Shown in pieces: positions 1-64,000 of a DNA stretch of 64,000 bases. The position numbers and the translations under genes were made by a program. The stretch lies in the NCBI GenBank assembly GCA_040756055.1, contig JBFLZR010000009.1:4620-68619 (forward strand). The letters run 5' to 3'. This stretch comes from Candidatus Zixiibacteriota bacterium (lineage in GTDB: Bacteria; Zixibacteria; MSB-5A5; GN15; FEB-12). Within the stretch, counting starts at the first letter, position 1, and each line of letters begins with the position of its first letter. The notes beneath the pieces are model-generated. The model saw nothing but the letters and a program-made list of their open reading frames with translations, did not search any database and had not been told where the DNA came from.

Positions 1-105
1 CTATCGAGGGCGGGAAGGTCGGCCAGCCCTGACGTACTGCGGAAACTACACTGCCAAAAGCTATTTGTGACTCCCGTGGGTGACCTTCGAAACGCCAATG
101 ACTGA
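1..105 (+). CDS. cas9: C-terminal fragment of Cas9 (gene starts upstream of the window)
   Basis: Frame 1 is open from base 1 to TGA at 103-105 and reads ...SPDVLRKLHCQKLFVTPVGDLRNAND*, resembling the V(T/D)PxGxxxxAND* end of many II-C Cas9 proteins. It lies directly upstream of cas1-cas2. Confidence 0.75.
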   Translation, partial: LSRAGRSASPDVLRKLHCQKLFVTPVGDLRNAND

Positions 106-161
106 GCAACTCGGCCCGCTAAAGATGCTCTCTCCATCTGTCGATAATAGACAGTGGGGAA

Positions 162-1073
162 ATGGAAAAACGAGTTATCGACTTATCCGAAGAAGCAGCA
201 TCGTTGAGCGTTCACCTCGGGCAACTTCTTATCAGGCGGCCTGAAAGGGAAGATTCTGTCCCGCTGGAAGATATCCTGGCGCTGATTGTATCCCACCCGG
301 CCGTGCACTATACGCATGCAGTTTTGAGCGGCATATGCTCTTCAGGCGGCATATTTATCTCCTGTAATGATAGACGGATGCCCGCCGGCATGCTCCTCCC
401 GCTTGACGGGAACTTCGTTCAGGCCGAACGCTTTGCCATACAGGCGGGCGCCTCGTTGCCCGTCAAGAAGAACGCCTGGAAGCAAATTGTCTCCGCCAAA
501 ATACGGGCGCAGGGCTGCCTTCTCGCCAAGCTCAACGGCGGCGACAGCGGCCTGCTCCGCCTCGCCGCTCAAGTTCAGTCCGGCGATAGCGGAAACCTTG
601 AGGCTCTCGCTTCCCGCCGCTACTGGCCCGCTCTGTTCGACGAAAAATTCCGACGCGTGCCGGGGGCAGACAATGATATCAATCGCCTATTGAATTATGG
701 CTATGCCATTCTGAGGGGAATCGTTTCCCGCGCCGTCTGCGCCGCCGGGCTGCACCCCTGCCTGGGTATACATCACCACAACCGCTACAATTCCTTCTGC
801 CTCGCCGATGATCTCATGGAGCCATATCGCCCCTGTGTGGATAAAATCGTCCACCGCCTTGTTGGCGACTTTGGTCCGGGCGTCGACCTGGATAGAGACT
901 CCAAATCAATTTTGATTTCCGGGCTGATGTCAGCGAAATGCCGCGTCAAAAAGGAATATCTGTCAATCTTTGAGAGTACATCCCGATTGGCCGGCTCTCT
1001 GCTCTCAATGCTCGAGGGCAAAAAGCAAAAGCTTTGCGTTCCGGAGTTCAGAAATGACAAAGCGAAGACGTGA
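162..1073 (+). CDS. cas1: CRISPR-associated endonuclease Cas1, type II
   Basis: 303 aa with NxxLNYGYAILR and HHNRYNSFCLADDLMEPYRP motifs; adjacent to cas2 and the array. Confidence 0.97.
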   Translation: MEKRVIDLSEEAASLSVHLGQLLIRRPEREDSVPLEDILALIVSHPAVHYTHAVLSGICSSGGIFISCNDRRMPAGMLLPLDGNFVQAERFAIQAGASLPVKKNAWKQIVSAKIRAQGCLLAKLNGGDSGLLRLAAQVQSGDSGNLEALASRRYWPALFDEKFRRVPGADNDINRLLNYGYAILRGIVSRAVCAAGLHPCLGIHHHNRYNSFCLADDLMEPYRPCVDKIVHRLVGDFGPGVDLDRDSKSILISGLMSAKCRVKKEYLSIFESTSRLAGSLLSMLEGKKQKLCVPEFRNDKAKT

Positions 1074-1398
1074 CTTTTCGGAGTACCGAGCTGTGTGGCT
1101 GTTTGCGATGTTTGATTTGCCTGTCGATAGTCCCGCCGCTCGACGGCAGTACACCAACTTCCGCAAAAGTCTTCTGAAGCAAGGATTCACAATGCTTCAG
1201 TACTCGGTCTACTCGCGGTACTGCAACAGCGAGGAACGGGCAACGGTGTTCCGGGAGCGGCTAAAAAAGACACTCCCGCCACAAGGAGAGGTGCGTCTGC
1301 TGGCCGTAACCGATCATCAATTCGGAAAAATGCAGGTATTTCTCGGAAAAAAACGGGCGCAGACCGAAAAACCACCCGAACAATTACTACTTTTTTGA
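1054..1398 (+). CDS. cas2: CRISPR-associated endoribonuclease Cas2
   Basis: ATG at 1054 overlaps the cas1 end; WLFAMFDLPV...FRKSLLKQGFTMLQYSVYSR is the type II Cas2 signature. No csn2 or cas4 follows, indicating subtype II-C. Confidence 0.95.
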   Translation: MTKRRRDFSEYRAVWLFAMFDLPVDSPAARRQYTNFRKSLLKQGFTMLQYSVYSRYCNSEERATVFRERLKKTLPPQGEVRLLAVTDHQFGKMQVFLGKKRAQTEKPPEQLLLF

Positions 1399-1412
1399 CA
1401 GGGGAAACAGCA

Positions 1413-1447
1413 AAACCCCCTGTTAAACAAGCGTTAACAAGGGGTTT
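1413..1447. terminator. Hairpin between cas2 and the array (likely terminator of array transcripts or leader structure)
   Basis: AAACCCCCTGTTAA (1413-1426) pairs with TTAACAAGGGGTTT (1434-1447) with one mismatch. Confidence 0.6.
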
Positions 1448-1448
1448 A

Positions 1449-2804
1449 AATGTACTTAATCGGTTATTGCTGTCAAGCTCCAGCGGTAATCACGGATGGC
1501 CATTATGTTGGAACAATGTACTTAATCGGTTATTGCTGTCAAGCTCCAGCAATCTGGCGCGTTTGACGCTGACCCTATTGAATGTACTTAATCGGTTATT
1601 GCTGTCAAGCTCCAGCTCTACCCATTGGATAGTATTTGTATTGTGTAATGTACTTAATCGGTTATTGCTGTCAAGCTCCAGCTTTGAATGTCATTCCCCA
1701 CTCGTTTCAACAAATGTACTTAATCGGTTATTGCTGTCAAGCTCCAGCGCGACCCGATGAAGACATAGCGGTCTTTGGAATGTACTTAATCGGTTATTGC
1801 TGTCAAGCTCCAGCGCGGTTAAGAAGGAATGTGTGTGCCCACTCAATGTACTTAATCGGTTATTGCTGTCAAGCTCCAGCTTGGTCGAACATGACAGCCA
1901 TGACGATGAGAATGTACTTAATCGGTTATTGCTGTCAAGCTCCAGCCGTTTTCCGGCGTTAAGGCTAACAAGCTAAAATGTACTTAATCGGTTATTGCTG
2001 TCAAGCTCCAGCAAAGTAATACTCTATAAGTCATTACCAAAAAATGTACTTAATCGGTTATTGCTGTCAAGCTCCAGCCTCTTGGCGTTTTTCTTGGTTT
2101 TCTTTTCTAATGTACTTAATCGGTTATTGCTGTCAAGCTCCAGCACCGTAAGTCCGGATGCCGGCGCCGGAATATAATGTACTTAATCGGTTATTGCTGT
2201 CAAGCTCCAGCAAAGCCGAACTCAACAAATCAAGGCGGCTCAATGTACTTAATCGGTTATTGCTGTCAAGCTCCAGCAATATGACGATTAAAGAGTTGAA
2301 CCGCGCCAATGTACTTAATCGGTTATTGCTGTCAAGCTCCAGCTGGCTCCGGCATCTGCGCTACAACCGTAGCAATGTACTTAATCGGTTATTGCTGTCA
2401 AGCTCCAGCTCTGGCCCTGCTGCGCAATCTGCGCAACAAATGTACTTAATCGGTTATTGCTGTCAAGCTCCAGCAACGGGAGACCACGATCTTATGATAG
2501 GCGCAATGTACTTAATCGGTTATTGCTGTCAAGCTCCAGCTCCGTATGCGTCTCTACGGGCCGCAATGGTAATGTACTTAATCGGTTATTGCTGTCAAGC
2601 TCCAGCGGCTGGACAGGCCGATGAACGCACTGTGGTAATGTACTTAATCGGTTATTGCTGTCAAGCTCCAGCATATTTTGCTGGTAGCCGTCGCCGGGGT
2701 CTAATGTACTTAATCGGTTATTGCTGTCAAGCTCCAGCGTGTTCGACAGTTACGAAATCATGCTCGTAAATGCACTTAATCGGTTATTGCTGTCAAGCTC
2801 CAGC
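1449..2804 (-). CRISPR. Type II-C CRISPR array, 21 repeats of 36 bp and 20 unique spacers of 29-31 bp
   Basis: Repeat AATGTACTTAATCGGTTATTGCTGTCAAGCTCCAGC at about 66-bp period from 1449 to 2769; the last copy has a T>C change at repeat position 5. Minus-strand orientation is inferred from embedded promoter motifs and the II-C precedent. Confidence 0.98.
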
Positions 2805-2943
2805 CCAATTGTGCACTCACTGAGTGCACTGTTTAAATATGCTTAAGCAGTGCCCCCCGCATTTTTCCAACAACATCGGTGTAAAAAGACGGGCGGGATC
2901 GGTAGGTATGAGGTGGGGCCGTGGCGGAGATGACGAACATGGA

Positions 2944-3032
2944 CCCGGTGAATCTGAAGATTCACCGGGCACAAGGCCAAGATTCACCGGGCACAAGGTT
3001 AGAATCTGAAGGTTCACCGGGCACAAGGCCAA
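2944..3032. repeat. Palindromic/direct repeat cluster (REP-like)
   Basis: CCCGGTGAATCT-GA-AGATTCACCGGG perfect inverted repeat at 2944-2969; TTCACCGGGCACAAGG at 2961, 2983 and 3013. Confidence 0.85.
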
Positions 3033-3164
3033 ATATGGTGCATCCAATTGGCTTTCAGAAATGGCGGTAAATATCGACGAAAAAAACAGTTAGGAAGGGA
3101 AAACATGATTTTAGGATCCCTGAAAAATAACGGAACAAAGCCAATTTCGAAACGCGATGATAAC

Positions 3165-3192
3165 GGCAGAACCGCTTCGGGTTCTGCCCTAC
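3165..3192 (-). repeat. GTAG-type REP-like palindrome
   Basis: Minus strand reads GTAG-GGCAGAACC-CGAAGC-GGTTCTGCC. Confidence 0.6.
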
Positions 3193-3197
3193 TCGCT

Positions 3198-3317
3198 GGG
3201 CCCCCGCTTTCGCGGGGGTGACGATAAGAGGCAGGGGTGACGATAAGAGGCGGGGGTGACGATAAGAGGCAGGGGTGACGATAAGAGGCGGGGGTGACGA
3301 TAAGAGGCGGGGGTGAC
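3198..3317 (+). repeat. REP-like hairpin followed by a 19-bp tandem repeat (about 5.4 copies)
   Basis: CCCCCGC-TTTC-GCGGGGG hairpin, then GGGGTGACGATAAGAGGC(A/G) at 3215, 3234, 3253, 3272 and 3291, with a partial copy at 3310. Confidence 0.9.
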
Positions 3318-3524
3318 TTAAACACAAAAATATCAAAACGAAGCCAAATCCCCATAACCCAAACGGAGACACAAACATACATGATATTTTCGCGCCCAAC
3401 GTTAAACCGTTGTCAACCAAAGCCTTACAAAACAGACCGTCATGCGAAAAATGCGCCCAAACAACTGTTAAAACTTTACAGCTTTCAGTGCGTATTCTAT
3501 ATAGCGATGTAACATGGATTGCCT

Positions 3525-5036
3525 ATGGTAAGATTGCTAAATACCCTTTTTCTGACATTGCTATCGTTTTCCACCGTCTGGGCCGCTCCATACGAGATAA
3601 TTTTCTCCGAAAAAATCGGCGGCGCGGAAAACTATGCGTGTGTCGATCCTATCGTGGATGCTGCGGCGCAGCACGCCGGATTTATCTACTGCGACCAAAA
3701 CAACAACCGCATTATCATAGACGATTTCACGCGCGACAGCCTCATCACGATCGACTTCAGCCGCACTCCCGCCAAAACAGTCCACTACTACAGCCCGAAA
3801 CGCGACACGCTTTATGTGTACGTGCTGCTCAACCGCGACAGTGAGACGCCCTCTATCGGACTGGTGAGAATATTCCCCGATGGTCTCCTGGTCGAACGCA
3901 TCCCCACGAATTGCTTCACCGCCTTCGGCCAACTCAGCGCGGTCGAGTCACAGAATATCTCGCTCAAGCGATCCTCCGATGGAACAGTGCAGGGGTTGTG
4001 GTTTGAGACAGCGCTTCTGTACGATGATTCCTCGCCGGGCATGGGATCATCGAGCGAAATCGCCCCGACCACAATCCTTTACTCGGCTGACCTCAAGACC
4101 GAGATGATGCGGGCCGCGGTGACGAAGATCCGAAGCGGCGATGTTACCGGCGACATCACCGAAGAATTCTTCGCGTTCAAAAATTATGTTTACAGTTGGA
4201 ATTTCCCCGATGCTTTCGGCAATTCCGATATCGGGCAGATCAAGTGGACCTCGCTGAGTTTCCAGGATACGCTGGCGGCCAATCTCGGCAGCCAGCAAAC
4301 CGAGCAGGGAATATCCTATGCCCTGTTCACCGGCGACTTCAGCGACCTGACACCCAAGAAAGAAATCATCTATCAGGGGTTGTCCGAAGATCTTTTGAGC
4401 ATGCACTCGCGTCTTGCTTCGCATGTGGCCTGCTATGGCTACGATGGCGGCATCCTCACCGAACTGTGGTACACCGAAATCGAAAACGCCCGCTTCGAGC
4501 ACGTCTATGCCGACAAGCGCCTTCTGGTCGGAATGCTTCGCGATGACCATGTGGTCTTTCTGGATTACTCCAATGGCGATGTTGTCGATTCGACTTATCT
4601 GGGCCGAAAGCTTTCCGATGTTACCTTCTTTGAAACCTACAGCAATCCATCGGTATTAAACATGGTCGGGCGCTCCGGCGATACGGTTTTGGTCTACCGC
4701 TTCGATATAAACGCGCCCGCGACTCAGGCCACGGCTTCGACGAGCGAGCCGGTGCCGTCTTCGCTGGTACTCTACCAGAACAATCCGAATCCGTTCAACG
4801 GCGAGACGCGGTTATCGTTCGAAATCAAGCAGAGTCAACACGCCACCCTGAAAGTCTACAATATCCTCGGGCAGGAAGTTGCGGTGCTGGCGCAGGGCAA
4901 TTTCGCCCCCGGGACTTTCTTCGCTTACTGGGATGGTACCGATTCCGACGGCATGCCGCAGTCGAGCGGTGTTTATTTCGCTCGCCTGCAGGGCGACAGC
5001 GAATCGCAGATTATCAAGCTGATTTACGTCAAATAG
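3525..5036 (+). CDS. Secreted protein with C-terminal FlgD-Ig / T9SS-CTD-like domain
   Basis: Signal peptide MVRLLNTLFLTLLSFSTVWA; C-terminus LYQNNPNPFNGET...VYNILGQEV...WDGTDSDG...SSGVYFARL. Confidence 0.85.
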   Translation: MVRLLNTLFLTLLSFSTVWAAPYEIIFSEKIGGAENYACVDPIVDAAAQHAGFIYCDQNNNRIIIDDFTRDSLITIDFSRTPAKTVHYYSPKRDTLYVYVLLNRDSETPSIGLVRIFPDGLLVERIPTNCFTAFGQLSAVESQNISLKRSSDGTVQGLWFETALLYDDSSPGMGSSSEIAPTTILYSADLKTEMMRAAVTKIRSGDVTGDITEEFFAFKNYVYSWNFPDAFGNSDIGQIKWTSLSFQDTLAANLGSQQTEQGISYALFTGDFSDLTPKKEIIYQGLSEDLLSMHSRLASHVACYGYDGGILTELWYTEIENARFEHVYADKRLLVGMLRDDHVVFLDYSNGDVVDSTYLGRKLSDVTFFETYSNPSVLNMVGRSGDTVLVYRFDINAPATQATASTSEPVPSSLVLYQNNPNPFNGETRLSFEIKQSQHATLKVYNILGQEVAVLAQGNFAPGTFFAYWDGTDSDGMPQSSGVYFARLQGDSESQIIKLIYVK

Positions 5037-5133
5037 ACGTTTGCATAGATTCTGATAAATTTTGACTGACGACTCTCCCCTGTCGGACACCCGTTGGTCA
5101 CGGCAGCCCGTGGCCTTTCGCAAAACTGCAGCG

Positions 5134-5162
5134 AAAAAAAAGCCCGCCATCCGGCGGGCTTT
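5134..5162 (-). terminator. Rho-independent terminator
   Basis: GCCCGCC-ATCC-GGCGGGC stem with an A8 tract on + (U tract on -), downstream of the 5179-5751 gene. Confidence 0.8.
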
Positions 5163-5178
5163 GATAATCTAACAGTCG

Positions 5179-5751
5179 CTATTCAACGACTGTAAATTTG
5201 TATGGTCCGGGCCATGTCGGCGACACTTTCGGCGCGGCGAACATCCACACTCCCCGCGGCGGGAAGAATGCCGAATCCACAACCACCGTACCCGGCGTTT
5301 TGAAGATCATATCCATCGAGATATTCTTCTGCATCGGGTGCGGCTGATATGTGTTTTGGACACACAGAGCGCCAAAGCCGATCAGTTCGGGAAGCTTACC
5401 GTCCCAGTCGGTCTCGACAACGTGAAGCCCGCCCATATCGAAGATGGAGTTGTCCTGAAAGCCGTTGTAGGCCTTGACATCGCCCATCACGTTTCTGCCC
5501 TTGCCGCTGTCGGCCACGTGAGTCACGGCCGCGATATCCGGCGAAGTGATTTTGAAGCCGACGTTAATCAGGGTAAAAACGGTATCGTTCTCGAAATACA
5601 GGTCGAATGACACCTTTTCCCCGGCCTTGATGGTGCTGTCGTTGACAGCTCCCGGCCCGGAGATTTTCAGGGCTATACCGGCTGCCATAGCGGACCCGGC
5701 AAGCACAGTTGCGGCAGCAAAAACAGCGAGTAACAATAGGAATCTACGCAT
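5179..5751 (-). CDS. Secreted hypothetical protein, possible cohesin-like beta-sandwich
   Basis: Signal peptide MRRFLLLLAVFAAATVLAGSAMA; beta-strand-rich mature part. The fold call is inference. Confidence 0.75.
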   Translation of the reverse strand: MRRFLLLLAVFAAATVLAGSAMAAGIALKISGPGAVNDSTIKAGEKVSFDLYFENDTVFTLINVGFKITSPDIAAVTHVADSGKGRNVMGDVKAYNGFQDNSIFDMGGLHVVETDWDGKLPELIGFGALCVQNTYQPHPMQKNISMDMIFKTPGTVVVDSAFFPPRGVWMFAAPKVSPTWPGPYKFTVVE

Positions 5752-6038
5752 GCATATCTCCCTCAGAAAGTTAAACTATTTTCCCTCGATAAAATGCGAA
5801 CATATCATATCAGCGGGCATATGTCAAACCTAATTTCCCGCGTGGTCTTTGGCCTTATACACCTGTGCGGTTGGTTCGAGCCGGCTTTTCTATCTAATTT
5901 CGGCATCATGGCTAAACTCATGATTCAAAATATCTTCAATGTAAAGCGCCCCTGCGCGTGTGCATCCCATTTTTTTCATTGACCATACGGTCGCTTGTGC
6001 GTATTTTCACAATTTACAACAAAAAGGATTCAAACTTT

Positions 6039-6767
6039 ATGACTACCGTAGGGTTAAATCAAATGGTAACCACTCAATCATCGGTCAGTTTTATATCAGC
6101 CTCTGTCGGTAAGAAAGTCCTGATGGCTGTCACCGGCATTTGCCTGATCGGCTTTTTGATTGTCCATTTGATTGGGAATCTTCAGCTATTTATCGGGCAA
6201 GAACAGCTCAATAAATACGCCGAGACTCTCCAATCGCTCGGGGCAATCAAGTGGGGCTTCAGACTGGTCCTGGCGGTTCTGGCGGTATTGCACATCTGGT
6301 ACGGCGCTTATCTGTGGCTTCAGAACCGCAGCGCTCGACCGGTCGCGTATCGCCGCGAGGATACCGTGCAGGCCTCTCTCTCATCGAGGACAATGATATA
6401 CACCGGTCTGTTGCTGCTGTTCTTTATCGTATATCACCTTCTTCATTTTACTTTGATAGCGACGAACCCGGAGTACTCTCATCTTGAGGATCCGCTTGGT
6501 CGGCATGATGTTTATTCGATGGTGATTTTAGGCTTCAGCAACTATATCATTTCCGGTGTTTACATCGTGGCTATGTTCCTGCTGGCGTTTCATCTCAGTC
6601 ACGCCTCGGAGTCGTTTTTTCAGACGATGGGCTGGAACAATGATAAAATTCTCCCCAAGCTCAAGTTCTTAAGCAACCTTTTCGCGGTTGTAATCTTTAT
6701 CGGCTACGCTTCGATGCCGGTAGCCGTACTTTTGAAATTCGTAACACTGCCGGGAGGAGGACACTAG
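6039..6767 (+). CDS. sdhC: Succinate dehydrogenase/fumarate reductase cytochrome b subunit
   Basis: SVGKKVLMAVTG...HLIGNL, YHLLHFT and FHLSHA heme-ligand motifs; five TM segments; first gene of the operon. Start could be 6039 or 6063. Confidence 0.93.
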   Translation: MTTVGLNQMVTTQSSVSFISASVGKKVLMAVTGICLIGFLIVHLIGNLQLFIGQEQLNKYAETLQSLGAIKWGFRLVLAVLAVLHIWYGAYLWLQNRSARPVAYRREDTVQASLSSRTMIYTGLLLLFFIVYHLLHFTLIATNPEYSHLEDPLGRHDVYSMVILGFSNYIISGVYIVAMFLLAFHLSHASESFFQTMGWNNDKILPKLKFLSNLFAVVIFIGYASMPVAVLLKFVTLPGGGH

Positions 6768-8681
6768 ATGAAACTTGATCCCAAAATCCCTTCGGGGCCA
6801 CTGGCAGAAAAGTGGGATAAGCACCGTTTCGAGATGAAGCTGGTCAATCCCGCGAACAAGAGAAAATATACAGCCATAGTTGTCGGGTCCGGTCTGGCGG
6901 GCGCCTCGGCGGCGGCATCGCTGGCGGAGCTCGGATACAACGTATCCTGCTTCTGCTATCAGGATTCTCCGCGCCGCGCGCACAGTATTGCCGCTCAGGG
7001 CGGTATCAATGCCTCCAAGAATTATCAGAATGACGGCGACTCGACGTTTCGACTGTTTTATGACACGATTAAGGGCGGCGATTTCCGCTCCCGTGAGGCC
7101 AACGTATATCGTCTGGCCCAGGTGAGCACGAACATCATCGACCAGTGCGTGGCCCAGGGTGTGCCGTTTGCGCGTGAGTACGGCGGTCTTCTGGACAACC
7201 GCTCGTTTGGCGGCGCCCAGGTGTCGCGTACGTTCTACGCCCGCGGCCAGACAGGCCAGCAGCTTCTGCTCGGCGCCTATTCGGCGCTGTCACGTCAGAT
7301 CGGGCTGGGTAAAGTAAAAATGTACCCGCGCACGGAGATGCTCGATGTCGTGGTTGTTGATAACCGTGCTCGCGGTATCGTCGTGCGCGACATGGTCAGC
7401 GGCAAAATCAGTTCGCACGCGGCCGATGCGGTCGTTCTGTGTACGGGCGGCTATGGTAATGTTTTCTACCTTGCCACCTACGCCAAGGGCTGCAACGTTA
7501 CCGCAGCTTTTCGTGCTTATAAGAAAGGCGCTGTGTTCGCCAACCCGTGTTTCACGCAGATTCACCCGACCTGTATTCCGGTCACCGGCGAGTATCAATC
7601 GAAGCTCACTCTCATGTCGGAATCGCTACGGAACGACGGTCGTATCTGGGTGCCCAAAAACCAGGGCGACAAGAGACCAGCCGGACAGATTCCGGAGAAC
7701 GAGCGCGACTACTATCTCGAACGCAAATACCCGAGTTTTGGTAACCTTGCTCCGCGCGATATTTCATCGCGCAGTGCGAAGGAGGTTGTCGATGACGGAC
7801 GCGGTGTTGGCGAGACCGGAGTCGGTGTTTATCTCGACTTCGCCGACGCTATTAAGCGTCTCGGCAAGAGGGTGATTGAAGAGCGCTACGGCAATTTGTT
7901 CCAGATGTATGAGCGGATTACCGGTGAGGACCCGTACACTGTTCCGATGCGCATCTACCCGGCCTCGCATTACACGATGGGTGGACTGTGGGTTGACTAC
8001 AACCTCGAAAGCACAATCCCCGGCCTGTTCGTCGCGGGTGAGGCGAATTTCTCCGACCACGGCGCCAATCGTCTTGGAGCGAGCGCGCTGATGCAGGGTC
8101 TGGCTGACGGTTATTTCGTGATTCCTTACACTCTCGGTAATCATTTTGCCCGTGCGGGTGTATCGAAAATTACCACGGATCACCCCGAGTTCAAGAAAAC
8201 CGAGCAGGAAGTGACGGAGAGGATGAACAAATTGCTCTCGATAAAGGGCAAGCGTTCTCCCGATACTTTCCATCGCGCTCTCGGTAAGATCATGTGGGAA
8301 TACTGCGGCATGGGACGTAACGAGGCCGGTTTGAAGAAGGCTCTTCAGGAGATACCGGCTCTGCGCGAGGAATTCTGGCAGGATGTCAAGGTGATGGGCT
8401 CGAACGAAGAACTCAATCAGCAGCTTGAGCTTGCCGGACGGGTCGCCGATTTCCTCGAGATCGGCGAGGTGATGTGCTATGACGCTCTGACAAGGCAGGA
8501 ATCCTGCGGCGCTCATTTCCGCGAGGAGTACCAGACCGAAGAAGGCGAGGCTTTGCGTAACGACAAAGACTTCTGCTATGTTTCGGCCTGGGAGTACACC
8601 GGCTACGGAAAGGAGCCCGCTTTACATAAAGAACCCCTTGTTTTTGAGAATGTGGAACTGACAACAAGGAGTTACAAATAA
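6768..8681 (+). CDS. sdhA: Succinate dehydrogenase/fumarate reductase flavoprotein subunit
   Basis: GSGLAG FAD motif, [25 protein letters not shown] and [11 protein letters not shown]. Confidence 0.97.
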
Positions 8682-9424
8682 TGAATCTCACACTACATGT
8701 ATGGCGCCAGAAGAACGCTAACGATAAAGGCCGTCTGGAAAAGTACGAAGCGAAGGATATCAATCACCACATGTCCTTTCTTGAGATGCTCGATGTTGTC
8801 AACGAGGGATTGATTCAACAGGGGATCGAGCCGATCGCTTTCGACCACGACTGCCGTGAAGGCATCTGCGGCATGTGCTCTCTAATGATTAACGGCAGAG
8901 CGCACGGCCCGCAGAAAGCCACTACCGTCTGCCAGCTTCACATGCGGTATTTCAAAGACGGTGACGTGATTTATATCGAGCCCTGGCGGGCCAGGGCCTT
9001 CCCTGTCGTAAAAGACTTGATTGTTGATCGTTCAGCGTTTGACAGAATCATGCAGGCCGGCGGCTTTATTTCGGTTAACACCGGTGGCGCGCCGGATGCC
9101 AACGCTCTTCCGATCCCGAAAAAGAACGCCGATCTGGCCATGGATGCCGCGGCCTGCATTGGCTGCGGCGCCTGTGTCGCCTCGTGCAAGAACGCATCGG
9201 CCATGCTTTTTGTCTCGGCCAAAGTGTCTCAGTTCGCCTATCTGCCACAGGGTCAGGCCGAACGCAAGGACCGGGTCAAGAAGATGATCGCGCAGATGGA
9301 TCTGGAGGGATTCGGCAACTGCACGAACTATTACGAGTGTGAAGCTGCCTGTCCGAAGGAAATCTCAGTCAAGTTCATCGCGAAGATGAACCGTGATTTC
9401 ATGGTGGCTAAGATCACTTCGTAA
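8681..9424 (+). CDS. sdhB: Succinate dehydrogenase/fumarate reductase iron-sulfur subunit
   Basis: [20 protein letters not shown] and [12 protein letters not shown] cluster motifs. Confidence 0.97.
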
Positions 9425-9446
9425 TCAAGTAATAGCTACTTCGATC

Positions 9447-9475
9447 AAGGCCCCGTGCGAAAGACACGGGGCCTT
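9447..9475 (+). terminator. Terminator after sdhB
   Basis: AAGGCCCCGTG-CGAAAGA-CACGGGGCCTT perfect 11-bp stem followed by ATTT. Confidence 0.8.
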
Positions 9476-9564
9476 ATTTGTGATATAAAAGTTGTTGATT
9501 TAGACACTTATGCTGTATTGATTCAGTAAATGTTCCAAGTGTCTCAAACAGGGGAGTGAACCTA

Positions 9565-12500
9565 ATGGCACAGCCTCAGGGTCAGTTGTTTCCAGAATTG
9601 GACAAAGTCCGCTACGGTGACAGCGTTCGACGACAAAACCTGTTCATCCCCAGATTCCTCCGCAAAGCCGCCTCCGACCATCGTTTGAAGGGCGAGGAGC
9701 AGGATCGCGCCTATCAGATTATATGCAAGTGGGCCGAACTGGACGAAAGCGGCAAACTCGAATCTAAATCTGAGTCACAACTTGAAGCTGAGTTTCTGAC
9801 GGATATCTTTGGGAAAGCCCTCGGTCACCTTATGTTCACGGAAAACGCCGACCATTGGGAGCTTGAACCGAAATACTCCGTCAATGGCGGGATAGCTGAT
9901 GCAGCGCTGGGGGTCTTTAAGCACGGCACAAAAAACCCGCCCCACGCTCTTATAGAATTGAAGGGCCCGAAGGTAAACCTCGACCGAGATCGATTCAACG
10001 GGCGTACGCCTGTCCAACAATGCTGGGACTACCTAAATGAACAACCCGCCTGTCAGTGGGGAATTGTCAGCAACATAGTCAGTTTTCGGCTGTACAACCG
10101 AAACCAGACCACGAAAACCTGTCAGTTGTTCGTTCTTCAGGACTTGCGCAAAACCGAAGTGTTTGAAGAATTCTACTACCTGTTCGCTTCCGGAGGACTG
10201 GTCCCATCTATCTTTCATGAAACCCCGAGAGCCGACACGCTTCTTAGGCAGACAGAACAGCAGCAACAGGAGGTCGGCCAGATTCTCTACGATGCGTATC
10301 ACCGTGAGAGAGTGGAACTCATACGACACCTCACCAACAAACCGCTTTCGAAGTCGCTGGAAAACGCTATATCGATCACCCAAAAGCTGCTGGACCGGGT
10401 CGTGTTTATCGCCTTTTGTGAGGATCGCGGGTTGCTGCCTGAGAACTTGCTTGATAAAGCTCACAGCGATATTCCTCCTTTTGCGCAGGTGACCAATCCG
10501 CGCTGGCGCAATTTCGTCAACCTCTTCAGAAGCATCGATAAGGGTCATAAGCCGAGCGATATCTCCTGTTACAACGGCGGCCTATTCAGGGAAGATATGG
10601 AGGTTGACAATCTCGACCTCGAAGATGATTGGACCGACTTCTTCCGCAACATTGGCAAGTATGACTTCAGAGACGAAATCAACGTCGATGTACTGGGACA
10701 CTTGTTTGAGAAGTCAATTAGCGACATAGGAAGATTAAAGCTTGGCGGGCTGTTTAACGAAATAGTCGGTGACGATGAAAAGCGAAAGATGGCTAAGTCC
10801 GCAGAACGCAAACGGCACGGGATATACTATACCCCGCCCGAGTTTACATCGTTCATTACGTATAATACGATTGGAAAGCTCGTTGAAGAACGATTCGAAT
10901 CCCTGAAATCCCTCTTTGGCATTCACGGGAATCCCCGGACTGCTGCCGAAGCAGATGCAAATTATGCGGCATACTGGCAAAAGTGCCTAAGTATTCTAAA
11001 GGACATTAAGATTGTCGACCCCTCGTGTGGAAGTGGTGCTTTCCTGATAAGCGCATATGATGTTCTGGAAGAGAAGTATCATGAGGTCGTTGACCAACTT
11101 GTGTTTCACGAAACAACGGCACCAGCGGATTTGCTTGATGCCATTCCGAATTACATTCTCAATGATAACCTGTATGGCGTGGACCTGTCGCCCGAAGCAG
11201 TGGAAATCACGCAACTCGCGCTCTGGATTAGGTCGGCGCAAATAGGTAAAACGCTGGCTGACCTCTCACAGAACATTGTCTGCGGAAACAGCCTCGTAAC
11301 CGATCCGGAGGTCCACCCTCGCGCGATGGAATGGGAAACAACTTTTCCAGCCGTTTTCGCCCGTAAGAATGCTGGGTTCGATTGTGTTATAGGAAACCCT
11401 CCCTGGGAGAGAATGAAACTTCAGGAACGGGAGTTTTTTGACATAATCGAGCCCAATATCGCGGCCGCTGTAAGCGCGGCAACTCGCCGAACCCTGATTG
11501 CCAAACTAAAAAAGGCGAATCCATCCCTCCACGAACGTTACGAAAACGCCAAAAAGACTGCGGAGGCAACCCTTTCTCACGTTAGAAAATCCGGGCGTTT
11601 CCCCCTCACAGCCAAAGGCGATATAAATACGTATGCTACTTTCGCGGAACTGGCTGCTAATATTGTGAGTGTCGATGGAAGGGTAGGCATACTGGTTCCT
11701 TCCGGCATTGCCACGGATTATACGACACAGCATTTCTTCAGCGAACTGCTATCCACCGGTCGCTTGCGCGGCCTTTACGACTTTGAGAACCGCAAGAAGA
11801 TTTTCGCTGATGTAGACGGCAGGTTTAAGTTCTCAATATTGCTTTTTGGCGTTGGCAATCCCAAATTAGCACCTGAGTTCTCATTTTTTTCGCATCAAAT
11901 CGAGGACCTGAGAAATCCGAACAAGCGAATTACTCTATCAAACGCAGACATAGGGCTTCTCAACCCCAACACCAAAACCTGCCCAATCTTCCGCACGAGA
12001 ATGGATGCTGAGATAACGAAGGCCATATACAAACGTGTTCCCGTTTTGGTAGACAAGACTCGCGAGTCAGGCGGCAATCCTTGGGGCATAAGTTTTCTAA
12101 GGATGTTTGATCAGACCAATGACGCTGAGCTTTTTCATACAGCGGAACAATTGGCTGGACAAGGTTACAAGCGTTCTGGTCCAATCTGGAAGAAGGGCAA
12201 AAGTGTTTTCCTGCCTCTCTATGAGGCCAAAATGATCCAGATGTACGACCACCGAGCCGCAAGCGTGGTGGTGAAGTCCGACAATTGGATGCGACAGGGG
12301 CAGACAGCCGCTTCGTCGTTGACGCAGTATCAGAATCCGGAATACTTCGTGAAGCCCAGATGGTGGGTTGAGAGTAAATCGGTTACGAGCCGGTTAAGCA
12401 GTAGCGTTTCATATTTACTTGGGTTCAAAGACATAACAAGTGCAACCAATCAACGAACGATGATTGCCGCATCTATTCCTCTGTCCGCTGTAACCAACCA

Positions 12501-13005
12501 CTTTCCGGTATTACTAACGTCTGCTGGTCCTCTATCGGAAATGTGTTTGTTAGCTAATCTAAATTCTATACCCTTGGATTTCTGCGCGCGCCAAAAAGTC
12601 GGAGCGGTCACACTCAATTTCTTTATTGTTGAGCAGTTGCCGATATTCTCTCCCGATTTCTATAACGCCAGATGTCGGTGGGAGCAATCCACTCAATTGG
12701 TGACGTGGATTTCTGAACGAGTGCTGAAGCTCTCCTGTACCAGCAACGACGTGATTTCATTGGCCGAGTCCGCCGGATTTAACCCACCGGTCCATAAGTG
12801 GAAACCCGAAGAGCGGGCGGAAATCATGGCCGAACTTGACGCGGCGTACTTTATCCTGTATGAAATTGAGCGAGAAGACGTAGAATACATTCTGTCAACT
12901 TTCAGCGGCATCAACAGCGACGGCGGCAGTATCTTCGAATCGAAAAACACGACGGATCTAATTCTAAAATACTACGACGACTTTACAGCTAAAATGCGAC
13001 TATAG
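9565..13005 (+). CDS. Fused type IIG/IIL restriction-modification enzyme (REase + N6-adenine MTase + TRD)
   Basis: N-terminal ADAALG...IELK nuclease-like motif; YYTPPEFT, IVDPSCGSGAFL (motif I) and FDCVIGNPPW (motif IV); GGGGAG RBS 8 nt before ATG 9565. Confidence 0.88.
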   Translation: MAQPQGQLFPELDKVRYGDSVRRQNLFIPRFLRKAASDHRLKGEEQDRAYQIICKWAELDESGKLESKSESQLEAEFLTDIFGKALGHLMFTENADHWELEPKYSVNGGIADAALGVFKHGTKNPPHALIELKGPKVNLDRDRFNGRTPVQQCWDYLNEQPACQWGIVSNIVSFRLYNRNQTTKTCQLFVLQDLRKTEVFEEFYYLFASGGLVPSIFHETPRADTLLRQTEQQQQEVGQILYDAYHRERVELIRHLTNKPLSKSLENAISITQKLLDRVVFIAFCEDRGLLPENLLDKAHSDIPPFAQVTNPRWRNFVNLFRSIDKGHKPSDISCYNGGLFREDMEVDNLDLEDDWTDFFRNIGKYDFRDEINVDVLGHLFEKSISDIGRLKLGGLFNEIVGDDEKRKMAKSAERKRHGIYYTPPEFTSFITYNTIGKLVEERFESLKSLFGIHGNPRTAAEADANYAAYWQKCLSILKDIKIVDPSCGSGAFLISAYDVLEEKYHEVVDQLVFHETTAPADLLDAIPNYILNDNLYGVDLSPEAVEITQLALWIRSAQIGKTLADLSQNIVCGNSLVTDPEVHPRAMEWETTFPAVFARKNAGFDCVIGNPPWERMKLQEREFFDIIEPNIAAAVSAATRRTLIAKLKKANPSLHERYENAKKTAEATLSHVRKSGRFPLTAKGDINTYATFAELAANIVSVDGRVGILVPSGIATDYTTQHFFSELLSTGRLRGLYDFENRKKIFADVDGRFKFSILLFGVGNPKLAPEFSFFSHQIEDLRNPNKRITLSNADIGLLNPNTKTCPIFRTRMDAEITKAIYKRVPVLVDKTRESGGNPWGISFLRMFDQTNDAELFHTAEQLAGQGYKRSGPIWKKGKSVFLPLYEAKMIQMYDHRAASVVVKSDNWMRQGQTAASSLTQYQNPEYFVKPRWWVESKSVTSRLSSSVSYLLGFKDITSATNQRTMIAASIPLSAVTNHFPVLLTSAGPLSEMCLLANLNSIPLDFCARQKVGAVTLNFFIVEQLPIFSPDFYNARCRWEQSTQLVTWISERVLKLSCTSNDVISLAESAGFNPPVHKWKPEERAEIMAELDAAYFILYEIEREDVEYILSTFSGINSDGGSIFESKNTTDLILKYYDDFTAKMRL

Positions 13006-13770
13006 CTCGATTTCCATGCCATCGAGAGCGGTGACCAGATTGTCAACGCCGGCTTTGGTAGCCATTTCATTGATCATTGCTACCTCATCAGGTGTACCCA
13101 GGTGGCTGATAACAAACCGACCGACATTAAGGTCGCCTGCAAGACCGAGCAGTCTCTCAATATCGATATGAGTTGACTCGATTACGGCAACATCTTTGCC
13201 TCTCAACCGCGGCAGGATCTCATCGAGAGAGGCTATGTCGGACGAATAGAAGACTGATTTACCGGCAATCTCGATATCAAACGAGTGGCACTGCATTTTG
13301 TTGGGAAGGCCGAGTTGAGATATGAGAGTGCCATTGCCCTGAAGATGCTTGTTGCCCACAGCGGTAATCTTGATCTCATCTTTAAACACAAAACCATCTT
13401 CGTAACCCATGATGTTCAGATCAAAGGGCAGCTTGCTTCCTATCAGGTATATAGCAGGGAGAAAGGCCGTAAACGGGCCAACGAATTCGGAAGGCAGGTA
13501 AAGGTCCAATGGGTCAGTTCTGCCATCGAGATAGGTCAGTTGAATAAAAAGCGGCAGGTCGCTGACATGGTCAGGGTGCGTGTGACTGATAAACACCCTG
13601 GCGACATCGAGCGAACTGTAACCCCTACGGAGAAAGGACGAGCTTATCCCTCCTCCGCAGTCAAGAAGCGTAAGGCTCTCTTGTGCCTTGAGCAGGTATC
13701 CGGAGCAGGCTCTGTCGGGCTTGGGGTGGCCAGATGAGGAGCCGAGTATTGTTATCGCGTTATTTGCCAT
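13000..13770 (-). CDS. MBL-fold metallohydrolase (RNase Z / AtsA-like)
   Basis: ITILGSSSG start, LLDCGGG, SHTHPDH and YSSD motifs. Confidence 0.85.
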   Translation of the reverse strand: MANNAITILGSSSGHPKPDRACSGYLLKAQESLTLLDCGGGISSSFLRRGYSSLDVARVFISHTHPDHVSDLPLFIQLTYLDGRTDPLDLYLPSEFVGPFTAFLPAIYLIGSKLPFDLNIMGYEDGFVFKDEIKITAVGNKHLQGNGTLISQLGLPNKMQCHSFDIEIAGKSVFYSSDIASLDEILPRLRGKDVAVIESTHIDIERLLGLAGDLNVGRFVISHLGTPDEVAMINEMATKAGVDNLVTALDGMEIEL

Positions 13771-13859
13771 CAGTCAGCAATCGACAGTCTGTCTATTTCG
13801 CTTAGTATTAAGAGACAAGGTGATATTAACTTAGCACAAATTAGATAGCCTGACAACCC

Positions 13860-13886
13860 TAAAAACATTCCATATTATTCCGATAA
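13860..13886 (+). promoter_or_regulatory. Sigma28 (FliA/WhiG)-like promoter upstream of hemerythrin
   Basis: TAAA-N15-TCCGATAA versus consensus TAAA-N15-GCCGATAA. Confidence 0.5.
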
Positions 13887-13963
13887 TATTAGTATTATAT
13901 GCGGAGGCAAGGACATCCGCTTCACAACAGGTTTTTTGAGCGTAGATTTGGGGGACCGCATCA

Positions 13964-14392
13964 ATGCCGATGTTTGCCTGGCATGATTCTCTCAGTGTGG
14001 GTGTCGACGAGATCGATACCCAGCACAAGAATCTCCTCGCGATGATAAATCGTCTTCAGGAGTCGATCTCTCGCGGCACGGGTCGCAGCGAAATTGGCGG
14101 AGTATTAACCGAGTTAGTCAGACACATGAGCGAACATTTTGCGGCCGAGGAAAAGCTCATGTTGTCAGCCGGGTTCCCGTATTACAGCGATCATCGCGCC
14201 AGGCATTATGTTTTTCACAAAACTATCGTGAATTTGCTTAAGGGGCTGCGAAGGGACCAGAATATGTCGGCGTTTCAGCTACTGGCGCTTTTGAGGGACT
14301 GGTGGCAGACACACATTCTCGAGGAAGATAAGAAACTCGGGGATTATCTCAGTGCGAGGAGCCAGTCCAGACTATCTTCGCCGGTTAAATAA
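13964..14392 (+). CDS. Bacteriohemerythrin
   Basis: WHDSLSVGVDEIDTQH, HFAAEE, HRARH and HILEED iron-ligand pattern. Confidence 0.92.
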   Translation: MPMFAWHDSLSVGVDEIDTQHKNLLAMINRLQESISRGTGRSEIGGVLTELVRHMSEHFAAEEKLMLSAGFPYYSDHRARHYVFHKTIVNLLKGLRRDQNMSAFQLLALLRDWWQTHILEEDKKLGDYLSARSQSRLSSPVK

Positions 14393-15410
14393 TCGACTCT
14401 ATTCGTTTAAGCGCTTCGACACAGTCGTCGCGTGTTACATCGAGGTGCGTAACAAACCGCAGCTTCGTCGGACCAAACGGCACCGCCAATACACCATTTT
14501 TTTTCATCTTCTCCAGAACCGACTCCGCGGAGTATCCGGAAGCGACATTGGCGACGATGATATTGGTTTGAACGCGTTTCAATTCTACCTTAAACCATGG
14601 CAACCGATCCAGTCCTTCGGCCAGCAGCCTGGCGTTGGTGTGGTCATCGGCCAGACGAGCGATATTATTCTTGATGGCATATAATCCGGCGGCGGCGATG
14701 ATTCCGACCTGACGCATACCGCCACCGAACAGTTTTCTCTCTCGCCGGCAGCGTTCGATAAACTCTCCCGATCCAAGTATAAGCGAACCAATAGGCGCTC
14801 CGAGGCCCTTGGACAGACAGACGGAGACCGAATCGAATGGTGCAGTCAGCTCAGGCAGGGAGATTCCGGTAGCGACGTGCGCGTTCCAGATACGAGCTCC
14901 ATCGAGGTGCAAAACAAGATCGAACTCGTCGCAGACCTGCCTGACTTTCAGAATTTCCTGTTGGGGCAGGATCGTTCCACCGTGCCGATTGTGCGTATTT
15001 TCCAGCGCGACCATCTTGGTGAGTGGGCAATGAAGATTTTTCGGTCTTATGGACTGCCGAACAGTCTCAGCGGGGATCATACCGTATTCGGTTGTTATCA
15101 GATTGACCAGAAGCCCGGCGTGAACCACCGGTCCGGCTACCTCGTAGTTGACCACGTGACACTCGCGGTCACACAGCAATTCCCATCCGCGCCGCGAATT
15201 GGCTTTAAGACAGATCTGGTTGCCCATAGTTCCGGATGGGACATACAGAGCGGCCTCTTTTTGAAAGAGGGTGGCGGCGTAACGTTCAAGCTCTTTGACG
15301 GTCGGGTCATCGCCGAAAACGTCGTCGCCTACCACGGCTTCAGCGATTGCCTGTCTCATTTCAGGAGACGGCCTCGTGACGGTATCGGAGCGCAGATCGA
15401 TTACTTTCAT
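14385..15410 (-). CDS. ltaE: Low-specificity L-threonine aldolase
   Basis: [41 protein letters not shown] and CLSKGLGAP; true start ATG 15410. Confidence 0.93.
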
Positions 15411-15524
15411 GGCACGCAATATACGAAAAAAAACCGGCCGCACAATAGCCGCGCGGCGAGCCGAGCAATAAAAAGGCCACCATTCGGTGGCCCGATAATA
15501 TTCGCTAAATGGCTGAGTTTGTTA

Positions 15525-15728
15525 TTACTGAGGAGTAACGTTTCTGGCCTGGTAACCCCTGTCGGTGCTGGCCAGTTCGTACAGGACTTCCTGACCTTCT
15601 CTCAGCGTCTTATATCCGTCCATTTTAATCGCGGTATAATGAACGTAAACATCCTGGTCAATGTCGTCACTTGCAATGAAGCCCCACCCTTTTGTGTCGT
15701 TAAAGTATTTGACCTTGCCCTTAGACAT
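15525..15728 (-). CDS. Cold-shock domain protein
   Basis: GKVKYFNDTKGWGFI and DVYVHYTAI RNP motifs; 67 aa. Confidence 0.95.
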   Translation of the reverse strand: MSKGKVKYFNDTKGWGFIASDDIDQDVYVHYTAIKMDGYKTLREGQEVLYELASTDRGYQARNVTPQ

Positions 15729-15813
15729 TAAGATTCCTCCAATGGAGAGGTTTTTTTGAGATTCCCGCGTTCACTTTCTTATACAAAGAATACGCTTTGA
15801 CGGCAACAACAAT

Positions 15814-16449
15814 CTACAAAAATGTGACGGCGCGCGAAAACAGGGTCATGGCGAGGCCGGAGACAAGAGGAACCGAGACATTGTCATCGACCCCAAAGGA
15901 GTAGGCTTCGATCACGGTGGCGACAACCGCACCGACGACAGCTACGGATAATGCTATATCTGGTAATAACATAACAGAAGCCAGTGTGCCCATAAGGCAG
16001 CCCAGGCTCCCCTCCACTGTTTTGTTTTTGTAGAACCGGTGCTTACCGAATCTCCTGCCGATTATTGCCGCAAACGTATCTCCGATAATGATAAACACGA
16101 GGGCTGCGATGGCGATGGGTTTATCGAACAAAGCCACTGCGAGACAGGTGGATATAAGAATATATGAGGCGCCCGTAAAGTCGCCCTTAACTTCGTGATC
16201 CCGGATAATTGGTCTGATGATTTTGCTGGCGAAACCGGTCCAGAAGCGCCATTGGCGGAGTCTCGAAATATCGATAATGACCATAGCCAACGCGACGGGG
16301 ACCATGATTGACAACATTTGCTCACGACTGAGCTGCAGAAAGTAGTACCCTCCGGGAATAATCAGAGCCCCGGTGTGCGTAGTCTTGCGAATGATCTCGT
16401 GAACGAAGCTGATCTGGTTACCATCAGCCACGTGTTTGTCCGCTTCCAT
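15814..16449 (-). CDS. CTP-dependent lipid kinase, SEC59/DGK1/VTE5 family
   Basis: EIIRKTTH, GDTFAAIIGRRFG and KNKTVEGS motifs; polytopic membrane protein. Confidence 0.8.
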   Translation of the reverse strand: MEADKHVADGNQISFVHEIIRKTTHTGALIIPGGYYFLQLSREQMLSIMVPVALAMVIIDISRLRQWRFWTGFASKIIRPIIRDHEVKGDFTGASYILISTCLAVALFDKPIAIAALVFIIIGDTFAAIIGRRFGKHRFYKNKTVEGSLGCLMGTLASVMLLPDIALSVAVVGAVVATVIEAYSFGVDDNVSVPLVSGLAMTLFSRAVTFL

Positions 16450-16454
16450 GCAGG

Positions 16455-18206
16455 CTAACTTCGTTGGGTTACCGGCGGCAGTTCTACCGGTACCAGGTTT
16501 CCGGTCAGACGCACGTTATATTTAGCGAATAGTTTATCTCGAAAAGCGCGGTAGACCTGCTCCGCATGTTGCTTCTTGAACATCTGTACTATTCGCGGAG
16601 TGGCGTCTTTGAGCGACAGCATTTCGCGTCGTTCGACCACTTTGATAACATGGTAGCCATACTCGGTCTTGACCGGATGAGTAACTTCTCCGACCATGAC
16701 TCTCAGGGCTGCTTCGTAGAAAGCATCAGGAACATCGCCTCGGCCAATTTCCCCGAGGTCCGCCAGTTCGGCTCGCACGTCCTCGTCGCCCGGATAGTAC
16801 TCTTTGGCCAGGTCCAGAAAATCATATCCTGACATCGCCTGACTGCGAATAAAGTCACCGAACAAAGAGTCCTGTACGATGATGTGCTGGACTACCAGAG
16901 GCTTCTCCGGGCTGAATTCGTCGAGATGCGCCTGGTAATACTGTTCCACCATACTGTCAGACGGTTGCCAGCCGAAATCTTTCTTCTCCCTTTCAACGAT
17001 GATCCTGGAATATTTATGACGCAGGAATCTTTCCGCAGCCACAACATCGGGGTTCTCATCAACTTTCAGCCTTCTTGCCTGCTGTACCAGGGCGATTTTC
17101 TGCGCAACGCCGCGGAGCATCTCTCTTTTTTGTTCAGGCGTGGTATTGCTGATCTTCTTTTGCAGTCTCAAATCGTATTCTGCAGTCAGGGCGTCGTTGC
17201 ACTCGAGGGTATCCTCACCGTTGACAACGGCCAGCCACTCTCGTTTATCGACCTTATAGAGATTCGTATCCAAAAGCGGCTCATTGTATTCGAGGCTCAT
17301 ATTGGCGAACAGGGTATCGAAGATGGACTGTCCCAGTTCGTTAGACTTGATCGTGCGCAGGGTTACCCAGGCCGACATATATTGCCTCTCATTCAGGGGT
17401 GGCACGCCGGCTTCACGCCGGTCATCCACGTAGATAAGGTGCCAACCGTTGTCGTCTTCGTACGGCTGGGAGGTTTCGCCGGGATTCAGCGCAAAGGCTA
17501 CCGAGTCAAAGGGATGAACATAGACACCACGGGCGGCCCAGCCTATCACTCCCCCCTGATTGCCCGAAAGGGTATCATGAGAATACTTCCGGGCCGCCTC
17601 TATGAATGATTCCCTGGAATCGATATGGTCCCGGATCTCCTTTGCCAGGCGGGCAGTCTCCTGTTTTACTTCCTCCCAGGAATGATAACGATATTTCAGT
17701 GAATCGGGCCCGTTTTTGAGTCCTCTGGGATTTAAAAGGATGTGATATACAAATATCTTTTCCGGCTCGCTGAAGAGATCCGGCCGGCTGTTATAGAAAT
17801 CGACCACTTCCTGAGAATCAACCTCAACCTGATTATAGACGACATCCTTCAAATACTGATCGATAAGAGCGTCGTGGTACCTCATCCGGTAGATTCGATA
17901 CTGTTCATAGTCATCTTCAAGGCGGACATCGTAAGCGGCCCAGCCGACGAGGGTGTCGACCACGACACTGTCGAGAAACCGGGCAATCTCGGCGGTATCC
18001 ACCACACCTCCGTGAGGTACGATTGCGCTTTTCGCCATCAGGGCGGTAAGTTGAGACATGGTGAGTTCGTAATAATTGTCAGCGGTAGCGACGATGTTTT
18101 CTTTGTTATCTTGAGCCGGCGCTGTTTCCGGTGATATTTGCGCAGGGCCACATCCAGTCAGTATCGCCAGAGCAAGGGCGATCAGGGTTAGTCGAAGTAT
18201 ATTCAA
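16455..18206 (-). CDS. Lipoprotein peptidyl-prolyl isomerase with two PpiC/parvulin domains
   Basis: TTG 18206 with GAGGGAG RBS; lipobox LTGC; motifs FIEAARKYSHD...GGVIGW and FLDLAKEY...GEVTHPVKTEYGYHVIKV. Confidence 0.85.
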   Translation of the reverse strand: MNILRLTLIALALAILTGCGPAQISPETAPAQDNKENIVATADNYYELTMSQLTALMAKSAIVPHGGVVDTAEIARFLDSVVVDTLVGWAAYDVRLEDDYEQYRIYRMRYHDALIDQYLKDVVYNQVEVDSQEVVDFYNSRPDLFSEPEKIFVYHILLNPRGLKNGPDSLKYRYHSWEEVKQETARLAKEIRDHIDSRESFIEAARKYSHDTLSGNQGGVIGWAARGVYVHPFDSVAFALNPGETSQPYEDDNGWHLIYVDDRREAGVPPLNERQYMSAWVTLRTIKSNELGQSIFDTLFANMSLEYNEPLLDTNLYKVDKREWLAVVNGEDTLECNDALTAEYDLRLQKKISNTTPEQKREMLRGVAQKIALVQQARRLKVDENPDVVAAERFLRHKYSRIIVEREKKDFGWQPSDSMVEQYYQAHLDEFSPEKPLVVQHIIVQDSLFGDFIRSQAMSGYDFLDLAKEYYPGDEDVRAELADLGEIGRGDVPDAFYEAALRVMVGEVTHPVKTEYGYHVIKVVERREMLSLKDATPRIVQMFKKQHAEQVYRAFRDKLFAKYNVRLTGNLVPVELPPVTQRS

Positions 18207-18304
18207 TTTTCTATCTCCCTCTATCTTGTTGCTAATCTGATAAGTTAAACAACGGCTTGAAAAAAACAAGAGGAAAGTCATGAGGGCATATTTCCGGCCG
18301 GTCT

Positions 18305-20008
18305 TCAACGACAGACGGTAGCGTTGGGCTCCGCTGTCCGAGCCCCTTTCTGCTGGTTGTAGGTGGTGAACTCCACGACGAAGGAGGTCCCCCGACCCGG
18401 CTGCGAGTTAACATCGATTTTCAGCTTCAGGGCGGCGCAAATCCGATGGACAATCGACAATCCAAGACCTGTCCCCTGCTTCTTGGTCGAGAAAAACGGC
18501 TGGTAAATTTTCTTCATGTGCTCCGGTGAGATTCCGGGACCATTGTCATCGACATGGAGTTCAACTTTGTCACGGGGCCTGTTCACCTGCAGGCGGAATC
18601 TGACGCGTCCGGGTTTTCCCTCGAAGGACTCGAAGGCGTTGGTGGCCAGGTTCAAAAGAAGCTGCTTAATCAGGTCCTCATCGCCCACAACGTAAACGAA
18701 TGGTTCATCCGATTCGAATTCCAACTCAATCCGGTCATTGAGGGACTTGTGATGGTGCAGGATTTCGAGAACATCGTTAACCAGATGGCACAACTCTACT
18801 TTGTTGTAGGATGTGCGATCGATTCTGGCGTACGTAAGAAACTCATTGAGAATCTTTGTCAGACGGTCTGATTCTTTGATTATCAGGGTCATCAGCTTCT
18901 GGTTTTCTCCGTCGAGTTGCAAATCGTTTTTGAGTACCTCAACAGAACCCGATATGGCTGCCAGCGGGTTTCGGATCTCGTGGGCAATAGACGCAGAGAG
19001 TTCACCTACGGCAGCCAATCGATCAGCGATTCTGACCTTGGCCTCAAGTCTCTTGGCTTCAGTCAGGTCAGAAAAGATGGCGATTATTCCTCTCATCCCC
19101 CTGCCCTCTTCCGTGAGGATTGAAGTAGAAAGGCCGAGGGGTACTTTCTGTCCGTTGTTATTGATTATATCAATTTCGACTCTTGGATGTTCCATCCGAT
19201 TTTTGACACCATCGATGAGGAAACCCGCCAGTTGCGGCATTCTTTCGGCAAAGACATCCCCGCAATACATGCCTTTGACATCCTCTTCGCCGTAGCCCAG
19301 AATTCGCTCGGCGGCGCGGTTGAAGTATATGATAAATCCTCTGGAATCGATGGTGAGCAAGCCTGAGTTGAGGTGCTTGAGGATATCATCGGTTTCCAGT
19401 TTGGCTTTTTTAAGGGCCATCGAGGTGTCGGCAAGCTGACGGTCGCGTTGTTTAAGGCGTTCGGCCAGGTATCCTGAGATGAAGGCGACGAGATAGAAAA
19501 TCAGGATGTGTAAGAAGATCGAGTAAAAGGCCGAGTCGTCGGTCAGGAATATAGTTTTTAGGGCGCGCACGGAGAATTCGGGATCTCCGCCGGCGCCGGC
19601 CAAACCGAGCCATATTATAAAGGCGTAGGCGATGGAGACCAGTGAGGCAACGACGAGCGTGCCGAGCAAGCGATAAATCAGAGCCGCGGCTACTATGGTA
19701 AGTATGAACAGCGCCGAGAACGGCGAGTTCACGTTGCCGGTGGAGAAGATGATGCTCGATTCGATGACGATCTCGAATACAAATTGCAGGCTGATAACGA
19801 CGGCAGTAAGGCCCGTGAGGCGGTGTCTCTTGCTGGCCGCCAGCAAAAGGCCGAACAGTAGCGTACAGATGGAGTACAGTACGAACTGGAGTCGCATGAA
19901 CTGGGGATATTTCATCCAGAACACAACGACCGCGAAGAGTACGATGTAGTGCGCGAGCCGGAGAGGCAAAAACCAGCCGGTTTTGTTTGTCGAGTTTTGC
20001 TCTGTCAT
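18305..20008 (-). CDS. pilS: PilS-like membrane PAS sensor histidine kinase
   Basis: N-terminal TM bundle, PAS, H-box IAHEIRNPL, N/G1/F/G2 boxes; follows pilC. Confidence 0.8.
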   Translation of the reverse strand: MTEQNSTNKTGWFLPLRLAHYIVLFAVVVFWMKYPQFMRLQFVLYSICTLLFGLLLAASKRHRLTGLTAVVISLQFVFEIVIESSIIFSTGNVNSPFSALFILTIVAAALIYRLLGTLVVASLVSIAYAFIIWLGLAGAGGDPEFSVRALKTIFLTDDSAFYSIFLHILIFYLVAFISGYLAERLKQRDRQLADTSMALKKAKLETDDILKHLNSGLLTIDSRGFIIYFNRAAERILGYGEEDVKGMYCGDVFAERMPQLAGFLIDGVKNRMEHPRVEIDIINNNGQKVPLGLSTSILTEEGRGMRGIIAIFSDLTEAKRLEAKVRIADRLAAVGELSASIAHEIRNPLAAISGSVEVLKNDLQLDGENQKLMTLIIKESDRLTKILNEFLTYARIDRTSYNKVELCHLVNDVLEILHHHKSLNDRIELEFESDEPFVYVVGDEDLIKQLLLNLATNAFESFEGKPGRVRFRLQVNRPRDKVELHVDDNGPGISPEHMKKIYQPFFSTKKQGTGLGLSIVHRICAALKLKIDVNSQPGRGTSFVVEFTTYNQQKGARTAEPNATVCR

Positions 20009-20014
20009 AAAATG

Positions 20015-20036
20015 AACGGCGCCATGCGGCGCCGTT
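20015..20036 (-). terminator. GC hairpin between pilC and pilS
   Basis: AACGGCGCC-ATGC-GGCGCCGTT perfect 9-bp stem. Confidence 0.55.
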
Positions 20037-20071
20037 ATTATCGATTCAATTGTACAATACCGCTGTGCTTT

Positions 20072-21268
20072 TTAAATCTTGCCAATGATGTCGAACATCG
20101 GCAGGTACATAGCGATCAAGATACCACCGATAACGATACCCATAAAGACGATGATGATCGGCTCGATAACGGAGGTCAAAGCCGATACGGCTTCATCCAC
20201 CTCTTCATCGTAGAAATCGGCAATCTTGTTAAGCATTTCGTCGAGTCCACCGGTTTTTTCACCCACGGAGATCATCTGAGTGACCATCGGTGGAAACACG
20301 CCGGTTTCTTTCAGGGGTCCGGTAATGGTATCACCTTCGGCGATGGACAGCACGGACTTGTTGATGGCGTTGGCCACGACAAGGTTGCCGGCCGCTTTGG
20401 CGGTGATTTCCAGAGCTTCCAAAATCGAGACACCGGAAGCGAGCAGTGTTCCGAGCGTGCGCGTGAATCTGGCGATCGACGATTTCCTGACAAGGTTACC
20501 GAGTACCGGGGACGCCAGCAGGAATTTATCCCAGAGGAGGGCGCCGGCAGGGGTGCGTTTCCACCAGACGAACACTGCAAAGCCGCCTATTGCCCCACCG
20601 ACCAAATAAAGGAAGTTTGCCTTGAGAAAGTTGGAGATCATCAGTACGATCTGGGTCGGCTTGGGCAACTCGGCATTCAGTCCACCGAACATCTTGGCGA
20701 ATACGGGTACGATGAAAGCAAGCATACCGACAGTAACGGCGGCCGCGACCACGACGATCACCGCCGGGTAGACCATAGCGCCTTTTACTTTTCTAATCAA
20801 CTGGTCCGCCTTCTCGCGGTAGACCGCCAGACGGTTGAGAATGGCGTCGAGAGCGCCGCCGACCTCACCGGCTTCGACCATGTTAGAATAAAGGGGGTCG
20901 AAAATCTTCGGATGACGAGCAAGGGCCTCCGAAAGCGTGGAACCGCCCTGTACGGAATCTTTCACCTGGTTTACTATCTTGGCCAGTTCTCTACTTTCCA
21001 TCTGGGAAGCCAGAATGTCAAGACACTGAACCATCGGAAGTCCGGCGCCGATCATGGTGGCAAACTGTCGGGTGAATCGCGAGACGTCGATACGTTTGAT
21101 ACCGCTGCCGAACTTGATCTGTATTTCAGGGGCTCTCTTGGTGATAGACGTTACCATGATCCGGTTCTGCCTGAGCACCCGTTCGAGGTCAGCCCTGGTA
21201 TTGGCTTTGAGTTCGCCTTTGACGGCAGCTCCGGCAAGGGTCTTACCTTTATATTCAAAGACTGGCAC
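20072..21268 (-). CDS. pilC: Type IV pilus inner-membrane platform protein
   Basis: FTRQFATMIGAGLP, AGEVGGALD, FTRTLGTLLASGV and VGEKTGGLDEML. Confidence 0.95.
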   Translation of the reverse strand: MPVFEYKGKTLAGAAVKGELKANTRADLERVLRQNRIMVTSITKRAPEIQIKFGSGIKRIDVSRFTRQFATMIGAGLPMVQCLDILASQMESRELAKIVNQVKDSVQGGSTLSEALARHPKIFDPLYSNMVEAGEVGGALDAILNRLAVYREKADQLIRKVKGAMVYPAVIVVVAAAVTVGMLAFIVPVFAKMFGGLNAELPKPTQIVLMISNFLKANFLYLVGGAIGGFAVFVWWKRTPAGALLWDKFLLASPVLGNLVRKSSIARFTRTLGTLLASGVSILEALEITAKAAGNLVVANAINKSVLSIAEGDTITGPLKETGVFPPMVTQMISVGEKTGGLDEMLNKIADFYDEEVDEAVSALTSVIEPIIIVFMGIVIGGILIAMYLPMFDIIGKI

Positions 21269-21297
21269 AGCTCAATCCTTTCTAAAAAACGGCTTAA

Positions 21298-22371
21298 TCA
21301 AAAAGCCGCGGTTTTCTGTTTTGACAGCGACTCACTCAATTCCTGAGGATTGTGACTGCAATTCATAGCGTCATTTATCGTTATCTTGCCGGTCTGATAC
21401 AGCTCGGCAAGAGACTGATTCATGGTCTTCATTCCAAACTTCTGTCCGGACTGAATCATGGAGTATATCTGGTGCACTTTGTCATCCCTTACGAGCGCCC
21501 TGATAGCCGGCGTTACGACCAGGATTTCCATGGCCATGACGCGTCCGCCGCCGATCTTGGGAATGAGAGTCTGCGATACGATAGCCTGAAGCGTGAAGGA
21601 CAGCGAAATTCGAATCTGTTCCTGCTGGTTGGTCGGGAAAGCGTCAATTATTCGGTTGATAGATTCCGAGGCCGAGTTGGTGTGCAGCGTCGCGAAGGCA
21701 AGATGTCCCGTTTCCGATATCGAGAGCGCCGCTTCGATAGTCTCCAGATCGCGCATCTCGCCGATCAGTACGACATCGGGATCCTCACGCAGAGCGTACT
21801 TCAGGGCGGCAGCGAAGCTCTGGGTGTCGGAGTAGACTTCGCGTTGATTGATCAGCGCTGTTTGATGCCGGTGAAGATACTCGATGGGATCTTCGACGGT
21901 GATAATATGGACCGGGCGTTCCTTGTTAATTTTGTCAATGATCGAAGCCAGCGTTGTGGATTTACCGGAACCGGTAGGCCCGGTAACGAGCACGAGGCCC
22001 CTGGGGAGTCTCGAGAAGTCGCTAATTACTTTGGGAAGTCCGAGTTCGTCGAAGGTCCTGATCTTGTAAGGTATCTGACGTAAGGCGACGGCGACGTTGC
22101 CCCGCTGCATGAACATGTTGCAGCGAAAGCGGCTCATCTGCTCGATACCGAAGGAGAAGTCGAGTTCGGAGTTCTGTTCGAACTTCTGTTTCTGTTTTTC
22201 ATTGAGCATCGAGTATGAGAGCTTCTTGGTTTGTTCGCTGGTGAGGATGTCGTGATTCAGTCTTTGAAGCTTGCCGTCAACTCTCACGACCGGTGGCGAA
22301 CCGACGGTCAGGTGTAAGTCGGAGGCACCCATTTTGACCATCTGCTCAAGTAATTCGCGCAGGGATACCAT
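21298..22371 (-). CDS. pilT: Type IV pilus retraction ATPase
   Basis: ASDLHLTVG, GPTGSGKSTT, ALREDPDVVLIGEMRD, TGHLAFATLHT and AIRALVRDDK. Confidence 0.96.
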   Translation of the reverse strand: MVSLRELLEQMVKMGASDLHLTVGSPPVVRVDGKLQRLNHDILTSEQTKKLSYSMLNEKQKQKFEQNSELDFSFGIEQMSRFRCNMFMQRGNVAVALRQIPYKIRTFDELGLPKVISDFSRLPRGLVLVTGPTGSGKSTTLASIIDKINKERPVHIITVEDPIEYLHRHQTALINQREVYSDTQSFAAALKYALREDPDVVLIGEMRDLETIEAALSISETGHLAFATLHTNSASESINRIIDAFPTNQQEQIRISLSFTLQAIVSQTLIPKIGGGRVMAMEILVVTPAIRALVRDDKVHQIYSMIQSGQKFGMKTMNQSLAELYQTGKITINDAMNCSHNPQELSESLSKQKTAAF

Positions 22372-22431
22372 CTATTATCTCCAGACAGCTTAAAATTTTA
22401 TCAATTTGGTACAAAACAGCGTTTGCTATTA

Positions 22432-22458
22432 TTATCGGATTATTTAGTCGAATCTTGA
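22432..22458 (-). promoter_or_regulatory. Sigma28-like promoter upstream of pilT
   Basis: Minus strand TCAA-N15-TCCGATAA. Confidence 0.45.
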
Positions 22459-22518
22459 AAGAATTTAGGCTTATTTTTGAGCCTAAGCTCTTGGACTACA
22501 AGGAATTTATTTGAGGGT

Positions 22519-24219
22519 TCAGGCGCCGGCAGAGGTTACCGAGAAGACTTCGTCGATACTGACTACTCCGGCCTTCATTTTATCCACGGCGGCCATACGC
22601 AAGCTGAACATACCCTGTTCCATGGCGGTTTTTCTGATGTCGGAGTCGCTGGCCCGAGCCAGAATAAGCGACTCGATTTCGGCGGTAATCGGCATGACTT
22701 CATAGATGCCGGTTCGCCCGGCCACGCCGGTGTTGTTGCAGTCGTTACAGCCGACACCGCGGAAAGCTCGGATGTTTCTGAGCAGTTCTTTGGGAACTCC
22801 GAAACTCTGGACCTGTTCTTCGGTCAGATTGATCTCTTCCTTACAGCTCTGGCAGATTTTGCGCATCATACGCTGAGCCATAATCATCTTTGTCGCCGAG
22901 GCCACCAGGTAGTAAGGTACGCCCATATCAATTAAGCGGTTAATAGATGACGGGGCGTCGTTGGTGTGAAGGGTCGAGAACACCAAATGACCCGTCAGAG
23001 CGGCGCGGATAGCGATTTCCGCTGTCTCGCTGTCACGAATCTCACCGACCATGATGATATCCGGGTCCTGACGCAAGAAAGAGCGCAGGGCGGCGGCAAA
23101 GGTCATGCCGATATCTGATTTGACGGCTACCTGGTTGATACCATCGAAGTTGAACTCGACCGGGTCCTCAGCCGTCATGATATTCACATCTATGGTGTTG
23201 ATCTGCTTCAGCGCCGAATACAAAGTAGTGGTTTTACCGGATCCGGTAGGACCTGTAACCAGGATGATGCCGTAGGGCAGGTGAATCTTTTCGTTGAATT
23301 TCTTAAGGTCTTCTTCCCTGAAACCGAGTCTGGTCATGTCGACCATGAGGGCCATCGGATCCAGAATACGCATAACGACCTTTTCGCCGAATATCGTGGG
23401 CAGCACCGAAACACGAAGATCGACGGTACGACCGGCGATCTTGATTTTTATGCGGCCGTCTTGTGGGAGGCGGCGCTCGGAGATATCGAGTTCGGCCATG
23501 ATTTTTATGCGCGAGACGATAGCAGCGCGGTACTTGTACGGCAGCGGAGCCATCTCCCGCAAGTCGCCATCGATTCTGTAGCGTACGCGAATTCTTTTCT
23601 CATACATTTCGAAGTGAATATCGGAGGCGCCCATCCTGATCGCATCGGCAATAATCGAGTCGACCAGTTTTACCAGCGGTTTGTCCTGAATCTGTGAGAG
23701 AAGGTCCGATTCGCTGGGGGATTCCTCATCGGAGACTACTTCGAGGTCGGAGTCCTCCTCGAGGCCTTTAACGATAGCCGACAATCCGTCACTGTCCGTA
23801 TAGTAGGCTTCGATCGCTTTTTCGATAGCCTTTTCGGGCGAGATTACCGGCTGCACGGTGCATCCGGTGATAAACTTGATGGCATCGAGGACGTAAATAT
23901 TGTTTGGGTCGCTGATGGCCACCAGAAGGGTCTTGTTCAGTTTCGATACCGCGACAACCTTGAATTTGCGGGCGATATCGAGCGGGATGAGTTTTACTAT
24001 GTCCGGGTTCAGTTCGATATCGGCCAGCCGGAGAGCGCCGATCTTGAGGTGTTTGCCGACGAATTTGGCAATATCGTCCTCAGATTCGACAGCGCCCAAC
24101 CTGACCAGGGCGGCTTCGAACTTTTCCTTTTTGTCTTTAGCTGAGGCGAGCGCCTTCTCGGCTTGTTCCTGCGTAATCTTGCCGGCTTTGACCAGCATGG
24201 CGCTAAGTTCAGTGGACAT
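22519..24219 (-). CDS. pilB: Type IV pilus assembly ATPase
   Basis: ASDIHFE, LDISERRLPQDGR, GPTGSGKTTT, LRQDPDIIMVGEIRD and a CxxC...CxxC zinc site. Confidence 0.96.
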   Translation of the reverse strand: MSTELSAMLVKAGKITQEQAEKALASAKDKKEKFEAALVRLGAVESEDDIAKFVGKHLKIGALRLADIELNPDIVKLIPLDIARKFKVVAVSKLNKTLLVAISDPNNIYVLDAIKFITGCTVQPVISPEKAIEKAIEAYYTDSDGLSAIVKGLEEDSDLEVVSDEESPSESDLLSQIQDKPLVKLVDSIIADAIRMGASDIHFEMYEKRIRVRYRIDGDLREMAPLPYKYRAAIVSRIKIMAELDISERRLPQDGRIKIKIAGRTVDLRVSVLPTIFGEKVVMRILDPMALMVDMTRLGFREEDLKKFNEKIHLPYGIILVTGPTGSGKTTTLYSALKQINTIDVNIMTAEDPVEFNFDGINQVAVKSDIGMTFAAALRSFLRQDPDIIMVGEIRDSETAEIAIRAALTGHLVFSTLHTNDAPSSINRLIDMGVPYYLVASATKMIMAQRMMRKICQSCKEEINLTEEQVQSFGVPKELLRNIRAFRGVGCNDCNNTGVAGRTGIYEVMPITAEIESLILARASDSDIRKTAMEQGMFSLRMAAVDKMKAGVVSIDEVFSVTSAGA

Positions 24220-24281
24220 AGTCTTAGAAACTCGAAGTAAACAGGTTAAAACAACGTCTGTTTATCTAACGATTGGCAACT

Positions 24282-24773
24282 TTAATCCTGAAAGATGTCG
24301 TCGAGCTTATCCTCGGCTTGGCTGGCGAAATCGCTTGAAATCCCGGCCTTGGCGCCATCGGCCGCCTGCTCTTTAATTTTCTCGAAAATTTTGCCCAGTT
24401 CGATAGATGTTTCCTTTGCGTACAGACGTACCATACCAATAGTGGTCCGGTCATCGAAGATCACCACCAGAATCGAGCGGTCTCCAACCAGGGACATGTG
24501 AATGTTGTCCTTCTTTCCCTGATGAAAGAGCACTGAGAATTCCGGTTCACCGACGAGACGGGCGATTTCTTTCGTGGAAGCGAATGACCCGGCTAACAAA
24601 GCGGCAAGAGCGGTCGTGTCGAGAGAGTGAGTAAACCCCTGCCTCGTGATAAGGTGGCCGTCCTTGTCAACCAAGAGAGCGCATTTCGCCTCGGCTCCTT
24701 TGAGCATTTTTGAAATCAACGCATCAATCTGGTTAATTTCTTCTTCGTAAAATATCAGACTATCATCAGCCAT
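24282..24773 (-). CDS. mglB: MglB roadblock/LC7 GTPase-activating protein
   Basis: LIFYEEEI...ALLVDKDGHLI...DTTALAALLAG...ILVVIFDDRTTIGMVRL and an acidic C-terminal helix (DDIFQD) closely follow Myxococcus MglB. Confidence 0.9.
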   Translation of the reverse strand: MADDSLIFYEEEINQIDALISKMLKGAEAKCALLVDKDGHLITRQGFTHSLDTTALAALLAGSFASTKEIARLVGEPEFSVLFHQGKKDNIHMSLVGDRSILVVIFDDRTTIGMVRLYAKETSIELGKIFEKIKEQAADGAKAGISSDFASQAEDKLDDIFQD

Positions 24774-24790
24774 TTCAGCCTCCTAGATGA

Positions 24791-25879
24791 CTATTTTATT
24801 CCAAATAAGCGTTTAAAGAACCCGCGCTTTTTAATATCGCCGCGGCGTTTCAATGACGGTGCCATAGCGGGCGAAGCCAACGATGCGCCGCTGTCAGGCG
24901 AGTCGGCTATACCCTTTTTGACACTACTGGCTCTATTTCCGTAATCGTCAACCTCAGGTGAAGCGGAGGGGGTGAACTTGGCCGCAGATATCTTTCTGGC
25001 GTTTTCCGCCGCTTTGTCACTCCCCGGATAAGGACGATATTGTGATTTCGATTCAGCCGCAGGCGGAGGTTCTTCCTCGGTTGCGGTGGAAGTCGCGCCG
25101 GTCTGAATTGGCTGTGTTGATCTTCCGCCGCTCGCGGCGGACCGACCGTCAGCCGATATCTGAGTACCTATGGTAGCCGCTGCCGGCGGCATTGATACGG
25201 GTGCGGAGACCGCGACGGATTGCGCCGACGCTGAGACGGGAGCCTGAGCAACCGGTGGCTCGTGGTAACTCACGCCCGGTTTGGGTCTATTGGAAGCGCT
25301 GCCCTTGGCCTTCTCCAGCACCAGCTTGATGATCAACTTGAGAGTATCAAAGACTCCGTTGCCAACGGTGGCGGAAGCTTCGAAATGCGGCCGGCCGCGG
25401 GTGTTCAGCCGGGCATTGAGCGCCTCAACCGGGAGCACACCCGGCAAGTCTCGCTTGTTGTACTGAATGACCATAGGCATATCGTTGATATCGTAGCCGT
25501 ATTCCCTGAGGTTTTCCTCGAGGTTGATCAGCGACTCGATATTCTCGTCCATTTTATCCGGCTGACTGTCAGCCACGAACACTACTCCATCGACACCTCG
25601 AAGTACCAACTTCCTTGTAGCGTTGTAGTATACCTGGCCGGGGACGGTATACAATTGGAACTTAGCCGCAAAACCGTTGATGGTACCGATATTGATGGGC
25701 AGAAAATCAAAATACAGTGTTCGGTCCGCCTCGGTGGCCAGTGATATCATTTTGCCGCGCGTATCCGACGGGACCTTGGCATGGACGTACAGCAAATTGG
25801 TGGTTTTGCCGGACAGGCCTGGCCCGTAGTATACAATTTTGCAACAGACTTCACGCGACGAGTAGTTTATGGATACCAT
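24791..25879 (-). CDS. mglA: MglA-family small GTPase with a long C-terminal extension
   Basis: KIVYYGPGLSGKTTNL, DRTLYFDF, TVPGQ and QYNKRD in the first ~195 aa; then a Pro/Ala/Ser-rich linker and terminal KKRGFFKRLFGIK. Confidence 0.92.
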   Translation of the reverse strand: MVSINYSSREVCCKIVYYGPGLSGKTTNLLYVHAKVPSDTRGKMISLATEADRTLYFDFLPINIGTINGFAAKFQLYTVPGQVYYNATRKLVLRGVDGVVFVADSQPDKMDENIESLINLEENLREYGYDINDMPMVIQYNKRDLPGVLPVEALNARLNTRGRPHFEASATVGNGVFDTLKLIIKLVLEKAKGSASNRPKPGVSYHEPPVAQAPVSASAQSVAVSAPVSMPPAAATIGTQISADGRSAASGGRSTQPIQTGATSTATEEEPPPAAESKSQYRPYPGSDKAAENARKISAAKFTPSASPEVDDYGNRASSVKKGIADSPDSGASLASPAMAPSLKRRGDIKKRGFFKRLFGIK

Positions 25880-25908
25880 ACTGAAAATTCCTGTAAGTTT
25901 GTAATTGT

Positions 25909-26250
25909 TTACCCTGCCAGTTTGAGCTTGCTTATCGCGTTTTTAATTTCCAGGCGGATTAGTCCGATATTGACCTGTTTTTCAGTGGTAACGACCAGTA
26001 TCCCCAGACCGGCATCCGAGAAAAACAATTTGCCCTGTTCAGCTTCAATGGTCACCTGTTTGAGCGGAGTCGTATTTAACCGGTCGAGCGATTTTCTGAT
26101 GTTAGTCGTTATTGACGCCGCCAGGGCTCCAATGGCTTCGCTCTCAAACGATTCGTCCAGATTCGCGGCTATGACGATGCCATCGTTGCCGACGAGCATC
26201 GAACCGGTGACTCCGGTCGTCTTATTCAAATCGTCCAGTACGTCATACAT
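25909..26250 (-). CDS. Stand-alone roadblock/LC7 protein (MglC-like)
   Basis: GVTGSMLVGNDGIVIAA...ALAASI...VTIEAEQGKLFF...LIRLEI roadblock pattern; 113 aa. Confidence 0.88.
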   Translation of the reverse strand: MYDVLDDLNKTTGVTGSMLVGNDGIVIAANLDESFESEAIGALAASITTNIRKSLDRLNTTPLKQVTIEAEQGKLFFSDAGLGILVVTTEKQVNIGLIRLEIKNAISKLKLAG

Positions 26251-27217
26251 AGCTTCTCTCCACGTTCTCGATAAGCTTTTCGCTGTATCGTTCAGTCACA
26301 TATTTTCTTATCATTTCCAGCCCCTGATTTATACGAATGTTTAGAACATCGTCCATAGCCCGCTCCGCCACTACCATCAGGCAGTAGGCTTTTTCGCGAG
26401 CCACTACAATTTTCTTGTCTTCAAAGAGCATATCGACCTTTTCGGGCGGCTCACATTGCAGTCTTGATACAACCTGACGGTTGGCTTCAATGAGAGACAG
26501 GGCAAACGGAGCCCAGTCTTCAGATTCAACACCGCGGCGACTGAAATTGCCCAAGAGCAATCCCTCATGATCAACCACCGCCGCCATCAGCACCGAACCA
26601 TCCTCGCCTATATATCGCGTAGCGCGATCGAACGCGTTGCCTTCGCCGAATCCGGTGCTGCCGGTTGAAGAGCCGGAGCTCCTGGTCGTGAACTCCTCTT
26701 CCTTCGGCATGGATATAGTGGATTGGCTGAAGCCTTTCTCTCGTGAAACCGCCACCGACGTTGATCCGAAACCTTGCGGCTGGGCCGCGGGCTTGGAGGC
26801 GGACGGGGTTTTGGCGCGCGCCCGCGGTGAATGGAGCCCCTGTACCACCGGCAGGAGAATAAACGGCGTAGCCACTATGTGTAAAAGCATCGCCGGGAGA
26901 TAACTCCCCATCCCTGCCAACACGGCCATTTTCACCTGCCATTGATACATAATGGCGATTAACAGTCCGGTCAGCGCTCCCAGAGCAAACCGGTAAACCA
27001 TGCACAATCCTGCTGACGAGATCAACTGAAGCGGCGAAAGCCGGCGGTTAAGCAAATGGACCACGAGTCCATAGAACGCCAGCTCATAGACTATATTGAT
27101 GAGTGGCGCTTCGGATAGATCCGTTCCGTATCTCTTGGGGAAGATCAGCATTGACACGACCAAAACCAACAGAGACAGAAGCAGTATTTGTCTTGCTATG
27201 CGTCCGCTTATTTCCAT
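26243..27217 (-). CDS. Membrane protein with C-terminal roadblock/LC7 domain
   Basis: Four to five hydrophobic segments in the first 130 aa, a Ser/Thr/Gly linker, then SVLMAAVVDHEGLLL...CLMVVAE. Confidence 0.75.
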   Translation of the reverse strand: MEISGRIARQILLLSLLVLVVSMLIFPKRYGTDLSEAPLINIVYELAFYGLVVHLLNRRLSPLQLISSAGLCMVYRFALGALTGLLIAIMYQWQVKMAVLAGMGSYLPAMLLHIVATPFILLPVVQGLHSPRARAKTPSASKPAAQPQGFGSTSVAVSREKGFSQSTISMPKEEEFTTRSSGSSTGSTGFGEGNAFDRATRYIGEDGSVLMAAVVDHEGLLLGNFSRRGVESEDWAPFALSLIEANRQVVSRLQCEPPEKVDMLFEDKKIVVAREKAYCLMVVAERAMDDVLNIRINQGLEMIRKYVTERYSEKLIENVERSYV

Positions 27218-27234
27218 CTGTCATCCTTTATTGT

Positions 27235-28095
27235 TCACCGGTACGACACCAGCAAGTTTTCGACCTTCATTCTCAGTGTTCCCAGATTGGCCGATTCGTT
27301 GGCCACAAACAGGAACAAACCATCATGAACACGGACCAGATAGAAGGTCATGTTCATTGTTTCTATCAATACGCTATAGAAATTACCGAATGAGCTTTTC
27401 ACCAGGTCCTGACTGAGCAGGTGCCCTACATCGCTCAGGGTAGCACTGCACAGAGATGAATCCATGGTCAGGTTCCATTCGGAGTCTATGACCAGCCCTT
27501 CAAAATTGACAAGCAGGGTACCATCGATACCGGGAATGGTCATCGCCATTTCAATCACCTGCCGCGCGGTCAGTTTTTCAGATTCCGATGATTCTTTTGC
27601 GACAGGGACCTCATCGGTCTGACTGGCCTTTTCGTCGGTTTGAACGGTCGCTGATTCAACCGCTTTTTCGCGCTCCTGAGGGATTTTGAGGGCTATTTCC
27701 AGCAACCTTTTGATCTGGTCGTTCTGGGGATCGGCCTCGGTGAGTTTACGAAGCAGTTTAACCGCCTGCTGAAACTCTCCCTTATAGATGTATATTTCAG
27801 CGAGAAGTAATTCAATAGTGCGCGTCACTCCGTCAATCTCGGCTGCCTTGTTGGCCTCGATTTCGGCCCAGTCATACAGGCCGCGATCGAGATTGATTTT
27901 TGCCATAACGACGTGGGCTGAGCCATAAGACGGATGGATCTTAAGTCCGTTCTGGCAGATGCGAAATGCTTTTTCCAATTCGCCTTTCTTTCGATAAGCC
28001 TCGGCCAGCGCGGCAAAGATCTGTGAATTAGGATCAACGTCGAGAATCTTCTGACATTTATTGATCCGATCGTCTATTTCAACAGCACTAATCAT
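27235..28095 (-). CDS. TPR protein with C-terminal roadblock/LC7 domain
   Basis: DPNSQIFAALAEAYRKKGELEKA TPR pattern; C-terminal GIDGTLLVNFEGLVI...LFLFVANESANLGTLRMKV. Confidence 0.8.
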   Translation of the reverse strand: MISAVEIDDRINKCQKILDVDPNSQIFAALAEAYRKKGELEKAFRICQNGLKIHPSYGSAHVVMAKINLDRGLYDWAEIEANKAAEIDGVTRTIELLLAEIYIYKGEFQQAVKLLRKLTEADPQNDQIKRLLEIALKIPQEREKAVESATVQTDEKASQTDEVPVAKESSESEKLTARQVIEMAMTIPGIDGTLLVNFEGLVIDSEWNLTMDSSLCSATLSDVGHLLSQDLVKSSFGNFYSVLIETMNMTFYLVRVHDGLFLFVANESANLGTLRMKVENLLVSYR

Positions 28096-28158
28096 CTGAT
28101 ACTTCGAAGTTATTATTTAACAGTCTCTTACCGGGTATAAAATTTTGCCCGATATATA

Positions 28159-28187
28159 ATTATGTTCGTTACAGTGACTTATGTCAA
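28159..28187 (-). promoter_or_regulatory. Sigma70-like promoter for the TPR-roadblock...mgl genes
   Basis: Minus strand TTGACA-N17-CATAAT. Confidence 0.55.
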
Positions 28188-28202
28188 CTTATTTGTTTTC
28201 TC

Positions 28203-28565
28203 TCAGTCCAGTATCTTTTTCGCTTCAAATATCCCGAACAGGAACAACCCTGCCATCGCGACCCATAACACAGGGACTACGAAGCTCGGGATGGCTATGA
28301 TTTCGGTGTCCTGAAGCAATCCGGTCAGCTGGGAAACCGCAAGGACCGCGAAAGCGAGCATAAGGATCTGCCAACTCCTGGAGAGCAGTCCTCCTTTGAG
28401 TACGTTGACCACTTTAAGCGAGACAACCACACAACCCACAGCGATCCCGAGAATCACAATCTTCAAGGCGGTCGGCGGGGATACAATCACCGCCAGATTA
28501 GCTGCCATTGCCTGACTGTATGAGACCAGGACGCTTACTGCGCTAAAACAGAAAATCCTTTTCAT
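28203..28565 (-). CDS. Small membrane protein of unknown function
   Basis: 120 aa with a signal-like N-terminus and three more hydrophobic helices; starts 2 nt after the DUF4388 stop. Confidence 0.75.
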   Translation of the reverse strand: MKRIFCFSAVSVLVSYSQAMAANLAVIVSPPTALKIVILGIAVGCVVVSLKVVNVLKGGLLSRSWQILMLAFAVLAVSQLTGLLQDTEIIAIPSFVVPVLWVAMAGLFLFGIFEAKKILD

Positions 28566-28567
28566 TA

Positions 28568-29770
28568 TTACCCTCTTACCATCTTGACGACTTTATCTGC
28601 TCTTTTCATTGTTTTATAAAAACCGTCGTCGATTCCAAATCTTTTTACGAGTTCGCGTCGCACGGCCAGCGGTTCGGCGATTTCCTTTTTTACCTGAACA
28701 GCGGCTTCGCGATAAAGGCTCACGCCGAGCAGTTGAAAGACATATTCCAACTGTTCGGACAGCATGCTCTCCAACCCTGACATCAGCTTGTGCAGCCTGA
28801 CCTCGGAGGGAAAAGTGCGTGCCGTAGAGACGAACTTTTCGAATGACGGAGACAGGTCGGAAGCCGGGTCAACACCCGGAAAGTAAGTGAAGACGCCGCT
28901 GCGATATTGTGAGGCGAAATCCGCGAAGAGACCGTTGTTTTCTCCGAGGACGTCATCGACCAGACTGCGAATCTTGAAGAAACAATTGTTGTACAGGTGA
29001 AAAAGCACCCCGAGTATTATTTCCTCTTCATCTTCTTTCTCTTCGGGACTGTCCTCGCGCCGACCGACGACTTCAATGAGGTTCCCGACAATAAGACGGT
29101 AGACTGACCGGCAGGTCACGAATTCGCCCATTGGAGAAATATTAATAAGGTCAGGCAGGGTCCGCTCGCCGTTTATCAGAGCCATGACCCGGTATTCTTC
29201 AAGGGAAACGGTTATATCTTCCTTGGTGACCCTGGGAGATTTGGCAAGCGCCAGGAGTACATCATCCGGCGGAAGAACCTTTTGAATCTCCATCCATTCG
29301 TCGATACGACGGGTACCTTCCATGATAACGTTCATGGTGTTCAATTCGATCAGGAAGGGCGCGCTGGAAGGTGCGGCTCCTTCGTGAAAAACGAAGTCGC
29401 CATCCTGCCACGAGAAGAGATTATAAACGATCTCTTCGATCTGCAAGCGGAGGCACTCGGCGATATCGTCTTTGTGGAAAAGATTCATGTCTATCAGCGT
29501 GGTGCCGAGTTGTCTTCCGGTTTGTTTGTGCAGGGCGATGGCCCTGTCCAGATCAGACTTGGTGATTTTACCCCTGCGAAGCAGCATATTGCCGAGCAGA
29601 TCCTCCGACGAGTTCACGGAGGAGGCATAGATTATGTTGCCCCCCTTGAAGGCTACTTCTTTTTGTCGGGTGGCTGTTTTAACTTCGAATATGCCTGTCT
29701 TTTTTCCGGTAGCCAAAAGCTGCAGGATATCCGGAAACGAGACGGTTTTTAAGTTGCCGGCTAAGCTCAT
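28568..29770 (-). CDS. DUF4388 (PatA-N/PATAN-like) domain protein
   Basis: MSLAGNLKTVSFPDILQLLATGKKTG start, LGxxLLxxGxIT-type repeats, FSWQDGDFVF and EGTRRIDEW. Confidence 0.85.
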   Translation of the reverse strand: MSLAGNLKTVSFPDILQLLATGKKTGIFEVKTATRQKEVAFKGGNIIYASSVNSSEDLLGNMLLRRGKITKSDLDRAIALHKQTGRQLGTTLIDMNLFHKDDIAECLRLQIEEIVYNLFSWQDGDFVFHEGAAPSSAPFLIELNTMNVIMEGTRRIDEWMEIQKVLPPDDVLLALAKSPRVTKEDITVSLEEYRVMALINGERTLPDLINISPMGEFVTCRSVYRLIVGNLIEVVGRREDSPEEKEDEEEIILGVLFHLYNNCFFKIRSLVDDVLGENNGLFADFASQYRSGVFTYFPGVDPASDLSPSFEKFVSTARTFPSEVRLHKLMSGLESMLSEQLEYVFQLLGVSLYREAAVQVKKEIAEPLAVRRELVKRFGIDDGFYKTMKRADKVVKMVRG

Positions 29771-29892
29771 TTTTAATCCTCAATCCTGGGTTCAGGATGC
29801 TCTATAGCAGTTCCGATAATTCTTTATAATTATCGGGTATTAGGGCGATTTTCTTTATCGGAAAAAATCCGATGTGGCGGACTCAAAGAAGC

Positions 29893-32151
29893 CTATTTCA
29901 GGTCGAGGCTTAATGTTCCGGCAGCATTCAGGTCCTGGACCTCTACGAGGGGATTATCGGCCGCTGGCCAGGCAATTCGCTGTTCTAATTTTGAACAGAA
30001 TAAGCTTTGGAAGCCCGCTGACTCGAGTTCCAACAATACGTCTTCCGTGACATTCCAGGGTTGGCCAATCACCAGCATTCTTCTGGACCCGCATTTCTGC
30101 GGCAGGCGATTATTCGGCAACAGCTTATGACATATCAGCACTTCCATATTATCGACTTCGACCCAGACACCCGCTTCACCGGGGCGATAGCAGCGCCGAC
30201 CATGACCAGCCGGGGGATACTGATTGGCAAAGACGGTTATTTCGGCGGTCAGGTTGAGGGAATCCATTCGATCGCAGACTTCACGCAGCGCGGCGGAACA
30301 CTGCTTCGGTACGATTATCTGGCGTGAGCGATAGCGGCTGGAGAGCCGTAAAAGATCGTCGATCCCATCGTAGTCTGCGGTCAGGGCAATGATTTTGCCG
30401 ATCGTTTCGATTTCAAGTTCGTCAAGCAGAGGCTGAATTATCCTGGAATCGATCGGATAGTTGCGCCCCTGTATGCCCGTGAAAATCAGGTCAGCCTGGT
30501 TTTGGCCGGTGGGATGAACCGCGGCGCAGACGCCACCGGGAATGTTGAGTAGAGTCAATCTTTGCCCCGCTGTCCAATTGAACGAAGCGAAAAAGGCGGC
30601 AGCAAGCAGGATGTTAGCACCAGTCAAGGCGGAAAATACGAGCACGCGTCTGACAGGTTTCTTGCCGATCGACCACATCGAAAGGGTAAAAAATCCATAG
30701 AAACACACTACGGCCCAAAGTGGAGCATCCGGCACGATTGCGGCGGGCATGTTCTCGCTCCCCAGAAATTGAACCAGGTGTGAGATGACCGCCAGTAACA
30801 GGTTGAGAAGCGAGCCAAACAATGCTCCCAACATCGGCAGTATGAGATGAGATACCAGAACCGTCAGAATACCCGCGACCGCCAGCGAGACCAGAGGTAC
30901 AATCACAAGATTGGCCAGAGGCGAAATCAGCGGCACACGGCCGAAGTAGTAAGCAATCACACCGAGAGAGCACAATTGGGCCACCACCGATACCATTAGA
31001 GGGAAAATCAGCCACCGGTACCACCACTTATTTTGTACGGACCTGAAGAATTCGGCCGCTATCGGAAGAATGACAATCAGTCCCCAGGCTGTAATGAACG
31101 AAAGTTGAAAGCCAACATCGAAAAGTTGCGCCGGGTCATACAGCAGGATTATCATCGCGGTCGCGGCAATGATGTTGTTGAGGTTGTAGCGTCTTTGAAG
31201 CAGCCCGGCCGTTATGACAAGTGTCGCCATCAGAGAGGCCCTGACAACCGACGGTTCTTCATACGACAACAGCGTGAACACGACAATTACAGTGATCAGG
31301 ACAGCCGCCCGTCGCTTCGGCCTGAGCGATAACGGCCTCAACAGCATAATAAAAAACAACAGGACTATGGCGACGTTTGAGCCGGACACCGCCAGCAGAT
31401 GAAGAGTGCCGGAATCCCGAAAACGCTGATAGACTTCGACCGGGATATCTCTGGTTTCACCGATTAGAAATCCTGCAGCCATGGCCGCGCTTTGTGGCGA
31501 CAGATTCGCGTAGAGGGATTCTCTTATGAGATCACGCAATTCATCGATAATGGGAAAGATTGAGTAGCGGTTGCCCTTGTCGACTCTTACGTCAAGCAGG
31601 GTCGGCAAGTAGACTATTCCGAACACCCCTTTCATGTTCAGGTAGCGGCGGTAATCAAAGGCGGCCGAAAAACCGGATGCTCGAAGCGGGTAGATTTTCG
31701 CTTCAAATTCCAGCCGGTCTCCCCTCTGTATGGCCGTGGTAGTATCAGTGACACGCAGAAGAATCGCACCGTCGGGATAAAAGGTTCTGTTCGAGACAAG
31801 AGAATCGATGGACATCTTCAACTCGGTCCGGTCACTTTTCAGGTCGGGCCAGTCGGTCACCTTGCCGAAGATGTGGTATCGCTCAGCGTTTTCGACGAAG
31901 TTTATCACATTTAAGGGCCCGGGATCTACATATCTGATGGAGAATCCGAACGCGGACAGAAACAGCAGCGATAAGCCAAATAACAGCGCCGCCCTTCCCG
32001 AATCAGGGCCGCTGAGATACAACAAGCCACCGGTAGCGGCAATCATGCCGGATGTCAACCAGAGCCATGAGGGTATGTGGAGCTGGTCGGCGAGGACAAT
32101 TCCGCAAACGATGCAAAATAGAATGCCGATAGATGGAAACTTACGCACCAT
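29893..32151 (-). CDS. comEC: ComEC/Rec2 competence protein
   Basis: GFLIGET, FRDSGTLHLLAVSGSNV, SVVRASLM, DVGFQLSF and ANLVIVP; degenerate MBL-like C-terminus. Confidence 0.9.
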   Translation of the reverse strand: MVRKFPSIGILFCIVCGIVLADQLHIPSWLWLTSGMIAATGGLLYLSGPDSGRAALLFGLSLLFLSAFGFSIRYVDPGPLNVINFVENAERYHIFGKVTDWPDLKSDRTELKMSIDSLVSNRTFYPDGAILLRVTDTTTAIQRGDRLEFEAKIYPLRASGFSAAFDYRRYLNMKGVFGIVYLPTLLDVRVDKGNRYSIFPIIDELRDLIRESLYANLSPQSAAMAAGFLIGETRDIPVEVYQRFRDSGTLHLLAVSGSNVAIVLLFFIMLLRPLSLRPKRRAAVLITVIVVFTLLSYEEPSVVRASLMATLVITAGLLQRRYNLNNIIAATAMIILLYDPAQLFDVGFQLSFITAWGLIVILPIAAEFFRSVQNKWWYRWLIFPLMVSVVAQLCSLGVIAYYFGRVPLISPLANLVIVPLVSLAVAGILTVLVSHLILPMLGALFGSLLNLLLAVISHLVQFLGSENMPAAIVPDAPLWAVVCFYGFFTLSMWSIGKKPVRRVLVFSALTGANILLAAAFFASFNWTAGQRLTLLNIPGGVCAAVHPTGQNQADLIFTGIQGRNYPIDSRIIQPLLDELEIETIGKIIALTADYDGIDDLLRLSSRYRSRQIIVPKQCSAALREVCDRMDSLNLTAEITVFANQYPPAGHGRRCYRPGEAGVWVEVDNMEVLICHKLLPNNRLPQKCGSRRMLVIGQPWNVTEDVLLELESAGFQSLFCSKLEQRIAWPAADNPLVEVQDLNAAGTLSLDLK

Positions 32152-32170
32152 CGCTTCGCAAAAGGCTGAG

Positions 32171-33730
32171 TTAGAAAATCCTTTTAATTATATCTTTCAA
32201 TTCTCTGACGCCCATGAGCCAGCAGAAGAGAGCATAAAGCAGCATGCCGGCGATCATCGGCAAAACCAACTGCTCCAGGCGTACTATTATTCTGGCGTTG
32301 CCGCTGTAAAAACTCAATGGCACCAGTTTGGCGATATAAAAGGCCAGAAGTGAAGCCGCGCTGACTCTCAATAGGTTCAGTCCCAGGCGTGGCAGAGAAA
32401 ATTCGACTCCCCGAGACGGAAGGAAGTACAGCAATATGGCAAAATTCAACAGGCCTGAGAGCGATGTGGCCGCCGCCAGGCCCGCGAAATTCAACATCTT
32501 GACCAACGGATAGTAGAGTACGATGTTCAGAGCAACTGATATCACAGAGGCCTTCATCGGAAGTTTGGAATCGTTATTGGCGTAGTAAAAAGGCACGGTA
32601 ACCCTCACTGCCGCAAACCCTACCAGACCGTATGAGTAATGCAGAAGGGCCAGACTGGTGTTCGCTGAGTCCTGTGCCGAAAAGGCGCCCCAGGTGTAGA
32701 TCAGGGTTACGATTTCTTTTCCCATGAGGGCAAGGAACACCGCCGATGGAATGACCACGAACATATTGAGGCCGATGGTCTGGTCAAAAGCCCTTTTGAG
32801 GCCTTCCGAGTCTTTTTTTGCCACAAGTTCAGAGACAGCCGGCAGAGCTACCGTGCCAAGAGCCACGGCAAAGACGCCGAGAGGAAAGTGCATCAGGCGA
32901 TAGGCGTACGACAAAAAGGATATAGAACCTTCCATAAGAAATGATGCCAGAAGAGTGCTCACCAGAATGTTGATACGTCCGGCCGACAGGCCGACTATCA
33001 TGGGGGTCAGCATGTTGACCACTCTCTTGAAGGTTTCATCGAGAAATCCGAACATGGGTCTGAAGCGGTAGCCAACTTTGTACAGAGCCGGCAGTTGTAT
33101 CGCCAACTGGCCCGCCCCTCCCAGAAGTACCCCTATGGCCAGGGTGTAGGCAGGCTGGGAGAAGAACTTGTAGAAAGCCACGACGAAGACAATGATGCCA
33201 AGATTAAACAGAGCGGGCGATATAGCCGGGATTCCGAATCTGCCGAAGGAGTTCAGCATGCCCATCACCAGGGCAGACAACGACACGAGCAGCAAATAAA
33301 CCATCATTACCCTGGTCAGGTTGACAGTGAGTGAGAATTTTTCGGCGATCTCGGTAAACCCGTTGGCCGATATATAGACGATGGCCGGCGAGGCTATAAT
33401 GCCCAGCAGGACTATCAAACCGACTACGAGCAAGATGGCGGTGATGACTATATCGGCAAGGCGAAAGGCTTCTTTCTCGGAGGACGTAACCAGTTTTTCC
33501 TTGAAAATGGGGATAAAAGCGGCCGAGAGCGCGCCTTCAGCGAACAGGTCTCTGAGCAGATTGGGGATTCTGAAGGCAGTCAGAAACGCGTCGGTGGCCA
33601 TGCCGGCGCCAAAGTAATAGGCCATAACCTGTTCTCGGACAAGGCCGAGTATTCTTGAGAAGGCGGTCGCCCCTGAGACCACTCCGGCGGAACCCAGCAG
33701 GCTGTTTTTGTGTATGTTACTTATTGACAA
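32171..33730 (-). CDS. murJ: Lipid II flippase MurJ
   Basis: SRILGLVRE, AFRIPNLLRDLFAEGALSAAF and YAYRLMHFPLGVF. Confidence 0.95.
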   Translation of the reverse strand: MSISNIHKNSLLGSAGVVSGATAFSRILGLVREQVMAYYFGAGMATDAFLTAFRIPNLLRDLFAEGALSAAFIPIFKEKLVTSSEKEAFRLADIVITAILLVVGLIVLLGIIASPAIVYISANGFTEIAEKFSLTVNLTRVMMVYLLLVSLSALVMGMLNSFGRFGIPAISPALFNLGIIVFVVAFYKFFSQPAYTLAIGVLLGGAGQLAIQLPALYKVGYRFRPMFGFLDETFKRVVNMLTPMIVGLSAGRINILVSTLLASFLMEGSISFLSYAYRLMHFPLGVFAVALGTVALPAVSELVAKKDSEGLKRAFDQTIGLNMFVVIPSAVFLALMGKEIVTLIYTWGAFSAQDSANTSLALLHYSYGLVGFAAVRVTVPFYYANNDSKLPMKASVISVALNIVLYYPLVKMLNFAGLAAATSLSGLLNFAILLYFLPSRGVEFSLPRLGLNLLRVSAASLLAFYIAKLVPLSFYSGNARIIVRLEQLVLPMIAGMLLYALFCWLMGVRELKDIIKRIF

Positions 33731-33800
33731 AATTTTCCTGCCGATTATCTTTAGCGATTGGCTTGGATAACATGTTGACTGGAAATAGAAAGGAAAAGCA

Positions 33801-34055
33801 TTGCCGCATCATAAGTCCTGCAAAAAACGGATAAAGACTTCCGAAGCCCGGCGTTTGCGCAACCGTGGTTACACTTCGTACTTGAGAGCCAGCGTTCGGG
33901 AACTTCGGGCTCTCACCAGAAAAGACGAGGCTACACCCAAGTATCGTGAGGTTGTCTCGCTTTTGGATAAGGCGGTTGCGTACGGTCTCATTCATAAAAA
34001 GAATGCCGATCGCAACAAGTCTCGCCTGGCCATCTTTGTTCAGCAACTGGGTTAG
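33801..34055 (+). CDS. rpsT: 30S ribosomal protein S20
   Basis: MPHHKSCKKRIKTSEARRLRN...LDKAV...IHKKNADRNKSRL; TTG start. Confidence 0.93.
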   Translation: MPHHKSCKKRIKTSEARRLRNRGYTSYLRASVRELRALTRKDEATPKYREVVSLLDKAVAYGLIHKKNADRNKSRLAIFVQQLG

Positions 34056-34259
34056 TCTCCCCTTCCGTTAAGAAAGTCGATTATACTGATGCCTCCCGGT
34101 TAATTCCGCGGGGCATCTTTCTTTGAGCTGAAAGACAGGCCCGATGCTGCAAAATCCGTCGGGCGGTCATTCAGCCAACACCACTAATCTACCGGTGTCA
34201 AAATGCAGATTCAACTATTATTTGCGAGTGAAGCCGGGGGTGTAGCGGCCGGATAAACA

Positions 34260-34283
34260 GACGGGCGCCAATCAGCGCCCGTC
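34260..34283. terminator. Hairpin downstream of the M28 peptidase gene
   Basis: GACGGGCGC-CAATCA-GCGCCCGTC perfect 9-bp stem. Confidence 0.55.
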
Positions 34284-34309
34284 GGATGGTATTGACTTTG
34301 TCTGGTGGA

Positions 34310-37033
34310 TCAGTAGACGCAGCCGGGCAGCGGTTCGGTACCACCTTTATAGAAATAGTTGACTATGTAGGTGATGTCGAGCGGGTCGATTTCGCAGTTG
34401 CCGTCGACATCGGCCGCATTGAGATTGGGCGGCGCGGCTCCGCTTTTCCAGACATAGTCAACCATGTATCCCAGATCAAGTGGGTCAACGACTCCGGAAC
34501 CATCGATATCGCACGGAACGTAACCCAGACCCTCGCCCAGAACATTTACAGCCATGGCAATCACGGCTTCGGACGAAGCCGGCGTCAGGAAATAAAGCGG
34601 GAAGGAAAGCACAATGCGCTTGCCGTGGGCAGTTTCGTAAAGCAGCCCGCACGGGAGGCCCTCGAAGGCGGGATTGTCCGTGAACGAGTCAAACGTATAG
34701 ATGACTTCCACTCCGGCCCGAGGGGTCAGTACCGACATATATGGCATCTTCCCGGCCCAGGTATTATCGGTATCCATCGATAGCGATGGCCATCCGTTCT
34801 GTCCGACGGCGCCGACGAAATCATTTTGCGTGTTGATGCTGTGCGCTGCTACACCGAACTCCGCGTAAAGCAGGTGGTCGGTGTCCACCGGTGAGTCCAC
34901 CCATGACGTTACGGTTTTCCATCCTGCGATGAATATGCTTGTCTGATTCGAGGCGTACCACTCCAGGGTCGGTTCACTGTAGCGTGCATCGTTGTTACCG
35001 GAGTCATCATCCAGCCAGAAGATCGAGGAGTAAGGGCCGGCTTTCTGACGGCTCAGAGTATCGGTTGTACCGGCCACGGTATCGATAGCATACGTGGTCG
35101 CGCCGAATATGCTGTCAAAATAGGCTTCCTGTGTTGCCTGTGACGGAAGCACCCAGTCGTCGTAGGTTTCGTCGACCAGCAGAACTCCCTGGTCGAAGGT
35201 ATAGGCCATGCCGCTGACCTGGGCGGAAGGGCCTGATTCGTTCAGGTCATGGTCCACAGCTGTCAGGTAATAAGTATAGGTTGTCAGGGCTTCTACTCCG
35301 GTGTCAACATACACCGTGTCGGTAAGGTTATCTTGGTACAGGACCGCTCCGGAACCATCGTCGCGATAAAGCCTGTAGTGGGACAAATCGGCTTCGCGAT
35401 TGGAGTTCCAATTCAGACCGATCTGGCGGATTCCGATGTTCAGGGATATACCCTGCGGAATCCTGGGAATGATGAGTGGAACCCCGCTCCCTTCGAGCAG
35501 GAAGCTGGCCGGATAAGCGCCTTCGGTTTCACCTTCGACGGCAAAATAATACGCGGTGCCGGTAATGAGACCATCGACCACCCAGGAACACACATCGGTC
35601 GGGATACTAATCGAATAAGGATAGCTGCCTGAGACGGTGCCGTAATGTAATGTGTATGTGTATGCGGGGTCGCAGTCGGTCCAGAACACTTCCAGCGAGT
35701 GTCCGTCACCCTGATCCACGACTTCCTCGATATCTGTGGCGTGGACACTGTTCGCCACGATTCCCACTGAGGCGATGGCCATCTTGACCACTTCGGTAAA
35801 GTACGCGAAATTCATACGTTCGGAAACATCGAGGTTGGTGTGCCAGCCGTCGTAATTGAAGTTGGATTCAATGGCGTCGACAATTTCGAACCCATATCTG
35901 TAGAACGAGTAGTGATCTGAGCTGGTACCCATAGCCCCGGTGATCGGCGTAAGGCTGGTCAGGCGCGTAGCGGCCTGGGCCGAAATCTGGCGGTAAGCGA
36001 GATTTTCGCCGCCCGCGAGATCAATATTGTATTCATTGTAAGGGTCATACCCGACCATATCATAATTGAACATAACTTCGAGATTGGTTCCATTTTCATA
36101 GAATGTCCTGGCCGCGGCGGCGGAACCGTACAGCCCAACTTCTTCTGCCGAGAAAGCCATAAATACAACGGTCTTGCGCAAGGGGACATTAGCGAGGATC
36201 CTCGCCAACTCCAGCATGGTTGTAGTGCCGGACGCGTTATCATCGGCGCCGGGAGCATAGACATACGGTCCCGGGTCCACCCCAAAAGTAATTGAATCGT
36301 AATGACCGCCGACAACTATCACCTTATCCGGCTCGGCGTAGCCAGGCTTGACAGCCATCACGTTGTAATGCCTGTCTCCCCCATAGTAAAACTCCGGTGT
36401 GGTAACATCGGTGTAACCCCAGTCGAGAAATTTCTGCACCATCCAGTCGCGGGCAGCGTCGATTTGAGTGGTCCATATGTATCTGGTTTCAAAATCCTCG
36501 AGGTGGGTGTCGAACTCATAGATGGAATCCTGGCTGACAAGGTCCACCAGCGTGTCGGATGGGTAGCTGTCGAGATACATCAGCAGATCGGTGACTGCCT
36601 TGGATACATAATAATATTCCACGCTGAGTTCTGTAAGGGGTACCGCCTTCCACTTCCCCCTGCCTGTCTGAGAAAGCGCTATCTCGCTGTTGTATGGGCT
36701 GACTTTTAGCCCCATACCTATGTCCACCGATTCGGGGATATTCGATGGCGCCATGTCGGGTTTGCGAGGAGGGAACATGAGATAGGTCGCCGAAGCATCG
36801 ACATCGCGCATGACGATCTCAAACTCAATGCCTGCCTGAGTTAAAAGGTCGGCCTGCTGGGCGTTTACTGAGGCAAGGAAACGATCCTCCACCCGGGTGT
36901 AGGCGGGATCCAGAATCCCTCTGGTTACTTCGGCCTGATAGTAATTTTTGATTGTGACAAGTCCGAGGTCATCGGCTGCCGCTATTGATGATGTGAGGAT
37001 CGCGATTGTCAGAAGAACAGGGAGTGTTTTCAT
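34310..37033 (-). CDS. Secreted M28-family peptidase with FN3 domains and C-terminal dockerin
   Basis: Signal peptide; GGHYDS, GADDNASG, AEEVGLYGS, NYDM and SDHYSF; FN3-like repeats; paired EF-hand dockerin DIDGSGVVDPLD / DVDGNCEIDPLD. Confidence 0.9.
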   Translation of the reverse strand: MKTLPVLLTIAILTSSIAAADDLGLVTIKNYYQAEVTRGILDPAYTRVEDRFLASVNAQQADLLTQAGIEFEIVMRDVDASATYLMFPPRKPDMAPSNIPESVDIGMGLKVSPYNSEIALSQTGRGKWKAVPLTELSVEYYYVSKAVTDLLMYLDSYPSDTLVDLVSQDSIYEFDTHLEDFETRYIWTTQIDAARDWMVQKFLDWGYTDVTTPEFYYGGDRHYNVMAVKPGYAEPDKVIVVGGHYDSITFGVDPGPYVYAPGADDNASGTTTMLELARILANVPLRKTVVFMAFSAEEVGLYGSAAAARTFYENGTNLEVMFNYDMVGYDPYNEYNIDLAGGENLAYRQISAQAATRLTSLTPITGAMGTSSDHYSFYRYGFEIVDAIESNFNYDGWHTNLDVSERMNFAYFTEVVKMAIASVGIVANSVHATDIEEVVDQGDGHSLEVFWTDCDPAYTYTLHYGTVSGSYPYSISIPTDVCSWVVDGLITGTAYYFAVEGETEGAYPASFLLEGSGVPLIIPRIPQGISLNIGIRQIGLNWNSNREADLSHYRLYRDDGSGAVLYQDNLTDTVYVDTGVEALTTYTYYLTAVDHDLNESGPSAQVSGMAYTFDQGVLLVDETYDDWVLPSQATQEAYFDSIFGATTYAIDTVAGTTDTLSRQKAGPYSSIFWLDDDSGNNDARYSEPTLEWYASNQTSIFIAGWKTVTSWVDSPVDTDHLLYAEFGVAAHSINTQNDFVGAVGQNGWPSLSMDTDNTWAGKMPYMSVLTPRAGVEVIYTFDSFTDNPAFEGLPCGLLYETAHGKRIVLSFPLYFLTPASSEAVIAMAVNVLGEGLGYVPCDIDGSGVVDPLDLGYMVDYVWKSGAAPPNLNAADVDGNCEIDPLDITYIVNYFYKGGTEPLPGCVY

Positions 37034-37178
37034 ATTGTCCTAATTGCCTCCCGCCAGACAGTGCTGGAGTTTAATGCCACGCAATTGATAAGTAAATAGC
37101 TGCTGTGAAACCCGCAAATCGGGCTTATAATTTCAATTTAGGCTGATGGGCAGCATTGTCAAGACAAAAGAGGTCCGG

Positions 37179-37691
37179 TTAAACCTTCACACCCTTCTGA
37201 AAGGGCTTAAACTCGATTTTCCTGAGTTCTTCGGCGTCGAAACTGAGCTTAACGTTCTGGTCAACCGGTAAAGAGGGGTACTCCGCGGGAGACACTAAAG
37301 CGCGATTATCCGCCGGCGCAACGTAGCCGATAGCTATCTTGAATTTTTTGGCGTATTCTTCGACAATTTTGCGCCTGACGCTGCCGGGCTTCATGAGAGT
37401 AGAGTTTTCGGTGAAAGCGAAAACCAACTGGGGATTGGACGACAAAATCTGAACGCTTCCGATTTTCTCATCGCTTAGTTTTGTCTTTACAAATTCCAAA
37501 AGTGAGAACAACGCTCCAAACTCCAAGTCCAGAAGTTCGCCTTCGGTACGACAACGAAAGAGGATACCGTAAGCGGGTATCGAGAAACAGATCATTCCCT
37601 TCGAGAAGCCATTGGATTCCAGGAAGGGGTCCAGTCTGGGGCTATTAAAGGCGGCCAGGTAGCATTTGAGCTGCGGTTTTTTCTCGGTCAT
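37179..37691 (-). CDS. Hypothetical protein, probable catalytically degenerate RNase H-like fold
   Basis: LEFGALFSLLEF...VQILSSNPQLV...YVAPADNRAL parallels RNase HI AEYxALxxxLE...VxIxSDSxLV...WVPRxxNxxAD. ATG 37691 preferred. Confidence 0.6.
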   Translation of the reverse strand: MTEKKPQLKCYLAAFNSPRLDPFLESNGFSKGMICFSIPAYGILFRCRTEGELLDLEFGALFSLLEFVKTKLSDEKIGSVQILSSNPQLVFAFTENSTLMKPGSVRRKIVEEYAKKFKIAIGYVAPADNRALVSPAEYPSLPVDQNVKLSFDAEELRKIEFKPFQKGVKV

Positions 37692-37703
37692 GTCAAATAG
37701 AGA

Positions 37704-37720
37704 TGCAAGCACGGTGCCAA
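37704..37720 (-). promoter_or_regulatory. Sigma54 -24/-12 promoter
   Basis: Minus strand TTGGCAC-CGTGC-TTGCA is an exact TGGCAC-N5-TTGCW consensus. Confidence 0.7.
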
Positions 37721-37836
37721 CCTCAATATGTCACATGAAGTGCTTGTTTGACTTGAACTTACTTGAAAAAGCAGTATGACGGGCCGGACCTGAGAGGCGG
37801 TCGAATTTCAGAGATGTTGAAATACTTTATAACCTT

Positions 37837-38268
37837 TTAGCCGACCGATTTCATCAATTCGTTTTTCATATTCGGGTCGGCTTCAATATACTTGCCGGTG
37901 GCTGTGGCATATACCTGGTCATTCTCGCCCATTGCCACGCCCTCGGTAAAGGTCACCCTTCCCTTAGTCTTTATCACTCGACCGGTGAACCGTACTCTTT
38001 CGCCCACCCTTACAGGAAGCAGATAGCGCACTGTAAGCTCCACCGTAACGGCGTATTTTTCTTCGGCCAGGATAGCCTTGATCATAACTTCATCGAGAAG
38101 TGCGGAGATTATCCCACCGTGATATATGCCGCGGTAACCTTCGAAACAGTCGCTGGCCACGATATCCGTTGTAGCTTTCTCTCCGTCGAACAGAAATTTC
38201 GCCTTAAGGCCGTGATTGTTGGAATCGCCGCAGACAAAACACTTGGAATATTTGAGTACTTCCTTCAT
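37837..38268 (-). CDS. PaaI-family hotdog-fold thioesterase
   Basis: CFVCGDSNNHGL, GIYHGGIISALLDE and VELTVRYLLPV. Confidence 0.9.
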   Translation of the reverse strand: MKEVLKYSKCFVCGDSNNHGLKAKFLFDGEKATTDIVASDCFEGYRGIYHGGIISALLDEVMIKAILAEEKYAVTVELTVRYLLPVRVGERVRFTGRVIKTKGRVTFTEGVAMGENDQVYATATGKYIEADPNMKNELMKSVG

Positions 38269-38319
38269 GGCGCTAATTGTACTTATGATCAGGCGCGAAG
38301 TCAATGATACTAATTGACC

Positions 38320-38347
38320 AAAAAAAGCCCGGTCAACGACCGGGCTT
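38320..38347 (-). terminator. Rho-independent terminator after argF
   Basis: AAGCCCGGTC-AAC-GACCGGGCTT with an A7 tract on +. Confidence 0.8.
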
Positions 38348-38373
38348 CACTATTTGATATGCATCGTCAGGGA

Positions 38374-39279
38374 TCACTGCTGGAGCAGGAAGGCCATAAT
38401 TGCTTTTTGAATGTGCAGCCTGTTTTCGGCTTCGTCGAATACCACCGACTGCGGCCCATCCATCACCTCGTCGGTGATTTCTCTTCCCCGCTCTGCCGGC
38501 AGACAGTGAAGAACGATGGCGTTCGGACTGGCGGCTTTCAGGAGAGTGCTGTTGAGCTGATACTTAGCCAACTTTTTGGCTTTCTCTTCGGCCTGATCCT
38601 TTTGGCCCATGGAGGCCCAGACGTCTGTATAGACCGCGTCGGCATCCGCGACAGCTTCCATCGGATCATCGGTAATCAGCACCTTGCTCTTCGGGTTAGC
38701 TTTCGCCTTCGCGATGATTGTCGGGTCAGGTTGGGTGTCTCGCGCCGTACCAACTCTGAAGTCAAGAGGAATAAGCGAGGCGAGGTTGAGCCAGCTATTG
38801 CATATGTTGTTGCCATCACCGACGTATGCCACTTTGTACCGGTCACTGGGTTTTAGATGTTCCAGCATGGTGAAATAATCTCCGAGAATCTGGCAGGGGT
38901 GCACAAGGTCGGTCAGTCCGTTCACGACAGGTACCGAGGCGTACTTGGCCAGTTCATCTACGTCGGACTGTTTATAGGTCCGGATCATGATCATACCCAC
39001 GTAACGGGAGAGCACCTGAGCGGCATCGGCGACTGATTCGCGTTGTCCGAGCTTTATTTCTTTATCGGTGATATAGATAGGGTGACCGCCTAATTCGTGG
39101 ATGCCGACTTCGAAAGAAACCCGGGTGCGGAGTGATTCTTTGGTAAAAATGCAGGCGACGGACTTGCCTTCGAGCGGTTTTGGCGCGATTTTCCCGGATT
39201 TCATCCGCGCACACAGATCGAATATCTCATGAACTTCCTTGGCGGTGAAATCGGTTATTTGAGTCAAAGAACGGGGCAT
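38374..39279 (-). CDS. argF: Ornithine carbamoyltransferase
   Basis: SLRTRVSFE, HPCQ, YTDVWASMG and HCLP motifs; GAGGAGG RBS before ATG 39279. Confidence 0.9.
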   Translation of the reverse strand: MPRSLTQITDFTAKEVHEIFDLCARMKSGKIAPKPLEGKSVACIFTKESLRTRVSFEVGIHELGGHPIYITDKEIKLGQRESVADAAQVLSRYVGMIMIRTYKQSDVDELAKYASVPVVNGLTDLVHPCQILGDYFTMLEHLKPSDRYKVAYVGDGNNICNSWLNLASLIPLDFRVGTARDTQPDPTIIAKAKANPKSKVLITDDPMEAVADADAVYTDVWASMGQKDQAEEKAKKLAKYQLNSTLLKAASPNAIVLHCLPAERGREITDEVMDGPQSVVFDEAENRLHIQKAIMAFLLQQ

Positions 39280-39505
39280 TGCCACCTCCTCGTATTTAAG
39301 AAGATCCTTTAGGTCAAAAAATCCTGTGGAATAAAGAGCTTTGGGTCGGCAAAGTCAAGCCGTTATCCGACCGGCGAAAGTTTTTTTGTCAAAAAAGTCG
39401 AGGCGGCAGTTGATACAGGGGTAAAAATATTAAAGTTGCCAACCGGAACTATGTTTGTAATATTACGTAATCTAGAGTAGATACAGGAACAAGGATTGAC
39501 AGCGC

Positions 39506-40246
39506 GTGAAACCAAGAACTAAAGTCATTTTCGGAATAGCGTTCGTATTCTTTGGCTTTTTGCTACTGGGAGAGTCCACCGGCTTATTCGACCCCGGGGA
39601 GGCCATGGGTCTTTTGTTTCCGTTTATGATGATAGGTGTTGGTTTCTGGCTGATTGCACGCCGTAAGAGACAATCCGCTCCGTCTTCGACCGCTTCTTTT
39701 TATTGTCCACCGACGCCGCCGCGAGACGCCGAGCCCGACGTAGACAAGATGTATCAGCAGCAGGAGCAGACACAATCCACAGGGAAATCTGCATCTTCGC
39801 CCGAGGATACTTCATACAGATCGAGCAATTACGAACAGGCGACGACATCGGAGAGCCCTTCTACCGATGATTCGGGCAAGCTCAAATACAGTAAGTCGCT
39901 TGGTGATATGCTGATTGATTTTCGCGGCGTAAATATTCACAACGTGGAGATTTCGGCGGGAGTCGGGGATCTTGAAATCAGGCTTTCCGGAGGAGTGCTT
40001 TCCGATGGGCTCAACCGGATTATCATTTCAAGCTTCATAGGCGACATCCGTATCTACGCGCCGGCGGATCTTCCCGTCTTCACGCATTGCTCCAATTTTG
40101 TCGGCGATATTGAATTGATGGGGAAACGAGCCAGCGGGTTCGGTAACAGCATAGACTCGCAAACGGCCAACTATGGGTCCTCGCCGAAAAAGCTTTATAT
40201 GGCCTGCAACAGCTTCATCGGCGATATCAGGTATTTCACAATCTGA
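39506..40246 (+). CDS. LiaF/DUF2154-like cell-envelope stress membrane protein
   Basis: Two N-terminal TM helices, disordered linker, repeated GD(L/I)xI beta-strands (IGDIRIYAP, IGDIRYF). Confidence 0.75.
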   Translation: MKPRTKVIFGIAFVFFGFLLLGESTGLFDPGEAMGLLFPFMMIGVGFWLIARRKRQSAPSSTASFYCPPTPPRDAEPDVDKMYQQQEQTQSTGKSASSPEDTSYRSSNYEQATTSESPSTDDSGKLKYSKSLGDMLIDFRGVNIHNVEISAGVGDLEIRLSGGVLSDGLNRIIISSFIGDIRIYAPADLPVFTHCSNFVGDIELMGKRASGFGNSIDSQTANYGSSPKKLYMACNSFIGDIRYFTI

Positions 40247-40260
40247 GGCCGCTTTTTCAA

Positions 40261-41610
40261 CTACAATATATATTTGCTGAGATCCTCGTTTTCGATAATT
40301 TTGTCGAGGCGTTGGGAAACCATCTTCCCGGTAATAACGATCTGCTTCTTTCTTGCCGGCGGTTCAAAGAGAATATCTTCGAGCAGGGTTGTCATGATCG
40401 TGTGCAATCGCCGCGCTCCGATGTTTTCCGATTCCCGGTTGACCTTTTCAGCATAGCCGGCAATCTTCTTGATTGACTCGGCGGAGAATTCCAACTCCAG
40501 GCCTTCGGTTTTAAGCAGAGCCTTATATTGTTTGACCAGTGACGCCTGAGGTTCGGAAAGAATCCGCTGAAAATCATCGGCGGAGAGCGAATCAAGCTCG
40601 ACCCTGATGGGAAAACGTCCTTGGAGTTCCGGTATCAGGTCTGACGGTTTGGTAGCGTGGAACGCTCCGGCGGCGATGAAGAGGACATGGTCAGTGTGAA
40701 CCATGCCATACTTGGTCGTTACGCCGCAACCTTCGACGATCGGTAGAATATCCCGCTGGACTCCCTCGCGGCTGACATCGGGTCCGACTTTCGATGAATC
40801 ACCGACAATTTTGTCAAGCTCATCGATAAAGACTATTCCCGATTCCTGAACCCGTTCCAGCGCCTCGGGTATCACTTCATCCATGTTCACCAGCTTGTTG
40901 AGTTCTTCGTTATGGATGAACTTCCGCGCCTCTTTGACGGTCATTTTGCGGCGTTTGGTTTTCTGAGGCATCAGGCCGGAGAACATCTCCTGAAAGTTCA
41001 CGCCGAGTTCTTCCATCCCCATGGGCGAGAAGATTTCGATGACCGGAAACTGGCTTTGCGGAGTGTCTAATTCCACTTCTCGTTCATCCAGTTTACCGTC
41101 GAGCAGCTTCTGACGAAACTTCTCTTTCGTACGCGTCCATGAATCGGCGTCGCTTTCAATTACCTCTTTGTCACCTTTCGGTTTCGGTGGTGGTCCTATG
41201 AGCATGTCGAGAAGTCTCTCGATAGTGTTCTGTTCGGCTCTTGACTGAAGGTGTCTCGACTTTTCCACCCGCACCATGTTGACGGCGATGTCGACGAGGT
41301 CGCGGACCATCGATTCGACATCGCGCCCCACATAGCCGACCTCGGTGAATTTCGATGCTTCGACTTTTATAAACGGCGCCGCTGCCAGATCCGCCAGACG
41401 GCGCGCTATCTCGGTCTTGCCCACTCCGGTGGGACCGATCATGATGATATTATTGGGCATGATCTCCCGGCGGATATCATCCGGGGCGTGCTGACGGCGC
41501 CATCGATTACGAAGAGCAATCGCAACCGATTTCTTGGCGTCATCCTGACCGATGATGTATTTGTTGAGGTGTTCTACTATTTCTTTCGGCTTGAGATAAT
41601 TGTCGTTCAT
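40261..41610 (-). CDS. hslU: ATP-dependent protease ATPase subunit HslU
   Basis: [43 protein letters not shown] and NIGARRL. Confidence 0.97.
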
Positions 41611-42143
41611 TTGAGTGTTTCGACCTTAATGTTCTTGTTTGTGTAGATACAGATATCAGCGGCGATCTCGAGTGATTTCTCGGCGATTTTTTCGGCGGTC
41701 ATTTTGGGGTTGGCCATCATAAGGGCCCGCGCCGCGGCCAGCGCATAAGACCCGCCGGAGCCGATAGCGATGATACCGTCATCCGGTTCAATGACCTCAC
41801 CGTTACCGCTGATCAGCAGAATATGTTTATTGTCGGTGACCACAATGACCGCTTCGAGACGCTGCAGGCTGCGGTCAGTGCGCCACTCCTTGGCCAGCTC
41901 GACGGCAGCTTTCTGAAGATTGCCGCCGTATTCCTCGATCTTTTTGTCGAGCAGGTCATAAAGGGCCATAGCATCAGCAACAGCGCCCGCAAAACCGGCC
42001 AGTATTTTCCCGTCACAGAGCTTTCTGATTTTGACGGCTGTGGTCTTCATGACGGTATCGTCAAACGTCACCTGACCATCGCCCGCCAGGGCGGCCTGTC
42101 CTTTATGTATTAAGCCAACTATAGTGGTTGCGTGTAATTTCAT
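41607..42143 (-). CDS. hslV: ATP-dependent protease subunit HslV
   Basis: HATTIV N-terminal Thr nucleophile, AGDGQVT and IGSGGSYA. Confidence 0.96.
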
Positions 42144-42155
42144 ACCTCTCCTCAT

Positions 42156-43070
42156 TTATTTCTTTGACCCGGATCGGGGGTGCGCCAGTTTATAAGCCTT
42201 TTTCATCGATTCCGCCGTTATGTGTGTGTATTTTTGAGTTGTCGACAGGGTGGCGTGGCCGAGGATCTCCTTGATCAGCATGAGGTCGGCGCCGTTCTCC
42301 AGAAGGTGCGTCGCGAAAGAATGGCGCAGCGTGTGGGGAGTGATGTTCATACCGGCCGCGGCGGCGAATTGTTTCACCAGGCGGTCGATGGAACGTACCG
42401 AGAGCGGCAGGCCATCCCGGTTGACTAGCAAATTCGACGACCCCGCGCCTTTCGTCGCCAGAAATTCATCGCGAACTTTCAGATATTTTCTAAGATCCTC
42501 GAGAGTATTCTCGCCGACAGGGACAACCCTGATTTTGTTGCCTTTTCCGGTGACGGTGATGGTTCCTCCGGCGTGATCGATATCACCCAGCCTGATTGAC
42601 GCAAGTTCTTCGCGTCTGATACCGGTAGCATATAGCAGCGCTATCATTATGTAATCGCGCCAATAGGAATACCTTTTCTTGTCCAGATCGACGTTGTCGT
42701 GGCGAAAGAGGCGATTGATGTCTGATTGCGGCACGAAATCGGGTATTCGGGAGCGATATTTCATGACCGGCAGTTTGAACAGATATTCTTTTCGATGAGT
42801 CTCTGCTGAGATGAATTTCTGGAATCCCGAAAGCGCCGATAGAAACCGGGCGAGAGAGCGATTGGAAATATTTTCTTCCGAACGAGCGCGAAGGTAGAGT
42901 CGCAAAAACAGAGGGTCATTTTTGCGGGCCGACGGAAGTTCCTTGTATCGCTCCTCGAGGAATCTCACCCACGGCGAAAGGTCTCGCCGGTAGGCCTCGA
43001 TAGTTTTGGCGGCGTATCTTTTATCGGACTGAAGCGCCTTCATATACTCAGACAGCAACCTGGATAACAT
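42156..43070 (-). CDS. xerC: Tyrosine recombinase XerC
   Basis: YATGIRREEL, TGKGNKIR, PHTLRHSFATHLL, LGHATLSTTQKY; in the conserved topA-xerC-hslVU context; start ATG 43070 likely. Confidence 0.88.
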   Translation of the reverse strand: MLSRLLSEYMKALQSDKRYAAKTIEAYRRDLSPWVRFLEERYKELPSARKNDPLFLRLYLRARSEENISNRSLARFLSALSGFQKFISAETHRKEYLFKLPVMKYRSRIPDFVPQSDINRLFRHDNVDLDKKRYSYWRDYIMIALLYATGIRREELASIRLGDIDHAGGTITVTGKGNKIRVVPVGENTLEDLRKYLKVRDEFLATKGAGSSNLLVNRDGLPLSVRSIDRLVKQFAAAAGMNITPHTLRHSFATHLLENGADLMLIKEILGHATLSTTQKYTHITAESMKKAYKLAHPRSGSKK

Positions 43071-43186
43071 GAGGTCATGATATTCAAAAAGGGGTGCAGC
43101 GTCAATTACTTTGATTTCCCCGTGCAAATAGAAAAGCCGGAGCGAGTTGGCTCCGGCATTCATTTGTCTTTCGATGATACGCCGAA

Positions 43187-45469
43187 TCAGGTCACCGCGT
43201 TCTTTTCGGTGCTTTTTTCGGTCATTTCGTGTTTGCATTCGGGGCAGCGATAAAAGTCACCTTTGGCTTTCGAGACCTTCTGGACCATGAACGGATGGTG
43301 GCAGACCGGGCATTCCATCTTTACCGGCATATCCCAACTGGCATAGTCACACTTCGGGTAATTCGAACAACCGTAAAAGATTCTTCGGCCCTTGGTCTGC
43401 TTTTCGGTGATCTCGCCCGAGCAGCCTTTGCGGGGACATTTAATGCCGAGAGTAATGGCTTTCGTGTTTTTGCAGTCCGGATAAGCGGAACAAGCCATAA
43501 ACCGCCCGAATCTTCCCGATTTGATCACCATCGGTGAGCCACACTTCTCGCATTTCTCGTCGGTTTTCGTGCGAGCTTCTTCTTCCGGCAACGGACGGGT
43601 GGTTTTGCACTCGGGATAAGCGGAGCATGCCAAAAAGCGTCCGTTGCGTCCCCACTTAATCACCATGGGCGAACCACACTTCTCGCACTTGATGTCCGTC
43701 TTTTCCTCCATCGACGCCTTGATTTCTTTCTGCTTTCCCTTGAGTCCATCGATGGTCTTTTTGAAAGGTTTGTAGAACTCCTTCAGGACCTTCACCCAGT
43801 CGTCGGAACCTTCCTCGACCAGATCGAGTTCGCTCTCCATCTCGGCCGTGAATTTGACGTTGAACAGGTCCGGGAAGTTTTCGACCAGAATCTTATTCAC
43901 AGCGATGCCGAGTTCGGTGGGTTTAAGCTTGCGTTCTTCGACCTCGACATACTTGCGGTCCTTCAGAGTCGATATGATGGTAGCGTAGGTTGATGGTCTG
44001 CCGATCCCTTCGGCTTCCAACTCTTTCACCAGCATAGCTTCGGAGAAACGGGCCGGCGGCTTGGTGAACGACTGCGTGGGAGTCAACGCTACCAGATTAA
44101 GCGAATCTTTCGGTTTCAGAGGCGGCAGAGCATCAAGACCGTTGCCGTTGCCGTTTTCGTCAGGCTCTTTTTCTTCGTGGTAGATTTTCAGGAAACCGTC
44201 GAAGGTAACTTTCTCGGCGACAGCCCGGAAAGTGAACCGTCCGGCATCGATGAGAACCGTCTCGACGGCGAACTCGGCCGGGTTCATCTGACAGGCCACA
44301 AACCTGTTCCAGATTAGCGAATACAACTTAAACTGCTGGGCAGTGAGTTTCTTTTTGAGCTTTTCCGGCGGCAGATCCAGATAAGTGGGGCGAATCGCCT
44401 CGTGCGCATCCTGCGCGCCTTTCTTTTTGCCATACTGAATCGGCTTGGCAGGTAGATATTCCTTGCCGAAACTCTTCGAGATATAGTCGCGGACCGCTTT
44501 GATGGCCTCGTTGGAAATACGGGTGGAGTCCGTGCGCATATAAGTGATCAGCCCGACCGGTCCCTCTTTGCCCAACTCGATTCCCTCATAGAGTTTCTGG
44601 GCGACGGACATCGTCTGTTTGGCGCTAAAACCGTGTTTCTTGGCAGCTTCCTGCTGCAGGGTCGATGTTATGAAAGGAGGCGAGGGTCTTTTGGTCTTCT
44701 CTGAATGCTTAACGTCAGAAACAACGTAGTCGGCCTTCTCGAGTTCCTTGATGTATTTTTGAACTTCCTTTTCGGACTTGATGACGATCTTTTTGCTATT
44801 GGAGCCGTTTGGCGATGAGACCGTGAGGTCATCGATCTTGTACAGCTTGGAGAGAAAATTCTGTTTCTTTTTTGTCGTCAGTTCGGCTTGAACTTGCCAG
44901 TATTCCTGAGGTTGAAAGGCAAGCACAGCTACTTCACGTTCAGCAATCAAGCGTAGAGCGACAGACTGGACCCTGCCGGCCGAAAGGTTACGCGCCACCG
45001 TACTCCAAAGAAATGGCGAGACAGTATAGCCAACCAGGCGGTCAAGCACTCGCCGGGCCTGCTGGGCGTTGACGAGATTCATATTAATGTCGCGGGGATT
45101 GGCGATTGCCTCGGTTACAGCCGGTTTGGTGATCTCGTTAAAAGCTACCCGGACTACGTTGGCTTTGGTACCTTTGATGCTGTTGGCGACGTGCCAGGCA
45201 ATAGCCTCTCCCTCGCGGTCAGGGTCAGGCGCTAAAAAGATGGTCTCCGCATTTTTCGAGGCCTTTTTGAGGTCCTTTATTACCTTTTCCTTGCCCTTGA
45301 TGACAATATACTCCGGTTCGAAATTCTTTTTAGGGTCGATACCGAGCTTCGATTTGGGCAGGTCGAGGATATGGCCAATGGTGGCCATAATTTCAAAATC
45401 TTTTCCCAGGAATTGTGAGAGGGTTCTTGTCTTGGCCGGTGACTCTACGATCAGTAAGTTCTTCGCCAT
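43187..45469 (-). CDS. topA: DNA topoisomerase I
   Basis: LLIVESPAK, DPDREGEAI, SAGRVQS, LITYMRTDS and C-terminal zinc ribbons. Confidence 0.97.
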   Translation of the reverse strand: MAKNLLIVESPAKTRTLSQFLGKDFEIMATIGHILDLPKSKLGIDPKKNFEPEYIVIKGKEKVIKDLKKASKNAETIFLAPDPDREGEAIAWHVANSIKGTKANVVRVAFNEITKPAVTEAIANPRDINMNLVNAQQARRVLDRLVGYTVSPFLWSTVARNLSAGRVQSVALRLIAEREVAVLAFQPQEYWQVQAELTTKKKQNFLSKLYKIDDLTVSSPNGSNSKKIVIKSEKEVQKYIKELEKADYVVSDVKHSEKTKRPSPPFITSTLQQEAAKKHGFSAKQTMSVAQKLYEGIELGKEGPVGLITYMRTDSTRISNEAIKAVRDYISKSFGKEYLPAKPIQYGKKKGAQDAHEAIRPTYLDLPPEKLKKKLTAQQFKLYSLIWNRFVACQMNPAEFAVETVLIDAGRFTFRAVAEKVTFDGFLKIYHEEKEPDENGNGNGLDALPPLKPKDSLNLVALTPTQSFTKPPARFSEAMLVKELEAEGIGRPSTYATIISTLKDRKYVEVEERKLKPTELGIAVNKILVENFPDLFNVKFTAEMESELDLVEEGSDDWVKVLKEFYKPFKKTIDGLKGKQKEIKASMEEKTDIKCEKCGSPMVIKWGRNGRFLACSAYPECKTTRPLPEEEARTKTDEKCEKCGSPMVIKSGRFGRFMACSAYPDCKNTKAITLGIKCPRKGCSGEITEKQTKGRRIFYGCSNYPKCDYASWDMPVKMECPVCHHPFMVQKVSKAKGDFYRCPECKHEMTEKSTEKNAVT

Positions 45470-45509
45470 TGGGTTCCTTTATTGGTCCAGGTTGAAGCAG
45501 AGATATATA

Positions 45510-45737
45510 TTACATCGAATTGGAACGCGTAAACTTAACCCTTCCCTCCAAAAGATCTTTGAGAGCGACCATGGTAATCTTGCGGGCCTCTATTTCGACC
45601 GCCGGGTTTTCTTCCATCTTCTCCAGAGACCGTAAGCGCTTGTTGTTCAAGCCCCTGGCGTGCTGCGAAGCGACAATTACGGCTTCGTATCTGTTAAGTC
45701 CAAGTTTCTCCAGTTGATCGATCGGTAGTCTATGCAC
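45510..45737 (-). CDS. rpoZ: RNA polymerase omega subunit
   Basis: NRYEAVIVASQHAR...KITMVALKDL; directly after gmk. Confidence 0.8.
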   Translation of the reverse strand: MHRLPIDQLEKLGLNRYEAVIVASQHARGLNNKRLRSLEKMEENPAVEIEARKITMVALKDLLEGRVKFTRSNSM

Positions 45738-45766
45738 TTCGTCCTCCTGATTCGAAAATTAATCAA

Positions 45767-46387
45767 TTAAACTGACAATTTTCTGATTTGTTCCTCTTTT
45801 ATGTTCTCGGTGCGGCAATGATGACAGTTGATTATGCTCAGAACCTCACTTACGGCGGTATCCAGGTCCTCATTAATAACAGCATACTCGAATTTGCGGT
45901 AGAGACTCATCTCTTTACGCGCGTTGTCAAAACGCACTTTAAGTTGTTCAGCGGTTTCGGTTCCGCGCCTTCTCAGTCTCTTGCGCAACATTGAAGTTGA
46001 TGGCGGCAAAATGAAAATCGTAACTGCCTCGGGGTATTCCTTCTTAATCCTGAAGGCCCCCTGTACGTCGACATCCAGAAGGATCACACCGCCGCTATTT
46101 ACAGCCTGTTCCAGCGGTTTACGCGGAGTACCATAGTGATACAGGTGAACCTTAAAGTGTTCGGCGAAGTAATTGGCCTTTACCTTGTCGCGGAATTCCC
46201 GTTCGCTGACAAAGACATATTCCCGTCCGTTGCGCTCGCCGGGTCGCCTAGCGCGCGTCGTGTATGATACGGAGAAGCGCCAGCCTTTGCTCTTGCGCGC
46301 GGGACTTAAGAGTTTGCGGCAAATAGAGGTCTTGCCGCCGCCGGACGGTGATGATATGACAACGATCTTACCGCGTTTGCTTTTCAT
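45767..46387 (-). CDS. gmk: Guanylate kinase
   Basis: SSPSGGGKTS, SVSYTTRARRPGE, YGTP and LDVDVQG. Confidence 0.96.
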   Translation of the reverse strand: MKSKRGKIVVISSPSGGGKTSICRKLLSPARKSKGWRFSVSYTTRARRPGERNGREYVFVSEREFRDKVKANYFAEHFKVHLYHYGTPRKPLEQAVNSGGVILLDVDVQGAFRIKKEYPEAVTIFILPPSTSMLRKRLRRRGTETAEQLKVRFDNARKEMSLYRKFEYAVINEDLDTAVSEVLSIINCHHCRTENIKEEQIRKLSV

Positions 46388-46408
46388 ACTCTTGAGAGGT
46401 CGTCACCG

Positions 46409-47284
46409 TTACTCAACATTCTGCACCAGCTCGCGAATCTTCTCTGTTTCTTCCTTTATGGTGATAACCATAGTAGAGATTTCGACGTCTGCGGACTTGG
46501 AGGCTATAGTATTCGCCTCGCGATTCATTTCCTGTAGTATAAAGTTGAGCTTTTTGCCTTGCGGCCCGCTGTCCTTGAGGGCGGCCTGGTACTGATCGCA
46601 ATGGCTCAGAAAGCGTGTGCATTCCTCGGTTATGTCGGTCTTTTCCGCCATAAGAGCTATTTGTTCTTCGATTCTTATGTTTTCAGGGAGCGGTTTATCA
46701 AGGAGTTCTTCAAGGCGTTTTGTTATCTTCTCGCGATAGCGGTCGACCGCACCCACGGCGAATTTCTTTATCTGCTTTACTTCTTTAGATAGAATAGCCA
46801 GGCGCTTTTTCATATCGCGGGCCATAGCCGCTCCCTCGGCGCGACGCATATCCGTTAGACCTTTGAGAGCCTTGTCGGTAGCCGTCTTAAGATCGTTCCA
46901 GATTGCTTCGTCATCGATACTATCCTCTTCGGGCTTCGCGACTTCGGGTAGAAGTATCAGATCCGACATGGTCACTTCGCCGGCTATTTTCAGCTCTTTA
47001 CGGAGGGCTATCAACTGCTTGTAGTATGACTTGAGGGCTGTCTTGTTGATACGGTACTGCTCCTCGAGTCCATTGTTGGCATCAAAGCCCACATATATAG
47101 ATATTTTTCCCCGGCTGACTGCGGCGCCAACGAGATCCCTGATTTTGGGCTCCATGGTGAAGAACTGGCGAGGCAGGCGCTGGTTGATTTCGAGAAAGCG
47201 GTTGTTAACGCTCGAAATCTCTACGGTATATTTGCCGGTTGGGGTTTTTAATTCGGCTTTTCCAAACCCGGTCATAGAATTCAT
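46409..47284 (-). CDS. yicC: YicC/YloC-family endoribonuclease
   Basis: MNSMTGFG, EISSVNNRFLE, DITEECTR and LNFILQEMNREANTIASK. Confidence 0.93.
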   Translation of the reverse strand: MNSMTGFGKAELKTPTGKYTVEISSVNNRFLEINQRLPRQFFTMEPKIRDLVGAAVSRGKISIYVGFDANNGLEEQYRINKTALKSYYKQLIALRKELKIAGEVTMSDLILLPEVAKPEEDSIDDEAIWNDLKTATDKALKGLTDMRRAEGAAMARDMKKRLAILSKEVKQIKKFAVGAVDRYREKITKRLEELLDKPLPENIRIEEQIALMAEKTDITEECTRFLSHCDQYQAALKDSGPQGKKLNFILQEMNREANTIASKSADVEISTMVITIKEETEKIRELVQNVE

Positions 47285-47387
47285 TTTATTTTGCCCTTAA
47301 AATACAAAAAACAGGCTAAAGAATAAGCCATTGGAGTGATTTGTCAACTGATATTACTTTCAAAGTGACCTATTTGGCCGTTTTGAC

Positions 47388-48062
47388 CTAAAAACACGAC
47401 TCGTCTTGGCCGGCTAAGACCTTATCGATACGGGAGATTGAACCTTCCTTTTGTCTCGTCTCGGTGCGCTCGAAAAGATGTTTGAGTTGCTGCGCCGACC
47501 TGTGGATAGCGGTAATTCGACTGGTCATCTCATCGTCTATACAGCCGTTCTCGGTCAGAATCTTCTCCGCCGTCTGCAGAATTGTATTCAGTGGTTCGGC
47601 CAGTTCATGTTCATAACCTCTGGCAGACCGTTCTGACGGCAGCGCCGGTTTGTCGGCACGCTGAGACAGACTCTGCCTGCGTCGATACAATCCACTCACC
47701 ATTCGGGGGATCACGGCGTAATAGGAACTGTCTTTTATCAACAACTCCTCACAGCCGCACCCGAAGACTTCCTTTGTCATCTGTTCGGAGATGTTTTCCG
47801 CGACTACAATCAGGGCCAACTCGGGATCGCTGTGGTGCAGGACCCGAACAAGATGCGTGCCCGAACATCCGGTTATTGAAAAGTCAACGACGGCGATATC
47901 GAATTTTTGATGTTGAATGGCTTTTAAGGCTTGTTCGTAAGTTTTGACTAAGACGACCAGTGGGCGGTCGAGTCGGCGGGCTAACTGCTGCTCCATAAGC
48001 ATGCCGTGATACCCGTTTTCCTCGACGATTAATATTCGCGGACCGTTTTGCGGCACCGGCAC
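47388..48062 (-). CDS. Receiver domain plus C-terminal HisKA-like domain, no ATPase domain
   Basis: RILIVEE, AVVDFS and LLIKD receiver motifs; C-terminal EHELAEPLNTIL helix pair. Confidence 0.8.
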   Translation of the reverse strand: MPVPQNGPRILIVEENGYHGMLMEQQLARRLDRPLVVLVKTYEQALKAIQHQKFDIAVVDFSITGCSGTHLVRVLHHSDPELALIVVAENISEQMTKEVFGCGCEELLIKDSSYYAVIPRMVSGLYRRRQSLSQRADKPALPSERSARGYEHELAEPLNTILQTAEKILTENGCIDDEMTSRITAIHRSAQQLKHLFERTETRQKEGSISRIDKVLAGQDESCF

Positions 48063-48071
48063 TTGAGCACC

Positions 48072-49988
48072 TCACAGCAAAGGTATTGAGATTCTTACCA
48101 GGGTCCCTTCCCCTTCGGTCGATGTTATGTGTAAATCACCTTTAAGAGATTCAACAAGCTTTCTGGTCAGCGATAGTCCCAGGCCGAGCCCCGGGATGCT
48201 CTGGACTTTCTTATCCGGCACACGGTAAAAGAAATCGCAGAGTCTGGGAATGTATTTGGACGCTATTCCCATACCGTTGTCGGCTACGTCGATAGTACAT
48301 CGTTCTGCCGACACCTCGGCTTTTATCCTGATGGTTGTCTTGCCTTTGTCGCCGAAAACGACGCTGTTGGCCATGACATTGTAAAGAGCGGCGCCAAGCA
48401 GGCGCTGATGTGTTTTTATCTTGGGTAAGTTTTTATATGTACAGTCGACAGCGGCGCCGGGATACGCGTTAAATATCTTTTGGATTTGCTGATTGACGAG
48501 AAGGTTCAAATCGACGACCTGAGCCGCGTCGTGAATCTTGATCTGGCGCACAAATCCGGACAAGCGCCGGACGACATCGAGAAGGTTACCCATAGCAGCG
48601 TCTATTTTCTCAATGCAACTGTTGCCTTTTTCGCCGAGTTCGTTATAGAACTCGTGGCAGACCTGATCGGCTGTGTATGACACGGTCTTCAGCGATTTGC
48701 TCAGATTGGTCAGCACCGCCTGCCACATCTTCCAGTCGGGGGCGCCGGACAACATACTGTCGTTGGCGGCCAGGCCGGGGATGAAAACAAGGCAACTGCT
48801 CAGATCATCCGGGCTGTCGCCGAGCTTCATGACAATCAGCCGAGCATAATCGCCGGGTGATGTCTTGATCTCCACTGCCAGGTCGGCGTAATGGTCTTGC
48901 TGATCGTCGGGGGTCGCGATGTGGTCGACTATCTGTTTTTCAATGTCGGGGGCGTTGTATTCCATTAGCGGTTTAAGAGCGTCGCGGTAATGGCTTTCGA
49001 GTTGTGTTTCATTGAATATGGTCAACGCCGAGGGGTTATAACCGATGACCGCGCCTTCGTGATCAGTAAGCAGAGCCGCTATGCCGAGCGAATCCAGAAA
49101 GCCAATCGTAAACTTGATATCGCGCAGAGGGTCAGAAGCTGCCGTAGTTTCGCCGGTGGTCCTCACCATCCTGGCCACTACTGGTAGCGCACATTTGACA
49201 GCGGCTATGGCGCTTCCCGCCTGACGGTGATCAAAGTCCTCGGGGAAAATCAGGCGAACCAGGTATTGAGAGCCATCGGGCGTCTCGACACGGCTGATAT
49301 ACTCATCGGGAGCCGAACCATACCTCTCAATCACCGCCTGGACTGCATCCTGATCGATAAAGGAGTAATCGTTACCCGTTTGAGCGATGTCGAGGTGTAA
49401 ATCGCCGGGATCGCCAACGGCGTTAAACACGTGTTCTCCGGCATCCTCGCCGCTTACGGCCGAGCGGGGCTGAAGACTTTCACCGGTGATCATATATACG
49501 CATGCCTGACGGGCCCTCACCGAATGGCAAACAGCCTGAAGCAACTGTCTCCATTCCGGCTTGCCGTCGATAGAAGCCAGGTTTTCCAGAATTGTCTTGT
49601 AGTGAGAAGTCATTTCGGACGGACTTTGACTTTCGACCAGGTCCGTCTGGTCGATTATAAGCTGGTAATTTACGGGATTCCCGGCGATGAAGTTCAGCGA
49701 CACCACGGCCCGTGCCGCGACCGGAGTGCGCTGCTGGTCGAGCAACGTTATTGTAGTGGAGTCATAAAAGGTTTCGTAGTGATTGCGATGCGACAGAAGC
49801 TGCTCTATTAACTTCTGTGATGGTTCATCGATGAAATCAAGCAGGGATTTCCCGAAAAGATCTTCCTTGGTATAGCCGAGCAGATCCTCGACTTTTTCAT
49901 CAACGTATACGAATCGTCCCTTGAGATCGATTTTACAAACGGCGCATCGTGTCAGGCCGATGCCGCTGGAGGACTGCTGAATGGTCAT
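48072..49988 (-). CDS. Soluble PAS/PAS histidine-kinase-like protein with degenerate H-box
   Basis: N-terminal PAS; HATPase NVMANS, DNGMGI, FFYRV and GLGLGL; expected SHDL position reads LTNL. Confidence 0.8.
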   Translation of the reverse strand: MTIQQSSSGIGLTRCAVCKIDLKGRFVYVDEKVEDLLGYTKEDLFGKSLLDFIDEPSQKLIEQLLSHRNHYETFYDSTTITLLDQQRTPVAARAVVSLNFIAGNPVNYQLIIDQTDLVESQSPSEMTSHYKTILENLASIDGKPEWRQLLQAVCHSVRARQACVYMITGESLQPRSAVSGEDAGEHVFNAVGDPGDLHLDIAQTGNDYSFIDQDAVQAVIERYGSAPDEYISRVETPDGSQYLVRLIFPEDFDHRQAGSAIAAVKCALPVVARMVRTTGETTAASDPLRDIKFTIGFLDSLGIAALLTDHEGAVIGYNPSALTIFNETQLESHYRDALKPLMEYNAPDIEKQIVDHIATPDDQQDHYADLAVEIKTSPGDYARLIVMKLGDSPDDLSSCLVFIPGLAANDSMLSGAPDWKMWQAVLTNLSKSLKTVSYTADQVCHEFYNELGEKGNSCIEKIDAAMGNLLDVVRRLSGFVRQIKIHDAAQVVDLNLLVNQQIQKIFNAYPGAAVDCTYKNLPKIKTHQRLLGAALYNVMANSVVFGDKGKTTIRIKAEVSAERCTIDVADNGMGIASKYIPRLCDFFYRVPDKKVQSIPGLGLGLSLTRKLVESLKGDLHITSTEGEGTLVRISIPLL

Positions 49989-49999
49989 GTTATTTTTGT

Positions 50000-52048
50000 T
50001 TAGTTCGCCTTCAACAACTTAACACGGTATGTTTGCCGGTCTGTGTTGATCACCACGATGTAGACGCCGGCTGCCACAACCTTACCACTTTGATTGCGGC
50101 CATCCCAATGTTCTACCAATACACTTAGTGCATCGGCATTTACGGAGAAATTATTGACTTTTTCCCACACTTTTTCTCCGGAACTGTTGAAAAACGAAAT
50201 AGACTGGATATTACCCGCTTCGGGCCCGACAAAGATGGAGACTTGATCGATAAAGGGATTTGGCCCGGCTGTTACCGGGTCAGTAAAGGTGCCGTACACT
50301 TGAATAGTGAAGAATGACGTATCAGAGAAATCCAAAAGTGAGGCAATCAGGCCGATCTCGACCGAGGGAACATCTGCCAGTTCGCCGCTGACCTCAAGTG
50401 AGCCGGTACCATCGCCGTTATCGGTCAGAATTACCCAGCCCGGCAGATTTATTCCCGTAAAGGACGGGACATCATCAGTCCAACCGCTGCTGGTAAAATC
50501 GAAGGTCTGAGTTTGGTCGCGCCCGACCTCAATGATATCGGGTAAGCTGAAATCAACAAACAGGTTAGCTGTTCGGGCGGCATTGAATAGGCCATAACCG
50601 AAATCGTTATCGGGAATAGCGCTCTTACTGCCTGTCAGTTTAATGCGTTCCACCAACTCCGCTGCAGTTAGCGTTGGATCGCGCTGCAGTGCCAGCGCTG
50701 CTCCGCCAGCGGTGAGGGGTGCGGAGAACGAAGTACCGTTGACCAGGGTAAAACCGCCGACGTGGCTGGCCGCAACAACACTCACACCGAGTGCTGTTAT
50801 ATCGGGTTTAATGCGCCCATCGGCCGTCGGGCCGGGCGATGAAAAGGAAGCCAGAGTTGAATCGGGATTCGCGGCTCCCACAGCCAGCACCGAGTCGCCA
50901 TCGGCGGGAGCGATTATGTGTCCCCAGGTGTTATTGCGTTCGTTCCCGGCAGAGTTGACGACCAGGATGTTTTTCGAGGCAGCTATATCGGCCGCGATTG
51001 TAATCAATGTCGTATTGCCGTCGAGATCCTCAAAAGTATAGCTGCCGCTGTCTTGAAACTCGTTATAACCCAAGGAAGAGTTGATGATGTCGACGCCGAT
51101 CGAGTCGGCCCATTCGGCAGCCGCAATCCAATTGTATTCTTCCATTTTCACTTCGGTGCCGTTACAGGTGATTTCGGTTTTGGCCAGAACGAAATCAGCA
51201 TCGTGCGCCACACCGATGAGAGTCCCCGGGGTATAGCCACCGACAACAGACAGAGTAGCCGTACCGTGAAAAGTCTGGTCGGTGGAAAACGAAGACGGGC
51301 ACTCCGGTTCATCGACAGCGACATCATCATTGATAAAGTCGTAGGTGGCAATTATGCTCGTCGAGTCAAACGCTTCGTGAGAGGGGTCAAAACCTCCGTC
51401 AAAGAAGGCAATAGTAACTCCTTCTCCGGTAAGTCCGGCCTGGTGCAGCTTCAGGGCGTTGATAAATTCGGTCTGGAAGAGCGATGGGCCGTAGTCGAAA
51501 TCGATTGCCTCAAGTGATCGAGCCACCGGTTTGGCTGAGGCAACTTCATCTCCGATATCAGTTACAAGGGTTCTGACCGGATCCACTTGTCGGACGAACG
51601 GCAACGAGGCCGCTTTCGCCAGCCGATTGGCATCCGTCTCAATTGCCACAGCCTTGAGCCAGCGGGATACGCGCTTTACTGACACCCCGGTGCTTTGTAT
51701 CTGCTGTATGACCGATTGACGGACCGGATAATCCCGCCGGTCGATCAGTAAATTAACCGGGTCAACTTTTGCCCTTCGCTTACGGGCTCGCTCAGTAAGC
51801 GTCACGGGAGACGACTCGACAGCCGAAGAATCAAGATAAAGCCAGAACTGGTTTTCGCTCTGACTGCTCATCGCATTCACCAATGACTGAGCGCGCTCGG
51901 TATATTTGCCCGACGGCTCCTGAGCGAGAACCGGCACCGATAAAGCAGCCGACAGCAGGGCAGAAACCAAGCCGACTTTTACAATATGTCCGACGCAATG
52001 TGATCTGTTCATAACAGGGCAACTACTTAGTGTAACGCTATTCGTCAA
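50000..52048 (-). CDS. Secreted S8 subtilisin-like serine protease with C-terminal FlgD-Ig/CTD-like domain
   Basis: Triad FFDGG, FHGT and NGTSFSAP; oxyanion NSAGN; C-terminal GPNPF...WDGRNQSGKVVAAGVY. Confidence 0.9.
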   Translation of the reverse strand: MTNSVTLSSCPVMNRSHCVGHIVKVGLVSALLSAALSVPVLAQEPSGKYTERAQSLVNAMSSQSENQFWLYLDSSAVESSPVTLTERARKRRAKVDPVNLLIDRRDYPVRQSVIQQIQSTGVSVKRVSRWLKAVAIETDANRLAKAASLPFVRQVDPVRTLVTDIGDEVASAKPVARSLEAIDFDYGPSLFQTEFINALKLHQAGLTGEGVTIAFFDGGFDPSHEAFDSTSIIATYDFINDDVAVDEPECPSSFSTDQTFHGTATLSVVGGYTPGTLIGVAHDADFVLAKTEITCNGTEVKMEEYNWIAAAEWADSIGVDIINSSLGYNEFQDSGSYTFEDLDGNTTLITIAADIAASKNILVVNSAGNERNNTWGHIIAPADGDSVLAVGAANPDSTLASFSSPGPTADGRIKPDITALGVSVVAASHVGGFTLVNGTSFSAPLTAGGAALALQRDPTLTAAELVERIKLTGSKSAIPDNDFGYGLFNAARTANLFVDFSLPDIIEVGRDQTQTFDFTSSGWTDDVPSFTGINLPGWVILTDNGDGTGSLEVSGELADVPSVEIGLIASLLDFSDTSFFTIQVYGTFTDPVTAGPNPFIDQVSIFVGPEAGNIQSISFFNSSGEKVWEKVNNFSVNADALSVLVEHWDGRNQSGKVVAAGVYIVVINTDRQTYRVKLLKAN

Positions 52049-52104
52049 TCGTTATTACAAGAAACGTGGGAATGGTAACATTTGTTCGAACAATCGAGGT
52101 CCGC

Positions 52105-52830
52105 CTACAGGACTTTGGCGAGAAAATCTTTTGTTCTCTGGTTCTTGGGTTTCACGAAGAATTCCTGAGGGGTTCCCTCTTCTATTATCCGACCGTCATC
52201 CATAAAAATTATGCGGTCGGCTACCTCTCTGGCGAAGCCGATCTCGTGGGTAACGACGAGCATGGTCATACCTTCTTTGGCCAGTTGTTTCATAACCTCG
52301 AGCACCTCGCCTATCATCTCGGGGTCCAGAGCGGATGTTACCTCATCGAAAAGCATAATCTTGGGATTCATCGCCAGGGCGCGTGCGATGGCCACCCTCT
52401 GTTTCTGTCCGCCGGACAACTGCCCCGGATACGCGTCCACCTTCTCTCTCAATCCGACCTTGCCGAGCAGTTCCGCCGATACTCTGACGGCCTCATCCTT
52501 TGACCGTTTACGGACCACACGCTGCGCCAGGCAGACGTTGTCAAGTACGGAAAGATGGGGAAACAGGTTGAAGTGCTGGAAAACCATACCAACCTCGAGC
52601 CGGATCTGGTGCATCTGGTGGTGATTTTTGTCAATCAGGAAGCCATCGACATTGATATCGCCCGTTTGAATCTCTTCCAGACCGTTCAGGCAGCGCAGCA
52701 GGGTTGATTTGCCCGAACCTGATGGTCCGAGGATAACGACCACCTCGCCCGGTGAAACATTGAGACTGAGATTGTTCAGCGCGACAGTATCGCCAAATCG
52801 ACAGGTTACGTTTTTGACTTCAATGATCAT
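52105..52830 (-). CDS. Polar amino-acid ABC transporter ATPase (GlnQ-like)
   Basis: [34 protein letters not shown] and [11 protein letters not shown]. Confidence 0.93.
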
Positions 52831-53506
52831 TACGACTCGCTCCGTAGCCATGGATGGCAAATTTCTTCTCGAGACGCTTGACGAGCCTTGTCAGCGTGAG
52901 TGTCATGATGAGATAAATGGCGCCTACCACCAGCCAGGTGTGGAAATCAAGAAAGTACTGGCTGGTGTATTCCCTACCGGCTCTGGTAAGTTCTCTCAGG
53001 CCAATAATGGAGACGAGCGATGAATCCTTCAAGCAGGCGATAAATTCGTTCGCGGCAGGGGCAACGACAATTCGAAACGACTGGGGCAGGATAATGTGCC
53101 GCAGAGTCTGCCATCGCGTCATCCCCAGCGACATGGCGGCTTCGTGCTGCCCGTAATCGATAGCTTCGATACCGGAGCGGAATATTTCGGCCATGTAAGC
53201 GCCGTAGCATACGCCGACCGCCAGAACGCCGGCAACGAATCTATCCATGTTCACGACCTTGCCCAGCCCAAAATAGAAAAAGAAGATGAGAACCAGCAGG
53301 GGCACACCGCGAAGCACGTTTATATAGGTTCCCGCCAGAGTTCGTATAGTACGGTTGCGGGAGATACGGGCAACTCCGAAGACGAGCCCTAAAATCATGG
53401 CAAGTACATAGGCCAATACCGAGATCAGTATGGTCCAGTGTACGACCTGAATTAGATAGAAGAAAATCTTTGACAGAATACCGAGTTGTTCGACAAGCCA
53501 CGTCAT
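52820..53506 (-). CDS. Polar amino-acid ABC transporter permease
   Basis: [28 protein letters not shown] and [10 protein letters not shown]. Confidence 0.93.
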
Positions 53507-53560
53507 GCTGGACTTTACATAGAAGATGAGCCGGCGTCGCCGGGATCCCCTGTCTTCCTC

Positions 53561-56398
53561 TTATTTTTTCTTTTTCAGGAGATTATCGAGGACGTTCTGA
53601 GCTTCGCCTTTCAAATTGTCCTGAAGATTTTTCCCGAGCGCGGAGTAATCAATGGCCACCGCCGGCTTGTCGAGCGTGCCTCCGAAGCCAATCGGAAGTT
53701 TGATTCTATCAACACTCTTGTCGGAAAGCAAGCCGGCTACGTTTCCAAGTAGTCCGCCCGACGAGACCAGCTTTTGTGACCATTCTTTCGACAGCAGAAT
53801 GGTGCCGGTGTAGTCTATATCTCCGTCAAATGAGTAGTAGCCATCCAGCTCAACCTCACCCATGCTTCCCAGCTGCGTTTTGAGCTTATCCACGCCAACC
53901 TTGCCATCCTTGACGATGACTTTGGTTGCCAGACTGCGCAGGGGTTGTTCCTTATCAAACGACTGCCCGGCCTTCGAAGCAAGGCTGTTTATGGCGGAGT
54001 AGACTTCACCCGAGGTGATCACTTTCCCCTGCTGCATGGAAGTATTGGAATTCATGGTGAGGGAATTCAGGAAATCCTCCGGCTCCCACCCTTCGGCGGC
54101 GTACTGACCATCGAGATTGATCTTGCCATAGAGAAAGCCGCCGAATTTGGTAAAGCGACTGACGAAATCATTGGCTTCAACATTGGTCGCCTGAAACTCG
54201 CCGGTATAACGCGGATTTTCAAAATCATTGAGGTCGATAGTCGTATTCCCCGCTACATCGCCGCTATAAACTTTACCGGTGGCATCATAGCACTCTATCT
54301 TGCGATCATAGATTTTTATTTTGCCCTGGAGCGACGTAAACTCCACCCGGCTGTAAATCAAGGTGTCAACCTCGAAAGTCCCCTGACCATCGATATCGGG
54401 CAGAATAATTGTCGACACTGAGTCCATTGAAGCCGTCGCCATGGTCTCACCGGATCCCGGAACGGCCTCAGGAAAGAGTTTGTCGGCGTCGAAGCGATGT
54501 GAGGTCAACTTGAACAAAAACAGCGGCTTGGTTACGTTACTGCGGTCGATAGTTTTCAGAGGCAACAGGTAAGGAAACGGGTTGATGAGCTTGCCCGAAA
54601 ATGAGGCGTCACTTGAAACAAACTGCGCCGTCATATTAACCACTGTTATTGTGTCGGGGGCAACTTTAAGATCGGCCTCGAAATGCCTGAGCGGTTCCGG
54701 AAGCAGCGAATCGGAATAGGATGCGTTTTTGATAGTTACAGTGCCGGAAGGCTGAAGTTTTTCGTAGTCAGCCAGGACACCGGCCAGTTTGAGGTTCAAG
54801 GCCAGATCCCCCTCCAGGTGGGGATTGCCTTTGGGGGGCAACAGCGAGTTAACGACATCGAGATTCAACCGGCCATCGAGAACTCCGTCTATAGTCGGGG
54901 TAATACCGGGGCGGGCCGTTGAGTCGGCCATCAAATACGGCACCAGTTTGTTGAGTCGTCCGGTAAAGCCCAGGCTTCCGGAACTCGTGCGAGCATCGAG
55001 TTTCTTGACGCTTGTCAGTTCCCGGTCAAAGTAGACATCGAGATTGAATGATTCGATCGGCTCGAGCATGAAACTCGAATTGTATTTTCCATCAACGACT
55101 TTCAGGTCGCCGGAGAAATTCATTTGGGTAAAGTCATTGGTCTTGCCTGACAGCTTGATATTGAACTCAGCGGCTCCGGCGATTTCGTGAGCGTCCTCCG
55201 CCGGAAGAAAAGGCTGCAAATATACGAGGTTGAAATTACCCGCGAGTTCCCCGTTAACAACCGGATCCTCAAAATTCTCAACGACCAGGTGGCCTTTCAG
55301 CGGTTTATCATCGAAATAGCCATCTTCGATGGTAAAGCGAAGGTTGTCATTTTTGAAGTCTATCAGCGCTTTGCTGAAGCGGAATTTGCCGGGGACCTCG
55401 CTATGGGACAGATTCATGGAGGTTATGATCGCGGTTCCGAAGTAAGTCAGCGTATCGGTATTTGCCGTATCGTATTCAACATCAAGATCGAGTGAGAAGT
55501 CGCCATCGACCTTGATATCTTTCGTCATTTCGAGTTGTTTCTCGGGCAGAAGGTTCAGCAGGTCGGCGACTTTGATTTTTTGAGATTTCAGGTTGACCTT
55601 GCTCTTAAGATCGCCCGCAGGATCCGACGCCGTGCCCTCGAGAGTAAACTTGAGAGCATTCAGCTCAAGTCCCGTCTCATCGAAGGTGAGCTGCTTCTGG
55701 TCAAGGTCGTAGGCGGCGTGGTAGTCCAGCTTGACGCTCAGTACGGGTAGTGGTTTCTCACCCGCTACCAGAAGCGAATCTATGGCAATAACGCCTGAAG
55801 ATTCATAGTAATTTTTTCTGGGTGCTTTTAGCGATGTTGAAAGATCGAGACCTCTGAGGTCGAAGGAACTGGCAGAGCTGTCATCGACATAGCTCAGGTA
55901 TCCCTCGTTGATTTCCAGTCTGTCGAACGTGACAGCCGCCGCGGCAGCCTTGGTTTCCGGCGTAGCCTTTTGAACCAGTTCGGGTGGCGCTTTTTTCTCC
56001 AGGCTTTCGAACGTATAATTATTGGAACCATCGGCTTCCTTGCGCATCGAAATCCGGGGGCGATTTACAACCAATTTGTCAATCCTGAAATCTCCGGAAA
56101 ATAGCGGCAGGATTCTCAGTTTAACATCCACATTGTCTGCCGTGAGAAACGAGCCATCTTCCATGTCCGGCGGATTGCTGATCGCCACATTGCCGAGCTT
56201 GACGCCGATACCGCCCCAGAATGACACCTGAGCATCGTCTATGGTAATATTGCGCCCGAGCTGCGCGCTGCCTTTTTCAATCGCGAATTCTTTCGCCTTT
56301 TCTATGGGGAAAAACAGCCATAAACCAACGATGGCCAGCAGGAGTAAAATGATAACAACGCCGGCGATCCAGCCCAGTATTCTCGTGAGTCTTTTCAT
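53561..56398 (-). CDS. AsmA-family protein
   Basis: N-terminal TM anchor, LGRNITI...DNVDVKLRILPL...IDKLVVNRPRI; long beta-taco-like body; C-terminal GGTLDKP. Confidence 0.85.
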   Translation of the reverse strand: MKRLTRILGWIAGVVIILLLLAIVGLWLFFPIEKAKEFAIEKGSAQLGRNITIDDAQVSFWGGIGVKLGNVAISNPPDMEDGSFLTADNVDVKLRILPLFSGDFRIDKLVVNRPRISMRKEADGSNNYTFESLEKKAPPELVQKATPETKAAAAAVTFDRLEINEGYLSYVDDSSASSFDLRGLDLSTSLKAPRKNYYESSGVIAIDSLLVAGEKPLPVLSVKLDYHAAYDLDQKQLTFDETGLELNALKFTLEGTASDPAGDLKSKVNLKSQKIKVADLLNLLPEKQLEMTKDIKVDGDFSLDLDVEYDTANTDTLTYFGTAIITSMNLSHSEVPGKFRFSKALIDFKNDNLRFTIEDGYFDDKPLKGHLVVENFEDPVVNGELAGNFNLVYLQPFLPAEDAHEIAGAAEFNIKLSGKTNDFTQMNFSGDLKVVDGKYNSSFMLEPIESFNLDVYFDRELTSVKKLDARTSSGSLGFTGRLNKLVPYLMADSTARPGITPTIDGVLDGRLNLDVVNSLLPPKGNPHLEGDLALNLKLAGVLADYEKLQPSGTVTIKNASYSDSLLPEPLRHFEADLKVAPDTITVVNMTAQFVSSDASFSGKLINPFPYLLPLKTIDRSNVTKPLFLFKLTSHRFDADKLFPEAVPGSGETMATASMDSVSTIILPDIDGQGTFEVDTLIYSRVEFTSLQGKIKIYDRKIECYDATGKVYSGDVAGNTTIDLNDFENPRYTGEFQATNVEANDFVSRFTKFGGFLYGKINLDGQYAAEGWEPEDFLNSLTMNSNTSMQQGKVITSGEVYSAINSLASKAGQSFDKEQPLRSLATKVIVKDGKVGVDKLKTQLGSMGEVELDGYYSFDGDIDYTGTILLSKEWSQKLVSSGGLLGNVAGLLSDKSVDRIKLPIGFGGTLDKPAVAIDYSALGKNLQDNLKGEAQNVLDNLLKKKK

Positions 56399-56522
56399 AT
56401 TCCTTTATATTCCTTCCGCTTACAACAGGCCCAAAATTCTAATAAGAAATCGGTCCGCTGGCAATTAAAATCGAAAGGGGGCTTTGGCCCCCTCTGGTCG
56501 TGTCTCAAGTCTACACGGGAAT

Positions 56523-57200
56523 CTATAGCGTCAGAGCATCACCCGGTTTCAAAATGACAACTTCCGCGCCCGATACTTTGTCGGCGAAGCGCTTGGGGTC
56601 CTCGGCGATAATATCCCAAGTATTATAGTGTATTGGGACGACTTTACCGGGTTGAAGGAATTCCACCGCCTTCACGGCGTCATCAATCCCCATGGTGAAG
56701 TTGTCACCGATCGGCAGGAAGGCGAGGTCGATGCGGTTCATCTCACCTATCAACTTCATATCGTAGAACAGGCCTGTATCCCCGGGATGATAGATGGTGG
56801 CGCCGCCGATGGTGACAAGGAAACCGCAGGCAGGGCCGGTATAGCGGGAGGCGTCAGGACCATATCCTCCACCGTGGTGGGCGATGGTCAGTTTCACTCT
56901 TCCGAAGTCAAACTTGTGTGAACCGCCGATGTGCATCGGGTGAATCTGGGCTCCCTGGCTCGAACACAGGTTGGCCAGTTCGAAGTTGGCGATGATAGTA
57001 GCATTGTTGCGTTTGGCAATGGCGATGGCATCCCCGACATGGTCGCCGTGACCGTGCGTCAGCAGGACATAATTCACGTCAACGTCGGCCGCTTTTGTCG
57101 CGGCTTTTGGATTGTCACTTAGAAACGGATCGATAATGAGCTTATGCTTGCCCTCGGTGATGGTCACACATGAATGACCCAGAAATCGTACTTGAGGCAT
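56523..57200 (-). CDS. UPF0173-like metal-dependent hydrolase (MBL fold)
   Basis: FLGHS, IIDPFL, LTHGHGDH, YHPGDT, LPIGDNFTM and VPIHYNT. Confidence 0.9.
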   Translation of the reverse strand: MPQVRFLGHSCVTITEGKHKLIIDPFLSDNPKAATKAADVDVNYVLLTHGHGDHVGDAIAIAKRNNATIIANFELANLCSSQGAQIHPMHIGGSHKFDFGRVKLTIAHHGGGYGPDASRYTGPACGFLVTIGGATIYHPGDTGLFYDMKLIGEMNRIDLAFLPIGDNFTMGIDDAVKAVEFLQPGKVVPIHYNTWDIIAEDPKRFADKVSGAEVVILKPGDALTL

Positions 57201-57344
57201 ATCAAACTCCTTGACTATTTGTTAGCAGATCGATGGTTTAGTAATATTGGGGCTGAAATTAGGCAGGTCAACGATATTTTGGTCCGTATCGGCTCAAATC
57301 AGTTGTTGGCAGTCATGTCTAAGTTATTCGGCGACAACGAGGAG

Positions 57345-58361
57345 CTACTTATTGATTGTCCGAAAGAGGCAGGTCGGGAAGGAAGCGTTGAGGTCGCCGG
57401 TGTGCGCGTATACCGCACCGCGGCAAGCGCCGCGACAGACTTTAAAATAGGGGCATTCGCGGCAGTGACCATCGATAGTCTCACGGGGATAACGGGCTAT
57501 CTCGGTCATCTTGGGATCAGTCAGGATGTCAGCCAGACTTTTCTGTCGGACATTGCCTACGATGAACCGGTCAAAAAGCAGGCTGGTGCACGGGTAAACA
57601 TCGCCCTTGGATGATATGTAGAATGCCTCCGAACCGGCTTTGCATTTGTGGAAATCGTAGGCTGGAGGTAGCGGTCCAAAGGCAACATCGGGCAAGACGC
57701 GGGGATTATCCAAAACGACAAGTTTTTCCATCAGCAGAGCGAGGTCTTCGAGCCGGTCGCCGAAAGACATTTTCCGGCTGATCTCGTCATCCGTCCCCCC
57801 TCCGTGCGGCACGAAACAGCAATATCGGATTGTCTTCACGCCGAGTTCCCTTGCCATATCGACATAGTCAAGCACGTCATCCATGCTGGCGCGGGAGATT
57901 ATCATGGCCAGATAGACGGGAAGTCCGGCATCGAGACTTCTCTTGATGCCATCGATAACCATGTGAAATTCTTTGGCGCTGGCGAGCCTGATATTGTGGT
58001 TTCTTTCGGGGGTGGAGCCATCGAGGCTGATCTGCAGCGAGCTCAGATGCAGTTTCTTGAGGTTTTCGACACGCTTCGCGGTGAGTGGTATGCCATTAGT
58101 CGTTATTCCCGATTTTATGCCTTGATCATAGGCGTACGCGATCAGGTCTTCCAGGTCTTTTCTGATGAAGGGTTCGCCACCCGTCCAACCGATAGTCTCG
58201 ACTTCTATCTGACTCAGGTAGTCTATAATGTGTCGGCATTCGTCGGTCGTAAGTTCGCCGTCGGATACTTTCACCGCCGAACTATAACAGTGCGGACAGG
58301 AAAGGTTGCAGCGGTCAGTTATACCCCATCCGACAGAGCGATATTTTTGTACTTCTGCCAT
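57345..58361 (-). CDS. Radical SAM/SPASM protein (PqqE/NirJ-like scaffold, no N-terminal extension)
   Basis: CNLSCPHC, WTGGEP and ISLDG; SPASM CKAG...YPC...CRECPYFKVCRGAC...C (7 Cys). Confidence 0.93.
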   Translation of the reverse strand: MAEVQKYRSVGWGITDRCNLSCPHCYSSAVKVSDGELTTDECRHIIDYLSQIEVETIGWTGGEPFIRKDLEDLIAYAYDQGIKSGITTNGIPLTAKRVENLKKLHLSSLQISLDGSTPERNHNIRLASAKEFHMVIDGIKRSLDAGLPVYLAMIISRASMDDVLDYVDMARELGVKTIRYCCFVPHGGGTDDEISRKMSFGDRLEDLALLMEKLVVLDNPRVLPDVAFGPLPPAYDFHKCKAGSEAFYISSKGDVYPCTSLLFDRFIVGNVRQKSLADILTDPKMTEIARYPRETIDGHCRECPYFKVCRGACRGAVYAHTGDLNASFPTCLFRTINK

Positions 58362-58395
58362 GGTTTTCCATTCTCAATGATGCAGTACACACAGC

Positions 58396-58431
58396 GGTGA
58401 ATGCGGCAGGAGAAATCCCACCGCATTCACC
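58396..58431. terminator. Stem-loop after precursor peptide B
   Basis: GGTGAATGCGG / CCGCATTCACC perfect 11-bp stem. Confidence 0.7.
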
Positions 58432-58456
58432 TCAAACGGTCTCGGACATCCGATCT

Positions 58457-58609
58457 TTAGTCGTCCGGCGGAAGCATAATTCCAATGATCGGATAGATAA
58501 CCGGCTTGCAGAGCGTTGGACAATATGTCCCGCACAGCAAGGCACAATCCGTTGGGCAGTTGGGGCCGTTGGGGCCTTTACCGCTTGACGGTCCGATGAT
58601 GAATATCAT
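58457..58609 (-). CDS. Putative RiPP precursor peptide B, 50 aa, (CX3)4C
   Basis: Hand-translated MIFIIGPSSGKGPNGPNCPTDCALLCGTYCPTLCKPVIYPIIGIMLPPDD*; RBS GAGGAGG 7 nt upstream; lies between two rSAM/SPASM genes; absent from the ORF track (<60 aa). Confidence 0.85.
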   Translation of the reverse strand: MIFIIGPSSGKGPNGPNCPTDCALLCGTYCPTLCKPVIYPIIGIMLPPDD

Positions 58610-58680
58610 TGCCTCTCCTCCTCATGTGTTTCACGCTGAAGGCACGACGCCGCCATTATTGATTTGAACAATTGATGGCG

Positions 58681-60006
58681 CTATGTAGCCTCCCGGCGTG
58701 TTACATAAAGGTGTCGTAGCTCAAGCAAATCCTGCAGGTTTTCACTGAAGAATTTGCACTTTCCTGACAGACTCTCTGTTTGTTCGCGGATATCGATAGC
58801 GCACCCTCCAGCGCAGACGGGGAGAATAGCGCATGATTTACAGCTGTTACTTTCCAACGGGTCGAGCGTCGTATATTGGAGCATATTCCGATGCTGGAAT
58901 TCATCCACCGGCCTGTAAAAAATGGAATCCACCGACTGATCTACCCTCGCAGACACATCCTGCCAGCATTTAAAGATGTAACCGCTTGGGGCTATTATAA
59001 AAGAACTGTCGGAGTCAGTCGGACATGAGGGCTCGGCAAGTAAATACGGAAAGTCAAACTTCAGACCGCTTCTTCCCGTTACATTTCGATAGATATTCAG
59101 GTGGTTTTTGAGCTCTGAATCACTCTGACGGCATCGACCGATTGCGTCAGCGCAGATCTCTGTTTTAACACGGCTCGGTGCAACGAGAAGGCGCACCCTG
59201 CCGAGTACATCAGCCTGCGCAAGTGAATCAAGAACGTCGTTCATACCCTCGACATCGCTTGCGGCGACATTTATTCTCACAATCGTGTCGAGAATTCCGG
59301 CGACCTGCGAGAGGTTGAAGACTATCCGGTCAAACGAACCGTTCACCTCAGACAATTTCCTTGTTTTATCGTGCGCTTCCCGCGGCCCATTCAAAGTGAC
59401 CTGAGCGGTGTGGACGCCCGCTTCATTGAGGCGCAGCGCCATGGTTTTATCCAAAAGAGCGCCGTTGGTGATGATCGTTGAAGCAAAAAGTTCGATTCCA
59501 TACCCGGCAGCTTTGTCGGCAAGATGTCTCTGGATTCGCTCGATGGTATCGATTTCGAGAAGCGGCTCACCACCGAACCAGGTAACATGTATCTTCTCGG
59601 CTTTCCTGATGGTCTTGTCCAGAAACGAGACCAAAAATTTCTCGACCGGTGGCCGCATCTTCATCTTGTGTTGTCGTCCGTAGCATAAATCGCAGGTTAG
59701 ATTGCAATCGAGGGTAGGAGCAATGGCGAGGGTAAGAAGGTCTTTTCCGAAGCGGCCACGATTATAATACATTTTCTGCTGCGCCAATTCATGGACATCA
59801 TCTTCAATAAGGAATCCGCCATAAACCAACTGCTGTCTGAGAGCGAGGTTATTCTCGGCAGATTCGCCCAGGGGATTCTTTAGAACGGCGGAGACCTGCG
59901 AATAGGAGTTCGGGTCAAGCTCAGCCATGGCACCCGTGACACTGTTAAAGAGGATCCGGTTGCCATTATCGAGATCGGCAAAAATGTTAAACTGGGACGC
60001 TTTCAC
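58681..60006 (-). CDS. Radical SAM/SPASM peptide maturase with N-terminal RRE-like extension
   Basis: About 85-aa N-terminal extension (SQFNIF...ILFNSVTGAMAEL), LAIAPTLDCNLTCDLC, WFGGEPLL; SPASM C...FKCW...CKSCAILPVCAGGC...C. Confidence 0.92.
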   Translation of the reverse strand: MKASQFNIFADLDNGNRILFNSVTGAMAELDPNSYSQVSAVLKNPLGESAENNLALRQQLVYGGFLIEDDVHELAQQKMYYNRGRFGKDLLTLAIAPTLDCNLTCDLCYGRQHKMKMRPPVEKFLVSFLDKTIRKAEKIHVTWFGGEPLLEIDTIERIQRHLADKAAGYGIELFASTIITNGALLDKTMALRLNEAGVHTAQVTLNGPREAHDKTRKLSEVNGSFDRIVFNLSQVAGILDTIVRINVAASDVEGMNDVLDSLAQADVLGRVRLLVAPSRVKTEICADAIGRCRQSDSELKNHLNIYRNVTGRSGLKFDFPYLLAEPSCPTDSDSSFIIAPSGYIFKCWQDVSARVDQSVDSIFYRPVDEFQHRNMLQYTTLDPLESNSCKSCAILPVCAGGCAIDIREQTESLSGKCKFFSENLQDLLELRHLYVTRREAT

Positions 60007-60101
60007 GAGACTTTTTGTTCCTGTGAGGGACTTGTCAAGAGAAGCCGAGGTGCTGCTTCTATCGCCGTCAAGTTAAGTTGTTCCAAATAGGATACTTAAC
60101 T

Positions 60102-60129
60102 AATATAGCTTTTTTGTCCCGACTGTCAA
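60102..60129 (-). promoter_or_regulatory. Sigma70-like promoter for the rSAM maturase
   Basis: Minus strand TTGACA-N16-TATATT. Confidence 0.6.
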
Positions 60130-60218
60130 TATTGAAGTTTAGAGCCGAATCATCGCGACCCTTCACGTCTAGCGATCCGGCGCTGTGTTACCGAATGTCC
60201 TACAGGATGACCAAAGTG

Positions 60219-60286
60219 AAACACGGTCGAGAAGTTACGACCGTGTTTTTGCCTGCGCGTAAAATCGAAATCGCTCGATTTTTTTT
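60219..60286. terminator. Two hairpins following precursor peptide A
   Basis: AAACACGGTCG/CGACCGTGTTT (60219-60248) and AAAATCGA/TCGATTTT (60261-60282). Confidence 0.65.
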
Positions 60287-60287
60287 G

Positions 60288-60383
60288 TCATTCGGGCGGC
60301 TGGATAACAAACAGCCTTATGCAATCGAACGGGCAGGGTTTGTTCGGTCCCTTACCGCTGATGGGCTCAATGATAAACAGCAT
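60288..60383 (-). CDS. Putative RiPP precursor peptide A, 31 aa
   Basis: Hand-translated MLFIIEPISGKGPNKPCPFDCIRLFVIQPPE*; RBS GAGGAGG 7 nt upstream; paralogous to peptide B. Confidence 0.82.
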   Translation of the reverse strand: MLFIIEPISGKGPNKPCPFDCIRLFVIQPPE

Positions 60384-60687
60384 TAGCCTTCCTCCTCAAT
60401 GCGTTAGGATATATTCTGTTAGCACGAGCGCATAATCTGTTGATCTGCAAAGTCGGTTACGTGCTGAACAGATTCTAATGATACTTTACATCACCAATAG
60501 AGTCCTAGAGTCATCTAATCTGTCCTTCTGTAGGGGGCCTGCAGGAAGAGGCAACGTACTATATGCTACCAACACACAGTCAAGCCGCTCTAATAAGTCA
60601 GTATTTAAATAAGTCTTCCTGGAGCTACATGTCAATATTGATATTCACGAGCGGTAATTTCAATTAAGTATCCTGAGGAGCCAACCG

Positions 60688-61773
60688 CTAAGCGATGATC
60701 CCACCGCCCAGAAGAACATCGCCGTCGTAGAAAACCACTGACTGGCCGGGGGTTATGGCGCGCTGCTTCCGGTCGAAGACGACTTTCACCTGGCGGTCCG
60801 ACAAGGGAATCAAAGTTGCCGGAGCGGCCTTGTGCTGATAACGAATTTTTACTTCGACGCGAAGTTCCTCTGCCGGTGGGGCAATGCTTACCCAGTTGAC
60901 ATTCGCTGCCGTCAATTCGCGTTCGTAAAGCCCACTATCATCGCCGACTAAGATGCGGTTACTATCGACGTCAATCTTCTGGACATACAGCGGGGTCGGG
61001 TAGGCAACCCCGAGCCCCCGGCGCTGGCCAATAGTGTAGAAAGGTGTCCCCTTGTGTTTGCCCAGCACGGTTCCGTCTTCATGAACAATATCTCCCGGGG
61101 CATGCTCAATACCTTCTTTGGCATCATACTCGGTCAAGAAGCGGTGATAGTCGTCGTCGGCAACAAAGCATATCTCGCGGGATTCGACTTTGTTGGCTGT
61201 GCGGAGGTTATACTTTGACGCAATCTCACGGACCTGGGATTTCAGCATTCCACCGAGCGGCATAAGCGTTTTGGACAGAGCCTCCTGACTGATTCCCCAC
61301 AGCACATATGACTGATCGCGTGATTCATCGACGCCTTTGCGAATCCGGTAGCGGCCGCTCTCACTTTGTTCGACGAAGGAGTAGTGGCCGGTGGCGATAA
61401 AGTCGCACCCTACCTGCTTTGCCTTGCGAAGAAACTCGTTCCATTTTACTTCGGTGTTACAACGCACGCACGGATTCGGAGTTCTGCCGGCCCGGTATTC
61501 ATTTACGAAATCCTTGATTACTTTTTCCCGGAACTGCTCGGACATATTCAGGACATAGAACGGGGCGCCAATTGAATCACAGACCATGCGGCAATCGGTA
61601 ATAGAATCGATGGTACAGCACCGACCGTCCTTGTAAATATCGCCGCCCACATCGACATAGTCCCAGAGCTTCATGTGGGCCCCAACGACATCGAAGCCCT
61701 GTTCCTTCAGAATCAGGGCCGCTACGGACGAATCCACTCCACCGGACATTGCCACCAGTACTTTTTCACTCAT
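60688..61773 (-). CDS. mnmA: tRNA-specific 2-thiouridylase
   Basis: AMSGGVDSS, TPNPCVRCN, ATGHY, DQSYVL and RAITPGQSVVFY. Confidence 0.96.
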   Translation of the reverse strand: MSEKVLVAMSGGVDSSVAALILKEQGFDVVGAHMKLWDYVDVGGDIYKDGRCCTIDSITDCRMVCDSIGAPFYVLNMSEQFREKVIKDFVNEYRAGRTPNPCVRCNTEVKWNEFLRKAKQVGCDFIATGHYSFVEQSESGRYRIRKGVDESRDQSYVLWGISQEALSKTLMPLGGMLKSQVREIASKYNLRTANKVESREICFVADDDYHRFLTEYDAKEGIEHAPGDIVHEDGTVLGKHKGTPFYTIGQRRGLGVAYPTPLYVQKIDVDSNRILVGDDSGLYERELTAANVNWVSIAPPAEELRVEVKIRYQHKAAPATLIPLSDRQVKVVFDRKQRAITPGQSVVFYDGDVLLGGGIIA

Positions 61774-61836
61774 GGTTCATAACCAAAGAAAAGGGTCGCT
61801 GAGCGACCCGTAAGATTCGCTCCCTGTTCATTGCGC

Positions 61837-63003
61837 CTATTGTTTGCTATAAACAGGAGACATTTCGCGCAGTTTGCCGATGACATCAGGAAGAACTCCG
61901 AGGACGTAGTCGATTTCATCGCGCGTCGTGGATCTGCCGATAGAGAAGCGGATGGCCCCCTGGGCCATGACACTTTCGATCCCCATGGCTCTCAACACAT
62001 GCGAGGGTTCGGTTGCTCCGGAGGTACAAGCGGAGCCGGAGGAACAGGCGATTCCCTTAAGGTCCAGCGCCAGAACGATCGACTCACCTTCCACGCCATT
62101 GAACGAAATATTGACCGTCTGAGGGACCCTGTTTTGCCTGGTGCCATTGAGCGCGATATCGGGAATAGTCGCGACCACTTTGTCGATGAAATAGTCGGCC
62201 AGATCCGACATCATTTTATAGTCCTGTTGCTGACGGGCGAGGGCTATTTCAAGGGCCTTCGCGAAACCGACCGCCCCCGCGACATTTTCGGTTCCGGGCC
62301 GACGCTTCCTCTCGTGTGAACCGCCGTAGAACAGCGGTAACACCTTAATGCCGGCGCGAATATAGAGGGCACCGATTCCCTTGGGCCCGTAAATCTTGTG
62401 GGCGGTAATCGAAGCCATGTCTACGTCCATCTGACGAACATCCACCGGGATTTTGCCTGTCGACTGAACAGCATCGGTATGAAAGAGGCTCCCTTTTTCG
62501 TGGGCAACTTCAGCCATTGGCCGGATATCCTGAATAGTACCGGTTTCGTTGTTGGCGTGCATTACCGAAACGATCGATGTTCTGTCCTTGACGATTTGTC
62601 GTAGTTGGTCCGGTGAGGAGAAGCCTTCGCGGTCCACCGGCAAAAAGTCAAGCTTGAGGTTGTGCCGGTGAGCGAGATATTCGGCCGGTTCGAGCACGGC
62701 GTGATGCTCGGCGGCGCCGACAATGATGTGGTCTTTTTCTTTAATATTTTTAAATGCCGTCCCGAGAATGGCAATATTGTCCGATTCAGTGCCTCCCGAC
62801 GTGAAATAGAGTTCAGTCGGATCGCAGTTTATGACCGCGGCGATTTGTTCGCGGGCGTTTTCCAGCGCCACCTTGGCTTCCCGTCCGAATGAGTGCACGG
62901 AACTGGCGTTACCAAACTTTGCACTCAGATATGGAAGCATTGCTTCGACCACGAGCGGGTCTACGGGGGTGGTGGCATTGTGATCAAGATAAACGGTCTT
63001 CAT
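61837..63003 (-). CDS. iscS: Cysteine desulfurase (IscS/NifS family)
   Basis: YLDHNATTP, FTSGGTESDN, HTDAVQ, AHKIYGPKG and SSGSACTSG. Confidence 0.93.
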   Translation of the reverse strand: MKTVYLDHNATTPVDPLVVEAMLPYLSAKFGNASSVHSFGREAKVALENAREQIAAVINCDPTELYFTSGGTESDNIAILGTAFKNIKEKDHIIVGAAEHHAVLEPAEYLAHRHNLKLDFLPVDREGFSSPDQLRQIVKDRTSIVSVMHANNETGTIQDIRPMAEVAHEKGSLFHTDAVQSTGKIPVDVRQMDVDMASITAHKIYGPKGIGALYIRAGIKVLPLFYGGSHERKRRPGTENVAGAVGFAKALEIALARQQQDYKMMSDLADYFIDKVVATIPDIALNGTRQNRVPQTVNISFNGVEGESIVLALDLKGIACSSGSACTSGATEPSHVLRAMGIESVMAQGAIRFSIGRSTTRDEIDYVLGVLPDVIGKLREMSPVYSKQ

Positions 63004-63088
63004 GTTATTTCTCTGATTTTTGATTTACTACATTATATATCAATACGAACTATTTGCCGGACTCAGTTGTTCCGGCGCATCTAACTCA

Positions 63089-64000
63089 TTAGAAGGCATA
63101 TAATATAGTAAAATGCCAGCGGCTGGCAAAGTCATATTTGTCGGTCTTTATTCTTCGGGCGTAGTCGATCCGGATAGGGCCGGCTGGTGACATTATCTGA
63201 AAACCAGTACCATAACTGTATGCCAGATTGGAGAATTTCATTTCAGTATCCTGCCTGAAGCCATTGCCCATATCGAAAAAGACCGACTGATACAGCGGCA
63301 GCGTCTCGAAAAATCCCCCGATACCCGGCAAAGCCTGTAGAAACTGGATGGTCCTCCATCTGAATTCCTGGTTAAATATAGCCGTAATCCTGGCACCTTC
63401 CACCGATCCATCCTCAAATAACGGTCCGAGGGAGTTTTCTCTGAACCCTCTGATGGTACTGGCGCCGCCGAGATAGAGGCGCTCCTCAGCCGGGACTGCG
63501 CTCGATTGACCGAAGGCGGTGGCGTATCCTCCTTTGATGCGCGTGGCGGATATCCAGCCGGGCCAGACCACCTGGTATCTTCCCCAGCTTGCTTCAAGCT
63601 TGTAAAAATCGTCATCTCCACCGAGAAAACCGCCGAAAAATTCGCCCGAGATATCGCTGAGCGAACCTCTTCGCGGGATGAAAATGTTGTCACGACTGTC
63701 TCGCCGGTACGTGGCATAGAGCTTCCGCCTGGCGGAGATACCTTCTTCCTCCTTTATCAGTTGCTCGGTTCCGGCCGGGATGTCGGAGAGCTCGACCTCG
63801 TTGTACTCCAGTCCTGCCGTGGTTTTCACTTTGTCACCGAACCACTTGACAGTCGACACCGAAACCGACCAGGAACTGATTACGAAATCCTGGACCGACG
63901 ACCTTATAGGAGGTTCATACTGTCCTGTGAATGAGACCGGCATTCGAAAGCCCAAAAACCATGGCTCTGTGTAGCGAATCCAGTAACGGTGCGTGATCAG
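63089..64000 (-). CDS. C-terminal part of an Omp85-family (BamA/TamA) beta-barrel protein, 5-prime truncated by the window
   Basis: Frame open to base 64000; YLGGASTIRGF, SPAGPIRIDYA and terminal aromatic ...TILYAF*. Confidence 0.88.
   Translation of the reverse strand: MITHRYWIRYTEPWFLGFRMPVSFTGQYEPPIRSSVQDFVISSWSVSVSTVKWFGDKVKTTAGLEYNEVELSDIPAGTEQLIKEEEGISARRKLYATYRRDSRDNIFIPRRGSLSDISGEFFGGFLGGDDDFYKLEASWGRYQVVWPGWISATRIKGGYATAFGQSSAVPAEERLYLGGASTIRGFRENSLGPLFEDGSVEGARITAIFNQEFRWRTIQFLQALPGIGGFFETLPLYQSVFFDMGNGFRQDTEMKFSNLAYSYGTGFQIMSPAGPIRIDYARRIKTDKYDFASRWHFTILYAF

Follow-up and report, generated by a model that had tools for sequence, protein, structure and literature searches.

A five-cysteine ladder peptide encoded between two radical-SAM/SPASM enzymes in Zixibacteria resembles SCIFF thioether-peptide precursors

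Within the 64,000-nucleotide stretch of a Candidatus Zixiibacteriota genome analysed here (the window), the small open reading frame precB is a real peptide gene without prior annotation, and its family is most similar to the clostridial SCIFF thioether peptides. It lies between the genes for two radical-SAM/SPASM enzymes, rSAM-441 upstream and rSAM-338 downstream. We put a probability of about 55% on the following reading as a whole: the RRE domain of rSAM-441 would bind the precB leader, rSAM-441 would staple the cysteines in a SCIFF-like manner, and rSAM-338 would act on the hydrophobic tail of the peptide or on the cysteine nearest to it. Chemically, a ranthipeptide is defined by a Cys sulfur bound to a non-alpha acceptor carbon and a sactipeptide by a Cys sulfur bound to an alpha-carbon. 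Such radical-SAM thioether peptides are known almost exclusively from Firmicutes; SCIFF peptides form their largest group.

The precB frame (58457..58609, minus strand, stop codon included) starts with ATG and encodes 50 amino acid residues, MIFIIGPSSGKGPNGPNCPTDCALLCGTYCPTLCKPVIYPIIGIMLPPDD, with cysteines at residues 18, 22, 26, 30 and 34. The sequence-only reading had described this frame and the exact i+4 spacing of its five cysteines correctly. A strong Shine-Dalgarno site, GAGGAGGAGAGG (58612..58623, minus strand), was read from the sequence and ends 2 nt 5' of the ATG; a GAGGAGG-type site also precedes most other precursors of the family. The peptide comprises three parts. The leader, MIFIIGPSSGKGPNGPN (residues 1-17; 58559..58609, minus strand), contains an M-x-F-I-I-x-P strand that is the presumed RRE-binding element. 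The Cys ladder follows, C-PTD-C-ALL-C-GTY-C-PTL-C (residues 18-34; 58508..58558, minus strand), and then a conserved hydrophobic tail, KPVIYPIIGIMLPPDD (residues 35-50; 58460..58507, minus strand), which aligns with the tails of the family. The five-Cys pattern exceeds chance: a six-frame translation of the 3.3-Mb genome contains two C(x3C)4 matches, precB and an out-of-frame poly-Cys low-complexity run, against an iid expectation of 0.08 per genome. Reading of the codons gave no evident sign of a recent tandem duplication of 12-nt rung units in precB.

The congener G002 has a precB of 83% identity that retains all five cysteines and their spacing. Over 47 aligned codons the two genes differ by 20.5 synonymous and 9.5 non-synonymous changes (pS = 0.60, pN = 0.089). 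At three of the five cysteines one gene uses TGC and the other TGT, and the 13 aligned tail codons hold five synonymous changes and no non-synonymous ones. The pN/pS ratio, the synonymous Cys-codon switches and the unchanged tail residues together show that the frame is translated and strongly constrained. In a variant of precB found in sediment DNA from another sample, changes are confined to the last residues (D49). An internal CPTxC repeat had been pointed out earlier, and both of its units are indeed present (CPTDC at residues 18-22, CPTLC at 30-34). Its conservation is partial, with CPSDC and CATLC as the G002 equivalents; T20 corresponds to Ser there, and T28 and T32 are kept. A word-indexed protein search with precB returned no match because frames of this type are rarely called as genes.

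Two RNA libraries from other samples contain precB. In X16 (soil RNA-seq), a 150-nt piece falls on precB at 58466-58615 with 1 mismatch, and an adjoining 151-nt piece extends across the spacer upstream into the rSAM-441 3' end; these precB and rSAM-441-end pieces are the only full-length matches of that library in the 20 kb from 44001 to 64000 of the window. In X17 (a sediment metatranscriptome), a 188-nt contig spans precB at 58441-58628, and codon arithmetic places all seven listed variant positions at synonymous third positions. These depth-2 contigs of read length point, weakly, to transcription of precB.

Between precB and rSAM-338 lies a 16-bp stem-loop without a U-tract (58396..58431, minus strand; fold z-score -4.35). 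Its counterpart in G002 has a z-score of -5.26, and the stem is kept by paired changes, e.g. U-A to C-G. A stem-loop 3' of the precursor gene is the usual arrangement for precursor mRNA excess. The stem-loop probably serves mRNA stability or attenuation, and would hold precursor mRNA above enzyme mRNA. Two further stem-loops lie directly 3' of the paralogous gene precA (60219..60282, minus strand; fold z-score -4.08). Upstream of rSAM-441 is a promoter-like TTGACA-16-TATATT (60102..60129, minus strand), a consensus match only, at 11 of 12 positions.

The precB cassette is an inserted island, flanked by mnmA and a housekeeping hydrolase gene; two sister genera lack it and have these two genes immediately side by side. 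Among congeners, the backbone genes nifS, mnmA, MBL-hydrolase and asmA are 77-90% identical; the corresponding values for the island enzymes are 43-62% (first enzyme) and 61-79% (second enzyme). No protease or exporter gene was found within the cassette. The MBL-fold hydrolase (56523-57200) was considered as a cluster protease and rejected: it is 86-90% conserved, stands beside mnmA in genera without the island and is missing from other loci.

A second precursor gene of the island, precA (60288..60383, minus strand), has its own GAGGAGG site and an orthologue on the MAG contig L026. It encodes a 31-residue, two-Cys paralogue, MLFIIEPISGKGPNKPCPFDCIRLFVIQPPE, which has the leader MLFIIEPISGKGPN in common with precB (65% identity of the precB leader region to precA over residues 1-27) and one CPFDC unit. 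No two genomes of the genus have the same set of precursors: G000 has precA and the five-Cys precB; G001 has five precursors, two of which are C-x6-C-x3-C-x3-C-x3-C ladders; G003 has one two-Cys precursor and G004 has none. In G002 the island has no precursor other than precB, whose start overlaps the enzyme stop codon, coupling it translationally to rSAM-441. On L026, an A-type gene is followed by a leaderless B core.

This remnant on L026 might suggest that precB is not functional as a substrate, being instead a duplicate in decay, a regulator or leader decoy, or the substrate of another system only. The candidate for the latter, system 2, consists of a precursor, a 447-residue and a 359-residue radical-SAM enzyme and an ABC exporter, all on contig C6 of the same genome, and the core and tail of precB do resemble its precursors. 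We nevertheless consider a non-functional precB highly improbable: selection is strong over the whole frame, including the leader common to precA, the gene is retained alone and coupled to rSAM-441 in G002, and it is transcribed. Cross-talk with system 2 is possible, yet compatible with a functional precB.

The upstream enzyme, rSAM-441 (58681..60006, minus strand), is a 441-residue maturase with RRE, radical-SAM (CNLTCDLC, GGEP) and SPASM parts. It has the CX3CX2C and GGEP motifs and nine conserved C-terminal cysteines. Its best NCBIfam matches are TIGR04463 (236 bits, cutoff 525), the Clo7bot maturase (225 bits, cutoff 600) and CefB (184 bits, cutoff 600), followed by further sub-cutoff matches to FlmE/OhkG, geopeptide and PapB models. 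The AF2 model (69 homologues; pLDDT 86, pTM 0.86) predicts an N-terminal beta3/alpha RRE-like domain, and the top PDB match of this predicted fold is full-length CteB (5WGG) with a TM score of 0.70, at a sequence identity of about 18%. In the tree, rSAM-441 falls into a two-enzyme clade (system 1) with 97/97 support, apart from a clade that groups the system-2 enzyme with Clo7bot.

The downstream enzyme, rSAM-338 (57345..58361, minus strand), has 338 residues, a radical-SAM domain (CNLSCPHC) and a seven-Cys SPASM domain, both identified by Pfam (Radical_SAM, SPASM). It has no N-terminal RRE, since CX3CX2C begins at residue 18. All its NCBIfam matches (AhbD, MftC, StsB, NirJ) are below cutoff, and its nearest PDB entries are SkfB (E 9e-18) and PqqE. 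Because neither enzyme reaches any curated NCBIfam cutoff and rSAM-441 is so distant from CteB, no function can be transferred to them by homology. The earlier assignment of precB as the precursor for its flanking radical-SAM enzymes agrees well with the CteB-type architecture upstream and with a SPASM enzyme nearest to SkfB, PqqE, MftC and StsB downstream.

Some of these similarities would also fit chemistry other than thioether formation, such as C-C or C-O links of tail Tyr/Pro, epimerisation of Ile/Val in the tail or formylglycine-type oxidation of Cys, with the cysteines serving mainly as cluster ligands or in disulfides. rSAM-338 is similar to two enzymes of Tyr-directed C-C chemistry, PqqE and MftC, and has a weaker resemblance to the epimerase YydG/EpeE. 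The top fold matches of rSAM-441 include anSME, and many peptides of the family have an aromatic residue beside Cys or within the tail. We regard this as improbable, however, since periodic conserved cysteines with Thr at i+2 parallel SCIFF cores and the closest fold of rSAM-441 is CteB over its full length, RRE included. Formation of thioethers from the ladder cysteines is the best-founded chemistry that we infer for precB.

The first enzyme has homologues in Zixibacteria, Ignavibacteria, Acidobacteriota, Planctomycetota, Clostridia and Collinsella. We confirmed 383 related loci and fetched 80 of them for context. Nearly all such loci have adjacent, unannotated small ORFs that start with M-[KR]-[FYW]-[IV]-[IV]-x-P and continue into a Cys-rich core. 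In many phyla, precursors encoded next to maturases of this clade carry the broader leader motif M-x-[FYW]-[ILV]-[IV]-x-P, and among these loci the Clostridia examples are the only ones recognised by the Clo7bot models. The tail of precB had previously been suggested as a recognition sequence; this N-terminal strand, common to the superfamily, is the likelier recognition element. The order radical-SAM gene, small precursor, second radical-SAM gene recurs in about 37 of the 80 loci, where orthologues of rSAM-338 (40-79% identity) follow the first enzyme; no further gene is conserved.

A profile built for ladder precursors has matches in 76 of the 285 phylum genomes, spread over 38 of 130 genera and frequently as tandem copies, and scores precB at 54 bits (E 7e-14). 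We define this Zixibacteria family here by the signature "LIDP ... C-x3-C ... Y-P-x-Y-G / L-P-P". precB has each of its features: a leader of the form M-x-[FY]-[LI]-I-x-P, at least two cysteines mostly at i+4, a [KR]-x-x-[YF]-P-x-x-(G)-..-P tail and a pair of radical-SAM/SPASM genes. It likewise shows the features of the general class, namely a small ORF with a Shine-Dalgarno site, an adjacent, co-oriented RRE-radical-SAM/SPASM enzyme gene and a linkage conserved across genomes. G050 has two orphan ladder precursors with no radical-SAM gene within 6 kb; maturases are encoded elsewhere in that genome. Searches of Pfam and NCBIfam models against these peptides gave no match even at E<=10, and an exhaustive profile search of 1.84 billion proteins retrieved 26 representative clusters, all unnamed or "hypothetical". 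A literature search on TIGR04463, Clo7bot, CefB, FlmE/OhkG, MKFIVKP-type leaders and Zixibacteria RiPPs found nothing relevant.

The i+4 ladder is a rule of this family, and precB is its extreme. We collected 48 peptides with 123 gaps between successive cysteines, of which 86 (70%) are i+4. The longest uninterrupted ladder has two, three, four and five cysteines in 18, 12, 11 and 2 peptides, respectively; the two five-Cys ladders are the precB peptides of G000 and G002. Thr is the commonest residue at rung position i+2 (40 of 86 rungs, 47%), and position i+3 is mostly Leu, Phe or Lys.

The most constant part of the precursors is the tail. System-2 tails follow [KR]-x-(V/I)-(V/I)-Y-P-[ML]-Y-G-[VI]-P-P (e.g. 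K-x-V-V-Y-P-M-Y-G-V-P-P) and system-1 tails follow K-x-F-F-P-I-L-P-P-W (e.g. K-L-F-F-P-I-L-P-P-W). The precB tail, K-P-V-I-Y-P-I-I-G-I-M-L-P-P, can be aligned with both. We had considered precB to be a chimera of a system-1 leader and a system-2 core and tail. This origin was downgraded to a mere possibility, judged from alignments: the precB tail is also alignable to the G001 tail K-I-F-F-P-I-I-P-P-W with a 4-residue insert. Since it aligns to system-1 tails as well, both tail types seem to belong to a single homologous continuum. If parts are shuffled between the systems, precB would be one example and a hybrid precursor, P0135, with a system-2 leader and a system-1 tail, another.

A hydrophobic tail is found in 25 of 31 two-enzyme loci (the remaining 6 by eye) and in none of 29 single-enzyme loci, a comparison in which the tail descriptor was chosen post hoc, the p-value is descriptive only and the loci are phylogenetically non-independent. 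An earlier, cruder regular expression for the tail ("PP" or "YG") had given a noisy 2x2 table. Because tail and second enzyme appear and vanish together, rSAM-338 would be expected to act on the tail. The alternative of a passive follower, raised in the sequence-only reading, fits poorly with the best-conserved part of the peptide co-occurring with a second radical-SAM enzyme; the tail is more plausibly a site that rSAM-338 recognises or modifies.

The same co-occurrence could be accounted for by a sactipeptide-type hairpin, in which ladder cysteines would be bonded by S-C(alpha) links to the tail in nested rings, as in subtilosin and thurincin, one or both enzymes being sactisynthases. Ladder and tail are similarly long (17 and 16 residues), and the tail is conserved. 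Among solved structures, rSAM-338 comes closest to the sactisynthase SkfB (E 9e-18), and it scores 152 bits with the model of the sactisynthase StsB. These matches are, however, far below cutoff (StsB requires 625 bits), and rSAM-338 scores equally for AhbD, MftC, NirJ and PqqE, which do not form thioethers. Furthermore, peptides with two to five cysteines have tails of similar length, so that a one-to-one pairing of cysteines and acceptors is not kept, and the Pro positions of Pro-rich tails are poor alpha-H donors. We therefore consider a hairpin unlikely, albeit the most serious competitor to the SCIFF-like reading.

According to that SCIFF-like reading, precB would be translated as a RiPP precursor whose short leader (M-I-F-I-I-G-P...) is bound by the RRE of rSAM-441 as a beta-strand. 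Such binding of the M-x-F-I-I-x-P strand would be analogous to the CteA/CteB structure (PMC8326336). In that system the CteA leader binds the CteB RRE as a beta-strand and one Cys of the substrate serves as ligand to the open iron of CteB auxiliary cluster I; in E. coli, CteB forms a Cys32-Thr34 S-C(gamma) thioether in CteA, i.e. from i to i+2 (PMC8326336, PMC8172795). rSAM-441 would then convert ladder cysteines of precB into intramolecular thioether cross-links. SCIFF-like Cys-to-Thr stapling appears likeliest because the commonest rung of the family, C-x-T-hydrophobic, shares the geometry of Cys32-Thr34. The likeliest S-C(gamma) links, from Cys(i) to Thr(i+2), would be C18-T20, C26-T28 and C30-T32, and the remaining cysteines may be linked to other acceptors or stay free. 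rSAM-338 would act on the hydrophobic tail or on the Cys nearest to it. The product would be a small, rigid and very hydrophobic polycyclic peptide.

Thioether rings to Asp or Thr had already been proposed for this peptide. The Thr half of that proposal is supported by the frequency of Thr at i+2 and the CteB precedent. The Asp half is not: Asp is a less likely acceptor because it is restricted to the genus and because its C-x2-D spacing is one that PapB for the most part does not accept (PMC8172795). Several observations count against the preferred reading. In CteA one Cys of six has been seen cross-linked, so the precedent gives no ground for expecting a full ladder of rings. As to Cys-Thr stapling, the precB rungs C22-A-L and C34-K-P are without Thr, G002 has Ser in place of T20, and Thr is absent from many of the minimal peptides of the family (P-C-P-C-Y-K-K...). 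The precB leader is also unusually short.

With regular C-x3-C spacing, the thiols could instead lie along one face of a helix, and the peptide might be an unmodified ladder that binds metal or Fe-S clusters, with the radical-SAM genes unrelated to it or acting as chaperones. Zixibacteria live in metal-rich anoxic sediments, and the relevant runs are sediment metagenomes. Nothing specific favours this idea, which was also part of the sequence-only reading, and we judge it very unlikely. Across phyla, the peptide family is tightly linked to RRE-bearing maturases; the number of cysteines varies from two to five among close relatives, unlike in a fixed metal site; and Pro and Gly within the rungs (CPTD, CGTY, CPTL) disfavour a helix.

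Hypervariable multi-copy cores, fast-evolving enzymes, location on an island and an exporter are typical of secreted signalling or antagonistic peptides. The hypervariable multi-copy cores of this family suggest such a role, which we read from them together with the fast-evolving enzymes, the island and the exporter of system 2; system 1 itself encodes neither an exporter nor a protease. For SCIFF peptides, a connection with quorum sensing has been described (PMC8326336).

It is possible, although we hold this only tentatively, that precB belongs to a new RiPP class with two modules and two enzymes. A CteB-like enzyme would form C-x-T micro-rings from i to i+2, at most as a run of consecutive rings along the ladder; an RRE-independent SPASM enzyme would recognise and alter the invariant aromatic/Pro tail (Y-P-x-x-G...P-P), e.g. 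by a Tyr/Pro cross-link or epimerisation; and two paralogous systems that share a genome would exchange leaders, ladders and tails. If true, this class would be a natural combinatorial library of hydrophobic polycyclic peptides in Zixibacteria, Ignavibacteria and Acidobacteriota. If the product is a single-link peptide like thermocellin, precB would be an ordinary new class member. The precB family is unannotated and present in about a quarter of the genomes searched from an uncultured phylum. It exaggerates the C-x3-C and Thr(i+2) logic of SCIFF to as many as five rungs and adds a second radical-SAM enzyme that tracks with the tail. The three genes offer a test bed for two questions, whether a CteB-like enzyme iterates along a ladder and what an RRE-less partner contributes, and the natural core variants with two to five cysteines are usable for studies of substrate rules.

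Among named systems, SCIFF (CteA/CteB of thermocellin, Tte1186a/Tte1186; TIGR03973/TIGR03974) is the closest in design. The consensus SCIFF core has several C-x3-C steps, with which the published Cys21...Cys32 (Cys32 being the fourth Cys) agrees. Both systems share a short M-K-x-I-type N-terminus, Thr or Ser between cysteines and an RRE/radical-SAM/SPASM enzyme, CteB being the best structural match of rSAM-441; the Cys(i)-Thr(i+2) S-C(gamma) link of CteA corresponds to the commonest rung of the precB family, C-x-T. In contrast to SCIFF, the precB system has a Y-P-x-x-G/L-P-P tail, a second radical-SAM enzyme without RRE, a much shorter leader and hypervariable multi-copy cores, and it belongs to a different phylum. 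Neither a genome-wide search nor hmmscan matched precB to the six_Cys_in_45 model TIGR03973 (cutoff 50 bits) at E<=10, and rSAM-441 reaches 73.4 bits with the maturase model TIGR03974, over residues 53-236 only, the cutoff being 425.

The closest sequence families of rSAM-441 are Clo7bot (TIGR04333/TIGR04334), TIGR04463 and CefB ("Cys-every-fifth"), which within the literature searched are known from NCBIfam models alone. These families resemble the precB locus in the leader M-K-[FY]-I-V-K-P, tandem variable Cys-rich precursors and periodic cysteines; Clo7bot-type loci have neither a second radical-SAM enzyme nor a hydrophobic tail. A genuine Clo7bot locus of Clostridia scores 768 bits for the maturase and 37-40 bits for the peptides in the same tests; rSAM-441 scores 225 bits against the maturase cutoff of 600, and precB has no match to the peptide model (cutoff 31 bits). 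For TIGR04463 the score of rSAM-441 is 235.8 bits against 525. For CefA/CefB it is 184 bits against 600, and the cysteines of precB recur at every fourth residue, not every fifth.

Freyrasin (PapA/PapB) acquires six Cys-X3-Asp S-C(beta) thioethers from one RRE/radical-SAM/SPASM enzyme that works iteratively along a regularly spaced Cys motif. Position i+4 of the precB rungs is instead occupied by the next Cys, and the sole Asp, D21, stands at C-x2-D, with no C-x3-D in the peptide; rSAM-441 is a detectable homologue of PapB at 112 bits, against a cutoff of 340. The CXXX-repeat system (TIGR04115) also presents a Cys at every fourth residue as a radical-SAM/SPASM target, whereas precB has five rungs only and its own leader and tail; rSAM-441 scores 45.8 bits against 350, and Pfam and NCBIfam repeat models gave no match to precB. 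Thuricin CD likewise has two radical-SAM enzymes that are encoded with, and needed for, its Cys-bearing precursors (PMC12093266); it is, however, a two-peptide sactibiotic of Firmicutes with unrelated sequences, and the precB locus has an RRE on one enzyme only. By their own thresholds, the precB locus lies outside SCIFF, Clo7bot, TIGR04463, CefB, the CXXX-repeat system and PapB. To a specialist the theme of radical-SAM thioether peptides would be familiar, but not the precursor family, its tail or its two-enzyme logic.

The RiPP cassette is an insertion of about 3.4 kb with mnmA on one side and an MBL-fold hydrolase gene on the other. We compared these bordering genes (window 56523-57200 and 60688-61773) with two loci from sister genera (L113 and L114), in which the site is empty and the hydrolase gene lies 68-177 nt from mnmA. 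Within the cassette, a spacer of 71 nt separates the gene for the CteB-like maturase rSAM-441 from that for the five-cysteine precursor, precB. In a strain variant from a sediment DNA run (X2; window 58681), the leader (LFIIEPING...) starts directly at the rSAM-441 stop, as it does in the congener G002, so the 71-nt spacer is not universal.

On a contig of GCA_004525835 (L026, 1359-1613), the position and ribosome-binding site (RBS) held by precB in G002 are taken by an A-type precursor, resembling the two-cysteine paralogue precA. Its stop is followed, after about 30 nt, by an intact precB-type core that lacks a leader, a start codon and an RBS. This arrangement looks like the product of recombination between repeated leader segments. 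The island of the congener G001 carries a fourth, ladder-type precursor, LFIVPPVFSGKKGPCPDKVWPCGILCATFCSDNCKVVFVIIPPKP (L023, approximately 6391-6520), with ACG at the position of ATG in its paralogues; either translation starts at a non-canonical codon or this copy has only recently been inactivated. Two further ladder-type precursors, one of them MVYLIDPQDVLSGKPCKTFCELVCSTLCVTRTACAIKPLYGIDT, are found in another genome, G050 (L024, 5601-5735 and 8275-8397). Both have good RBSs and adjoin methyltransferase, GNAT and glycosyltransferase genes; no radical SAM gene was found within 6 kb of them. They are orphans, served in trans if at all.

Outside the window, contig C6 of the source genome carries a paralogous set, system 2 (113966-118480; L109, 4967-9480), comprising the precursor MIFLIDPTMVGKKCPSYEPPVCSPKYIPLYGIDPILPPE, a 447-aa radical SAM protein (373 bits against the Clo7bot model, below its cutoff of 600), a 359-aa radical SAM/SPASM enzyme and a 585-aa ABC transporter. 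Because the leaders of this precursor and precB are closely alike, cross-talk with system 2 is possible. A hybrid precursor, P0135 (MEYLIDPEEVTTSGACPKYSPCIRYCKMFFPICPPW; L137, 3127-3237), joins a leader of the system 2 type to a tail of system 1, the type of the window cassette. The gene directly downstream resembles that for rSAM-338, the second SPASM enzyme of the cassette (47% identity), a context which hints that tail type is paired with the second enzyme.

Leaders of the type seen in the window cassette occur elsewhere. In gut Collinsella (L105-L108), MSWIVKPSYVDPGGGCNGYCKKFCGARVCTKNCSKNNCVVYF, with cysteines at 4-5-residue intervals, adjoins a related radical SAM gene and has no match among NCBIfam peptide models. 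In Planctomycetota and Acidobacteriota/Terriglobia (L056-L091), unannotated multi-copy precursors matching MKFIVKP...(I)T[LM]C[WAV][KL]CSEDPR[AFW]C lie on the strand opposite to a single TIGR04463-like radical SAM gene (314 bits, below the cutoff of 525); these make up a further precursor family, apparently undescribed, that shares this leader.

Follow-up and report, generated by a model that had tools for sequence, protein, structure and literature searches.

Organization of the locus

The window is the whole 64,000-nucleotide stretch analysed here. On its minus strand it carries, in this order, mnmA (61773..60688), precursor A, rSAM1, precursor B, rSAM2 and the gene of an MBL-fold hydrolase. 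The two enzymes and the two precursor peptides are encoded as follows.

60288..60383, minus strand: precursor A open reading frame, MLFIIEPISGKGPNKPCPFDCIRLFVIQPPE; 31 amino acids, ATG start, TGA stop
60391..60397, minus strand: Shine–Dalgarno sequence GAGGAGG of A, exactly 7 nt 5' of the ATG
58681..60006, minus strand: rSAM1, 441 amino acids; RRE-like N-terminal domain, radical SAM core and SPASM domain
58457..58609, minus strand: precursor B, 50 amino acids, five cysteines
57345..58361, minus strand: rSAM2, 338 amino acids; radical SAM/SPASM protein without an N-terminal extension

Precursor A lies 281 nt upstream of rSAM1 on the same strand. Its ATG is the sole possible start codon, since an in-frame TGA occurs four codons upstream. 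B and all the related peptide genes examined share the 7 nt spacing between the Shine–Dalgarno sequence and the ATG. The leader of A comprises approximately residues 1–14 and the core begins at about Lys15; the peptide contains two cysteines (CPFDC) and terminates in PPE. Taken together with the neighbouring genes, A looks like a genuine second precursor-peptide gene of a two-enzyme radical-SAM peptide system. An exact look-up found neither A nor B on record, a homology search with B returned no candidate protein, and A, B and seven relatives gave no match to the NCBIfam and Pfam HMMs at E ≤ 0.1–1 (the SCIFF, Clo7bot peptide and CefA families included). A degenerate leader pattern gave 0 matches in the JGI metagenomes, and none of the RNA runs searched for the A segment contained it. 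An antisense open reading frame of 102 amino acids (60078..60386, plus strand) was rejected as a gene, having no Pfam or family match, as were two other small open reading frames in the A cassette, which have no Pfam match.

The best NCBIfam match of rSAM1 was TIGR04463 (E = 8e-70, 235.8 bits against a cut-off of 525), followed by the Clo7bot maturase TIGR04334 (E = 1e-66, 225 bits against a cut-off of 600). The enzyme is also near CefB, FlmE/OhkG and PapB, and falls under every NCBIfam cut-off. Its best solved relative by sequence is the thioether synthase CteB (5wgg, E = 6e-11; identity about 19–20%). The AlphaFold model of rSAM1 has a mean pLDDT of 62 and contains a confident N-terminal domain of three strands and three helices (residues 7–85, pLDDT ~80). 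With the full-length model, Foldseek ranked CteB, SuiB and TigE at the top. The predicted β3-α3 arrangement of the N-terminal domain supports an RRE topology, and thus an RRE-type domain. rSAM2 resembles AhbD, NirJ, MftC, StsB, SkfB and PqqE.

Orthologues of rSAM1 were present in 23 of 61 relatives, and paralogues of ~30% identity occur in many of them; the JGI metagenomes contained only relatives of ≤28% identity. The combination of rSAM1, peptide and rSAM2 was a conserved unit in all 16 loci examined, the rSAM2 orthologue coming after that of rSAM1, and no protease or exporter was found in the conserved unit of these 16 loci. The MBL-fold hydrolase, mnmA, NifS and AsmA are not counted as components of the system, since their synteny is limited to the genus.

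Relation of A to B and to a third precursor

Precursors A and B share 17 of 25 identical residues over the leader and the first cysteine unit (BLASTP, E = 2e-9 in a single comparison), and at the DNA level the ribosome-binding-site block is also in common. B contains C18-P-T-D21 and has a PPDD terminus. The leader MLFIIEPxSGKGPN is common to A, B, the B peptide of the sister species G002 and the peptide of L113 (contig SPBD01000328 of GCA_004525835.1, a close relative of G002), and the sequences diverge after it. The peptides thus have a bipartite organization in which the paralogues keep the leader, while the core varies and bears the cysteines. The initial annotation, made from the window alone, had described A as sharing the leader of B, with one CPxDC unit, a PP-acidic end and three cysteines fewer than B, and this description was borne out. 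Homology and the rSAM1 model likewise agree with A being a paralogue of B that carries the leader and adjoins a radical SAM/SPASM enzyme with an RRE-like domain.

A third precursor, MIFLIDPTMVGKKCPSYEPPVCSPKYIPLYGIDPILPPE, is encoded in the same genome outside the window (G000:C6, approximately 113967–114086; L026:5967–6086, plus strand). Its leader is a more distant relative of the A and B leader, and it is preceded by AAGGAGG at the same 7 nt spacing. Downstream of it is a paralogous rSAM/SPASM pair (447 and 359 amino acids; 32% identity to rSAM1). The open reading frame of 585 amino acids that follows this pair encodes a putative ABC-type transporter.

A-type peptides within the genus and selection on A

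In G002, in which rSAM1 is 62% identical, the locus contains B only and the mnmA–rSAM1 spacer is 178 nt. G003 has one different two-cysteine peptide and no A, and G004 also lacks A. A-type peptides were found in two other genomes of the genus. In G001 the A-type peptide MKFIVPPTKGKNKPCPTFCPRLIYLIKSPVLP is encoded directly before rSAM2, within an array (L023:7400–9030) that lies between rSAM1 and rSAM2 and contains two- and three-cysteine peptides together with a B-like five-cysteine peptide. The first three cassettes of this array are tandem repeats of ~250 nt with conserved spacers. A further B-like cassette of G001 (TLFIVPPVFSGKKGPCPDKVWPCGILCATFCSDNCKVVFVIIPP...) has ACG at the start-codon position and is thus either a pseudogene or the user of a non-canonical start.

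On the L113 contig (3,077 nt, cut at the 5' end of rSAM1) the A-type peptide VLFIIEPISGKGPNNPCPTDCKRLIYPIKPYPMLSPEE follows immediately after rSAM1. In a DNA alignment (L113:1359–1620), L113 corresponds to G002 with an insertion of 105 nt precisely where the leader and core of B meet; this segment is made up of an A-type core with a stop codon and a further 30 nt. The B core GPNCPSDCSLLCGTLCATLCKPVIYPIIGIMLPIE is complete and stays in frame, behind two stop codons, with only a TTG ahead of it and no leader, ATG or ribosome-binding site. The A-type peptide is thus apparently the sole intact precursor of the L113 contig.

The initial annotation had held that an absence of A from homologous loci would tell against its proposals. 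The survey gave a divided picture: A is absent from G002, from G003 and from a close strain (see below), and A-type peptides are present in L113 and G001. Within the genus the A-type core reads PCPxxCxRL[IF][YV]xI[KQ]xP, with PCPxxCxRL kept across three species. In a phmmer search of the window's genome, covering all 92,593 stop-to-stop frames, A was the top match for both the L113 peptide (E = 1.4e-10) and G001 P4 (E = 1.2e-3). Proportions of synonymous (pS) and non-synonymous (pN) differences were as follows.

A versus L113, codons 2–24: pS 0.58 (9 of 15.5 synonymous sites), pN 0.075 (4 of 53.5 non-synonymous sites)
B versus G002 B: pS 0.61, pN 0.10
A versus its own B, leader: pS saturated (0.91), pN 0.16

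The ratio pN/pS of ~0.13 between A and L113 indicates that A is under purifying selection. On these values the A lineage would be approximately as old as the species split and would have been under purifying selection during most of that span, which argues against a recent, decaying duplicate.

The two-cysteine peptide family in related bacteria

Short peptide genes adjoin or separate the orthologues of rSAM1 and rSAM2 in related bacteria, with a strong ribosome-binding site at constant spacing throughout. The two-cysteine members are 27–33 amino acids long (for example MKFIETPSTAIAKPCPCYKMLFLILPPLKD, MKLIQKPQEQAQIPCPCYKKLFLILPPW, MRFIEKRQDNKLNACPYYCKKMFYILPPW and MRYIVKPQEPAPKSCPWYCTRFFPILPPYVDEF) and have the consensus MKFIxxP..KPCPCYKRLFLILPPW, or CPxxC. 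Among 160 genomes of the order, a family profile constructed from 15 short peptides, with A among them, matched 23, from 14 of 79 genera, with 1–3 copies each; in the window's genome it matched A only. The number of peptides per locus ranges from 1 to 5 while the enzyme pair is constant. On this distribution, the two-cysteine peptide of 27–33 amino acids would be the common form and the five-cysteine B an unusual, elaborated one. The family is absent as a described family from NCBIfam and Pfam, and a literature search found no paper on it.

A profile built from other genera only placed A first among the 92,593 genomic frames (E = 0.0018) when composition correction was off; with the HMMER composition correction A had E = 0.59 and rank 4. 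B never scored with this profile. In a residue-for-residue alignment, KPCP-FD-C-IRLFVIQPP of A pairs with KPCP-C-YKRLFLILPP of the family, and the tail VIQPPE of A deviates from the ILPPW consensus. The family-wide pattern is CP(x0–2)C, a basic residue, a hydrophobic stretch and I-x-P-P. Like the other members, A adjoins orthologue-type rSAM1 and rSAM2 genes and has a strong ribosome-binding site at the fixed spacing.

These comparisons change two points of the initial annotation. It had taken A for a minimal paralogue lacking the additional cysteines of B; the two-cysteine form is widespread beside orthologous enzymes, and it is B that is elaborated. It had also proposed CPxDC as the minimal modification motif. 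The Asp is specific to A, B, G002 B and L113, which belong to the clade of the window; other family members have CPC, CPWYC, CPTFC, CPTKC or CPYYC as their motif, and their +3 position is occupied by Tyr, Phe, Lys, Leu or Arg.

Some related loci depart from this arrangement. A different type of two-cysteine peptide, in which an IIC motif recurs (MRLITLPGVTFARKPHYIICGVKGPLYIICGHY and MKLIRLPGIDPIEKPHYIICSINGPYKIICSKY are examples), lies upstream of rSAM1 orthologues in L033, L039, L040 and L015, and peptides upstream of rSAM1 were also seen in G050. The members at L029:7573–7701 and L030:6892–7017 carry a Pro/Glu-rich extension past the ILPP tail, with the second cysteine moved to the end (...GCRFFPILPPEPPPPPEPPPIPCPALN), which suggests that the ILPP element can be internal.

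The 506 nt cassette and strain variation

Precursor A is flanked by an exact direct repeat of 12 nt.

60124..60135: direct repeat copy 1, TGTCAATATTGA; holds the –35 hexamer TTGACA of the minus-strand rSAM1 promoter
60630..60641: direct repeat copy 2, TGTCAATATTGA; upstream of A, with a second TTGACA
60136..60641, minus strand: A cassette of 506 nt (one repeat copy counted in), consisting of a 246 nt 5' region, the A open reading frame and a 3' region with two hairpins

The two copies are spaced 506 nt apart, and by chance ~0.02 such repeats would be expected in 851 nt. Both the cassette-plus and the cassette-minus state were present among sediment metagenome contigs from public assemblies. 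A was present in runs X2 and X5 with 0–1 differences. A contig of 1,101 nt from run X1 has 96.6% identity over 59703–60112 and ~93% over 60694–61308, passes from 60112 to 60694 via 76 other bases and lacks A; the net length difference is 505 nt. The mnmA–rSAM1 spacer of the window is 681 nt, which becomes 175 nt when 506 nt are subtracted, against the 178 nt of G002. The repeat spacing, the length difference in X1 and the spacer lengths fit one another, and from them we infer that A sits on a 506 nt unit bounded by TGTCAATATTGA. This cassette is absent from a strain of ~93–97% identity (the flanking pieces in run X1) and from G002. A itself is missing from the close strain, G002, G003 and G004 and would thus be dispensable.

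In a blastn search of the cassette against the loci of the genus, only the leader and the rSAM1 promoter/5'UTR were matched, and no source for the cassette was found. The possibility that the region 5' of A is a relic of the 3' end of rSAM1 was dropped, only the ribosome-binding-site block (ACRCAT-GAGGAGG) being alike, which is too short. The cassette ends (60089–60142 and 60625–60674) also carry imperfect inverted copies of AGGATACTTAA ... TCAATATTGA, so that part of the start region of the rSAM1 promoter recurs, inverted, upstream of A.

A-type genes at three different positions (in the window's genome, G001 and L113) would favour mobility of the cassette. A tentative extension, which we regard as possible and yet clearly short of an even chance, is that precursor genes are mobile cassettes through which a single, fixed enzyme pair comes to make different products in different strains. 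This joint reading has two modes, each held no more firmly than the whole. In one, the entire 506 nt unit of A (regulatory flank, leader, core and hairpins) might have been inserted at the –35 box of the operon with a 12 nt duplication, leaving a TTGACA to both A and the operon. In the other, speculative to a like degree, a core-only module might have been inserted at the leader/core junction of B in L113, converting a B-type into an A-type product.

Promoters and RNA elements

Candidate promoters and hairpins around A and within the rSAM1–B–rSAM2 operon are listed below.

60102..60129, minus strand: predicted rSAM1–B–rSAM2 promoter, TTGACA-16-TATATT; 11/12 matches, near consensus, the best in the region
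60634..60663, minus strand: weak candidate A promoter, TTGAAA-18-AATATT; 9/12 matches
60261..60282, minus strand: AU-rich hairpin of 9 bp directly 3' of the A stop codon, with a flanking A-run and U-run
60219..60248, minus strand: perfect hairpin of 11 bp downstream of A; its U-tract is better on the plus strand
58396..58431, minus strand: GC-rich hairpin of 16 bp between B and rSAM2; z = –4.2

The predicted rSAM1 promoter is located downstream of A, and both of its hexamers and the start region are conserved in G002. The enzymes and B would therefore keep their own promoter, from which A would not be co-transcribed with them. Candidates for the transcription of A are the duplicated TTGACA, the weak TTGAAA-18-AATATT and read-through from mnmA. 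The two hairpins 3' of A gave z = –2.8, and the 11 bp hairpin is a possible terminator, attenuator or RNA-stabilizing element. Both G002 and L113 retain the hairpin between B and rSAM2, one pair being changed in a compensatory manner (C–G in G002 and L113, U–A in the window); this hairpin is likely to be an attenuator or mRNA-stabilizing element that sets the precursor-to-enzyme ratio. A search of Rfam at E ≤ 1 over 56000–62000 returned nothing. Folding of the 307 nt region 5' of A was no better than that of shuffled sequences (z = –0.08), so no riboswitch-like element is proposed.

Proposed role of A and alternative explanations

We consider A to be a functional accessory substrate of the same enzyme pair, with the canonical core type of the family, and assign this reading a probability of roughly 0.7. 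A would be a strain-variable substrate; the repeat duplicates the –35 box of the operon, so that A would form a separate transcription unit upstream of the intact rSAM1–B–rSAM2 promoter. A is probably translated, and the N-terminal RRE-like domain of rSAM1 would then bind the leader MLFIIEPISGKGPN that is common to A and B. The core KPCPFDCIRLFVIQPPE would represent the canonical two-cysteine core type. Judging from distant homology, rSAM1 may modify both cysteines, most likely with thioether cross-links, and a specific prediction is a Cys17–Asp20 ranthionine, by comparison with the C-X-X-D/Q motifs of the CrpC system. rSAM2 would then install a second modification, of whatever nature.

Among the alternatives, the one that we take most seriously, while still judging it unlikely, is that A no longer functions, being a relic copy from a cassette rearrangement, recently stranded and still intact by chance. 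The absence of A from the close strain and the sister species would fit such a copy, as would its separation from the enzymes by their own promoter, and relics are known in the family (the leaderless B core in L113 and the ACG cassette in G001). Against this, the open reading frame, start codon and ribosome-binding site of A are all intact and its core is conserved across three species. The low pN/pS against L113, at a synonymous divergence as large as that of the species split, moreover leaves little time for neutral drift. A somewhat more improbable role is that of a leader decoy or regulator which titrates the RRE of rSAM1 and sets the extent of B processing, as the initial annotation had also suggested. 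The leader is indeed common to A and B, and A is apparently a separate transcription unit upstream of the operon promoter, which makes independent regulation possible. For a pure decoy the leader would suffice, yet conservation reaches into the core PCPxxCxRL (the core alone has little statistical power) and A-type or other two-cysteine peptides are the sole precursor in many loci, the A-type peptide being the only intact one in L113; both observations point to a substrate. The decoy proposal found no support.

We give little credence to the idea that the second rSAM pair of the genome, the paralogous one at G000:C6, acts on A in place of the adjacent enzymes. The C6 precursor has a similar start and end (MIFLIDP...ILPPE) and, as with A, is encoded upstream of an rSAM1 paralogue; the leader of A is far closer to the leaders of B, G002 and L113, which lie beside rSAM1 orthologues, and the A-type peptides of L113 and G001 are within loci of the same type as that in the window. 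That A is a chance intergenic open reading frame, as its 31 codons and its absence from every gene caller and protein database could suggest, is in effect refuted by the comparisons made: homology to B (E = 2e-9), purifying selection, its genome-wide rank as the top match of A-type peptides, a ribosome-binding-site spacing identical to that of all family members, and an antisense frame of 102 amino acids with no family match.

A second precursor in a RiPP cluster is by itself ordinary; the interest of the locus is carried by the reversal of archetype and by the cassette structure. With the short two-cysteine peptide as archetype and the five-cysteine B as derivative, the reading of the locus changes, and A becomes the simplest natural substrate for finding what both radical SAM enzymes do, with two cysteines and a Cys17–Asp20 prediction. 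A and B together are a natural pair for a study of substrate tolerance. Besides Zixibacteria, several other phyla contain the uncharacterized cassette of rSAM1, peptide and rSAM2, to judge from record titles. The evolution of RiPP precursor repertoires can be viewed here through both the presence/absence polymorphism and the insertion at a leader–core junction.

Comparison with known systems

The CrpA/CrpB–CrpC system of Methanococcus voltae resembles the rSAM1 system in that its enzyme combines RRE, radical SAM and SPASM domains (PMC13692751). CrpC (TIGR04463) installs ranthionine at C-X-X-Q/D motifs, and its two substrates share an N-terminal recognition region and have divergent, cysteine-bearing C-terminal parts, as A and B do (PMC13692751). 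The motifs of CrpA that receive ranthionine have counterparts in C17-P-F-D20 of A and C18-P-T-D21 of B (PMC13692751). In contrast, the Crp substrates are large proteins with 2–10 repeats, whereas the peptides here have 27–50 amino acids, and the Crp system is without the second rSAM enzyme that is present here (PMC13692751). rSAM1 is not a member of TIGR04463, scoring 236 bits against the cut-off of 525, and in the wider Zixibacteria family the +3 position is not fixed as Asp. Thuricin CD likewise combines two precursor peptides and two rSAM enzymes in one locus, but is a two-component Bacillus sactibiotic of unrelated sequence (PMC12093266). In the present system the peptide number varies around a constant enzyme pair.

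The ranthipeptides and sactipeptides (CteA/CteB, thermocellin; PapA/PapB, freyrasin) resemble A in having a short leader–core peptide, cysteine donors and an RRE–SPASM maturase. CteB is the best sequence and structural match of rSAM1, yet with an identity of only ~19–20%. Unlike these peptides, A matches no known precursor family, and the cores of the present family bear only two cysteines ahead of a hydrophobic I-L-P-P tail. The system described here always includes a second rSAM, and the cassette has no conserved protease or exporter. The Clo7bot system (TIGR04334) also has several tandem paralogous precursors, which are Cys-rich, beside one rSAM/SPASM maturase, but it is clostridial, with a single rSAM and unrelated peptides, and rSAM1 reaches 225 bits against its cut-off of 600. 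Prochlorosins are produced from multi-precursor RiPP loci in which a conserved leader precedes hypervariable cores that are processed by a lanthipeptide synthetase. Loci of this type share with the present one a single enzyme set, a conserved leader and strain-variable cores; they differ in the class of the enzyme, and in the locus described here the variation takes the form of cassette-level insertion at a promoter –35 box and at a leader–core junction.
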